A stretch of DNA of 45,693 bases from Chiloscyllium plagiosum (taxonomy: Eukaryota). A program made the translations under genes and the position numbers. The stretch covers positions 11,296,955 through 11,342,647 of the forward strand of contig NC_057751.1 in assembly GCF_004010195.1 (NCBI RefSeq), written 5' to 3'. Under the pieces are notes generated by a model, which ran no database searches, was not told the origin of the DNA, and saw only the letters and a program-made list of their open reading frames with translations. This document shows positions 1 through 45,693 of this stretch, in pieces. How positions within the stretch are numbered: position 1 is the stretch's first letter; each line of letters begins with the position of its first letter.

Positions 1-92
1 CTTCCAAATAAACCTGTTGGACCACAACCTTGTGTTGTGTGATTTTTGTAACTTTGTAAACCCCAGTCCAACACCAGCACGACCTCACCATG
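1..92 (+). mobile_element. Terminal fragment of a dispersed repeat, probably Penelope-like (second copy 216-307)
   Basis: CTTCCAAATAAACCTGTTGGAC..AACC..GTGTTGTGTGATTTTT..AACTTTGT..ACCCCAGTCCAACACC resembles a common shark repeat terminus (recalled, not searched). Confidence 0.45.
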
Positions 93-431
93 ACTTTAAG
101 GGGAACACATAGGATAAAAAGGCGAAATCTGTTTCTGACTCTAGGACTAAAATACAAGGTCTAAAATTTGGAGCCACACCTCTCCTGAGGTAGGGGGACC
201 CCTAGGGGAGCCCATCTTCCAAATAAACCTGTTGGACCACAACCTTGTGTTGTGTGATTTTTGTAACTTTGTAAACCCCAGTCCAACACCAGCACGACCT
301 CACCATGACTTTAAGGGGAACACATAGGATAAAAAGGCGAAATCTGTTTCTGACTCTAGGACTAAAATACAAGGTCTAAAATTTGGAGCCACACCTCTCC
401 TGAGGTAGGGCGTACCCCTAGGGGAACCCAT
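1..431. repeat. Direct tandem duplication, period 215 bp (1-215 / 216-431)
   Basis: CTTCCAAATAAACCTGTTGGACC starts at 1 and again at 216. The copies look identical except in the last ~25 nt. Confidence 0.95.
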
Positions 432-479
432 CCAACAAGGCCATATGGATAGGACTCAATAATAGGAAGGGTCCCATCA

Positions 480-1125
480 GTTTGATGGGATTGTACTGCA
501 GACCCGCCAACAGCCAGCAGGAGATAGAGGAACAGATATGTGGACAAATAATGTTAAGACAACAGGGTTATTGTGGAAGGTGATCTTAACCTCCCCTGTG
601 TTGACTGGGACTCATTTACTGTTGAGAATGTGGTGCTGGAAAAGCACAGCAGGTCAGGCAGTGTCCGAGGAGCAGGAGAATCAACGTTTTGAGCATAAGC
701 CCTTCATCAGGATTCCTGATGAAGGGCTTATGACTGAAGCATCGATTTTCCTGCTCCTCGGATGCTGCCTGACCTGCTGTGCTTTTCCAGCACCACACTC
801 TCCACTCTGATCTCCAGTATCTGCAGTCCTCACTTTCTCCCTGGGACTCAGTTAGCGCCAGGAATCTGGGGGGTGGATGGGGGTGTTGGAATTTGTTAGG
901 TGTTTCCAGAACAGTTTTTGGAAACAGTAGCTGAATAGTCCAATTAAGGAAGGGGCCATACTTGACCTGAATATTGGGGAATAAGCTGAGCCAGGTGATC
1001 AAAGGAGAGTATTTTAGGAACAGTGATCACAATTCCATAAGTTTAACGTTAGTTATGGATACAGATAAGAGTTGTCCTCAGGGAAGGCTAACTGCCACAA
1101 TATTAGACAAGAACTTGGGAATGTA
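480..1125 (+). mobile_element. Decayed CR1 LINE ORF2, endonuclease region (interrupted at 624-840)
   Basis: Manual translation gives RVIVEGDLNLPCVDWDS (~564-614), an AILDL-ILGN-like segment (~955-980) and SDHNS (~1022-1036). These match the GDFN, LDL and SDH motifs of APE endonucleases. Confidence 0.8.
624..840. mobile_element. Penelope-like terminal fragment in inverted (palindromic) arrangement
   Basis: ~89-bp imperfect inverted repeat centred at 713 (CATCAGGA-T-TCCTGATG). Flanked by CTGGGACTCA at 605-614 and 841-850, a probable TSD. Confidence 0.75.
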
Positions 1126-1129
1126 GATT

Positions 1130-1649
1130 TGGGTGGAGTATTGAAGGTAAATCCACAGGCAAGTTGGAAACTTTTCAAACCTAGGGTTTTAGTTCTGCTT
1201 TCAGTTGTTGAAGTTGTGGTTTTGGGACTGAAGCGGCAAGATACAGCTGTCTCTCTGCTGCCACAAACGGCTTGAATTCTGTCCTTGCTGGATTCATTCT
1301 GCCTGTGTTCCTTCTGGAATGGAAGGAGATCGTAAGTAAGGGAAATTTGGTTTGCCCAATTGGCCTTTGCCAAGGGTGTGTCTGTGAGATGCTGCTCTAT
1401 TAGAACAGTTAATGAGTAGTGGTTAAATAATTTTTTTTTTAAAGTTTTTAAATAAAGTTAAATTTATGCCTTTTTTCGTTTGTGTTTTAATTTAGTGTAA
1501 GGATTAAACGTTTTCTGCTTAAAACCTAATAGTTTGATCAATCAAATCTGGATCACAATGCCTAACACTTGCCTTTTAAACAAGTTAAAAGTTAGGGTGT
1601 AGGCTATCTCCTTGATAAGCTTTAAGGGGGTTTCGTCTGGTCCATAACA
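1130..1649 (+). mobile_element. Probable LTR remnant between CR1 segments
   Basis: Non-CR1 sequence between the CR1 endonuclease and RT regions, ending GTCTGGTCCATAACA (LTR-like CA terminus). The 5' boundary is unclear. Confidence 0.4.
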
Positions 1650-2770
1650 AGTGACAAAGATGATTGATGAGGGTAGAGGGCTGGATGTTGTCTACACGGA
1701 TGTTAGGAAAGCGTTTTGCATGATTCCTCATGGCAAGCTGATCCAGATGGTGAGGTAACATGTGATCCATGGTGAGCTAGTAAGATGGCTACAGAACTGG
1801 CTTGGTCATAGAAGACAGAGGGTAATGGTAGCAGGGTACTTTTCCAACTGGACATCTCTGACTCATGATGTTCCACGGGGATCCGTGCTAGGATCCCTGT
1901 AGTTTATAATTTATATAGAAATGATTTGGCGGAGAGTGTAGGTAGTCTGAATAGTAACTTTGCAGACAACACCAAGATGTGCTGTTCCTCATTCCTGATG
2001 AAGGGCTTATGCCTGAAACGTCAATTCTCCTGCTCCTTGGATGCTGCCTGACCTGCTGTGCTTTTCCAGCACCACAATCTCGACTCTGATCTCCAGCATC
2101 TGTAGTCCTCACTTTCTCCTAGTTTGCTGGAAGTGGCAACACAAGTGGATAAGGTGGTAAACAAGACATACAGCATACTTACCTTCATCAGTCAGGGCAT
2201 AGAGTGTAAAAATTGGCAAGGCATGTTGCAGCCGGATGTGGAATATTGCGTCCAGTTCTGGTCACCACACTATCAGAAAGATGTGGAGGCTTTGAAGAGG
2301 GTACAGAAAAGATTCTCCAGAATGTTTCCTGATTTGGAGGCTATTAGTTATGAGGAGACATTGGACCCACTCTGATTGTTTCCACTTGAACATTGGAGGC
2401 TGAGTGGTGACCTAATGGAAGTTGACAAAATGATGGAAAGCATTGATAGAATGGTTAGTTGGAGTTTCTTTCCCAGGGTAGAAATGTCAATTACAAGGGG
2501 ATTTAGGTTTAAGGTAAAAGAGGGAAAGTTTAGAGGAGATGTGAGAGGCAAATGTTTTTCACACAGAGTGTGGTAAGTGCCTGGAATGTGCTTCCAGAAG
2601 GGGTGGCACAGGTGGATACAATAACAATGTTTAAGAGGTATCTTGACAATTACATGAATAAACAGGGATTACAGAGATATGGACCGCACAGAGGCAAAAG
2701 GTCTTTGGCTGAGAAATCTGTCATGTGTCAGTATAGGCTTGGTGGGCCAAAGACGCTGTTCTTTGTTCTG
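1650..2770 (+). mobile_element. Decayed CR1 LINE: RT region, ORF2 C-terminus and 3' UTR
   Basis: FADNTK (~1959-1976); EYCVQFWSPHYQKDVEALKRVQKRFSRM (ORF 2124-2375); RLSGDLMEV and FFTQSVVSAWNVLP. All are typical CR1 ORF2 C-terminal motifs. Confidence 0.9.
1984..2121 (+). mobile_element. Penelope-like terminal fragment nested in CR1
   Basis: CTCATTCCTGATGAAGGGCTTATGCCTGAAACGTC...GGATGCTGCCTGACCTGCTGTGCTTTTCCAGC, same family as 624-840 and 35571-35873. Confidence 0.75.
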
Positions 2771-3139
2771 TCGGTGAAACTTTAGGCAAACTCTTCTGCT
2801 GCTGGAGCTGGAGAACTTGAAGGTGGAATGCTATTTGATGAAGTAGGGTGATGTTGCACCCACACCATTCACCGACTGCCAAAACCCTTCAACCCCAGCT
2901 CATCACCTCAGGGGTCAGGGCAGGCGGTGGGAAGGTAGCTGCTCCCTCAGTGCCCGGATCAGGAGCTGGACATCAGGACCTTACCTGCCCCCATCCTCAC
3001 AAATCCCAACCGAAGAACAACACCCAGTACCCCACCCATCCTGCACAGTGCCTGCCCCTNCCCCCCCCCCACCGTGAGATTTGGGAGTCCGGACTCAATC
3101 TTCCTGCAGCAACTACAGTCTTCTTTTTACACCTGAAAT

Positions 3140-3221
3140 GGTGACTTCTGCCTCTCCTGATGCTGCCTGGCTTGCTGTGTTCTTCCAACCTCCTGCCTGT
3201 CTCCCAGCATCTGCAGTCCCT
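3140..3221 (+). mobile_element. Degenerate Penelope-like terminal fragment
   Basis: GATGCTGCCTGGCTTGCTGTGTTCTTCCA...CCAGCATCTGCAGTCC matches other copies in the window. Confidence 0.55.
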
Positions 3222-3679
3222 GACAGTTTTCTTTGTGGCAAGTACTGGGGGGACTTCCATTCTCAGGATCTTCACTCCAGGGTAAGTCCCCACCGGCACT
3301 TGGTTGGTGTGTGGTTGCGTGGTTTGGTGAGCCTTCCCATGGTCCTCCAGGCAACTGAATAAGCCCCCTGCCTTCTCAATAACATCCTGCTGATGGAAAG
3401 ACTCTCGCACATACAAATTGTTGGACAAGTCTGGAATAGTCATCTCCAAACTGCAATACCTGTCAGATAAATTCTTCGCTTTAAAACTGAGGTTGATAGA
3501 CTTCTCTTTGTGAACGTCTGTATTCAAAATTAAGACCTTACAGGTGGTGGTTGTATATGTGTCTGAGCACATAACACTGATTAGTCAATAAGCTTTGTGC
3601 ACAAAGGAGGGAATTTTAACTTTCCGTCAGACTGACTGTCTTGAACCTGTATTGAGATTGCTGACCAAAGTAATAAGGG

Positions 3680-4460
3680 ACATGAGAACATCAAAGTAGG
3701 CCATTTGGCCCCTCAAGCCTCTCCCAGATTTCATTAAGATCACGGCTGATCTGCCCCAGACACCAACTTCCCTTCTGTGTCAGCTCCTCACAACCTTCAA
3801 CACGCCAATGTTTCAAAAACCTACTTATCTCCTCTCCAAATACCTCAGTGTTCAAGCCTCTCTGAGGGAGACAATTCTGCTCCTCACTACTTCCTGGGAG
3901 AAGGATTTCCTCTGGACCTCAGTTTGAAATGCTTGTTCCCTTGTTCTGTAACTGTGTACCATAGACTGAGTTAGCCCCACTCGCAGAAGCATCTTTTCCA
4001 AATCACAACCCTTTCACGCCCCCTCAGAATCTGGAAAAACTCAGCAGGGCTGGCAGCATCTGTGGAGAGACAAAGCAGAGGTAACGTTTGGGGTCTAGTG
4101 ACCTTTCTTCATCACCTTTCTGTATTTCGTTTGAACCGTGTCCAATGCTGGTACAGTATATCCTTTCTTAAATACAGATACCAACGTTGTGGCCTCACTG
4201 ATAGCCTGTAACAAGACTTCTCTGTTTTTAAACTCTAGTCCATAAGCAAGGAAGATCAAATTGCCTTCTGTAATTAGTTACATGCTCACTTTTGTGCACA
4301 AGAACACCTAGACCCCTCTGCACCGCATTTGTTTGGAGTCTCTCTCCATTTAAATAATAGTCTGTGTTTTGATTTGTCCTATCAAACTGCGCAACTTTTT
4401 GCTATAATCAACTCCATGGTTTTGTTCACTCAGTCAACCTATCTGTAGCACTTTGCAAAT
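3680..4460 (-). mobile_element. Old CR1 3' portion with a nested Penelope-like fragment (4031-4115)
   Basis: AGTAGGCCATTTGGCCCCTCAAGCCT...GATCACGGCTGATC is the CR1 3' UTR in reverse, similar to the ends at 18420 and 45385. Confidence 0.6.
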
Positions 4461-4479
4461 AAACAACAATTTTACTTTC

Positions 4480-4950
4480 TCACTTTTCCTTAAATGTGGA
4501 CAGTGCTGGCAAAGCGACATCCATTACCCTCTCACCCTACTGCTGACCATCACCAATAGCTGCTACCTTCCTTGTGGTGAGGGTGCTCCACGTTGGGTAT
4601 GTAAGGTTGTGTGCATTACAGACAAGCCCACAAACAAATTTTATTCCCCATTTGTTCATGTGATTTGGCAATTGGTGCCTGGGCCCATTCCTAATTGCCC
4701 TGGTAAAGGTGGCGGTAAGCTGCCTTCTCAAGCTGTCGTTGTTTGTGTGCTGCAGGAGCAGTCACTATGCTGAAAGCGGAGGAGTTCCAGGATTTTGACC
4801 CACTGACAGTGAAGGAGCAGTGATGAATTCCCAAATCAGGGTGGTGAGTGACTTGGAGGGGAACGTGCAGGCAGTGCTGTTCCCAGATTTCTGCTGCCCT
4901 TGTCTCACTATACTGGAGTGATCCCAGGTCTGAAAGGTGCTGTTAAAGGA
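4480..4950 (-). mobile_element. CR1/L2-group LINE 3' end (family of 44160-44900)
   Basis: GGAGTTCCAGGATTTTGACCCA..GACAGTGAAGGA..GACTTGGAGGGGAAC aligns by eye with 44295-44385. Confidence 0.7.
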
Positions 4951-5789
4951 GGCACGTCAGATCATTATCAACGGGAAACATCACCAGGCGGATTCTTTTT
5001 TCAGGGCTCGCATTCTGGAAGGGCAAGGTGTGTGCCCACCGTTCCCCTGGCTCTTTCCATTTTATCCCAGTTTGTTGGGTCATACAGGTCAGTAAACAAA
5101 GAGAAGACAAACAGACATTCAAGTCAGGGTAGGGGCGGTGGGGTGGGGGGGTAGTTGGTGAGAGCAGCATGGGGACTACTTTGGGAAAGATATGAAGAAG
5201 GGTGGGGATAGGTGAGGCCATGACAGAATGAGAATAATACATCGCAGTTGTCAGTGACTTTGAGTCAATGTCAATGTCTCAGGATTGGTGAGATTGGTAA
5301 GTGGGACTTGACTGATGGTCTTTTTGGAGGGTTGGAAGAGATATCATTAAAACGTGAGTCTGGAACTTCAGTACTTCATGTTTTACAACACTCCAACTGT
5401 GTTGCTCTTTATTTACTGTCATGTCTGAACAGCTTGCCTCACTGTGGTTATTTACTTAGTCATAACTGTGTTTGCCCTCTTTTAACTGTTGCAGATAAGA
5501 AAGCTTTGATTTTTGTGTAAACTGATGTATTTGCTCATCCAGCTGTAACCTATTGTTTGAACACTGGATCAAATCCTGAGTGCTTGCTCATGTTGGAGTG
5601 CTGATTTCAGCACCGCCTTCACCTTTCTCATGCCCCTGCTCAGCTCAGCTCAGCTCAGCAACTTCCACCAACAGGAGACAAGTCACCGGCTGCAGGAAAG
5701 CCTGCTGAATGACCTGAGACCTGCTCTGTGTCAGCCCAGCTCATTGACAGCAACAGTGAAAATCCCCCAGCCAACCCCCAAACTCTTGG

Positions 5790-5915
5790 ACGTGGATCAG
5801 ACCTGAAACGTTAACTCTGATTTCTCTTCACTAATGTTGCTAGACCTGCTGAGCTTTTCCGCTAATTTCTGGTTTTGTTTCTGATTTACAGCATCCACAA
5901 TTCATTTGGTTTTTA
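5790..5915 (+). mobile_element. Penelope-like terminal fragment (second subfamily)
   Basis: GACCTGAAACGTTAACTCTG...AGACCTGCTGAGCTTTTCC, similar to 42779-42870 and 4031-4115. Confidence 0.6.
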
Positions 5916-6614
5916 CAGAGAAATCATCCAATTCTGAGAGCTCAATCAGCAAGTCAGTTAGCCATGGTCCAATGGACTATTGGAACAGGCTCCAGCTGCT
6001 GAATGTATTCCTGTCCCTGGATTGCACTCAAGTCTTTTATTCCAGCTTCTGTTGAGCACTTTCCTGGTAATTCGACCAGCAGAGTCCCACTCTACGATTG
6101 AGAGTTCAATATGAAAGCTGTCCGTTTTCTCCCGAGCTGAACTTCTCTTTCACTGTCATTCTCTTTCAGACTTGGTGAATGTCTCCACGCAGATCTACTG
6201 GGAGTCACAGCTGAGCAACAATCTCAGTGCCCAGTGACCATTCATCACTCACCTCTTTAACAAAACCCCAAAGGGTTTCAATATACATATCCAGTGAGGA
6301 ATTCTGGAAAAACTGAGAAAGTGATCGGACTGTGGAACTTACTATCATATGGTCCAGACAAAAATACAATTTCAGAGGGTGTTAAGGTATATACATGATG
6401 AAGAAAGAAATAAGAACTTGGAAGCATTGTAACAGGTCAATTAGCCCATCAAGATAGATTCACCATTCAATGAAATACAACTTCTTGTATCTATATCCTG
6501 TGTGTATATTGATAACTTCTTCAATAGCTTAGAATAACAAAAGTATATAAAATCAGCTTAATTTTGTAACTACATTCCCCAGTGATGGTCACTCCAACCA
6601 GCAACAATCAGTTC

Positions 6615-7145
6615 AAGATCAGTACAGCATGTGAACAGACACTTCGGTCCAACCCATCCATGCAGACCAGATATCCCAACCCAATCTAGACCCACCTGCC
6701 AGCACCCGGCCCATATCCCTCCAAACCCTTCCTATTCATATACCCATCCAGATGCCTTTTAAATGTTGCAATTGTACCAGCCTCCACCACCTTACTCTAG
6801 CAGCTCTTTCCATACACGTAGCTCCCTGTGCATGAAACGCTGCCCTTAGGCCTCTTTTATATCTATTCCCCTCTCACCCGAAACCTATGCCCCTAGTTCT
6901 GGATTCCCGCACCCCAGGGAAGAGACTTCATGTATTTATCCTATCCATGCCCCTCATGATTTTTCAAACCTCTATAAGTTCACCCCTCAGCCTCTGATGC
7001 TCCAGGGAAAACTGACCCCACCTATTCAGCCTCTCCCTTTCACTCAAATGTTCCAACCCTGGCAACATCTTTGTAAATCTTTTCTGAACCCTTTCAAGTT
7101 TCACAACATCTTTCCTGTAGGAGGGAGACCAGAACTGAACATTGT
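6615..7145 (-). mobile_element. Relatively well-preserved CR1 (HER1-like) 3' end
   Basis: The reverse complement contains AGGCTGAGGGGTGAACTTATAGAGGTTTGAAAAATCATGAGGGGCATGGATAGG and matches 28165-28322. Confidence 0.85.
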
Positions 7146-9017
7146 CACAATGTGGGACTTGGCAGGGTCAGGACGAGAGCTACAGCACAGAGAGCCCCTC
7201 CCCCCACCCAGAGACAGCCAGTCAGTGTGATGTTCACATTGAGACAACTGGTAAAGGGAACAGGGGAGGGGTTGGAAGATGGGACACTGTGTCTCTCCCA
7301 ACAGACAGGGCAGTGGGAAGCAGTCTGCTCTCCAGAGAAACAGTTGGGTTCATCACCAAAAGGAGTCATTTTCAGGGGACTGGCACTTTGTGGACAGGTC
7401 TTTGAAAGGGCCAGCATGGATCAGATAGACAGAATGGCCTCCTGCTGTGAATAAATGTCTGGGAGAAGACATCAAATTGCCAGAGTTTACCTGAAAGGAA
7501 GATCCTGACAGAGCCCAGCTGATTTGCAGGGAGATATGAAAGGAGATGGGCACACAGAGACAGAGGGGTCGGATGAGTGGAAGCCGCAGAGCACAGAGAG
7601 TCCTGTTGCATTTTTGGCACAGTAATCATCCCGTGCACTGGTGCTTTCTGACCGCCTGGCCCAGCTTCCTTTTATTTGGAATTCAATAGCATTTCCGAGT
7701 GCAAAAGCAGCTCTCTTGTTCTGTTTGTTACCAAGGAGGCTTCATCCCCTCCGGAAGGAGAGAGCAAATTGTCTAACGTTGCCAAGATGACAATGTGCTT
7801 TGCCCTGTGACCAGTCACTGCAGATTAAGGGCCTGAGGATTTAATCCACTCCGAACTGCAATAACAAATTTCAATTAAGCGAGGCTTTTGGCAGTTGCTG
7901 TGTTTGCTCAGCAGCCACTTCACACTCTGGCCAATGCACCATTTTCTGTCACTATCTGCTGGTTTACAAACCACTGGCCTCCCTCTCCATTGGTCTTTTG
8001 TTTTTGTCTTTGCTTTTTGTTGTAGAATTTCCCGGAGTGAACACGGTGGGTTGTGATTCCCAAGTCACTGGGAAACCCTGTGGATTCTGCCCGAAGTCTC
8101 TGGATCTGGCTGTTGCCATGGGTCCGACACCTGCAATCCCTGAATTGCAGAAAGGAAGATGTTCAAACCTGAAACTGCTCACCAAAGTGCGAGGGAGTGA
8201 GGTCAATTCTCCGGGTTTTTGAGACAAGTTAAAATAGCCAGCACACTTGTTTCTTTGTCTGCTTATTCTGTCAAGTTCTGTGCAAGTCCAGAAGCAGGTT
8301 AAGCCTTAATTTGATTCAAACAAGTTATCTCTCTCAATGAGTACAGGAACACCGAGGACTTCACAGAGACAGTGAACAGAACAGGTTTGAGTGGCTGAAT
8401 AGCCTATTCCTGTCCCCACATTCCTTCTCCTGCATTGAGGTGCTTTCTCAGTGAAGGCTGCATTGGAGCGCCTCCTCCATTCAGAGAATGATCAGCCAGA
8501 ATTCCTGTTCCTGGTCGCTGTCATATCATCTCCACAGGAGAGTGGGTACAACCAGTTAGCAGGTGGCAAGGGAAATAGCTGTGATGACCACAGTGTTGAG
8601 CAGCTCCCTCCACACCCCCTCCCCGCTCCCTGTCTCTGAACAGGAAGCCAGCAGAAGCCCATCAGAAAACAGGAGACACGTCTGAAACAAATAACTTCCA
8701 AAACAAAACCCATGGCCTTCCATGTGTAATCTCTCACTGAAGCTAATGCCAAGTCTGGTAATGCACCAGCCAGACCTGACCCCAACCCCAATGGATATTC
8801 TGGAGATGGCCAAGACGCTAACATTTATGTTTTTACAAAAAGGTATGTTTACGGCAATGTTCCTGATATGATTCGATTTGTGTTCTACTTCGCTTTAATC
8901 AAAACACACTTTATTCTTACGACACAGTTAAAATACAACACAAGGATGAATTGGCATAACTTTAGCCTATTGAAACACTTAACAAGATAATGTATTGTTT
9001 AACCATTAATCTGCTTG

Positions 9018-9152
9018 AAAAACAAAAAATGCTGGAAACCACAGCAGGACAATAGTCCGATGAAGAGTCGTGTCGACTCGAAATATTAGCTTGCTCTCCC
9101 TCCACAGATGCTGACGGGCTCGCTGTGAGCTCCCAGCAATTTTTGTCTGCAG
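9018..9152 (+). mobile_element. Penelope-like terminal fragment with partial inverted end
   Basis: ACAAAAAATGCTGG...CCAGCAATTTTTGT inverted pair around CCGATGAAGAGTC-GTGTC-GACTCGAAA and CTCCACAGATGCTG. Confidence 0.6.
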
Positions 9153-9180
9153 TAATTTCCTCCTCAACTGTTCTAATATG

Positions 9181-12100
9181 GACAGTATCCCAAATACACA
9201 CATTCCATAGCAAAGGCAGTATCCCAGATACACACAAACTCCATAGCAAAGGCAGTATCGCACATATACACACACTCCATAGCAAAGGCAGTATCCCAGA
9301 TACACACACTCCGTAACAAAGGCAGTATCCCATATACACACACTCCAGAGCAAAGGCAATATCCCACATGCACACACTCCTAAACAAAGGCAGTATACCA
9401 TATACACACACTCCGTAGCAAAGGCAGTATCCCAGATACACACACTCCATAGCAAAGGCAGTATCCCATATACACACACTCCGTAACAAAGGCAGTATCC
9501 ATCCCATATACACACACTCCGTAACAAAGGCAGTATCCCAGATACACACACTCCATAACAAAGGCAATATCCCACATGCACACACTCCTAAACAAAGGCA
9601 GTATACCATATACACACACTCCGTAGCAAAGGCAGTATCCCATATACACACACTCCGTAACAAAGTCAGTAACCAAGATACACACACTCCGTAGCAAAGG
9701 CAGTATCCCATATACACACACTCCATAGCAAAGGCAGTATCCAAGATAACACACTCCGTAGCAAAGGCAGTATCCCATATACACACACTCCATAACAAAG
9801 GCAATATCCCACATGCACACACTCCTAAACAAAGGCAGTATACCATATACACACACTCCGTAGCAAAGGCAGTATCCCATATACACACACTCCATAACAA
9901 AGTCAGTATCCAAGATACACACACTCCGTAGCAAAGGCAGTATCCCATATACACACACTCCAAAACAAAGGCAGTATCCCACATACACACACACTCCATA
10001 GCAAAGTCAGGATCCAACATACACACATTCCATAACAAAGGCAGTATCCCAGATACATACACTCCATAGCAAAGGCAATATCCTATATACACACTCTATA
10101 TCAAAGGCAGTATCCCATATACACACACTCCGTAACAAAGTCAGTATCCAATATACACACAGTGCATAGCAAAGGCAGGATCGCACAGACAGACACTCCA
10201 TAGCAAAGGCAGTAACTAAGATACACACACTCCATATCAATTGCAGTATCCCATATACACACACTCCATAACAAAAGCAGTATCCCATATACACACTCTA
10301 TATCAAAGGCAGTGTCCCATATACACACACTCCAAAACAAAGACAGTATCCCACATACACACACACTCCATAGCAAAGGCAGTATCCCATAAACACACAC
10401 TCCATAACAAAGACAGTATCCCACATACACACACACTCCATAACAAAGGCAGTATCCCAGATACATACACTCCATATTTGCAGTATCCCATATACACACA
10501 CTCCATAACAAAAGCAGTATCCCATATACACACTCTATATCAAAGGCAGTGTCCCATATACACACACTCCAAAACAAAGGCAGTATCCCACATACACACA
10601 CACTCCATAGCAAAGTCAGGATCCAACATACACACATTCCATAACAAAGGCAGTATCCCAGATACATACACTCCATAGCAAAGGCAATATCCTATATACA
10701 CACTCTATATCAAAGGCAGTATCCCATATACACACACTCCTTGGCAAAGGCAGTATCGCAGATACACCCACTCCATAATTAATGCAGTATCCCATATACA
10801 CACATCCTCAATAGCAAAGGGAGTATCCCATATACACACACTCCATAGCAAAGGCAATTTCGCAGATACACACACTCCATAACTAAGGCAGTATCCCACA
10901 TACACACATACTCTATAGCAAAGGCAGTATCCTATACACACACACTCCTTATCAAAGGCACACTCCATAGCAAAGTCAGTATTGCTGATACACACACTCC
11001 ATAACTAAGGCAGTACCCCACATACACACATACTCTATAGCAAAGGCAGTATCCTATACACTCACACTCCTTATCAAAGGCAGTATCTCATATACACACA
11101 TATCATATTGAAGACAGTATCCCAGATACACACATTCCACAGCAAAGGCAGTATCCCATATACACACACTCCACAGCAAAGGCAGTATCCCATATACACA
11201 TACTCCATAGCAAAGGCAGTATCCCAGATACACACACTCCATAACAAAGGCAGTATCCCATATACACACACTCCATAACAAAGGCAGTATCCCATATACA
11301 CATACACCATAGCAAAGGCAGTATCCTCGATACACGCATTCGATAACAAATGCAGTATCCCATTTACATGCACACTCCATAGCAAAGGCAGTATCCCATA
11401 TACACACACAACATATCAAAGACAGATCCCAGATACACACACTCCATAGCAAAGGCAGTGTCCTATATACACTCTCTATGTCAAAGGCAGTATCGCAGAT
11501 ACACACACTCCATAACAAAGGCAGTATCACACATATACACACACTCCATAGCAAAGGCAGTGTCCTATATACACACTCGGTATCAAAGGCAGTATCCCAT
11601 CTACACATATTCCATATCGAAGGCAGTATCCCAGATACACACACTCCATAACAAAGGCAGTATCCCATATACACATACTCCATAGCAAAGGCAGTATCCA
11701 GATACACACACTCCACAGCAAAGGCAGTATCCCAGATACACACACACTATAACAAAGGCAGTTCCAAGATACACACACTCCATAACAAAGGCAGTATCCC
11801 ATGTATATACACGATAGCAAAGGCAGTATCCCATATACACATACTCCATAGCAAAGGCAGTATCCCAGATACACGCAATGATAACAAAGGCAGTATCCCA
11901 TATACACACACTCCATAGCAAAGGCCGTTTCCAAGATATACACACTCCATAGCAAAGGCAGTATCCCATATACATGCATTCGATAACAAATGCAGTATCC
12001 CAGATACATGCACACACCACAGCAAAAGCAGTATCCCATATACACATACTCCAGAACAAAGGCAGTATCCCACATACACACACACTCCATAGCAAAGGCA

Positions 12101-15100
12101 GTGTCCGATATACACACTCTCCATAACAAAGGCAGTATCCCACATACACACACACTCCTTAGCAAAGGCAGTATCCCAGATACACACACTCCACAGTAAA
12201 GGCAGTGTCCTATATACACACACTCCATAACAAAGGCAGTGTCCTATATACATACTCTATGTCAAAGGCAGTATCCCATATACACACACTCCATAGCAAA
12301 GGCAGTATCCCATATACACACACTCCAGAACAAAGGCAGTTTCCCACATACACACACACTCCATAGCAAAGGCAGTGTCCTATATACACACTCTATGTCA
12401 AAGGCAGTATCCCACAAACACACACACTCCTTAGCAAAGGCAGTATCCCAGATACACACACTCCATAGCAAAGGCAGTGTCCTATATACACACTCTATGT
12501 CAAAGGCAGTATCCCATATACACACACTCCATAACAAAGGCAGTATCACACATATACACACACTCCATAGCAAAGGCAGTCTCCAAGATATACACACTCC
12601 ATAGCAAAGGCAGTATCCCAGATACACACACACCATAACAAAGGCAGTCTCCCATATACACACTCTATAGCAACGGCAGTATCCCAGATACACACACACA
12701 CACCAGAGCAAGGCAGTATCACATAAACACACTCCATAGTAAAGGCAGTGTCCCATATACACACACTCCATAGCACAGGCAGTATCCCATATACACACTC
12801 TATATCAAAGGCAGTATCCCGTATACACACACTCCATAGCAAAGGCATTATCCCACATACACACACTGCACAGCAAAGGCGGTGTCCCATATACACACAC
12901 TCCATAGCAAAGGCAGTATCCCATATACAGACACTCCATATCAAAGTAGGTATCCCATATACACACACTCTGTAGCAACGGCAGTATCCCAGATACACAC
13001 ACTCCATAGTAAAGGCAGTATCCCAGATTCACACACTCTATATCAAAGGCAGTATCCAATATACACACACTCCAAAGCAAAGGCAGTATTGCATATACAC
13101 ACACTCCATAACAAAGGCAGAATCCCATATACACACACTCCAATGCAAAGGCAGTATCCAAGATATGCAGACTCCATAACAAAGGCAGTATCACATATAC
13201 ACACACTCCATAGCAATGGCAGTATCCAAGATACACACACTCCATAGCAAAGGCAGTATCCCATAAATACACTCCATAGCAAAGGCAGTGTCCCATATAC
13301 ACACTCCATATCAAAGTAGGTATCCCATATACACACACTCCGTAGCAAAAGCAGTATCCCATATACACACACTGCATAGAAAAGGCAGTATCCCATATAC
13401 ACACAACCCATAGCAAAGACAGTATCCTAGATACACACACTCCATAGCAAAAGCAGTGTCCTATATACACATTCTATATCAAAGGCAGTATCCCATATAC
13501 ACACGCTCCAAAGCAAAGGCAGTATTGCAGATACACACACTCCATAAGAAAGGCAGTATCCCATATACACACAGTCCATAGCAAAGATGGTATCCCAGAT
13601 ACACAAACTCCATAGCAAGGCAGTATCCCATGGACACACACTCCATAGCAAAGGCAACATCCCATATACACGCCCGATATCAAAGGCAGTATCCAATATA
13701 CACACACTCCATAGCAAAGGCAGTATCCCAAATACACACACTCCATAGCAAAGGCAGTATCCCACATACACACACGCCATAGCAAAGGCAGTATCCCATA
13801 TACACACACTCCATAACAAAGGCAGTATCCCACATACACACACTCCATAGCAAAGGCAGTATCACACATACACACACTGCATAGAAAAGGCAGTATCCCA
13901 TATACACACACCCCATATCAAAGTAGGTATCCCATATTCACACACTCCGTAGCAAAAGCAGTATCCCATATACACACTCTATATCAAAGGCAGTATCCCA
14001 CATACACACACTCCATAACAAAGGCAGTATCCCACATACACACACACTCCATAGCAAAGGCAGTATCCTATATACACACTCTATATCAAAGGCAGTATCC
14101 CATTTACACATATTCCATAGCAAATTCAGTATCCCATATACACACTCTATATCAAAGGCAGTATCCCATATACACACTCTATATCAAAGACTGTATCCCA
14201 TATACACACACTCTATATCAAAGGCAGTATCCCATATACACACCAAAGCAAAGGCAGTATCGCAGATACACATACTCCATAACAAAGGCAGTATCCCATA
14301 TACACGCTATCGATAACAAAGGCAGTATCCAATATACACACACTCCATAGCAAAGGCAGTATCCAAGATATACAGACTCCATAGCAAAGGCATATCCCAC
14401 ATACACACACTCCATAGCAACGGCAGTTTCCAAGATACACACACTCCATAACAAAGTAGGTATTCCCTATACACACACTCCATAGCAAAGGTAGTATCCC
14501 ATGTACACACACTCCATTAGCAAAGGCAGAGTCCCATATACACACACTCCATAGGAAAAGCAGTGTCCCATATACACACTCTATATCAAAGGCAGTATCC
14601 CATATACACATACTCCAAAGCAAAGGCAGTATCCCATATACACACACTCCATAGCAAAGGCAGTATCCAAGATATACAGACTCCATAGCAAAGGCATATC
14701 CCACATACACACACTCCATAGCAACGGCAGTTTCCAAGATACACACACTCCATAACAAAGTAGGTATTCCCTATACACACACTCCATAGCAAAGGTAGTA
14801 TCCCATATACACACTCTATATCAAAGGCAGTATCCCATATACACATACTCCAAAGCAAAGGCAGTATCCCATATACACACACTCCATAGTAAAGGCAGTA
14901 TCCCAGATACACACACTCCATAGCAAAGGCAGTATCCCAGATACACGCACACTCCATAGCAAAGCCAGTATCCCGTATATGCACTCTATATCAATGGCAG
15001 TGTCCCATATACACACACTCCATAACAAAGGTAGTATCCCATATACACATACTCCATAGCAAAGGCAGTATCCCAAATACACACATTCCATAGCACTCTA

Positions 15101-17080
15101 TATCAATGGCAGTATCCCATATGCACACATTCCATAGCAATGGCAGTATCCCATGTGCACACACTCCATAGTAAAGGCATATCCCACATACACACTCTCC
15201 ATAGCAAAGGCAGTATCAAAGGTACACGTACTCCATAACAAAGTAGGTATTCCATATATACACACTCCATAGCAAAAGCAGTATCCCATATACACACACT
15301 CCATATCAAAGGTAGTATCCCATATACAAACACTCCATAGCAAAGGCAGTATCCCATGTGCACACACTCCATAACAAAGGCATATCCCACATACACAGAC
15401 ACTCCATAGCAAAAGCAGTATCCCATATACTCAAATTCCATAAGGCAGTATCCCATATACAAACACTCCATATCAAAGGCAGTATCCCATATACAAACAC
15501 TCCATATCAAAGGCAGTATCCCATGTGCACACACTCCATAACAAAGCCAGTATCCAAGATACGCACTCTATATCAAAGGCAGTATCCCACATACACACAT
15601 TCCATAGCAAAGGCAGTATCCCAGATACACATACTCCATATCAAAGGCAGTATTCCACGTGCACACACTCCATAGCAAAGGCAGTATCCCAGATACACAC
15701 ATACTCCATATCAAAGGCTGTATCCCATATACACACACTCCATAACAAAGCCAGTATCCAAGATACGCACTCTATATCAAAGGCAATATCCCATATACAC
15801 ACATTCCATAGCAAAGGCACTATCCAAGATACACATACTCCATAGCAAAGGCAGTATCCCACATGCTCATACTCCATAGAAAAGGCAGTATCCCAAATAC
15901 ACACACTCCCTAGCAAAGGCAGTAACCCAGATACATATACTCCATAACAAAGGTAGTATCCCATATACACATACTCCATAGCAAAGGCAGTATCCCAGAT
16001 ACACACACTCCATAGCAAAGGCAATATCCCATATACACACACTCCATAACAAAGGTAGTGTCCCAGATACACACACTCCATAGCAAAGACAGTATCCCAT
16101 AAACAACACTCCATAGCAAGGCAGTATCCCATATACACACACTCCATAGCAAAGGCAATATCCCATATACACACACTCCATAACAAAGGTAGTGTCCCAG
16201 ATACACACACTCCATAGCAAAGACAGTATCCCATAAACAACACTCCATAGCAAGGCAGTATCCCATATACACACACTCCATAGCAAAGGCAGTATCCCAA
16301 ATACACACATTCCATAGCACTCTATATCAATGGCAGTATCCCATATGCACACATTCCATAGCAATGGCAGTATCCCAGATACACACACTCCATAGTAAAG
16401 GCATATCCCACATACACACCCTCCATAGCAAAGGCAGTATCAAAGATACACGTACTCCATAACAAAGTAGGTATTCCATAAACACACACTCCATAGCAAA
16501 AGCAGTATCCCATATACACACACTCCATGGCAAAGGCAGTATCCCATATGCACACACACCCCATAACAAAGGCATATCCCACATACACAGACACTCCATA
16601 GCAAAAGCAGTATCCCATATACTCACATTCCATAGCAAAGGCAGTATCCCATATACACACTCCATATCAAAGTAGGTATTCCATATACACACACTCCACA
16701 GCAAAGCAGTATCCCATATACACACACTCCATAACAAAGGCATATCCCACATACACAGACACTCCATAGCAAAGGCTGTATTCAAGATACACACACTCAA
16801 TAGCAAAGGCAATATCCCAGATATACACACTCCATAGCAAAGGCTGTATCCCATATCCACACACTCCATAACAAAGGTAGTATCCCAGATACACAAACTC
16901 CATAACAAAGGCAGTATCCCATATACACACATTCCATAAGAAAGGTAGTGTCCCAGATACACACACTCCTTTGCAAAGCCAGTATCCCATATCCACACAC
17001 TCCATAACAAAGGTAGTATCCCAGATACACACACTCCTTAGCAAAGGCAGTATCCCATATACACACACTCCACAGCAAAA
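9181..17080. repeat. Satellite array, 34-bp consensus GGCAGTATCCCATATACACACACTCCATAGCAAA, roughly 230 diverged units
   Basis: Period read directly (GGCAGTATCC at 9287 and 9321). Unit length varies, mostly 32/34/36 bp, through CA copy number. Confidence 0.98.
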
Positions 17081-17189
17081 ATGCAACTCAGCAGAGGGCT
17101 TACTGTTTTCATTCGCAATAAAGTTTACCATTTACAAAACGCAACTTCGAAATTCACCAAGGAAATTTACTTTGACAACACCTTCTGAG

Positions 17190-17445
17190 CCCATAATCAC
17201 TTCCAGCTGGAACATACAAGTTCCCGTCTAGGCAACTCACCGGCCCGTTTGGAAATATACTGCCTTTTCTTCAGTGTTACTGGGTCAGAATCCTGGAATT
17301 CCCCTCCTAACAGCATTGTGGGTGATCCTACACCTCAAGAAATACAACAGTTCATGGAGACAACTCGCCAGCAGCTTCTCCAGCCCATTTAACGTGGCCA
17401 ATAAATGTTGATCCGCCCAGGGGCGCCCACATCCCAGAACTAATT
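17190..17445 (+). mobile_element. CR1/L2-group LINE 3' end
   Basis: CTGGGTCAGAATCCTGGAATTCCCTCCCTAACAGCA-like segment and a GCCAATAAATGTTG..GCCCACATCCC tail; the reverse of 44160-44400. Confidence 0.7.
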
Positions 17446-17987
17446 CTGGAAAAGTCCTTCTGCAAAACAAAAATTCCTTTTTCCCTTCTTTCCCTCTCTG
17501 TTGACCTGGCCATTGGCACCTTTGGGGCCAGAGGGTTCCTGACAGGCAATTCTAATTCACCTCCTATGCTCTGCCAATATTCCCTTGTAACCTTACAGAT
17601 TTTGGTCATACACAGCACTGAGAGCATGTCACCTCTGACCAGGCCAGAGAGTCACAGTTTCATTAAAAGAGCACGATCGTGCTCGGAAATACAAATGTGC
17701 AATGACACAGGTCACAGCTGGATAGGTTCAGAGTTCGAAGACTGTTGTTCAATGAACAACTCCGAGACATTGCTCAGATCAAGGGAACAAGCATAAGGTG
17801 TTTTGGGACAACACAGTCATGGCATTGAATTCATCTCACTCACTGCTTAAATTGCAAACAACGCTGTGGATCAGGAATGGATTCTTTATTAAAAGTAAGA
17901 TATACTTATTTAATGATTTTTTTATTTTTGGAATGTGATTTATGACAAGGAAATTGCAAAGAAACTGAAGCTGACCTTCATTCAGAT

Positions 17988-18260
17988 GTGGCTTCGTGGT
18001 GAGCACTCTCACCTCTGAGTCACTGGTTGTGGGTTTAAATTTCACTCCAGGGACTTGACTGAATAATCTCGGCTGACAGTTTGAGTACTGCACTGTTGCC
18101 AGTCCCACCTTTCACATGAGATGTTAAACTGAGCCACTGTCAGACCACTCTGTGAAAACAAGCTGGGGAGTTCGCCCCCACTGCCCTGCCCAGGATTCTT
18201 TATACAAACAACAACAGAAAACCACAGTATTTGTTCACTCATCTCAATGGTGACTGTGTA
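17988..18260 (+). mobile_element. Old tRNA-derived DeuSINE (SacSINE1-like) remnant
   Basis: Head GTGGTGAGCACTCTCACCTCTGAGTCA..GGTTGTGGGTTTAAAT followed by a Deu-like CTTTCACATGAGATGTTAAACTGAG (family recalled). Confidence 0.6.
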
Positions 18261-18419
18261 ATTCAGCAGAAGGCATGGGAAGGGGTATCCTAACGGGAAT
18301 GGGGATGGAAGGGAGTATGTTGTTGGGAATGGGGGGGAATGTGTGTGAGATTGTTCTTGGGAGTGGAGATGGGAGTGGGATTATTATTGGAAATCATGTG
18401 GGAGTGGGTGTGTTTCAAA

Positions 18420-21400
18420 AAGGGAGATAGAGGAGTGGCATTTGGCCATTCAGCCCATCAAGTCTATTTGGCCATTTAATTATGGCTGATGTTTCTTAGC
18501 CCCATCCTCCTGCCTTCTCCCCGTAACCTTTGACCCCCTCACTCATCGAGAACCAACCGATCTCCGTCTGAAATACACTCCATGACTTTGGTCTGCACAG
18601 CCCTCTGCAGCAATGAGTTCCACAGATTCCCCACCCTCTGGCTGAACTAATGCTTCCTCATCTCAGTTCTCAAGGCTCGTAGCTTCTCACTGAGGCTGCC
18701 CTAGGTTCCTTGTCTCTCCGATGAGTGGAAATATCTTCTCCACATCCACTCTATCCTGGCCTCTCAGGATCCTGTACATTTCAATCAGATTACCTCCTCA
18801 TCCTTCCAAACCCCACTGAGTACAGGCCCAGAGTCCCCAACTGCTCCTCATATGACATGCCCTTCATCCCCGGACCATTGTAAGCCTCCTCTGGATCCTC
18901 TCCTTGGACAGCACATCCTTCCTTAGATATGTTAAACTGTTCACCATCTTCCAAATGCGGACTGACCAAAGCTCTGTACAACCTCACCAGCATATCTCTC
19001 CTCTTGGGGTTCTCGCTCTCTCGAAATGAATGCTAACATTGCATTTGCCTCCCTAACCGCCAACTGAACCTGCAGGTTAACCTTAAAAGAACCCTGAACA
19101 AAGACTCCGAAGTCCTGTTGTGCTCTAGATTTCTGAAGCCTTTCCCTGTTTCGAAAATATTCCACACCTCTGTTTTTCCAACCAAAGTGCATAACTACAC
19201 ATTTTCCCATGTTGTATTCCATCTGCCACATTCAGTCCCTCTCCTAGCCTGTCCAAGTCTTTCTGCAGCTTTCTGTCTTCCTCACCATGACCTGCCCCTC
19301 CACCTATCTTTTTTGCATCTGAAAACGTAGTAACAATACCATCAGTTCCTTCGTGCAGATCATTAACACATATAACGTGAATCGTTGGGGTCCAAACATG
19401 GACCCCTACAGATCTCACCTAGTCACTGGCTGCCTTCCTGGAAATAGACCCTTTTATCTCCTCTGCCAGTCAGCCAATCCTCTATCTGGGACAGTACCTT
19501 GCCCTGATGTCATGGTTTCACAAACCTCCTGGGCAGCACTTTGAATATCAAAGTCCTTCTGGAAATTCAAATCAATCACACACATTGCCTCTCTTTTTAC
19601 TAACCTGGTGATCATTACCAACAGGTTTGTCAGGCATGGCCTCCCCTTGAGGAAGCCACTCTGGCTCTGTCCTATTTTACCATGAACTTCCAAGTACTCT
19701 TAATAACGGACTCTAAAATTTTACAAACAGCCACAGTCAGGCTCACTCCCCTATAATTTCCCATCTTCTGCCTCCCTCCCTCCTGTCTGAACCAGAGGTG
19801 TTACATAAGTGATTTTCCAGTCCTCTGGGACCCCCCCTGACTCCAGTGATTTCTGAAAGATCACCACCAATGCCTTCACAATCTCTTCAGCTCTCTCCTT
19901 CAGAATTCTGGGGTGTAGTCCACCCAGTCTGAGTGATTTGTCCACTTTCTGGTTTTTCAGCTTCCCCAACACCTTCTCCTTAGGAATAGTCACTGTACTC
20001 ACCTCTGGCCCCAAACTCTGTTGAATTCTGGTATGCTGCTGGTCTCTTCCACTGTGCAGACTGATGAAAAGTATCTGTTCAGTTCCTCTGCGATTTCTTT
20101 GTCACCTTCTATTCCTGCTCCATGAATTACTCCCAGAAACTCCTGCCATCGCTGTTCCACTGTCTTCCCTGCTTGGCTCCTCTTCCAAAGAACTCTGGCC
20201 AGCTCCTCCCTCACGTCTTTGAAGTTCCCTTCACCCAATTGTGAAACGATTGTGCCTGATTCCCGGTTTCTCCTTCTCAGATGGCAGGGCGAATTCAATC
20301 ATGTTGTGGTCACTGCTCCTAAGGCATCCCCTAATCAAGTCTGTCTCATTACACACCATCAAATCCAGAATTGCCTGTTCCTGAGTGGGTTTTACCACAA
20401 GCTGCTCCCAAAAAATACCATCTTGGGGACATTCCACAAATTCCTTTCCTTGAGATCCCCTACCAACATGATTGTCCCAGTCCACCTGCATGTTGAAATC
20501 CCCCATGATGACTATAATTGTGTTTTCCATTCGTGCCTTTTATTTATTCTGATTTACTTTTTCCCCCACATCCTGACTACTACAGGGAGGCCTCAACTTA
20601 ACTTCCAGCGGGGTCTTTTTCCCTTTGCACTTCCTCAGCTCTACCCACATAGATTCTGCACCTCTGCCCAGACACCACTTCTTGTGCTTGAGTTAGTTTT
20701 TCTCTTACAAACAATGTAACTCCACCCTCTCTCCCCACCTACTGTCCTTCAGCAAGAACAAGTATCTTTGGATATTTAACTCCCAGCCCTGATCCCCTTG
20801 CAGCCATGTCTCTGTGATACCCACAACACAGCCAATTTCAATCTGTGCTCCAAGCTCCTTTACCTTGTTTCAGATACTGCGTGTATTAAAGCACAATATC
20901 TTCAGGGCTCCTTTCCACACCCCCTTCACCCTCCCCCCACTCCACACCTTCTAACAGTTGTGTCCTAATCTGATGTGCCTGCAGTTAGATTCCTGACACT
21001 TCCCATAGTCTCTATTCCAGGAATTGTTCAGGGAACTTTAATAACATTTCTGATCCCGCCTCCCTTTTAATTTCTTCCAGAACATTCCATGCAATTGATC
21101 CCAGGTCCCACTATTTTGTTTCGCCCCAGTTCTGTGATTTGCTAGGAGTCTGGTGCCAGTGGAGACTGTCCGATTGGAAGAGCTCCCTCCTTCCCCAAGA
21201 TTGATTCAATATCCCATGAATTCGAAGCACACCAATCTTTGAGCCATGCACTTCCCTCGTTAATCTCGTTGGCCGTGTGCCAGTTAGCTCCTGGCTCAGG
21301 TTGTAATCTGAAGATTCTTATCCTTTTGACTCTGCTTTTTCATTTAGCCCCCTGGCCACTCCCATTCCCTCAGCAAAGGCTCTTCCCTCTGTCTACTGAT

Positions 21401-21590
21401 ATGGTTGGTGCCGCCATGGACCCCAACAACTGGATCTTTCCTTTCCCTCTCCAAGTTCATCTGCAGCCCACTGGAGAACCTGGTGACCAGCCAGGTAACA
21501 GAGTCTTTCAGACGCTCGATCCTGGCCACAAACAATAATGGTCCTTCCCTGACGATACTGTCCCAATCACAATGACATCTGTCTTTGCTT
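18420..21590 (-). mobile_element. Decayed near-full-length CR1 LINE (ORF1 SGNH-esterase remnant, endonuclease, RT, 3' UTR)
   Basis: ORF1-like VIVIG(D)SIVR (~21545-21576) and DPVVGVHGGTNHI. Endonuclease: IMGDFNMQVDW, ILDLMVCN, SDHNMIEF. Linker: GLHPRILKE, VPEDWK. RT: QSGFLKGRPCLTNL, WQMEYNMGKCVVMHFG, LYRALVSPHLE. Many stops and frameshifts. Confidence 0.92.
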
Positions 21591-21709
21591 GGTGCATTAT
21601 TGGGGATGGGAATGGGAGTGGCAGTGTCATGGAGAATGAGTGTAGGATTGTGATTTCATCGAGCAGTTGGTGCATTTGTCAGCCCACTGTCTGTGATAAC
21701 ACTCGGTAA

Positions 21710-21810
21710 AATTCCTGATGAAGGGCTTTTGCCCGAAACGTTAATTTTACTGCTCCTCGGATGCTGCCTGAACTGCTGTGCTCTTCCAGCACCACTAATC
21801 CAGAATCTGT
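21710..21810 (+). mobile_element. Penelope-like terminal fragment
   Basis: ATTCCTGATGAAGGGCTTTTGCCCGAAACGTT...GGATGCTGCCTGAACTGCTGTGCTCTTCCAGCACCAC. Confidence 0.75.
21711..21745 (+). ncRNA. Minimal hammerhead-ribozyme-like core
   Basis: CUGAUGA (21715-21721), stem II GGGC-UUUU-GCCC, then GAAA (21735-21738) and CGUU. Stems I and III are minimal or imperfect. Confidence 0.5.
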
Positions 21811-22429
21811 GATAGCACCTCCGTTGAGTTTTTCAGTGTGTGATGTGAAAGTGACACAGTCTTGTGTTGAGCACAAAAGGGGTGCTGCATATATATCCAT
21901 GTTTGGGACCAGTGAGCCAATCACTGAACAATGGTTTGACAAAGCCAGGGCAGCAGTATGCTGCTGATTCAGTGATGAGAATTTGAGCTGTGGACCTGTT
22001 GATATATTTTCTTTCTCAAGAAAATGCTTTCACTGCATTCAGTGTTCTATTGAAATGAACACCAGTTCTGCTCATCCTACCTGCTAAGCTGTCGGGCCTC
22101 TTGCCTGCCATTCTGTCCCTCACTTGATGCTTTTGTTTGTGGATCTGTGGTGAGCAGCACTCTGGGCCTCTGAGGGGTCCTGCTCTGGGGGGACAGCTGC
22201 TTCAGTTGAGTCATTCAGGCCAACGTTACTTAGTGGAACCTCTCCTCCTTCCCCCGTTGGTCTGTGGCTTCACAGAAAACCAGGGGACCCGATAGATCAG
22301 AGCAGAGGTCAGTGGCTTGAGAAGCCAGATTGCATTTCAGCATCTGGGCCACAGCTGCACAAATTGATGCAGCATTTCCACCAGCCAGAAAAGAGACTCT
22401 TTGCCACACTCGGCTGCTCTCGCAATCAC

Positions 22430-22700
22430 AACAACAACTGGCATTTGCATTGCATCCTTATCGTCTGCGTGTTTCAGGGAGTAACAAAATGGGGCAACAA
22501 GCCACTTTTGGAAATATCAGTTCAAGATGACTGAAAGACTTTCAGTTCAACCAAGTGTATTGAAGGTGGGGAGGGAAGGAGAGAGCTGGAGATGGTCAGG
22601 GAGGGGATTCCAAAGACTTAGGGTTCAGCAGACGAAGGCACATCCACCAGATGGGGGACTGGTTGAAATCGGGGAGGCCTGAGAGGGCTGGGAAAGATGG
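22430..22700 (-). mobile_element. Old L2-like LINE 3' remnant
   Basis: GGAAGGAGAGAGCTGGAGATGGTCAGGGAGGGGATTCCAAAGACTTAGGG resembles the reverse of an L2 3' end and of 29000-29230. Confidence 0.4.
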
Positions 22701-23279
22701 TGGACTGGGACAACCACAGGCACACAAGTCAGAAATCATGGAGAGGTGTGTGAGGAGACTTGGGGCTGATTTGCCAAACAGCTCAGCGTGTTAATCGGAC
22801 AGATTAAGTTTCAGGATAAACAGGCAGAGGAGGTTCATTCAATGATTACTGGAGCACCTGAGAAATGTGTTGTAAGACATACAAACAATTGATTTTTTTT
22901 TATTTTAAAAAACCTCTGGTCTGAAAGAAAGGTCCCAGAGCTCCTGGAGGTGTAACACGGACAAACAGATTGATGAAGAAAATGTCTCACTCTCCCTCTC
23001 CCTTCAAGAACCTCTTGTGTTGTTCATGGTCAGGTTTGGCAAGGTACTGCAGTGGTTTGACATTGTTTGACCAGTAGTCTCTCCCTGTCTTCCAGCCTGC
23101 CATTTGCATGAAGTACATGTCTTGAGACACTGATTGATACTGGTAGCAGTGATCAGTTGTCAGGTTAAAAGTTATGTTTCAGTCATGCCTTACTCTGTGA
23201 ATAGGTCTGAGATGGAGGGAAGATTGACATCTGGCCTGTAATTTCAGCGGCCCACTGGCAGGAGTTGGCCACCGCTGCT

Positions 23280-23640
23280 TCAGGTCAACACAGAATGCAC
23301 ACTGAGTCAAAATATCTCAGTGCCTCTGAATTCAAAGATTGCAGCACTGAACGAGTGTTCCACTGTCAGGAGGGACCACCTTCCAAACAAGGTTCAGCTG
23401 AGGTCTCTCTTGACCTTCCACGGATGTCTTGTGACCATCCTGAGAACAGTGGAGCTATTCCCGGCCTCCTGCCCAATATAACATCACCAAGAAGCAGTAC
23501 ATCTGGTTGTTACCTCACTGTCAATTTTGGGAGCTTGCTGTGCAGACCTACATCTCTGATGTGACAACTGGGGTGACAATTCAGAAGACTGTCATTGTCC
23601 TGAGGCAGTGCAAGACACTATCTGAATGTGATTCTTTCTG
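23280..23640 (+). mobile_element. Old DeuSINE-like remnant
   Basis: CCCGGCCTCCTGCCCAATAT...ATCTGGTTGTTACCTCACTGTCAATTTTGGGAGCTTGCTGTGCA. Similar cores occur near 30510, 31970, 40890 and 44040. Confidence 0.55.
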
Positions 23641-24460
23641 ATGAGGAGAGGCTCTCTGGGAGAGCGACTGAAGTGGTCACAGCCAGTGATGTGAAGGGGA
23701 CACACACTAGAATTGGGTGTTTCTGTTCCATCCTGATCGTCACATCTTTCTTTGCTGTTTAAGTGATTAATGTTGGCAAACGATGTCAGTTGCCTGCCTG
23801 AAGAATGAGATAACTAACCATTGTTATTCAAATCGCAACTTGCAACTGGATGAAATCTTGGGAGGAATTTGCCGTGATGTTCCAACAGAGGTCCTTTTTG
23901 CAAATTGCCTTTTACGAGGGAAATCTGGCTTTCTTGTGCCGAGGGAATAATTAAATGGATGATTTAGGTTATGAGGTGGAATGTGGCCCCAGTCCCAGCC
24001 CAGACTGGGCTCACGTCCACGGTTTCAAACTGCCCATAACTCAGTGCTAATTGGCAATTCATTGGCAGCCCTACTGCAGTGGAGCAGACGGACAGCTGGA
24101 AATGCTGAGTGTCGCATGGCTGAGTGGGTTGAGTTGGGTGTGGGGGGGAGTGGGGGTGCTGCAGTGTATTCAGTACATGGTCAGTGGGAACAGTCTCTGG
24201 GCAGAACAGAGTCTCACTGTCTGCCTACTCCCACCATCCCGCAGTGTTTGATGCTAAAACCGGGGAAGGACAACATCACCACGGCGACCCACACTTTGCA
24301 CAACTCAGCCAGCACTCTCTGAGCACAGGCAAAGAGACAGCCACACTGAGCACTTTCAGAGCAGCTCCTCAACACCACCCCGCAGCCCCCACCAACTCCC
24401 CACTCTCAGACCTCCACCGAGAGGGCTCCGAGAGATCCCCTTCACAGTGTTCTGTCATCG

Positions 24461-24610
24461 AGCAAAAACAGAGAGTGCTGGAGAAACTCAGCAGGTCTGG
24501 CAGCATCTGTGGGAGAGAGAAAAGCAAATTTAACACTTCAACTCCAGTGAGTCCAGGCCTTCTGAGTTTCTCCAGCAATCTCTATTATAGTTTCAGATTT
24601 CCAGTCCTGT
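24461..24610. mobile_element. Penelope-like terminal fragment, inverted arrangement
   Basis: TGCTGGAGAAACTCAG (24477) and CTGAGTTTCTCCAGCA (24562) are reverse complements. Confidence 0.6.
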
Positions 24611-24673
24611 ATTTTAGTTTTTTGTTCTGTGGTGAAGTCTTGGAGTCGCGACTAACTAACATGAGGTGGTACA

Positions 24674-25158
24674 TGGAATAACTCCATACAAGCTGGTGCC
24701 CCATCACCAAGTCACCCTTCATCTCCACAGGTGGAAAGCCCTTGGAACTGCTCCTGCTTGTTCAGAGTGAACTAGAACACTCTTGTTTTTTTTTTCTTTT
24801 TTTTTTGTAGAAACCTCGACTCTGATCCAGTTCCCTCAGAGTCAGCTCTCTGAGTGAACAGAACCTCTGACACTCGGGTTTTTTTTTAAAACCCCCACAC
24901 GACCGCCTAACTGCGGTAGTGCTTATTTTTTCCCCAGCACCCATGTTGTTGTGTGCGTGCAGGTGTGAGACACAGTGAAAGACACAACGTGCACGAATCT
25001 TTCTTCAAATTTCCACCACCAGGAAGAAAGGAAACACCCAAGTGGCCAGTAACACTCTTGTTTCTATCTGTCAGCCAGGGCTCCCTGACTGGGTGAAACA
25101 AATAGTTCTGATCAGGGAACTCAGATTCCATACCATCCACCTGGCTGACCCATTTCCA
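24674..25158 (-). mobile_element. Solo-LTR-like element (TG...CA) hosting a Tx1 insertion
   Basis: The reverse complement GAATCTGAGTTCCCTGAT...CAGGGAGCCCTGGCTGACAGATAGAAAC...GGGTGACTTGGTGA...GGAGTTATTCCA aligns with 33917-34004 plus 35484-35927. Confidence 0.7.
24789..25050 (-). mobile_element. 5'-truncated Tx1-clade retrotransposon 3' UTR, transduced LTR segment and poly(A)
   Basis: 24888-25050 matches the 3' UTR at 34204-34365. Perfect 13-bp TSD AACACTCTTGTTT at 24776-24788 and 25051-25063. Two poly(T) tracts on the plus strand. Confidence 0.85.
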
Positions 25159-26214
25159 ATCATTTCAGTAGAATTTCAGAAATGGTCTTTCAGCAATGGA
25201 TCAAAAAGACAAGTGATTGGTACATCTCTGAATCCCATACATTGCAGTATTTAGTCTTGACATGGAAAAAGCCAGTGTTATTTAGAAGCCCAAAGCTGAA
25301 CGCAGATCATAACCTTCTTCATCTTTGAGCCCAAATGCCTCAATGTGAGCAGAAAAATCACACAATTAAAGACGGGCCACTCAGCCGCTCCTTCTTATTC
25401 CTGTCAAGAGAAGAGCCCTGAACTCGTCATTCTTTCCTGTCAGCTCAAAGCCCTCGGTTGGAGTTGGACAATGATAAAAGAGGCTGCCCCTAGAAAACCA
25501 ACAGGAATGGGGTCCCTCTTGGTGAATGAGCAGCTGCAACGCTATTTGAGGCATGCAGTTTGTTTGTGACTCAGTCACGCTGAGGCCAGCCTGACAAAAT
25601 GCAGCAAAAACTCAACAGAAAAGCAGTCTCAAAGATGCGGCCTTAGAAAGATTATAAACTTTTTTTCATAACCAGTGCTATTTTTGGAGTAGTGCACAAC
25701 TTCAGGGAACTGCACATATTGATCCACAAAGTATCAGAGAATTTAGACACTATTTATTATGTCAATAGTTTGAACTCTTGCCTGTTCGTTGATCTTGTGC
25801 CTGCATTTTAATCATCTGGCAATTAAACCCTTTTACAGAGAACACTCAATTTGCTCGTAAAGTGAACGCACATTCTCACGACTGCAGACTCAAGGCAGGA
25901 ATGATTAAAAACTGACTGCTTTCTTCACAGCATTTGAGCTAGAGCTTGGGTTGAAAATAGAGAATCTGTAAACCATACCCCAGTGTTTTATCCTGATTAT
26001 CTTGGGACCAAAGAATAAAGACATGGTTTACCCCTCGAGAAATGAGGTCTTCCCTCACAATGGTCATTACATTCGGGGAAACTCTCTGTCAGTAGAAATA
26101 ATCAACTTCCTTGGAATGAGTACACTGATTCTGTCACATGGGAATATTGCCCGCAGGTATTTCACTGTCAGTTGGTCTACCACAGTTATAACTGCTGTCT
26201 ATCAGGATTGTAAT

Positions 26215-27200
26215 AGAGTTACAACTAGTCTCTGCTGGTCTCGTCACAGAGCTACACTGGTCTCTGCTGGATAGTCACAGAGCTATAACTGGTCTCTTCT
26301 GGTATAGTGACAGAGCTACACTGTATCTGCTGGTATAGTCACAGAGCTCCAACTGGTCTCTGCTGGTATAGTGACGGAGCTGCAACTAGTCTCTGTTGGA
26401 TCATCACAGAGCTACAACTGGTCTCTGCTGAATAGTCACAGACCAAAACTGGTCTCTGCTGGATAGTCACAGAGATACAACTGGTCTCAGCTGGTATAGT
26501 GACAGAGCTACAATTGGCCTCTGCTGGTATAGCGACAGAGCTACCCTGGTCTCTGCTGATATAGTCACAGAACCCCAACTAGTCTCTGCTGGTATAGTCA
26601 CAGAACTCTCATAGTATCATCACAGAATTACAACTGGTCTCTGCTGGTATAGTCACAGAGCTACACTGGTCTCTGCTGGAATGTCACAGAACTACAACTG
26701 GTCTCTGCTGGAATGTCACAGAGCTACAGCTGGTCTCTGCTGGATAGTTACAGAGATACAACTGGTCTCAGCTAGTATAGTGACAGAGCTACAATTGGCC
26801 TCTGCTGGTATAGCGACAGAGCTACACTGGTGTCTGGTGATATAGTCACAGAACTCCAACTGGTCTCTGCTGGTATAGTCACAGAGCTACACTGGTCTCT
26901 GCTAGATAGTCACAGAGCTACACTGATCTCTGCTGGATAGTCATAGAGCTACACTGGTCTCTTGTGGTATAGTCACAGAACTCAAATTAGTCTCTCATAG
27001 TATCATCACAGCTACACTGGTCTTTGCTGGATAGTCACAGAGGTACAACTGGTCTCTGCTGGTATAGTCACAGAGCTACACTGGTCTCTGCTGGATAGCC
27101 GCAGAGCTACACTGGTCTCTGCTGGATAGTCAGAGATACAACTGGTCTCTGCTGGTATAGTGACAGAGATATAACTGTTGAATACTCATAGAACTACAAA
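26215..27200. repeat. Minisatellite, 31-33 bp unit CTAC(A)ACTGGTCTCTGCTGG(T)ATAGTCACAGAG, ~30 copies
   Basis: Directly visible tandem periodicity with degenerate edges. Confidence 0.97.
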
Positions 27201-28164
27201 TGGCCATTTCTGGATTGGTTACAGAGTGACCACTGATGATAGTGGATGTTATGTTTTGCTCGAATGCTTCCTTACTGGTGATATTCCAAGTGGAATGCAT
27301 GAGCACTGATGCTGGGTCGAGTGACTGTGGTCACCCATGCAGGATTGGGGCTAAATCAGCCCTGATTTACTGTCTGTCTGTTGGAGATCCCCCTTGCTGA
27401 CTTGCAGACCAACAGAAATTTCCCAGCCACAATGCTGCCTGGTATTAATGAATAGATGCAGGACTCAAAATCCTAAACAGTCTCATTTGTGGTCCTCGTG
27501 ACTCAGCCCAACTGCACAGAATGCTTTGAACATAGCAGGAGGAGGCCATTCAGCCCTTCCTGCCTGGTACAACATAAAAAATGTTCATGGCTGATCATCC
27601 GACTCAGTACCTTGTAGAAACATAGGGAACAGGAGTGGGCCTGCTGTGAATTTCATTAACTGAGTGCCTCCTTCAGAGAAACAGACCCCAGTGCTTCTTT
27701 CCAAGAATTTGTCATTGTTCTCATTAGACACAAGAGTGCAGAGACCTCAAAAAATGTCGTTAAGTTCTGATGTGGGCTGGTGAATTGTAACAGCTGCATT
27801 CTGGACTGCTTCTCAATCATCCTGTGCCCTGACGTCAATGAGAAACAAGATTCATTCAAGGTGCAAAACAGCGCTGGCTGGCATGCTTTTAAATCATTGG
27901 GTTGAGTTGTTCCTGAATTCAGGAGGTGATTAAGTTTATCCCAAGGGGGAGCTGCTTCTCACCCATGGGAAGCAGATTGCAGGCACATTGTCGCCTGTGA
28001 TTACAGGATATTGTGCACAGTTGGGTTCAGTTTCCAAATCTGTTCCCCCTGCACGGAGCCTGAGATATCAGCAGCACAGTGTGCACTCTGAAAACTCCAG
28101 TAAGAGATTTAATCCTGGAAGTGGTGCCATTTGAGACTGTGATTCTTTCGTGGGCAGGTTTAAG

Positions 28165-28322
28165 TTCATGAGGGGCATGGATAGGATAAATAGACAAAGC
28201 CTTTTCCCTGGGGTGGGGGTGTCCAGAACTAGAGGGCATAGGTTTATAGTGAGAGGTGAAAAGATATAAAAGAGACCTAGGGGGCAATTTTATCACTCGG
28301 AGGGTGGTACGTGTATGGAATC
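28165..28322 (+). mobile_element. CR1 ORF2 C-terminal fragment
   Basis: CATGAGGGGCATGGATAGGATAAATAGACAAAGCC...AGAACTAGAGGGCATAGGTTT, same family as 6615-7145. Confidence 0.8.
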
Positions 28323-28455
28323 CCTGCATTGATTGAATATCAGTCACCATCTTCTGTCTGTTCACTATCCTTAAATGTGAGCTCAGCCAAAACTCTGCTG
28401 CCTTTCTCCTGACTCAGATGAAGTCGCCTTTCTTACATTGTTGTGGACATGTTCG

Positions 28456-28782
28456 AATCAGTGCGGAAGCAGGCCATTCAGCGCATCAAGTCTACACTAA
28501 CCCTCTGGGCAGTATCCTCCCCCATCCCTCCAACTCCAGACCCATCCCATCCCTGTAACCCTGCATTCCCCATGGCTCACCTACCTCACCTGCACATCCC
28601 AGGACACTATGGGGCAATTTAGCCTGGCCACTCCACCCTCACCTACACATCTGTGGACTGTGGGAGGAAACCCACACAGGCACAGGGAGAACGTGCAAAT
28701 TCTACATAGACATTCACCTGAGGGTGAGATTGAACCCAGGTCCCTGGTGCTGTGAGGCAGCAGTGCTAACCACTGAGCCACC
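28456..28782 (-). mobile_element. HE1-like V-SINE (tRNA head, V-domain, CR1-derived tail)
   Basis: On the minus strand: A-box TGGCTCAGTGG, B-box GGTTCAATCTC and V-core TTTGCACGTTCTCCCTGTG..GGGTTTCCTCCCACAGTCCA. Confidence 0.85.
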
Positions 28783-28999
28783 TGATGTCTTCACTAGATT
28801 CGTTGCCACTGGAAATCTTCTCAGCAACTGGTACTGTGAGAGGCAGGAAGCCCACACAAAGTCTTCAGCACAACATTGGCTCAGGCTTGACAAACAGTGG
28901 CATCGCACTTTCCACCATGGTGGGTGATGTCGGTTAAACCCCTTCAGGTACTATCTGCCTTATTCAAACCCTTCCCCCTCCCACCCCAGAGCTTGCTGA

Positions 29000-29230
29000 T
29001 TAACATTGGTTCTCAGCCTGCCTCACCTCGCTTTTAAAATCCTTCTTCCTGTGTTCAAGCCCTCACCTCTCCCTCTCCATCTCATCTCCTTCAACCCCAC
29101 AGTGCTTCGAGATCTCGGTGCTCCTCTAATCCTGACCTCTTGAGCTCTCTTGCTGTCTGCCCTGGGTCCTAAGCTTTGGAGTTCCTTTGCTGTAACTCTC
29201 CACTTTTCACCCTTTCTCTATTCTTTTTTT
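29000..29230 (+). mobile_element. Old L2-like LINE 3' remnant
   Basis: TTTTAAAATCCTTCTTCCTGTGTTCAAG...CTGGGTCCTAAGCTTTGGAGTTCC, with FKILL-VFK and PKLW-like motifs. Confidence 0.5.
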
Positions 29231-29334
29231 TTAAGAAGACTCTTCTTGGAACTCTGCCGAACCTTTTGGTTGTCTTCTGTCCTTGGAGTGAAATAATGAA
29301 TTGATTTTCCTTCTCATGATGCCTCTCTGTGCTG

Positions 29335-29355
29335 TGTTGTTGTTGTTGTTGTTGT
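29335..29355. repeat. (TGT)n microsatellite
   Basis: Seen directly. Confidence 0.9.
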
Positions 29356-29579
29356 CATGGTTCATGTCAGTAAGGCCATAAAGCTGTAAGTTCCAGAGGA
29401 TCTTCTCTCCAGCCTCCCAAGACATGCTGCTTCCTAGGAAGATCGATTGGCTCCAGGTAGTACCTCAGATTGTAGACAGCATCCTTCGTTGCAGCACGAG
29501 TTAATGGACTACAATGACTTGATGGAAGCACTCTTGTCTGACCATCATAATGGAGACAGCATGATAAATCTGAAACATC

Positions 29580-29990
29580 AACGCTGTATCTCTTCCCTGT
29601 CAGGAATTTCAACGAGTGAAGGGAGAATCTCATGGAAACATACAAACTCATGAGATTGGACAGGCTAGATGTGCAAGGAATTTTCCTGATGTTGGGAAAG
29701 TCCAGAACTAGACAATCTAATAATAAGGGGTAAACCATTCAGAACTGAGATGAGGAAGAGTTCCTTCACTCAGAGAGCTGTGAACCTGTGGAATTGTCTC
29801 CCACAGAAAATTGTAGGGACTGGTTCGATAGAGATAGCCATGAGGGAGTCAGACATGGCCCTTGTGACTAAAGGGATCACGAGGGAGTGGCTGAAAATGA
29901 GAGTGGGATACTGAAACTACATGATCAGATTGAGAGGTGGAGTAGACTCAAAGGGCAGAATGGCCTTCCCCTGTCCTATTTTCTGTGCAT
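29580..29990 (+). mobile_element. CR1 3' end
   Basis: ACTGAGATGAGGAAGAGTTCCTTCACTCAGAGAGCTGTGAACCTGTGGAAT...GACTCAAAGGGCAGAATGGCCT; the reverse of 18420-18790. Confidence 0.8.
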
Positions 29991-30666
29991 GTATTTCCAA
30001 CATTTTCTCCTTCATGTGCCTTGCAGATGAATGTGCATTGCAGACTGGACCAGAGATGAGATTCAGAACTCCTATTTCAATATTGGGTCCAATTCCAACA
30101 ATGCCACGTAGTGAGGAGGGGAGCCTGAGGGGAATATTCCTCTTCAAGATGTTTAAATGGTGACACTAAGTTGGACAGCACATGAGGTTACATGGCTGTA
30201 ATCGTAAGGACACACAGGGACATAGACAGATGAAATGGTTGGGCCAAGCCATGGCAAATGCAGTTGAATCAAAGTGGGAGGTTTCCTCACCAGAAAGATA
30301 CATTGGAGTATCTTCTCAATATTGAGTGACTAGAAATGATAGAGGAGCAGGAATACTCAAGTCCAGAAGCTACTAAATGTTCACGGACAGCAACGTGAAT
30401 TTACATAGCACCTTCGATGCAGGAAACATCCCAAGGTGTTTCGCAGGAGAGCAAGAAGATCAACTTCAGTCAGTGTCATTATCGCTATCACCACCACAAA
30501 TGGTCCTGTATCCCAGTTGTTGTTTGTGGGATCTTTCAGTGCACAAACTGATGTCAGTGCTTACTTACATAATGGAAGTGACCCTGCCTTGAAGGGTAAC
30601 TCACGGCCTGTACACTTTGAAACAACCCCAGGAGGTATCATGGTGGCATATGAATGCAAATATGTA

Positions 30667-30688
30667 TCTCTCTCTCTCTCTCTCTCTC
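30667..30688. repeat. (TC)11 microsatellite
   Basis: Seen directly. Confidence 0.9.
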
Positions 30689-31789
30689 GTTTCCTCTCCC
30701 ACATTATAACATTCAGGAGGAAGGAAAAGATAAATTATCTGTGAATTATTTGATTGAACGCTCGCACAGCATGAAAACCTTTAGTACAGTCCATCTGCAT
30801 CTGTGTCCATCATGGGCTGGATACTTCCCAGATGTTCAACACACTGCACGAAAAGACGCCAGGATTGGCCTAAATATAGATTTCTTGCCTCATCTTTTTC
30901 TCATTCACTGCAGTCTCATTGTGGGTTTGTCTGCCACAAACCACATCCACGAGGTAACATCTGGCATCTTCCTGTCAGTGGAACGTCACCCAATGCCAAG
31001 TTAATTCTTTGGCAATCTTGAACATTTCAAGACATTTTCCCTTCCTTGCCCAGAAGCTTGGTCACAGCAATTTGCCTCTTGGTGTGATGGTACACATGAG
31101 CGACCTGGTTTGAGTGGACACGTGAGTGTGGCCTGCTCTGTCCCATGTAGGGAGTGGGGTGGGGGTGGGGGGGCGGAAATCCTCTGTTGTGTATTGTAGT
31201 TGCACACACAGTGCGTTCCAATCAGGATGAACTGCTTACAGTGCAGACATGGGCAGAGGCTATCATTTCTCCCCAGTGACATTACAAGTTGAAGTGTTGA
31301 AGCTTAGACTTCTGTAACTTTTTTTAAAAATGCGTGTTCATACGGAGGATGTGGCCTTACTGGCTGGGACAACATTTATTTCCCATCACTAACTGTGCTT
31401 GAGAAGATAACGATGAGCTGCTGTCTTGCACTGAAGGCGCACTCACTCTGTAAAATTGTGAGGCAGCAGCGCCAGTGTATTGGAGGATTGATGTTTGCGG
31501 GTAATCCCAATTGGGGTTTTGAAAGAATTCAGAAAGCCGGGTGACAAGGGAAGTAGGGGTTGGAGTTCAGAGATCTGAAGTAGGATTGGCTTCAACATGG
31601 ATAAATATTAAGGTCCACAATATTCCCGAGAACTCAGTTAATTTCCCTGAAAAGCAATTTTTTAAAAGCAACTCGCAAACAAGATTTAAAGCCCAGTGTG
31701 GGCTTTTGTTATCTTTAAGATGTGTTTCGAAATTGCTGACCTATTGTTTCAGATGGTAACATGCACATCTCTCAGTCTGAAAGGTTGTG

Positions 31790-32110
31790 CTCAGTTCCAG
31801 CTGGGAGGACAGACATCTGGGCTGGTCAGAGAGGGTGCTGCTCTGGCACGGCTAACGTTTCTCTGGATGTCACATCAAACTGCTCCTGGTGTATCTGCTG
31901 GACGTCAAATATTCTGTAAGTGGTAATCCTCACCAGTACTTATCCTTCAATCCACATCACTAAATACAGATTGGCTGGTCATTACTACAGTGCCATTTCT
32001 GGCAGCCCCTTGGACACACGACTTGGTTGCTGATTTTCCTCACATGATGATAGGGTCTACACTTCACCAGCACTTCCAAGGTGCCTTGAAATGTTGTGCA
32101 AGGCACTGCA
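31790..32110 (+). mobile_element. Old DeuSINE-like remnant
   Basis: TTTCTCTGGATGTCACATCAAACTG...CACTAAATACAGATTGGCTGGTCATTA...TACACTTCA. Confidence 0.45.
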
Positions 32111-33531
32111 TCGAGGTTGGGAATGGGGTAGAGGTGGTGAAGGAAGGAGCTGGTGGGTGAAACCCCAAAAGGGGTCACTGGGTGAGCTTTTGAAAATGTG
32201 GGCTCTGAGGCACTGACGGTCACTTCAGGGATCTGACTGAGTACTAACAACAACCATGTCCTGCACCAACACAGAGGGCTCCCACTGACACAGGATCGCA
32301 CATGTTCTCCCAGCTCACTGAGCCCCTCACTCCCTGGTTCTCACTTGGGGGCTGTGACCATTTCCAAAACAGCAGAAACGTTTGGGAGGTGCCACTGGAG
32401 ATAACCACAGGACTTTCTTCAGCTGGTCTGTTCCCTGAGTGAAAGCAGTGGCTAGAACTCAGGAGCTTGTGGAGAGCATTAGACCCGAGTGGAAGGAACC
32501 TCAATACCCAGTTGAGGGCGAGGGGGTTTGGTCAAGTGTGGAGTGTGAAGCATTGCATCAACCCCAGAGTTTGTCCAATCTGCAGAATGCAGCATGAACA
32601 GGTTGCACAGATCTGTGCAACAGGTCTGTGTGATGGTGAGTTATGTGGACCGTTACTTATGGGTGCTTCTCAGTGCTTTGAGCACCTTGCCAGCTCAGCC
32701 TGTGGTTGCATTCAGTAATATGATGCTGGTGGTGATGCAGGAAATAGCAGAGGCGTTGCCACCCTCAGTGTAAGTGGAAAGGGAGAGCTGACCCTCACCT
32801 CAGGGGTAGTGACAGGAGACGTGAGCACAGCATCTCATCGGCAGCTCAGGGAATGTGGCTGAGGCTGGTCAGAGGGAATAGCTGGAGGAGCACATCCCCA
32901 CTGTTGTCACTCCTCCAGGGACAGCTTTCAGTTGCCTGACCCTCTCCCACTGTCCGTTCCTCTTCCTTCATCACACACCTTTAACCGTACCCCTTTGATC
33001 AACATTCTCATCGTCTCCCCTCACCGTCACTCAAACCTTACCGAAACGCTCAGTGGTTGGGCAGGGAGGGAAAGATTGGTCAAAAGCTGTTGAGGAAGAA
33101 AGCAATGAAGAACACTTCCACTCCAGTGGGGAATGCAGTCAGAAACAGGGCAATGTGGGGTGTGCAAGGTGTGGATCCATTTTCCCAATCCCAGCATCGC
33201 CCCCTCCCCACCACCCCCACCTGAAGTAGGCGGCTGGTTTTGTGATGTAGACCATTCCTTGGCACTCTAGGGCACATCCTCCTGCCAGTGTTGAAACCAT
33301 TCAGTATAACTCACTTCTTTGTCAGCTCACTATGGTGGTCCCCATGTGGACATGCAGATGGAGATGCCATGTAAAGCAATTGCCCAACAGTGGTGGGCCA
33401 ACAGTCCAAATGTTGTCCACAATAAGCTCCTGTGTTCAATATGTTCACTGCTGACTCATGCTGCTGTTTGCCACCTTTGTCCCAATGAGGCCATCCTTGG
33501 CACTGTCATATCTTCAAAACGCTTGGGTGAG

Positions 33532-33690
33532 TGAAATAACTGTGGAGAAGCTAGTATCCCATCAACAAGTCACCCTTTAGTTATGTGTGCACATTACCAA
33601 CGCTCTTACCGATCAGCTCCAAGCCAGTTCCTAGTATGGAGAGACTCTCTGAGTGACCTAGGTTAACAGATTCACCTGATCCTTGTTCCA
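33532..33690 (-). mobile_element. Degenerate, internally deleted copy of the solo-LTR-like family, without Tx1
   Basis: The reverse complement starts TGGAACAAGG and ends AAAGGGTGACTTGTTGATGGGATACTAGCTTC..GTTATTTCA. Confidence 0.55.
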
Positions 33691-34018
33691 ATCTCTGCAG
33701 AGAGTAAAATGAATGCACCTGCAGCAGAATTCCCAGGGGATCAGACCAGAAAGGCCTTGGGGGTGAGCATCACAGTGGGCATGGCCCTGTGTTTTGAAGT
33801 ATTTAAGATGGAGTCAGACCAGTCTGTCTCATGTGCTGGTTTTACTGGTTTAGCCTTCTGGAAGGGAACTAAAGAGGGTTCTGACGAGTCACAGTGGATG
33901 TGAAATGTATCACAATTGTAACAAGGTGGACCTTACAGAATCTGAGTTCCCTAATTGAGGCTGTTAATCTGGTCCAATCAGGGAGCCCTGGCTGACAGAT
34001 AAAATGGTAGGTGCGGGG

Positions 34019-34135
34019 GTGTCCTTGGAGAAGGAGCACGCGGTGTCGACCAACACCCTGGAGGTGTTCAGGGAGAGGTGGGGGCCGCGGGGAGTAGAGT
34101 GCATCATTTCTCCCTCCAACTCTATTTTGATTTAG
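34019..34135 (+). pseudogene. Tx1-like ORF2 C-terminal fragment
   Basis: VSLEKEHAVSTNTLEVFRERWGPRGVECIISPSNSILI* by manual translation; resembles the Tx1 ORF2 C-terminus (recalled). Confidence 0.7.
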
Positions 34136-35071
34136 TCCCTACCCTCCCCTTCACTGTTTTTGATCACACAACATTGCCCTTTGATGTGAAGGGCAGTGTT
34201 TGTCACTGGCCACCCGGGTGTTTTCCTATCTTCCTGGTGGTGGAAATTGAATAAAGATTCGTGGACCTTGTGTCTTTCACTGTGTCTCACACCTGTGCAC
34301 ACACACACCATGGGTGCTGGGGATAAAATAAGCACTACCGCACTTAGGTGGTAGTGTGGGGGTTAAATTTTAAAAAAAAAGAATAAAAAATAAATAAATA
34401 AATAAACAAACAGGAAATAAGCACTACCGCACTTAGGTGATAGTGTGGGGGTTAAAAGGAAAAAGAAGAGAAGAACAGGGGTGTTTGAATAAAGATTCGT
34501 GCACTTTGTGTTTTTCACTGTGTCTCACACCTGCACACACACACCATGGGTGCTGGGGATAAAATAAGCACTACCGCACTTAGGTGGTAGTGTGGGGGTT
34601 AAATTTTAAAAAAAAAGAATAAAAAATAAATAAATAAATAAACAAACAGGAAATAAGCACTACCGCACTTAGGTGATAGTGTGGGGGTTAAAAGGAAAAA
34701 GAAGAGAAGAACAGGGGTGTTTGAATAAAGATTCGTGCACTTTGTGTCTTTCACTGTGTCTCACACCTGCACACACACACCATGGGTGCTGGGGATAAAA
34801 TAAGCACTACCGCACTTAGGTGGTAGTGTGGGGGTTAAATAAAAAGAAAAAAAAAAATAAATAAATAAACAGAAGGTTCTTCCTGGTGGTGGAAATTGAA
34901 TAAAAGATTGGTGCACTTTGTGTCTTTCACTGTGTCTCACACCTGCACACACACACCATGGGTGCTGGGGAAAAAATAAGCACTACCGCACTTAGGTGGT
35001 AGTGTGGGGGTTAAAACAAAAAAAAATAAGAAAAAAAAAAGAAGAAGAAAAAAAAAAGAAGAAAACAAAGT

Positions 35072-35206
35072 GACTATGTTCGAGCCCGGGTGTCCTTGGA
35101 GAAGGAGCACGCGGTGTCGACCAACACCCTGGAGTTGTTCAGGGAGAGGTGGGGGCCACGGGGAGTGGAGTGCATCATTTCCTCCTCCAACTCTATTTTG
35201 ATTTAG
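35072..35206 (+). pseudogene. Tx1-like ORF2 C-terminal fragment
   Basis: DYVRARVSLEKEHAVSTNTLELFRERWGPRGVECIISSSNSILI*; the frame is conserved with the 34019 copy. Confidence 0.7.
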
Positions 35207-35570
35207 TCCCTACCCTCCCCTTCAGTGTTTTGATCACACAGCATTGCTCTTCGATGTGAAGGGCACTGCTTGTCACTGGCCACTCGGGTGTTTTCCTATC
35301 TTCCTGGTGGTGGAAATTGATATAAAGACTCGTAGATCTTGCGTCTTTCACTGTGTCTCACACCTGCACACACACAACATGGGAGCTGGGGAAAAAATAA
35401 GCACTACCGCAGTTAGGTAGTAGTGTGGGGGTAAAGAAAAAGAAGTAAAAAAAAGAAAAAACAGGGGTGTCTGAAAAAAAAGAACAGAGATGTCAGACTT
35501 CTTGTTCACTCTGAGAAAGCTGGCTCTGTGGGAGCTGGATCAGTTAATCCTTTTCCACGTGTAAATAAAA

Positions 35571-35873
35571 ATAAATCCCTCGAACTCAGCACCACCATAA
35601 ATCCATCGAATTCAGCACCGCCTTCCTAACCTGCAATCTTCTTCCTGACCTCTCCGCCCCCACCCCACTCCGGCCTATCACCCTCACCTTGACCTCCCTC
35701 CACCTATCGCAATTCCAGCACCCCTCCCCCAAGTCCCTCCTCCCTACCTTTTATCTTAGCCTGCTGGACACACTTTCCTCATTCCTGAAGAAGGGCTTAT
35801 GCCCGAAACGTCGATTCTCCTGCTCCTTGGATGCTGCCTGACCTGCTGCGCTTTTCCAGCAACACATTTTCAG
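35571..35873 (+). mobile_element. Penelope-like 3' fragment inserted in the LTR
   Basis: C-rich tract followed by CTGAAGAAGGGCTTATGCCCGAAACGTCG. Flanked by GTAAATAAA at 35561-35569 and 35875-35883 (9-bp TSD). Confidence 0.75.
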
Positions 35874-35944
35874 GGTAAATAAAGGGTAACCTGGTGACAC
35901 AGTACCAGCCTCTGTGGAGTTTTTAAACAACGTTAACCCCCATG

Positions 35945-36060
35945 TCATAGAATCGATACACTGTAGAAGTAGTCCATTTGACCATTGAGTCCACACTGAC
36001 CCTCTGAAGAGCATCCTACCCAGACCCACCACCTGCCTGCTCCCTGTAACTCTACATTTC
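35945..36060 (-). mobile_element. HE1-like SINE tail fragment
   Basis: GAGTCCACACTGACCCTCTGAAGAGCATCCTACCCAGACCC matches the tails of the other SINE copies. Confidence 0.65.
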
Positions 36061-36534
36061 TGGGAGATATTCTACCTTTGGATTGTTGACCTCTAGAGTT
36101 CCTGCTGGGCCTCTCTGCCACAATGATTCTCTCTTGCTTTATTGATCCAGTGAAAGTTGACACAGTCCACTTCCACGTTTCCTGTGTTTTATTCTCAGCT
36201 CTTTTTCCAACTGGAAGTGTCCTTTTTTGTGAATCAGCAGACAATTTGGCTGCTCTGTCTCCCACACCAATGGTATGTGTTACAGACAAGTCACAAAACA
36301 ATCCATCAATCACCCGCTTCTCTAAAAATACTGAAAAAAAAATCACAGCAACTGATAGTTTAAGAACTTCCTTGCCCATTGAGATCCTTATACGCGTTTA
36401 ATCAAGGTTAGTGAGAGATTGGTCAATGCACTATCAAGCTGAGCAAGCAGAAAATCACATTGGTCCTCATTAAAAAGCTTGATGACATTTGGTAAAAACT
36501 TGCTCTCAGTTGTCAGCATGTCAAGTCCTTTGAG

Positions 36535-36835
36535 AAAATCCCTGCAGTCTGGAAGCAGTCCACATCAACCCTCTGAAGATCATCCTATCCCCATCCCTGA
36601 GACCCTGCCGTTCCCACGGCTAACACCTTGCCTGCACATCCCTGAACACCATGGGGGCAATTTAGCATGGACGATCCACCTAACCTGCACATCTTTGGAT
36701 TGTGGGAGGAAACCAGAGCACCTGGAGGAAACCCACACAGACACGGAGAGAATGCACAAACTCCACACAGACAGTCCTGTGAGGTTGGAATCGAACCCGG
36801 GTCCCTGAGGCAGCAGTGCTAACCACTGAGCCATC
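36535..36835 (-). mobile_element. HE1-like V-SINE
   Basis: A-box TGGCTCAGTGG, canonical B-box GGTTCGATTCC and V-core GTGTGGAGTTTGTGCATTCTC..GGGTTTCCTCCAGGTGCTCTGGTTTCCTCCCACAATCCAAAGATGTGCAGGTTAGG. Confidence 0.9.
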
Positions 36836-37758
36836 CAGCTACCCAGAAAAGAGCTGGTGCTGAAAAGATACAGATCGAACTTTGTGAATCAGCAATATAT
36901 TTGGAGATGACAAAGCTTTTGGCTCACTGTCTGGGATAGTCACTGTCAGTATCATAATGATCTCCAACCTGGAGAAATGGGCCAATGTAAATGGAAACTG
37001 CCACTGCAATGCATTCTTCCAGAACTCTTCATTTTCATACAGGCATGAAATCCATCACTTGAAAGTGAGGTGAAGCCTCATGATGTCTGGTCAGGAGCCA
37101 AGTGGTTGTGGAGAATTACAGCTATAAATACATATATGCTTTCCACAAACCAACCAAAATTAGCTGCTTCCAAGAATGATTCAGCTCAGGGCTTGTCAAA
37201 TCTATAATGGGTTTGAAACATACAGGAGAAGGTTTATCAACTGTGCTCAATACACAGGCTGCCCACAGACTGCCATTTTGCACAGGGCTGGTTTCACATC
37301 CTTTTAATTACCCCGGGAAGGATACAATCTTTCTCACTTTGTCCTACCCCATCTCCTCTCCCGTGTCAGTCAAACAATGGCAATGGAAGGGCAGTCACCA
37401 TCGTGGAGTAGACCCATTGAGAATGGTCAATCCAGCGTACAGCAAGATCCCACTGCAGCAGCAAACAAAAGGTGAACCTCAAGGAATTCTCCGCCCCTTG
37501 CCAAATGATGCCAGCTCAAAGGTAACGTCTGTGAGGCAGAGCAGTCAGGCAGGGCCTCAGGTTAATGTTTTGCCCATCTGGAGACACCTCTGATAGTCCA
37601 ATCCCTGTGGCTCAGACTGATTGAGAGGAGACCGTCGTTTCGATGTGATACATCGCAGACGGGAGGTTCCCAGTGTCCCCCAACCCCCACACCTCAGCAG
37701 CCAGCAGACTTCACAAAGCGTTTGAGGATCATACTCTGGACCTATATTTCTGATGGCG

Positions 37759-37955
37759 AAGGTGAGGACTGCAGATGCTGGAGAGTGTGTTGCTAGAAAA
37801 GCACAACAGATCAGGCAGCATCCGAGGAGCAGAAAAATTGACGTTTTGGGCAGGAGCCCTTCATCAGGAATGAGGCTGGAAACCTTGAGGGTGGAGACAT
37901 AAATCTCTCGGATACCACCTGAACTGCTGTGCTTTTCCAGCACCACTCTAATCTT
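37759..37955. mobile_element. Penelope-like terminal fragment, inverted arrangement
   Basis: A minus-strand copy (GAAAAGCACAACAG..GCCCTTCATCAGGAATGAG) followed by plus-strand CTGCTGTGCTTTTCCAGCACCAC. Confidence 0.7.
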
Positions 37956-38767
37956 ATCTTTCTGGTGTACAATCGAACCAAACTCTATTTTCCCTTTATT
38001 TTTCTCTCTCCCCTCTCAGAACCACCTTGACTACATTGGTGAGTTGGCTATTCCAAGTGTCTCAGGCTGCAGGGGGGGTGGGGAATGAATCGTGATATTG
38101 CTCGAGGCACCTCTTCTTAAATTCCACTCCCCCGCTCCAACTTAAACAATCTGACATTTTGCTGTTTGTGATCGCCATGAATTTAGGAAAATAGGAAGGA
38201 CTGCTGCTGTGAGTGGGTGGGGTTAAGCTGGCTACATTCCACAGACTGAACTCCAAGGAGGAAGGCCTGTGTCGAGCTAACAGGATTGAGATGCAGAAGA
38301 AGATAAGATCGTTCCACTTTCCTGTGCTGAAGACAGGCGAATAGAGCACAATGATGTCTGCACTCTCTGTCAAAACAGGAAATCAAGAATTTCCAGGGCT
38401 TTGTCAACTGCAGCTTATCAGAAGGTGGTAATTGTCATTTTTTTGTTGTTTAAGGGAAGTAATGCAGTAAGATTTGGGACCTAGCTTCCTATCTTTGGAA
38501 GTTTGAATGGGCCTGTCCGCACTGTACAGCACTTTCTCCCCAAGCCCAGCAGCTGCCCACCCTCCAAGCTACACAAACCTTGCTTTTATTTCCGCCATGC
38601 AGGTGAAGTTCCGCATGACTGTAGGAATAGAATGATAGGCTGGAGCTTTCTTGAGTCCCAAAGTGCAACCACTGGCAGCTGGCGGTCCAGACTGACCCTC
38701 CTGGCACAGTACACAGTGTGCACTGGGCTATTCAGGGTGCTCTATGATGGATGAGTCAAGAAGCGTA

Positions 38768-39088
38768 TCATCGAATCCCTTCAATGTGGAAGCAGGCCAT
38801 TTGGCCCATCAAGCCCACATCAGCCCCCTGAAAAGCATCCCACCTATTCTCAGCCTTCCTATCCTAACCTCACATTTCCCATGGCTAATCCACCTGCAAA
38901 TCCCTGGACACTGTGGGCAACTTTGGACAGCCAATCTACCCTCACCTGCATATCTTTGGACTATGGGAGGAAACTGGAGGAAACCCACTCAGACATGTGG
39001 AGAATGTGCAATCTCCACACACACAGTCACCAAGTCCAGGTCCCTGGCACTGAGGCAGCAGTGCTAACCACTGAGCCACTGTGCTGTC
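38768..39088 (-). mobile_element. HE1-like V-SINE
   Basis: GGCAGCAGTGCTAACCACTGAGCCACTGTG head (reverse) and a body colinear with the other copies. Confidence 0.85.
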
Positions 39089-39374
39089 CTGCAAAGTATT
39101 GAAAATAAGCTATTGACCAGAATCAGAGAGTTGGAGAGTTAGTGTAATATATAAATCAGGTAGGCCAAATCATCATTGATGACGTGACCACCAGAGGTAG
39201 TGGGGGATGGTTAAGCCAGAAGCCGACTGTCAACTCTCATCCTGTGTATGGGTTACACCATGTCCAGTCAGAGGTAATGTTTACACATGGCCTGACCTTC
39301 CCCTGAGTGTTCATCAAACTCAATCCCACACACTAGCAAACAATACTCACTTATGGTGATAACACAAAGACCAG

Positions 39375-39379
<5 letters not shown>

Positions 39380-39405
<26 letters not shown>
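39380..39405. repeat. (TC)13 microsatellite
   Basis: Seen directly. Confidence 0.9.
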
Positions 39406-40188
39406 ACCTGTGTGTTCATCCCGAAGTCCTGGTGAAGATTGGTTCTCAGTCACCACCTGAGAAATCTGCTTATTGTGTTCTCGCTGTGTTTTGGATCTTG
39501 CTGTGCTGGCTGGTGTATTCTCTCTGATTGCTTTCTTCCCACAATGCCTGAGGTACGAAGATGGCCGGCTGCTTGCAGCAGGAACTGGGAACATCCTGAG
39601 AGGAATGAGTTCCAAGGGACTAACGTTTGCCCGCTATACAGTCTGCATGCATTTGGCAGAGGATCACTCAGTGGGGCTTCACTGGGTGAACAGCTGAAAG
39701 AACTGAACAGGAAGAACTGTCAATGTCAGTCCTCATCAAACTGGAGCAGGCCTCTCCATCCCTGATAAGGAAGGGAGCTGGAAACTAACTGAATCCAGTC
39801 AGTCATGAATAATAACGGGGGGTCCTTAAAATGCTTTGTGAAAGAAAAACTGGAATTGGGATTCAACTTTACGATATTTCAACTCCTGCACAGAAACTGA
39901 CAAGTTGCCTCATTTATTCATGTCCCTACCTGACAATCCATATCCTTCTGGTCCTTTCTCCCTCATGTTCCTTTAGGTTCTTTGTATTTCTGTGAAATGC
40001 TAAAATCCTATTCTCCAATTTGTGATCACAAGTTCTACATTCTCAACACCATTTGAGTAAAGACACTTCCTCCTGAACTCCCCCAGTGGCTTTATTACTA
40101 ACCATCTCATGCTCCCAGTCCCTTCACGTGTCAATGACATCTCCATGATTATCCTGTCGACACCACCTCCCTGTAACAATGCAGTGAT

Positions 40189-40265
40189 TGGAGCAAGGTC
40201 CAGGTGGATCTCATTGAGTCCGACATTCCTTATTACGGCTGTTAACATGGGCCAATCAGGGAGTC
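40189..40265 (+). mobile_element. Old 5' fragment of the solo-LTR-like family, without Tx1
   Basis: TGGAGCAAGGTCCAGGTGGATCTC...GGCTGTTAACATGGGCCAATCAGGGAG aligns with 33917-33986. Confidence 0.55.
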
Positions 40266-40520
40266 TGTACTCAATAAGATCCACTCATCAGTCCACTCTT
40301 GTAGTCAATGATGAGAGTGAGGTGAGGGTTACTGAAGCCCTCCTTCTTTGCAATATTGGGAATTGAGGGTGGGGAGTGGAGCCTCACCCTTGTTTGTACA
40401 AACGTGGGCCAGCTCTGGTCACCCTCTCCGTTTTGGGTTCAAAGGTTCAGACACAAAACCTACTGATATTTAAGCATGGTACCAGTGGAATGTCAGAGGG
40501 ACTGTTTAGCTTGATATAAA

Positions 40521-40792
40521 TCAGAGAATCCCGACAGTGGAGAAAGAGACTGATTCAGCCCATTGTGTCTGCACCTTTGGAGGCAGCCACCCAGCTCCTA
40601 TCCCTGTAGCCTGACATTTATCATGACCAATCCACCTGACCTGCTCATCTTTGGATTGTGGGAGCACCTAGAGGGAACCCATGCAGATTCGGAGAGAATA
40701 TACAAACTCCAAACAGTCGCCCAAGGGTGGAATCGAACGTGGGTCCCTGGCACTGTGAGGGAACAGAGCTAACCACTGAGTCACCCTGCCAC
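40521..40792 (-). mobile_element. HE1-like V-SINE (diverged)
   Basis: GGAATCGAAC..GGGTCCCTGGCACTGTGAGG..GCTAACCACTGAG head in reverse; V-core partly deleted. Confidence 0.8.
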
Positions 40793-41856
40793 CCTAAAGG
40801 GTCCAGTACCACATCACAGTGAATAAAAACTGGGCAGGTGAGCCAATATTTGTCCTTCCTCCAACATCATTTGAAGAGATTCTCTGGTTACTGTGACCTT
40901 TTTGCTTGTGGGAGCTTGCTGTTTATAAGTTGAGACCTGCACTTCCCATATTACAACGTTAGCGTATGCAATTGGCTTGTGAGGTGCAAGGTTGCTATGT
41001 AAGTGCAAATCTTTGTCCCTGTCTCTATTGTTGGAATGGGTTTCCAAAGATGCGCCCAGGTATGTTACAGACATCGCCATCTGGAAGATGTACCGTCGGG
41101 GTTCTCCCAACAACTGACTACAGAATGGTATCTGAAGCCTGGCACAACTTGCTGAGCCACCCCTCTTAGCTGAAGGTCAGTATATATGATGAACATACAA
41201 GACTTTGCAAAAAGATTGAGCAAAGTAACATGCAGGAGAGCAACCAGCTAAGCAAACAATTGACAACTTGAACTTTCAAACCTGCCATAAATCGCAAGCT
41301 TTCACATTGAGGCAATAGGCAGGCAGATCTCCAAGACAGATATGGTTTGATATCTCTTGTGTGCTGTCAAATGAAACCAGTTTTGCTCAATTCGAAGGGA
41401 AGGCATGTCAAAGACACTCCTCCATGTAGCTCTTCAACTGACAGCAATTAAACCAGGCAAGTGAGGCTCCCTCAGTCGCCTCAAGTATCTCACATTCTGT
41501 TGAGAATAAAAGGCTGGAATGTGTTCTTTTGGGCTCAGCAAATATAAACAGCCAGCACAAGATTTTCAACAAAAAAAACCCGATCTTCAGCTTGCCTCTA
41601 AATTACTGGCACGAACAGGAAGCTTTCCCTATCTTGGTATCACTCTGACATTTGTACTTTGCCATATGGCGCACACATGTCCAGCTCTTTCCCCCAGCCG
41701 TTCCTCAGCCTCACTCCGTGCTTTGTCACACAGTGTACACTTTGAACGGTCATACTCTCACGTTATAGGCTCGGGGTAACATAACTGATCACCAATGGAT
41801 CGGTGCTCTACCTTTCGTCAAGGTCAATATTCTCCTGTCCCTCCTTTGAGCTGAAG

Positions 41857-42208
41857 GGAGGTGATGGTCTGGTGGTATTATCACTGGGCTGCTACTCCTG
41901 AGACCCCATTAGTGTCTTGGGACATGAGTTTGAATCCCGCCACATCAGATAGTGGAATTGGAACTTTATAACAAATAGTCTGGAATTAATAATGACCACG
42001 AATCCATTGTCAATTGTACAGGTGAAAAACCCACCTGGGTTACTATTGTCCTTTAAGGAAGATAATTGCCATCCTTACCAGCTCTGGCCTACATGTGGCT
42101 GCAGACCCACAGTAATGTGATTGATTCGGAAGTACCCTCTAGATAGTGAGGAAGGGGCAGTCAATGTTGACCCAGCCAGTGATGTCCTCGCGCTGTGAAA
42201 GAATTAAA
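41857..42208 (+). mobile_element. Second tRNA-derived SINE family with a LINE-derived tail
   Basis: A-box-like TGGTCTGGTGG, B-box-like GAGTTTGAATCCC. The tail GGGGCAGTCAATGTTGACCCAGCCAGTGATGTCCTC resembles the LINE ends at 17395-17435 and 44160-44210. Confidence 0.65.
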
Positions 42209-42778
42209 TATAGACACAACGCCTGGAAATGCTGTAGCAGTCATGTTCCATTTTTAATGGGCTCTGTTTTGATGGGAATGTTCATCAATCAACCAAAGTG
42301 CCCTCGCCCTTGGTAACCTTGTCATAAGTAAATGACAGCCCCCTCCCCCCCCCGAATTTGGGATTCACTCCGAGGGAAATCCTGGCTTCTTCAGGTGAAC
42401 AAATGAACATCTTGCTTGTGCATTGTGCTGGCTAAGGGGCACTTATATTGTTCTCTGAAATCTGTGATTACACACTTCAGTGGCCGATTGTAAGCTGAGA
42501 GTGGCTGGTCCCATGCTTTCCCATCAGTGCTGTGTTGTGACAATGTTGCAAGTCTTGAACATGCCAATTTAAAGACTCCCCAATCCTGACCTTGGTAGGA
42601 CTGGTGCTGTCTTTCTGTCAGTACTGTGAGACAAGGAGTAAAGCAGAAAATGAACCAGTTCATTCATTCCTAAAAAGGCAAGAAATATGATGTCAAGAAA
42701 GGAGAATTGAAGGGAATGGAAGAGCATTTTATTCCTTGTGAAAGAGGAACAGTGGAAAAACTACAGCAAAAACTCCAG

Positions 42779-42870
42779 TTCTGACGGAGGGTCACTGGGT
42801 CTGATACGTTCACTGTGCTTTCCCTCCACAGATGCTGCCAGACCTGCTCAATTTTCCAAGCAAGTTCCGT
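42779..42870 (+). mobile_element. Penelope-like terminal fragment (second subfamily)
   Basis: TTCTGACGGAGGGTCACTGGGTCTGATACGTT...CTCCACAGATGCTGCCAGACCTGCT. Confidence 0.6.
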
Positions 42871-44159
42871 CTTTGTGACATGAAAGATATGGGTTTTGTG
42901 GTTAAACAGCAAGTGCAGGCGGTCAAATTTGATATGTCTTATTGGGAGCAAATCTTGTGCTTCTGCCTTCCTGTGTCAGTTTTTGACATCCGGGATTATT
43001 TTGGAAGGATCGTGCTGGTTTCTTTTCAGCTAACACATCAACAAGCTGGTAACCCCATGAAGACGAGAGTTTCCTGGCAAGGCTTCCACTGGACCATTAA
43101 ACAGGATTTAAAGAATGAGGCATTTTAAGGAGCTTTGGGAGGAACTTTATTGGCACTCTGTTATTAGGAATAAGCTTGTGCATAACTACATTAGTAACTT
43201 CAGTTGCGTTTATAATAAGGAAGTTGACTGGTAATCATTTCCACATGCATTCTTTGAATACTCCTTCAACTTGCTGACGCCACTTTTCAATCATAATCAT
43301 ATGGGCCTCTTTCAAGACGCCTTTTGTTCAGACAGTTAAAGCAGTCTGTTCTTTGTAAGGTTGTGCATTCCATATAATAAAAGTCTTAAGATAAATATGT
43401 TTTCCTGAAGTGGAGTGGACATGTTACAATGCATGTCTTGGAGTCAAAAGCGGCCACGAATGCAGCAGAGTTAATGGGTGGCTGGATATGGGAGAAGACT
43501 GACTTTCTGACTCCTCCAGTGGATGGTAGTATTTAACATGTCACAGCCGAGTTTAAGACCCTGACCTCCTGAAATTCAGCATCCACTTGGCCCAGTGAAA
43601 ATGTTTGCATGTGGGGATATTTTTGCTTATTTGTCTTTGGTCAAACACTAAGGATGAGAGGGTTTAGGATTTCACCTCTGAATTCGACAGGATTTGTGTT
43701 GACCTACAAAGCACAGTTCTTCCATTGGGCCTAATTTCCTTTTGTTTTGAACAGACTCTAATGGGTACAATGTGCATCTCAGTGGTGCCTAAATGCTTGG
43801 AAACATTCTCAAATTTACTTGAGGAAATCTCAAAAATGCTGCAGCTAAAATGCTCACAAGTATTCTTGCAACTTTAGGTTGAAGTATTAAACTGATTCCA
43901 ACTCCCTGATCGCCTTCGGATGGGGCAGCAAATATCCCATGGTATTTTTCAAAGAGCCTTGGTATTACTCCCAGAGCCCAGGCCAAGACTTCCCCCTTGA
44001 CCAACATGACTCAGCCTGAATTAGCCGCTCTTTCAACGTATTGCTTTTTTGGGACCTCACTGAGTGCAAACTGGCTGCCACCATTCCCACAAAATACAGC
44101 TGAGTGAATTTCAGAATATATTGTGAGCAATTTAGGTATAATCTGATGATGTAATATTT

Positions 44160-44900
44160 CTGATGGGGACGTGGGTGTTGCTGGCTGGCCAGTATTTATT
44201 GCCCATCCCTAGTTTTCCTGGAGAAGGTGGTGGTGAGCTGCCTTCTTGAACTGTTGCTGTCCGTATGCTGTAGGTAGACTCACAATGCCCTTCGGGAGAG
44301 AATTCTAGGATTTTGACTCAGCAACAGAGAACGAATGGTGATATATTTCCAAGTCAGGATAGTGCGTGGCTTGGAGGGGAACTTGAAGGTGGTGTTGGTC
44401 CCATGTATCTGTTGCCCTTGTCCTTCTAGATGGAAGGAGTCATTGGAGTTTTGAAGGTGCTGTCAAAGGATCTTTGGTGGATTTCTATAATGTATCTTGT
44501 AGATGGTACACACTGCTGCTACTGACCTCCAGTGGTGGAGGGAGTTCATGTTTGTCGATGTGGTGCCAATCAAGCGGGTTGCTTTGTCCTGGATGGTGTC
44601 AAGCTTCTTGAGTGTTTTTGGAGCTGCACCCATCCAGGCAAGTTACACTCCTGACTTGTGCTTTGTAGATGGTGGACAAGCTCTGGGGAGTCAGTTACTC
44701 ACTGCAGGATTCATTGTCCGACCTGCTGTTGTAGTCACTGTATTTATATGGCCAGTCCAATTTCATTCCGGGTCAGTGGTAATCCTCAAGATATTATTAG
44801 TGGTAGATTCAGCAGTGCTGATACTATTGAATATCAAGGGACAATGATTAGATTCTCTTTTTTTTAATAGGTGTTCATTGCCTGGCATTTGTGTGGCATA
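44160..44900 (-). mobile_element. CR1/L2-group LINE ORF2 C-terminus and 3' end
   Basis: The minus strand translates to AAPKTLKKLDTIQDKATRLIG and HHWRSVAAVCTIYK-like RT C-terminal motifs. Tail GGGATGGGCAATAAATACTGGCCAGCCAGC. Confidence 0.8.
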
Positions 44901-45384
44901 AATGTTATATATAGAGCCTGCTCATGTTCACTCAATGGTCTTGCTACATCACCTCCCCCTTAGCGAAATGCAAAAGATCTCATTGTACAATAAGAAGAGA
45001 GCGGGGGATCAGTTTTTAACCTGAGCAATGGTTATCCCTTCGTCACAATGAATGAAAATCATTTGGTCACTATCACATTGTTGCCTGTGGCACATGCCTG
45101 TGTGAAAATTGACTTCAGTGCACCCCCACATGAAAACAGTGACTTCTGTCACTGCTTCATTGTCCTGAGAATGAAAAAGGGGGCTTTTTAATGCAAGCTT
45201 CCTCCTCTCTGAATCGAACTGACTCATCTGCAGAGACTATCATTTTATGTTTATACGGCCTCTCAGCATTTTCTCATTGTCCAAGGTGTCTTCCTAGTCT
45301 TTTGGCTGGTGTGCTTTTCTAAGGCTGTTGTAACCATTGTACAGCCAAAACTGTAGCCATTTTTCTGAAGTGCAAAATTGCTTT

Positions 45385-45693
45385 CAATAGACAATAGACA
45401 ATAGACAATAGGTGCAGGAGTAGGTCATTCAGCCCTACGAGCCTGCACCGCCATTCAACTTGATCATGGCTAATCATTCCTAATCAGTATCCTGTTCCTG
45501 CCTTATCTCCATAACCCTTGATTCCACTATCTTTGAGAGCTCTATCCAACTCTTTATTAAATGAATCCAGAGACTGGGCCTCCACTGCCCTCTGGGGCAG
45601 AGCATTCCACACAGCCACCACTCACTGGGTGAAGAAGTTTCTCCTAATCTCTGTTCTAAATGGCCTAACCCCTATTTTTAAGCTGTGTCCTGG
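45385..45693 (-). mobile_element. Young CR1 3' end with a 7-bp tandem tail, running off the window
   Basis: (CAATAGA)x3.9 at 45385-45411, then GGTGCAGGAGTAGGTCATTCAGCCC and an intact 3' UTR. Confidence 0.9.

What the first reader, a model, noticed from the sequence alone, without database searches (positions are those of the whole stretch)
24674..35927. Sequence-specific Tx1-clade retrotransposon that targets one site in an LTR-like element
Seen: every Tx1-like 3' end in the window lies inside a copy of the same ~230-bp solo-LTR-like family, at two loci on opposite strands (24674-25158 minus, 33917-35927 plus). Each comes right after CCCTGGCTGACAGATA(G/A)AAA, at an AAACA(G/A)GRGTGT site, and is sense to the LTR. 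The 5' truncation points differ (25050 vs ~34013), so the loci are independent insertions rather than copies of one composite. Two Tx1-free LTR relics (33532, 40189) also exist, though both are degenerate at the target site. Established: Tx1-clade L1s are often target-specific (Tx1L/Tx2L into Xenopus DNA transposons, Keno into U2 snRNA genes, Dewa near tRNA genes, Kibi/Koshi into microsatellites). Inference: this family specialises on an LTR, a target class I do not recall being described, though it may already be catalogued.
Basis: partly seen in the sequence, partly recalled or inferred. Interest (0 to 1): 0.85.

Follow-up and report, generated by a model that had tools for sequence, protein, structure and literature searches.

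The report
LTR-homing Tx1-type LINE retrotransposon
A jumping gene of the Tx1 group of LINEs has repeatedly inserted at one exact spot, next to the TATA box, of an older and very abundant LTR repeat; this is a clear new example of a behaviour already described for Tx1 elements in crocodilians.

Summary
Both LINE loci in the window (24675-25167 minus, 33908-35924 plus) sit in copies of one 236-bp LTR family, sense to it, at one site.

- **Target specificity:** of 35 other loci fetched with the LINE tail alone, 21 show a canonical LTR/LINE junction under strict rules, and about 27 under looser ones. Seventeen left junctions lie at 17 different LINE positions.
- **Target site:** GACAGATATAAACAGGAGTGT^CAGA. 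The target-site duplication is about 11-16 bp. One LTR carries a poly(A)-only insertion between duplicated sites.
- **Empty sites:** they are abundant. 3722 sites match within two mismatches, against 1 for the reversed control.
- **Clade:** genomic copies give an ORF2 with an APE endonuclease and RT, 53% identical to Xenopus Tx1L.
- **Host repeat:** it is a real LTR, with TG..CA ends and perfect 5-bp duplications in 6 of 29 copies (control 0).
- **New details:**
  - The plus-strand locus is a stack of seven truncated copies.
  - The minus-strand locus carries a transduced LTR piece.
  - Stacking is common genome-wide.

The novelty claim fails. Kojima 2015 (PMC4494074) already reports crocodilian Tx1 families that prefer LTR retrotransposons, and tandem insertions sandwiching a duplication. 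Verdict: a new member of a known kind, of modest interest.

The parts
24674..24776 (-). Copy A: resident LTR right part, downstream of the target site (profile about 117-235). The LTR 3' end is at 24674.
   Evidence: nhmmer LTR profile 103-235 at 24790-24675. LTR ends and the 4/5 flanking duplication TCTAC/TGTAC come.
24777..24788 (-). Copy A: 3' copy of the target-site duplication (AAACAAGAGTGT read on the minus strand).
   Evidence: Direct reading. The same 12-mer occurs at 25052-25063.
24786..24806 (-). Copy A: second poly(A) tract. Its last A's overlap the duplication.
   Evidence: Direct reading.
24807..24878 (-). Copy A: 72-nt piece of an LTR right half (profile about 105-180) lying between two poly(A) tracts. 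Read as 3' transduction from a source copy sitting in another LTR.
   Evidence: nhmmer 105-180 at 24881-24806 and reading. Similar extra right-half pieces occur in L014, L032, L058, L060 and L070.
24879..24887 (-). Copy A: first poly(A) tract.
   Evidence: Direct reading.
24888..25051 (-). Copy A: 5'-truncated Tx1-type LINE 3' UTR, the last ~164 nt.
   Evidence: BLAST to the window tail and to genomic LINE references, 87-94%.
25052..25167 (-). Copy A: LTR left half. It includes the 5' copy of the duplication (25052-25063), the TATA-like GATAGAAA and a CCAAT-like box. The LTR 5' end is at 25167.
   Evidence: nhmmer profile 3-133 at 25165-25041.
33532..33760 (-). Copy C: diverged LTR without a LINE (empty site).
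   Evidence: nhmmer profile 116-236 at 33652-33532. The left part was read by eye.
33908..34003 (+). Copy B: LTR left half, ending ...CCCTGGCTGACAGATAAAA.
   Evidence: nhmmer profile 20-105 at 33918-34003. The start was estimated by eye.
34004..34411 (+). Copy B piece 1: LINE ORF2 end plus 3' UTR (last ~345 nt), then an A-rich tail ending AAACAAACAGG.
   Evidence: BLAST 34017-34363, 92.8% to 35083-35432.
34412..34877 (+). Copy B pieces 2-5: alternating 38-nt and 116-nt LINE tails, each followed by an A-rich tract and a target motif (AACAGGGGTGT or AAACAGG). They are partly a 236-bp tandem duplication.
   Evidence: BLAST hits 34415-34452, 34485-34599, 34651-34688 and 34721-34835. TRF gives period 236, 2.7 copies, 96% matches.
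34878..35058 (+). Copy B piece 6: 134-nt LINE tail plus a long A-rich tract ending AAAACAAAGTG.
   Evidence: BLAST 34878-35011.
35059..35458 (+). Copy B piece 7: LINE ORF2 end plus 3' UTR (last ~372 nt), then an A-rich tail.
35459..35482 (+). Copy B: target motif AAACAGGGGTGTCTGA followed by a short A run. This is an insert-less unit.
   Evidence: Reading. TRF period 23 at 35451-35494.
35483..35569 (+). Copy B: LTR right half, from GAACAGAGATGTCAGAC to the AATAAA signal.
   Evidence: nhmmer profile 91-192 at 35468-35569.
35570..35874 (+). Unrelated SINE-like insertion inside the LTR right half, flanked by the duplication GTAAATAAA (35561-35569 and 35875-35883).
   Evidence: Reading. Very high depth on both strands in reads and contigs.
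35875..35924 (+). Copy B: end of the LTR (profile 181-233).
   Evidence: nhmmer 35872-35924.
40182..40265 (+). Copy D: LTR left fragment only (profile 3-89), without a LINE.
   Evidence: nhmmer; reading.

Best explanation
A Tx1-clade non-LTR retrotransposon (a LINE with an APE-type endonuclease and a reverse transcriptase, closest named relative Xenopus Tx1L) homes to one site of an older, abundant 236-bp LTR family. The site is 5'-GACAGATATAAACAGGAGTGT^CAGA-3', at the LTR's TATA-like box. Insertion is always sense to the LTR.

**Inferred mechanism.**

1. The endonuclease nicks the bottom strand in the T-rich complement of the ATAAAC stretch. The poly(A) hides the exact base.
2. The freed 3' end primes reverse transcription on the poly(A) tail.
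3. The top strand is cut after GTGT, 11-16 nt downstream. This gives a long target-site duplication that recreates the site on both sides of the insert.
4. Because the site is recreated, the same LTR is hit again and again. This produces head-to-tail stacks of 5'-truncated copies separated by poly(A) plus the local duplication.
5. The stacks grow further by duplication of whole units.
6. Source copies sitting in LTRs give read-through transcripts, which explains the transduced LTR right-half pieces.

**Shown:** the site, orientation, duplication, independence of insertions, clade, and the LTR nature of the host.

**Inferred:** that the endonuclease alone sets the specificity, the exact nick positions, and the order of events in stacks.
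For: **Clade.**

- L076 has RVT_1 (1.9e-36) and, in the upstream frame, Exo_endo_phos (7.5e-12).
- It is 53% identical over 809 aa to Xenopus Tx1L (803 bits). Human L1 ORF2p scores 177 bits.
- Tx1L homology reaches aa 1292 of 1308 directly before the tail in L023, L034, L022, L027 and others.

**Site.**

- LTR left halves end at profile 109-121 and right halves start at 99-109.
- Strict count over 35 loci: 15 with a left junction, 19 with a right junction, 13 with both, 21 with either. About 27 qualify when partial or deleted halves are included (and reading).
- All junction halves are on the LINE's strand. The only strong opposite-strand LTR (in L006) is not adjacent.

**Independence.**

- Seventeen left junctions lie at -224 to -689, all different.
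- 142 pieces give 103 distinct truncation points.
- LTR copies are 81-86% alike. LINE tails average 92% alike pairwise and 95% to their majority sequence.
- DNA contigs of run X15 show at least 10 more joints from the LTR left half, through a target motif, to different LINE positions.

**Target comes from the host, not the LINE.**

- The pattern GACAGATARRAACAGGAGTGTCAGA within two mismatches gives 3722 matches against 1 for the control.
- The TATAAA variant has 1094 exact sites, 488 of them followed by CAGA.
- The motif also lies 5' of inserts as a duplication.
- The motif variants between stacked pieces match each locus's own LTR, for example L014 and L010.
- L042 has a 16-nt A-rich insert between duplicated ACAAAAAGGAGTGT.

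**Host is an LTR.**

- Its ends are TGTAG...TTTCA.
- Perfect 5-bp duplications flank 6 of 29 copies and 4/5 matches flank 3 more. A shifted control gives 0.
- An internal flank beginning GTGG is shared by L012, L088, L095, L099 and L042.
Against: - No full-length copy with both junctions was recovered, so the 5' end, ORF1 and promoter are unknown.
- The long ORF2 copy (L076) is linked to the window's tail only through intermediate copies. Part of that locus is withheld.
- Eight of 35 loci show no LTR within 1.5 kb (L003, L005, L006, L008, L018, L019, L029, L038). At least L006 and one tail of L005 have plainly unrelated 3' flanks, so specificity is not absolute.
- Copy B's outer left junction lacks the duplication.
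- Units with the same truncation point within an array are as diverged from one another as copies at different loci are. Within-array mean is 0.911 and between-array mean is 0.920. Simple late tandem duplication does not explain this well.
- An old composite, LTR 1-121 plus LINE from -631, recurs in at least 9 loci.
- No endonuclease assay or structure bears on how the site is recognised.
Confidence: 0.88

Rival explanations
1. The co-occurrence comes from amplification of one composite. An LTR that once received a LINE fragment was then copied by LTR retrotransposition or segmental duplication. No site-specific LINE insertion is involved.
For: One subfamily does behave this way. The junction of LTR profile 1-121 with the LINE at -631, seen in L002, recurs in at least 9 of the 40 scored matches, at 79-87% identity. 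L047 shares it but has a different upstream flank.
Against: - Seventeen left junctions lie at 17 different LINE positions.
- Flanks outside the LTRs are unrelated.
- LTR copies are more diverged (81-86%) than the LINE tails they hold (about 92%).
- A poly(A)-only footprint with a duplication exists.
- The motif variants between stacked pieces are locus-specific.
Confidence: 0.04
2. The site is chosen mainly by base-pairing, not by a sequence-specific endonuclease. Read-through LINE transcripts carry downstream LTR sequence, and this pairs with the target DNA, as is discussed for some rDNA-specific elements (recalled).
For: Read-through RNAs evidently exist. LTR right-half pieces between two poly(A) tracts occur in window copy A and in L014, L032, L058, L060 and L070.
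Against: - Most inserts carry no transduced piece.
- The motif between stacked units carries the local LTR's variants, not those of a donor.
- A poly(A)-only insertion with a normal duplication needs no LINE or LTR RNA homology.
- The paper on Tx1 targets attributes target choice mainly to the endonuclease (PMC4494074 introduction, passages seen).
Confidence: 0.1
3. AAACAGGAGTGT is the LINE's own 3' terminal sequence, and its neighbourhood to LTRs is a chance effect of LTR abundance.
For: The motif follows many poly(A) tails even when the next sequence is another LINE piece.
Against: - The motif is present in thousands of LINE-free LTRs.
- It lies 5' of inserts as a duplication.
- Some tails lack it entirely, for example L006, L034 and the third tail of L005.
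- Its variants match the local LTR.
Confidence: 0.01

Closest known systems
Tx1L of Xenopus laevis (Tx1 clade), inserted at a specific site of Tx1D, a non-autonomous piggyBac-type DNA transposon
   Same: ORF2 is 53% identical over 809 aa, the best named match. It has an APE endonuclease plus RT. It homes to one site inside another, more abundant mobile element. The target description comes from PMC4494074, introduction.
   Different: The host here is an LTR, not a DNA transposon, and the target sequence is different. Whether Tx1L stacks to this extent was not checked.
[quoted passage not shown]
   Same: Same clade and same class of target. That paper's criterion for target specificity is the target appearing in more than 20% of flanks (section 6). 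It is exceeded here: 21 of 35 loci strictly.
   Different: The host lineage differs. In that paper the crocodilian families group with Keno and Tx1-Mar, whereas this ORF2's best named match is Tx1L. The position within the LTR, the orientation and the duplication of the crocodilian cases sit in supplements I could not read. Whether they also hit a TATA-proximal site is therefore unknown.
Tx1-Mar families and SINEU-3 in Mariner-N4_AMi (Kojima 2015)
   Same: They have a long duplication (16 bp, AGGTTCCCATCAGCAT). The paper notes 'tandem SINEU-3 insertions ... sandwiching a TSD', explained as sequential insertion (section 14). This is the same logic as the stacks here.
   Different: Stacks here are much deeper: up to 15 pieces within 3.2 kb in L018. 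They consist of truncated copies of the LINE itself. Many repeat the same truncation point.
Keno, Kibi, Koshi, Mutsu and Dewa (fish Tx1 families targeting snRNA, rRNA and tRNA genes or microsatellites)
   Same: Same clade and the same principle of sequence-specific insertion. A Tetraodon 'pol-like protein' among the matches is 39% identical. Which named family it belongs to is not known to me.
   Different: Their targets are host multicopy genes or microsatellites, not a mobile element.

Membership tests
Tx1 clade of non-LTR retrotransposons | ORF2 with an N-terminal APE-type endonuclease followed by a reverse transcriptase | tested here: met
   L076 has RVT_1 at 1.9e-36 and Exo_endo_phos at 7.5e-12. 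In that copy the two lie in different frames, so the copy is not intact.
Tx1 clade of non-LTR retrotransposons | The RT/ORF2 sequence groups with Tx1 elements rather than with L1 proper or other clades | tested here: inconclusive
   Similarity strongly favours Tx1. It is 53% identical (803 bits) to Xenopus Tx1L, against 177 bits to human L1 ORF2p and 72 bits or less to R2. No tree with outgroups or Repbase Tx1 families was built.
Tx1 clade of non-LTR retrotransposons | The window's 3' ends belong to that ORF2 | tested here: met
   tblastn of Tx1L reaches aa 1292 of 1308 just upstream of the tail in L023, L034, L022, L027, L005 and others. In the window itself the match is only E 0.078.
Tx1 clade of non-LTR retrotransposons | Target-primed insertion marks: poly(A) or A-rich tail, variable 5' truncation, target-site duplication | tested here: met
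Target-specific Tx1 family (criterion of PMC4494074: the target in more than 20% of flanks) | One kind of sequence flanks a large share of copies, at one position and in one orientation | tested here: met
   Strictly, 21 of 35 loci; about 27 of 35 when partial halves are included. All are on the same strand.
LTR of an LTR retrotransposon (the host repeat) | 5'-TG...CA-3' termini | tested here: met
   The ends are TGTAG...TTTCA in the alignment of 24 copies and in 17 left and 17 right ends.
LTR of an LTR retrotransposon (the host repeat) | Short (4-6 bp) target-site duplication around the LTR | tested here: met
   Perfect 5-bp duplications in 6 of 29 complete copies and 4/5 matches in 3 more. 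A shifted control gives 0 and 0.
LTR of an LTR retrotransposon (the host repeat) | Paired LTRs around an internal region with a primer-binding site, polypurine tract and gag/pol | tested here: inconclusive
   A shared internal flank starting GTGG(C/T) follows the LTR in L012, L088, L095, L099 and L042. Same-strand site pairs lie 4014 and 3743 bp apart. No pair could be fetched and no coding region was seen. The internal part in L012 is interrupted after about 290 bp.
Crocodilian LTR-targeting Tx1 families (Tx1-8_Crp, Tx1-4_AMi) | Sequence relatedness to those families | not testable with these tools
   Their sequences are in Repbase and are not held here. An alligator 'TX1 149 kDa' protein is 40% identical, but its family is unknown.

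The most novel reading that the evidence does not exclude
The LINE does not merely use the LTR as a safe harbour. By inserting in sense immediately beside, and by its duplication re-creating, the LTR's TATA box, it borrows the LTR's U3 promoter. Even promoter-less truncated copies would then be transcribed, and would read through into the LTR right half. This would explain three things: the transduced LTR pieces, the sense-only orientation, and the arrays of units with identical truncation points that are as old as the insertions themselves. Those arrays would come from nascent LTR-driven transcripts of a truncated copy being re-inserted at the adjacent regenerated site, or from end-to-end template jumping. 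The same insertion would also split the LTR's promoter from its transcription start.
Probability: 0.2. Interest if true: 0.55.

Novelty: new member of a known kind. Interest (0 to 1): 0.33.

Why it matters
- It adds a well-resolved case to the list of Tx1 families that parasitise other mobile elements. The case has a single-nucleotide-scale site, an 11-16 bp duplication, a poly(A)-only footprint and thousands of empty targets.
- Its closest named relative is Tx1L, not the crocodilian LTR-targeting families. This suggests the choice of an LTR target arose more than once. That is an inference; no tree was built.
- The defined 25-bp target and the related Tx1L protein make the endonuclease's sequence recognition directly testable.
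- The deep stacks show how a regenerated target can turn a solo LTR into a satellite-like array. This matters for repeat annotation and assembly in large vertebrate genomes.

Tried and rejected
1. **Full-length copy.** Regions beside six tails held no long frames. The long 'open frames' listed partly run through withheld N's. No intact element with both junctions was obtained.
2. **Walking upstream from L002.** The query unknowingly contained the LTR left half, which confounded the walk. It did reveal the recurrent LTR/-631 composite.
3. **The flank ...TTTTGGTTGCACTTCAGTCCCACGCTCCTG... as the LINE 5' end.** Rejected. It is ORF2 3' coding sequence of longer truncated copies.
4. **No empty site among the first loci.** Solved by the genome pattern search.
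5. **TATAAA variant preferentially filled?** 488 of 1094 TATAAA sites are followed by exact CAGA. On contig C1, 13 of 25 AAGAA sites are. There is no clear difference.
   - Of the 26 TATAAA sites on C1 not followed by CAGA, 20 were read: 14 empty variants, 3 LINE, 2 a GC-rich sequence 'X', 1 other.
   - The remaining 6 could not be fetched.
6. **RNA.** No RNA holder was listed. Laying raw reads of a poly(A) single-cell run (X19) gave reads on the tail pieces with a strong strand bias implying sense RNA, for example 242.6 against 11.6 at 34162-34238.
   - 1358 of the 1538 laid reads fit only partly, and they carry fixed differences, so they come from other copies.
   - Oligo-dT priming on the genomic A tracts of passively transcribed sense copies would give the same bias.
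   - Run X20 laid nothing.
   - This is not usable for or against promoter borrowing.
7. **Supplements of PMC4494074.** Not readable.
8. **Earlier scan notes.** None for this place or this sequence.
9. **Literature.** Searches for Tx1 with shark or cartilaginous fish found no description of such a family. One search gave 11 listed papers, none on this. One search gave none on this. One search gave 0 papers. Repbase Reports are not in the library.

Full report
**What is in the window**

The window is a stretch of a 3.56-Gb eukaryotic genome. Two places carry the 3' end of one LINE family.

Copy A (24674-25167, minus strand) reads, in its own orientation:

1. the LTR left half, ending ...CCCTGGCTGACAGATAGAAACAAGAGTGT;
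2. the last ~164 nt of the LINE;
3. a poly(A) tract;
4. a 72-nt piece of an LTR right half;
5. a second poly(A) tract;
6. the sequence CAAGAGTGT, followed by the resident LTR right half.

The 12-mer AAACAAGAGTGT flanks the whole insert as a target-site duplication.

Copy B (33908-35924, plus strand) has the LTR left half ending ...GACAGATAAAA. Seven 5'-truncated LINE pieces follow, holding the last 345, 38, 116, 38, 116, 134 and ~372 nt. Each piece is followed by an A-rich tract and a target motif (AAACAGG, AACAGGGGTGT and the like). After the stack come an insert-less motif plus an A run, and then the LTR right half. That right half is itself split by an unrelated SINE-like insertion with its own duplication, GTAAATAAA. 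Pieces 2-5 are partly a later tandem duplication of period 236, with 96% matches.

Two further LTR copies without a LINE lie at 33532-33760 (minus strand) and 40182-40265 (plus strand, left part only).

**Is the LINE of the Tx1 clade?**

The window alone cannot tell. Xenopus Tx1L against the window gives E 0.078. Genomic copies can.

- A search with an ORF2 C-terminal piece led to L056, which holds a 463-aa frame running into the tail.
- From there a longer copy, L076, was reached. Its 882 readable residues carry RVT_1 (1.9e-36). The frame upstream carries Exo_endo_phos (7.5e-12).
- Its best named match among 2057 proteins is the Xenopus 'Transposon TX1 149 kDa protein', 53% identical over 809 aa. 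Human L1 ORF2p scores only 177 bits and R2 proteins 72 bits or less.
- Tx1L homology also runs to residue 1292 of 1308 immediately upstream of the tail in many loci that were fetched with the tail alone, such as L023, L034, L022 and L027.

The window's 3' ends are therefore the end of a Tx1L-like ORF2 plus its 3' UTR. No tree with outgroups was made.

**Is the insertion site-specific?**

I fetched 36 loci other than the window using only internal tail sequence as the query. One of them, L024, duplicates L007, leaving 35 independent loci.

- **Strict count.** I built a profile of the LTR from 20 LINE-free copies and applied strict rules. The LTR hit had to be on the LINE's strand. It had to end at profile 105-125 just before a LINE piece, or start at 95-112 just after a tail. 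Under these rules 15 loci have a left junction, 19 a right junction, 13 both and 21 either.
- **Looser count.** Counting halves that are deleted or lie slightly off gives about 27 of 35.
- **Exceptions.** Eight loci show none. In several of these the stack fills the fetched stretch. At least L006 and one tail of L005 have plainly unrelated flanks, so specificity is high but not absolute.
- **Independence.** The 17 left junctions lie at 17 different LINE positions, from -224 to -689.
- **Independent data.** DNA contigs of another run of the same species label show at least ten more joints from the LTR left half, through a target motif, to different LINE positions. That run may be the assembly's own sample.

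**The target**

Empty sites are abundant.

| Pattern | Mismatches allowed | Matches |
|---|---|---|
| GACAGATARRAACAGGAGTGTCAGA | up to 2 | 3722 (reversed control: 1) |
| GACAGATATAAACAGGAGTGT | 0 | 1094 |
| GACAGATATAAACAGGAGTGTCAGA | 0 | 488 |
| GACAGATAAGAACAGGAGTGT | 0 | 273 |

The commonest form, GACAGATATAAACAGGAGTGT, contains a canonical TATAAA.

Left halves end after GTGT and right halves begin within the A-rich stretch before CAGG. The duplication is therefore 11-16 bp, and poly(A) hides its 5' edge.

One LTR, in L042, has only 16 A-rich nucleotides between two copies of ACAAAAAGGAGTGT. That is a poly(A)-only insertion, the cleanest footprint of target-primed insertion at this site.

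On contig C1, 47 sites have the exact 21-mer. Of these, 21 are followed by CAGA. I read 20 of the other 26: 14 are empty with variant bases, 3 hold the LINE, 2 hold a GC-rich sequence 'X' and 1 holds something else. Roughly one site in eight is therefore occupied.

**The host repeat is a real LTR**

- Copies begin TGTAG and end TTTCA.
- Of 29 copies with both ends, 6 have a perfect 5-bp flanking duplication and 3 have a 4/5 match. The 4/5 group includes window copy A (TCTAC/TGTAC). A shifted control gives none.
- Several copies are followed by the same internal sequence, beginning GTGG one base after the terminal CA (L012, L088, L095, L099, L042).
- Same-strand sites 4014 and 3743 bp apart occur in the listings. 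They could not be fetched, so the class of the element (ERV, Gypsy or other) remains open.
- The LTR has a CCAAT-like box, the TATAAA at the target and an AATAAA near its end. These are motifs only and their function was not tested.
- LTR copies are 81-86% alike. LINE tails are about 92% alike pairwise and 95% like their majority sequence. The LINE therefore invaded an older LTR population.

**Stacks**

Stacking is the rule rather than the exception. The 35 loci hold 142 LINE pieces with 103 distinct truncation points.

- **Local duplications.** The motif between pieces carries each locus's own LTR variants. L014 has GGACTGT and L010 has CAGGGGAT. These motifs are therefore local duplications and are not brought in by RNA.
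- **Repeated insertion.** Different truncation points within one stack mean repeated insertion into the regenerated site. Kojima gives the same explanation for tandem SINEU-3 copies sandwiching a duplication (PMC4494074, section 14).
- **An open point.** Many stacks also repeat one truncation point: L004 at -365 five to six times, and L014, L016, L018, L028, L030, L032 and L037. Such units are no more alike than copies at different loci (0.911 within against 0.920 between). They therefore arose at or near the time of insertion. Early unit duplication, local re-insertion of the locus's own transcript, and template jumping all remain open.
- **Extra right-half pieces.** Extra LTR right-half pieces followed by poly(A) occur inside stacks, in window copy A, L014, L032, L058, L060 and L070. 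They fit 3' transduction from source copies sitting in LTRs.
- **A composite subfamily.** One old composite, LTR 1-121 fused to the LINE at -631, recurs in at least 9 loci. Some filled LTRs were therefore also propagated as units.

**Mechanism**

What is shown and what is inferred are kept apart here.

- **Shown:** a fixed site and strand, a long duplication, poly(A) tails, variable truncation, and an APE endonuclease plus RT of the Tx1 type.
- **Inferred from the established model of target-primed reverse transcription, and from the statement in PMC4494074 (introduction) that target choice is mainly set by the endonuclease:**
  - The endonuclease nicks the bottom strand at the T-rich complement of ATAAAC.
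  - The T-rich end primes on the poly(A).
  - The top strand is cut after GTGT.

**Comparison and novelty**

The element works like Tx1L in Tx1D and like the crocodilian Tx1 families, and by similarity it belongs to the Tx1 clade.

The target class is not new. Kojima 2015 names two crocodilian families preferring LTR retrotransposons. The details of those cases are in supplements I could not read.

My literature searches found no description of a comparable family in cartilaginous fishes or of a TATA-proximal LTR site. Repbase is not searchable here.

I rate it a new member of a known kind. It is of modest interest as a finding, but it gives a well-defined and testable target.

**Expression**

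The one RNA experiment gave sense-biased reads on the tail pieces. They come mostly from other copies, and oligo-dT priming on genomic A tracts can explain the bias. It decides nothing.

Noticed in passing
window 9183-17079: A 7.9-kb minisatellite: a 34-bp unit (CAGTATCCCATATACACACACTCCATAGCAAAGG) in about 233 copies with 79% matches. It causes the strong C/A skew of this part of the window.
   Followed up: no
window 26215-27177 and 1-432: Two further tandem arrays: a 32-bp unit in about 30 copies, with a 281-bp higher-order period, and a 215-bp unit in 2 copies at 98%.
   Followed up: no
window 35570-35874: A SINE-like element inserted into the LTR right half of copy B, with the duplication GTAAATAAA. 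Its 3' part has by far the highest depth in DNA contigs and in RNA reads, on both strands.
   Followed up: partly
L056 3037-3327 and L075 2-328 (minus strand): A cyclophilin-type (Pro_isomerase) coding remnant lies directly upstream of a 5'-truncated Tx1 copy. It may be a chimeric retrocopy made by template switching.
   Followed up: no
L066 (reverse strand, about 668-862), L050 831-900, L053 1953-2096, L071 588-1107, L029 1783-1836, L109, L113: A GC-rich sequence 'X' with ~100-nt repeated monomers sits at the same LTR target site, directly after the duplication. In L066 it is fused by microhomology to a fragment of the LINE 3' UTR. It is either the LINE's 5' UTR or a non-autonomous partner that shares the target.
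   Followed up: partly
L002 1071-1868 (oriented), L047, and 8 further places listed: An old composite of LTR profile 1-121 fused to the LINE at -631 recurs at 79-87% identity with different outer flanks. This suggests that an LTR carrying a LINE fragment went on being copied.
   Followed up: partly
L081 (G000 C6, two sites 201 bp apart): A local tandem duplication of part of an empty LTR, including its 3' flank.
   Followed up: no
L037, L028, L010, L016, L036 tail ends: Several poly(A) tails end in (TA)n runs before the target motif, for example ATATATATATATATAAAACCAGG. This looks like slippage on the ATATAAAC part of the target during priming.
   Followed up: no

Follow-up and report, generated by a model that had tools for sequence, protein, structure and literature searches.

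The insertion at 24776..25063 of the 45,693-nt window (i.e. the whole stretch of Chiloscyllium plagiosum DNA that was analysed) probably arose in one step, as a single insertion of a Tx1-like LINE whose RNA had been read through into the LTR surrounding its donor, i.e. a partnered 3' transduction. Read-through of the donor, the single event and the clade of the enzyme are steps that we infer from the sequence, and the names 'Tx1' for the carrier LINE and 'LTR' for the host repeat likely hold as labels. The event is a passive by-product.

Structure, read support and age of the insertion

Read on the minus strand, the locus starts in the left (5') arm of a solo-LTR-like host repeat (repeat A; 25064..25158), which has a decayed TATA box at its end, and passes into the 5' copy of a 13-bp target site duplication (TSD; 25051..25063) whose last four bases overlap LINE sequence. 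There follow 163 nt of the 3' UTR of a Tx1-like (L1-group) LINE, 5'-truncated and lacking coding sequence (24888..25050), a first A-tract of nine A's (24879..24887) that would be the tail of the donor element, and a 72-nt LTR-family piece that starts in the target register and is the putative 3' transduction (24807..24878). A second A-tail of the form A10-G-A7, to which three A's common to the 13-mer can be added (24789..24806), leads into the 3' copy of the TSD (24776..24788), which is identical to the 5' copy at 13/13 positions. The right (3') arm of repeat A closes the locus (24674..24775) and is decayed, finishes in CA and is ~20 nt shorter than the family in the homologous segment. An element 3' end, an internal A-tract, extra sequence and a second poly(A), with a single TSD around all of them, are present at this locus, and the anatomy described in the earlier note (i.e. 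a 13-bp TSD, A9, a 72-nt LTR piece and a second poly(A)) was borne out by this reading. A search of the window found the 13-mer only twice, both times at the ends of the insertion. Its first three A's are indistinguishable from the second tail, and LINE family sequence at the truncation point coincides with its last four bases (3/4 alike), indicating that the duplication measures 10-13 bp and that there was microhomology at the 5' junction.

Read support was examined with four of 24 sequencing runs listed, aligned to 24590-25490 at 85% likeness, comprising DNA-like runs of organisms A (C. plagiosum), B and C (two relatives) and one RNA run; letter differences between runs and window were taken from 40 of 135 rows listed. 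Contigs bridging the right flank, the 13-mer, the second tail and ≥35 nt of the piece were obtained in all three DNA runs, one per organism and each at single-copy depth. The bridging contig of organism A covers 24693-24863 with one other letter, and those of organisms B and C cover 24590-24841 with 7 and 17 other letters, respectively. The presence of the piece/tail/flank junction in contigs of three species indicates that the insertion is real and old. Two long flank contigs differed from the window at 19/676 places (organism B) and 34/686 places (organism C), indicating that the insertion predates a split of about 5%; it is older than the divergence of the three species. The right junction is present in organisms B and C, and no precise empty orthologous site was observed among the 15 joints listed of 366. 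None of the 24 pieces listed of 32,064 bridged either the 5' junction or the A9 junction, both of which thus rest on the assembly. An assembly error could be argued from the lack, among the contigs listed, of one that spans the whole insertion; the recovery of the right junction from three organisms speaks against such an error.

The two host arms join into a repeat of ~200 nt, of which at least four decayed copies (A, B, C and D) are present in the window. The left arm of A matches that of LTR B with 66 of 93 aligned bases alike (nhmmer, E 1.6e-10). Alignment of DNA reads placed the limits of the repeat close to these arms, with paralog depth down to the single-copy level beyond ~25178 and family contigs breaking off at about 24677, beyond which their flanks are unlike (loose ends, agreement 0.41-0.42). 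Copy B begins with TGTAAC, copies A and C finish in CA, the family shows TATAAA and sharp ends in reads, and AATAAA is present in B; taken together, these features fit a solo LTR. Short TSDs of 4-6 bp around the LTR were alike at 3/4 positions for B, and none was clear for A. Copies C (~33532-33690, minus strand) and D (~40172-40266, plus strand) are members of the LTR family that lack the LINE and are too decayed or cut for their target site to be judged. Two further candidate copies (29760-29793 and 45605-45657) were rejected as part of another repeat. Other repeats of the window include a 215-bp unit in two copies, 98% alike, at its edge (1-432; one N occurs at 3060), a 7.9-kb minisatellite with ~233 copies of a 34-bp unit and strong GC and AT skew (9183-17079), whose long stop-free frames are probably not genes, and a second minisatellite with ~30 copies of a 32-bp unit (26215-27177).

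Origin of the 72-nt piece and probable read-through of a donor

The 72-nt piece differs clearly from the adjacent host LTR and is nearer to the LTR at ~35484-35560, as the earlier note had proposed. Local alignment to LTR B (35481-35558) gave a score of 59, which was reached by none of 2000 shuffles, as compared to a score of 25 for the adjacent host copy, reached by 2/2000 shuffles. Aligned end to end, the piece shows 55 matches, 20 mismatches and 3 gap columns with LTR B and 35, 21 and 29, respectively, with the host right arm. This homology to the host arm is what a local tandem duplication, the alternative that the earlier note had itself named, would produce. The piece, however, mismatches the host arm at 21 of 56 aligned columns and keeps ~20 nt that are absent from it (75 vs 56 nt, counted from the A's up to where the piece stops), and in run X5 the summed paralog depth was 10,599-108,456 on the piece as compared to 13.9 across the host segment homologous to it (24745-24806).

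Rare bases point the same way. In the three DNA runs, the left 13-mer is unlike 93% of family contig depth at 25058 and unlike 99% at 25051, where LINE and LTR paralogs are counted together. The right 13-mer shares these two rare bases, indicating that both outer copies arose by duplication of the decayed site of the host itself; at the two matching positions of the piece, the family base is present. Two bases private to the piece (24876 and 24877) are unlike 93% and 96% of X5 depth. Because the piece lacks the host-private bases and has the family bases, it originated in another, less decayed LTR. The ~20 extra nt and the restriction of the host-private bases to the 13-mers also led to rejection of a local duplication, which, taken with the assembly error considered above, is highly improbable.

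The piece begins at the point where, in uninterrupted family copies, TATAAA is followed by the rest of the LTR (joints 24869-24875 to 25052-25066; loose end 24875), and the register of its start resembles a natural LINE-tail/LTR junction. Its end lies 4 nt short of where the family has AATAAA. Neither AATAAA nor any of its listed variants (12 hexamers) was found in the 100 nt that precede the second tail, the nearest similar motif being AATAAG at 115 nt, and no poly(A) signal lies 10-30 nt ahead of the new end.

One event of target-primed reverse transcription with 3' transduction is the most economical explanation, since the piece is non-local and stands in target register behind an A-tail. 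A donor LINE would have resided at the TATA-box site of another LTR copy and been transcribed past its own A-tail for 72 further bases, after which a new tail was added. The element's protein would then have nicked the corresponding site of the old, decayed LTR present here, and reverse transcription primed at this target would have copied the tail, the LTR piece, the old tail and 163 nt of the 3' UTR. Copying presumably halted at the short microhomology with the target, and repair would have yielded the 13-bp duplication. The proposal that a donor in another LTR copy had been read through is supported as the most economical reading, with a non-local piece in the target register; no donor locus was recognised among the 24 pieces listed of 32,064. 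Junctions between a LINE tail and the LTR do exist elsewhere, in locus B and in contig record 19 of run X5, which satisfies a 31-letter rule with 36 nt of LTR and 52 nt of LINE and has 11 other letters in 98. A similar contig, record 20, reaches only 24 nt into the LTR.

Transcripts were sought in RNA run X21, of which ~2% was read and from which 10 joints and 24 loose ends at repeats were dropped. No read-through joint was observed among those listed. LINE-sense reads with poly(T) starts were found at the LINE's own tail, and a poly(T) loose end fell at 24879 (agreement 0.54). Only 3 of 1573 aligned reads were 99% alike and there were no strong start or end sites.

Repeated insertion at one LTR site

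A second LTR copy in the window, locus B (33917..35927, plus strand), is interrupted at the matching position by an array of tandem copies of this LINE. Both LTR A and LTR B are therefore split at one place, so that both of the two LINE loci of the window are at this site. The array (34005-~35482) holds seven LINE 3' ends with varied target-like spacers in between, and none of the seven carries the 72-nt piece. One 236-bp segment is a duplication at 96%; once it is set aside, five 3' ends are independent. At the distal end of the array a tail is followed by a 16-nt target-like piece, A7G and the target, an arrangement that may reflect either a very short 16-nt transduction or a nearly empty older insertion. 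LTR B further contains a 305-bp piece of another abundant repeat within its poly(A) signal (35561-35883), which has 9-bp direct repeats (35561-35569 and 35875-35883) and adjoins the end point of the 72-nt piece.

Reads provided further examples. In run X5, at least six further LINE 5' truncation points (24969, 24978, 24979, 24982, 24987 and 25001) were joined to the LTR left arm, as drawn from 3 of the 15 joints and 5 of the 12 insert rows listed, with two present in both tables. Both window loci and these truncation points indicate that the LINE family prefers one site in a multicopy target. The earlier note had deduced a third targeted insertion by indirect means; further insertions of the family at this site are now seen directly, in the at least six other truncation points and the one tail-LTR junction contig described above. 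Several 5' junctions (joints 24969-25001 to 25054-25070) had depths of 58-203 as compared to ~15 for single-copy sequence, suggesting that the filled LTRs themselves multiplied later. Summed depths, which are not copy numbers, suggest that the LINE is no less abundant than the LTR. One X5 joint (24870 to 25055) represents another LTR copy with a 32-nt A-rich filler at the target site and no LINE body.

Stacking of copies bears on histories in two steps, which are, taken together, an unlikely source of the insertion. In one of these, itself doubtful, an A-tailed fragment of LTR RNA would have been copied in trans and joined in register by homology, with the LINE arriving later at the regenerated left duplication, such that the start of the 'piece' would be a second, mutated duplication. 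The family does stack copies at this site with a target-like spacer between each (locus B), the distal end of locus B is explained just as well by an older insertion that is nearly empty, and sequential insertion that sandwiches the TSD is known for SINEU-3, as described in the accessible text of PMC4494074. This history nevertheless needs two changes in the middle copy and a third, at 25051, that by chance agrees with the right copy, while the outer copies are identical at 13/13 positions; the crude likelihood ratio against it, computed from the middle-copy changes alone, is only about 2 to 13. An LTR RNA is expected to end after its AATAAA and not before it, which also counts against this history.

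In the other two-step history, to which little probability is given, a later orphan transduction or an LTR-RNA fragment would have entered the LINE tail at a TTTT/AAAA junction and left a duplication of A's only. The 13-mers and the foreign piece are explained as well by this as by a single transduction, and a LINE end with A9 offers on the other strand 5'-TTTT/AA-3', i.e. the L1 consensus given in the part of PMC1950540 that was available. Two events are required instead of one, and a fragment of the same LTR family, at most 3 bases off the target register, must have landed in a tail that already lay within that family.

There is also a slight chance that the piece was copied at the DNA level, when a broken LINE tail was repaired with a filled LTR as template, whereby a tail and 72 nt of flank were copied and the ends rejoined at A-rich microhomology near AATAAA. 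Such copying is consistent with the end of the piece beside an A-rich poly(A) signal and with the 236-bp DNA-level duplication in locus B. An RNA intermediate is a better fit both to the second tail, a clean A-tract of 18-21 nt placed directly on the duplication, and to the 4 nt missing between the piece and AATAAA. Insertion into the tail and DNA-templated repair were ranked lower than a single transduction because they explain the letters at the cost of more coincidence. Integration of one read-through LINE RNA accordingly stays the preferred reading.

The carrier itself was identified from its relatives. The only other match to the LINE 3' UTR in the window is at 34201-35441, in locus B, where two long copies gave 143 matches with 12 mismatches and 141 with 13, respectively. 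In these long copies the UTR is preceded by the end of an open frame of ~44 codons (the ORF2 C-terminus). Neither of two window peptides matched Pfam. Three relatives of the ORF2 C-terminal peptide were found among 1.84 billion proteins, and the peptide is 63% identical to the end of one protein (P0005), whose zf-RVT match of 26 bits is below the cut-off of 27.5 and whose neighbours in the Atlas are chordate zf-RVT clusters. No long relatives of P0005 were present among 8000 candidates, which yielded no named full-length ORF2, and the LINE 3'-end motif had no matches in metagenome_contigs or viral_contigs. As far as its sequence goes, the ORF2 end of the window fits the L1 group; we tentatively call the carrier Tx1-like from a C-terminal motif, the window holding only ~44 ORF2 codons.

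Putative carried target sequence and known systems

The earlier note had concluded that the element delivers new target sites. This claim is not supported by the present copy: only the downstream half-site was carried, it stands behind a poly(A) and has two changed bases at its start, the piece landed in an LTR that already held the site, and no later insertion has occurred in the piece. The TATA-side half of the site was left behind, the carried half being the tail side of the nick. As reported in the available text of PMC1919474, the Tx1L endonuclease recognises some 10 bp about its nick; nicking was weaker at a hybrid site that had a T-tract on one side (PMC1950540, likewise in its available text). 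Given this ~10-bp recognition and weaker nicking of T-tract hybrids, which belong to another element, a half site behind a poly(A) is probably a poor target. Ordinary insertions rebuild the full site on their 5' side through the duplication, so that arrays like locus B are explained without carried targets. We see only a small chance that read-through is routine, with copies spreading the LTR half and with the tail plus piece serving as a fresh landing site or as the fixed 3' end of a subfamily; if true, this would be a retroelement that spreads its own target. The locus would gain larger importance only if carried pieces proved to be reused as landing sites.

The closest parallel is partnered 3' transduction by human L1, with which the locus shares a LINE 3' end, an internal A-tract, a short source flank, a second poly(A) and one TSD. 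In the accessible part of one data set on human L1 (PMC13009371), 248/349 transductions were <100 bp and these were often flanked by poly(A) at either end; a poly(A) signal was near 79% of transduction ends, and for 21% no signal scored in the usual interval. The present piece is similarly <100 bp, and some L1 ends likewise lack a strong poly(A) signal. Unlike in the human cases of that text, the carrier here is a fish LINE that prefers one site, its transduced flank is homologous to the sequence in which it landed, and the event is germline and old.

Site preference has its own precedents. Tx1-clade LINEs or tandem copies that sandwich the TSD are represented among crocodilians by Tx1-8_Crp, Tx1-4_AMi, Tx1-Mar and SINEU-3 (PMC4494074), and Xenopus Tx1L targets Tx1D (PMC1950540). 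So far as the available texts describe them, these elements resemble the present LINE in using one preferred site in another transposon, with two families in LTR retrotransposons, in tandem copies that sandwich the TSD and in independent 5'-truncated copies at the site. In contrast to the 72-nt piece reported here, PMC4494074 uses 'transduction' once, for 5' extensions, and the parts of it that were consulted describe no 3' transduction of target sequence. The accessible text of the Utopia paper (PMC4640811) mentions neither transduction nor read-through. Among the entries listed by searches of openly accessible papers, no description was found of a Tx1-type element that transduced its own target on the 3' side, and junction figures in the supplements of PMC4494074 may hold cases. 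Both L1 3' transduction and Tx1 targeting of LTR elements are already known, and the present locus is an expected product of the two.

This locus extends short 3' transduction, of which human L1 is the best-known case, to a cartilaginous fish and a LINE that prefers one site. As the carried flank belongs to the target family itself, it also provides an example of how such a transduction looks and of the risk of misreading it as a local duplication. Carried pieces are source tags, and could be used to trace which filled LTRs were active. A final comparison is with an actinopterygian lineage of R2, in which 28S rRNA-derived sequence is present in the 3' UTR (PMC5035012, in the text available). 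Both are site-specific LINEs with target-derived sequence at the 3' end; the R2 sequence is fixed in several families, belongs to elements with another type of endonuclease and has a proposed role in target pairing, whereas one dead copy is present here. A piece such as the 72-nt one could plausibly be the beginning of a target-derived 3' end of the kind present in some fish R2 families.

Follow-up and report, generated by a model that had tools for sequence, protein, structure and literature searches.

The window analysed here is a stretch of 45,693 nucleotides, to which all positions below refer. Between 34005 and 35495 it holds seven copies of one LINE 3′ terminus, ending at 34363, 34452, 34599, 34688, 34835, 35011 and 35432, which are named U1 to U7 from left to right, with an A-rich tail behind every one of them. 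The flanks of this array are the two halves of one repeat, about 240 bp long when its inserts are left out. The left part of this host repeat (33901–34004, plus strand) has a TG start, placed approximately, and a CCAAT at 33974, and is cut at 34004 in a TATA-like site; 79 of 102 positions are identical to a copy near 25.1 kb and 75 of 96 to a copy near 40.2 kb. On the other side, a right-hand target, AACAGAGATGTCAG (35483), leads into the middle part of the host with its AATAAA (35482–35569, plus strand), which agrees at 68 of 80 positions with an LTR-derived segment at 24.8 kb. At this AATAAA the host is interrupted by a high-copy repeat unrelated to it (35570–35874, plus strand; families D8 and D9), bounded by a 9-bp duplication (35561 and 35875) and presumably Penelope-like, of which an inverted pair lies at 621–805. 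The 3′ part of the host follows at 35875–35930 (plus strand, end approximate) and agrees at 56 of 74 positions with the distal portion of the copy at 25 kb; it also matches an inverted fragment near 33530–33600.

The features of a solo LTR are found in this repeat in order, that is, the TG start, CCAAT at 33974, TATAAA in most of the sequencing reads, and AATAAA near 35565. Two copies in the window end in TTATTCCA and TTATTTCA and other host copies in a ...TTCA-type end, the end being degraded in the copy that carries the array. A duplication matching at four of five positions flanks the 25-kb copy; a search for a 4–6-bp duplication around the array's copy found none. No internal region was seen, and the repeat is called LTR-like here. 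The same LTR occupies the orthologous place in two organisms, B and C (14 differences in 318 positions and 22 in 420), whose contigs end before the target, at 33972–33973. A left half of the host at about 40170–40265 stops shortly before the target and has no LINE behind it, and an inverted, diverged fragment of the 3′ half lies at about 33530–33650 (minus strand), some 250–370 bp upstream of the array's LTR. A joint between 33583 and 34001 on opposite strands is explained by this inverted fragment and was set aside.

The window has a second host copy with a LINE at the same site and in the same direction (24674–25167, minus strand), in which the target (25063–25052) is followed by the LINE (25050–24891) and its tail. 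Behind it comes a 3′ transduction (24878–24777, minus strand), consisting of 72 host-derived nucleotides (24878–24807), a second A-run and a 12-nt copy of the target (24788–24777) that duplicates the first one perfectly. The 72-nt segment is closer to the right flank of the array (68 of 80) than to the distal part of its own copy, a comparison that covers 20 aligned positions only; the segment was transduced from a donor likewise located at this site of the LTR.

Other repeats in the window comprise a 215-bp tandem duplication of 98–99% identity at its very start (1–432), a strongly strand-skewed minisatellite of 7.9 kb (9183–17079, period 34, about 233 copies), a second minisatellite (26215–27177, period 32, about 30 copies) with a 281-bp higher-order repeat, and four copies of a SINE-like repeat (36625–36851, 28565–28798, 38887–39096 and 40616–40801; families D13–D17), which we assume to be HE1-like.

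Units, spacers and an internal duplication

At the left junction, the host is followed by 12 nt of filler (34005–34016, plus strand) that weakly resemble the LINE's own 3′ tip. Anchored shuffles reached the observed likeness in 576 of 20000 cases (p about 0.03, a comparison chosen post hoc), against 4791 of 5000 for unanchored ones, which is not significant. The filler could be the remains of an eighth terminus, the trace of a template jump or a scar left by a deletion. LINE homology proper begins at 34017 with U1 (34017–34363, plus strand, 347 nt), not at 34013, where the earlier note had placed its first unit; the other starts it gave, 34415, 34485, 34877 and 35072, were right to within about 3 nt. 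U1 opens with the end of a reading frame, an ORF2 remnant in frame up to the stop at 34133–34135, and its 5′ end shares the microhomology GGGTGTC with the target; ORF2 sequence upstream of 34017 is present in 2060 reads. Tail 1 and the target remnant AAACAGG fill 34364–34414 (plus strand).

The next piece (34415–34484, plus strand) is made up of the 38-nt U2, which ends at 34452, tail 2 and the remnant AACAGGGGTGT at 34474. U3 (34485–34599) and U4 (34651–34688), both on the plus strand, come before U5, which has 115 nt up to 34835 and, with tail 5 and the remnant AAACAGAAGGT (34867), occupies 34721–34877 (plus strand). U6, of about 134 nt, starts near 34878 and runs to 35011; with tail 6 and the remnant AAAACAAAGTG (35062) it extends to 35071 (plus strand). 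The start of U7 lies at 35072–35075, and the unit (35072–35432, plus strand, about 360 nt) contains the last 44 residues of ORF2 (35072–35203), a stop and the 3′ UTR. It is followed at 35433–35481 (plus strand) by tail 7, a target copy, AAACAGGGGTGTCTG (35459–35473), and a short A-run. It is plausible that this end piece is either a tail-only insertion or a short 3′ transduction. A mini-transduction at 35460 had already been suggested, and the clear transduction at 24.8 kb makes it credible, but a tail-only insertion fits equally well.

U3 and U4 are products of one tandem duplication of 236 bp (34296–34840, plus strand). The stretch 34296–34604 recurs at a period of 236 with one mismatch (34512) in 309 positions, and Tandem Repeats Finder (TRF) reports 2.7 copies of period 236 at 96%. 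Accordingly, U3 is a chimera, beginning as U5 does and ending in U1's tail, and U4 equals U2 including its tail. That is to say, two of the seven termini exist because of one local duplication, and a 5′ end and a tail of their own are found in five units: U1, U2, U5, U6 and U7. For these five the earlier statement that each unit has a different 5′ truncation and tail holds; it fails for the unit at 34485, the tail of which is that of U1. The last 68 nt are identical in U1 and U5, and we infer that the duplication arose by unequal crossover or slippage in this common stretch. A joint between 34246 and 34484 (13 reads) was considered as evidence of a deletion and rejected, variants of the family fitting the start of U3 equally well.

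Over the last 115 nt, U1, U5 and U6 differ from one another by 2–4 substitutions (2–4%) and from U7 by 9–14, and the divergence between units of the array reaches 11%. U7 is the most divergent unit, with 21 substitutions in 344 positions against U1, and the tails of these two differ. U1 and U7 start 11–14 nt apart. They differ at six sites at which the reads of the family split 39–55%, as is expected of separate source elements; they also have in common three letters carried by few reads of the family (about 13%, 4% and 3%), which makes their independence less sure. The 3′ tip of the LINE forms a hairpin of 10 bp with a 6-nt loop in U1, U5 and U6 (−15.6 kcal/mol; 1 of 1000 shuffles was as low), and in this hairpin (34332–34357 and its equivalents) the array units have a G-U pair where the 25-kb copy has G-C. 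An Rfam search of 33400–36900 gave no match, and metagenome contigs scanned for the pattern of the LINE 3′ end yielded 0 stretches. The array consists of dead pieces that show no sign of function.

Between the tails and the following units lie short remnants of the target, and those quoted in the earlier note were all found where it had placed them: AAACAGGA at 34408 and again at 34644, AACAGGGGTGT at 34474, 34710 and 35460, AAACAGAAGG at 34867 and AAACAAAGTG at 35063. Each spacer was shuffled and scored against the commonest empty-site motif in the reads. Of 20000 shuffles, the observed score was reached by 102 at 34408, 26 at 34474, 22 at 34867, 2213 at 35063, 1 at 35460 and 718 at the right-hand target (35483), so that the combined p of Fisher is 1.3e-9 for the six remnants and 1.5e-6 for the four internal ones. 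Their likeness to the target, as first claimed, thus goes beyond chance as a set, but the remnant at 35063 taken alone is not significant against the read motif. Scoring against the 25-kb target instead gave weaker individual tests (73–2637 of 5000), in which the remnant at 35063 reached 78 of 5000. Differences among remnants were counted by eye: at 34474 and 35460 the remnants have GGGG against GAGA in the right-hand target, a divergence of 2 in 11 positions, and degradation is further advanced in those at 34867 and 35063.

Identity of the LINE

The marks of a LINE are all present, namely a fixed 3′ end with an A-rich tail and variable 5′ truncation (seven termini and five 5′ ends in the array) and target-site duplication (the 12 nt at the 25-kb copy). 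The frame ends that open U7 and U1 encode 44 and 38 residues before the stop. The 44-residue piece found 4 proteins at E values up to 0.001 among 1.84 billion, the best at 5e-10 with 69% identity, and 1 protein in a word-index search, and the matches are ORF2-like C-termini. A Pfam search of the fragment gave no match, and a search of the ESM Atlas returned unnamed clusters only, recognition lying below its threshold. Through stepwise searches by way of the proteins P0002, P0006, P0007 and P0009, proteins of 1304–1306 residues with endonuclease and reverse-transcriptase domains (PF03372 and PF00078) were reached, and the piece aligns directly to residues 1261–1302 of one of them, the 1304-residue APE and reverse-transcriptase protein P0014 (29% identity, pairwise E 2e-5).

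Among these relatives, the endonuclease of the turtle protein P0009 scores 84.8 bits against an L1 chimera that carries the loop of Tx1L (LTx, 2v0r; described in the part of PMC1950540 available to us) and 76.4 bits against wild-type L1. It aligns almost without gaps to the loop of 2v0r, a Tx1L-like hairpin loop of 11 residues; the identity between P0009 and the nearer relative P0006 is itself only about 39%. The element of the array is thus most likely an APE-type LINE and, judged from its relatives' proteins, most likely one of the Tx1 clade. In another record, a protein predicted as CutA1 (P0005) contains about 27 residues that match the end of the LINE's ORF2; an artefact of the gene model or the exonisation of a fragment may account for them.

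Preference for the TATA-like site of the LTR

The segment 33450–34530 was compared at 80% likeness with four data sets, the raw reads X20 and the contig sets X15 (organism A), X5 (organism B) and X14 (organism C), the tail at 34356–34420 being skipped. In each of the four, the sequence that most often follows 34001 is that of the empty site, TAAACAGGAGTGTCAG, with 1424 reads in X20. Of the 15 joints listed (out of 354), 12 lead from host positions 33999–34004 into the LINE. Where letters stand between host and LINE, 10 of the 12 rows listed (out of 455) start at 33994–34004, and 9 of these 10 carry 8–19 target-like nucleotides. At least 16 different entry points into the LINE, from 34112 to 34276, occur at one host site in the reads and contigs of three organisms. 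They stand for insertions that took place independently at this site in other copies of the LTR, and with so many truncation points at one place the LINE family hits this host site repeatedly.

The read depth is about 6360 over the LINE end and about 4270 over the host half (about 1.5:1), and depth arithmetic with an assumed genome size of 3–5 Gb gives about 10,000–16,000 LINE ends and 6,600–11,000 host copies. Empty sites are seen in at least 1867 reads. Since the LINE ends are in excess and many sites are nevertheless empty, either an occupied site holds several units on average or many LINE copies lie elsewhere or in more diverged LTRs. The host flanks the LINE at both of the two loci in the window. 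In the available part of PMC4494074, Kojima counts a Tx1 family as target-specific when more than 20% of its flanks are one repeat. The LINE prefers the TATA-like site of the LTR, a preference that may fall short of strict exclusivity. At the array itself the depth of the unique flank is 0–1 in X20, and no listed read or contig piece spans the array.

History of the array and known systems

The array is read here as the outcome of serial re-insertion at a duplicated target, followed by unequal crossover, at a probability of roughly 0.65. The endonuclease of the Tx1-type LINE, an enzyme of the kind its clade would lead one to expect, may cut a site of 12–14 nt that starts at the TATA-like box of the LTR, and a copy would then be inserted by target-primed reverse transcription, likewise judged from the clade, always in the direction of the LTR. 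Each insertion would duplicate the site, and an intact copy would survive and could be cut again. The A-tail may have a share in restoring the target, as the earlier note proposed; the motif is complete in the duplicated target by itself. In this way five or more 5′-truncated copies could have arrived in succession at this locus, each leaving a tail and a clipped copy of the target, and later an unequal exchange or slippage within the 68-nt terminal stretch common to U1 and U5 would have produced the 236-bp duplication and brought the termini to seven. Such a pattern, with five distinct 5′ truncations, five distinct tails and target remnants in the gaps, is characteristic of repeated insertion at a single target. 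Several observations speak against such a series here: the remnants diverge by more than the 2–4% that separates U1, U5 and U6, the left junction has no copy of the target, U1 and U7 have their rare letters and nearly their 5′ ends in common, and no listed read or contig piece runs through the whole array. The termini could be aligned as the earlier note had advised, yet the order of units by divergence is not decisive, for the outlying U7 suits growth to the left and the pattern of remnants suits growth to the right. Its claim of at least five insertions at the target of a site-specific LINE is supported by five ends, tails and remnants and by the use of the site across the genome; that all of them took place at this very locus is the less secure part.

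A less probable course, the chief rival and put forward only tentatively, is that serial insertion piled up the stack in some other LTR copy, that the whole was transcribed into a single read-through RNA, perhaps from the promoter of this donor LTR, and that the RNA was then copied into the present LTR in a single step. Under it, the filler might be the truncated remainder of a further upstream unit and 35459–35481 the donor's target with a new A-tail. A single event would then account for the tip-like filler without a left target copy, for the extra target and A-run at 35459–35481, and for internal remnants with GGGG beside a local target with GAGA, and the family does transduce LTR sequence, as the 72 nt and second A-run at 24878–24789 indicate. 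On the other hand, none of the 15 joints listed (out of 354) links the LINE 3′ end to 34005, and the filler is significant only if it is anchored. Local decay suffices for the difference between GGGG and GAGA, which amounts to two G-to-A changes, and target remnants at unrelated loci in the reads and contigs are as variable as those in the array. A literature search on read-through priming found nothing relevant. The further idea that stacks are themselves mobile, the LTR promoter transcribing the pile behind its TATA box and the LINE machinery copying multi-unit stacks, is in our judgement rather doubtful. If it were true, the array would be a travelling record of earlier insertions that grows by insertion and unequal crossover, and the movement of stacks as one RNA would give nested arrays a new means of spreading.

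That fewer events were involved, with U1 and U7 going back to one insertion through an old duplication or conversion, or with units joined by template jumps (a process named in the part of PMC4494074 at hand), appears improbable. The three shared rare letters and nearly equal 5′ ends of U1 and U7 fit such a history, as does the tip-like piece joined to U1 without a tail at the left junction, which is how a template jump would look; but the 21 differences in 344 positions include the six common polymorphisms, the tails differ, the 7-nt match of ORF2 and target at 34017 may favour truncation at that point, and template jumps would leave no target remnants at the four internal junctions. It is very improbable indeed that a single insertion gave rise to all units through local duplications and deletions, or that the array is an assembly artefact. 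One local duplication is real, its near-perfect 236-bp copy could be an assembly error, and no spanning read or contig piece is listed; against this stand five tails, five 5′ ends that follow target-like letters, divergence of up to 11%, a mismatch carried by the duplicate itself and the same type of junction at many other loci. The earlier note had named a single-insertion origin of all units as fatal to its reading, and what was found is that only two termini come from local duplication.

The locus also has a wider bearing. It is a clean case of a high-copy Tx1-type LINE aimed at one short site in the promoter of another retroelement. With LINE ends numbering around ten thousand and host sites several thousand, the family offers a good natural data set on the choice of site by a Tx1 endonuclease and on the repeated use of duplicated targets. 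Both steps of the route to tandem repeats by double insertion and then unequal exchange lie within 1.5 kb. No effect on the host is indicated.

A literature search, with most subscription journals and Repbase outside its scope, returned no paper on the LINE family of the array; the principle, that is, Tx1 targeting of LTRs and stacking around a target-site duplication, is already in print for other animals. As far as the part of Kojima 2015 (PMC4494074) available to us goes, two crocodilian Tx1 families, Tx1-8_Crp and Tx1-4_AMi, prefer LTR retrotransposons. They share with the LINE of the array the preference for LTRs and differ in the host animal and the LTR family; as for their site within the LTR, "TATA" occurs 0 times in the main text of that paper. 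It also describes tandem SINEU-3 copies "sandwiching a TSD" in Mariner-N4_AMi and reads them as sequential insertion. Like the array, this SINEU-3/Tx1-Mar case has tandem copies at one site of another transposon, but its target is a DNA transposon and its copies are pairs of SINEs, whereas here five LINE 3′ ends are stacked and a later duplication was added to them.

Tx1L of Xenopus laevis, the clade's type element, inserts into Tx1D, a piggyBac-type DNA transposon, according to the portions of PMC4494074 and PMC1950540 at hand. Its endonuclease loop is like that of the turtle relative P0009, and both Tx1L and the LINE of the array insert into another transposon; the piggyBac-type target of Tx1L is unlike the LTR of the array, and the window is without the LINE's own endonuclease. 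For Drosophila, double insertion followed by unequal exchange is put forward, with R1 as the model and with tail-to-internal LINE dimers besides, in the accessible part of 10.1101/158386. There, as in the array, the target is duplicated in the junction and distinct 5′ truncations mark independent events; R1, however, has rDNA as its target and its array has grown to 0.5–1.3 Mb, in contrast to one expansion step of 236 bp here. In summary, what the present locus adds to these systems is the 236-bp expansion step and the possibility that a stack moves en bloc.
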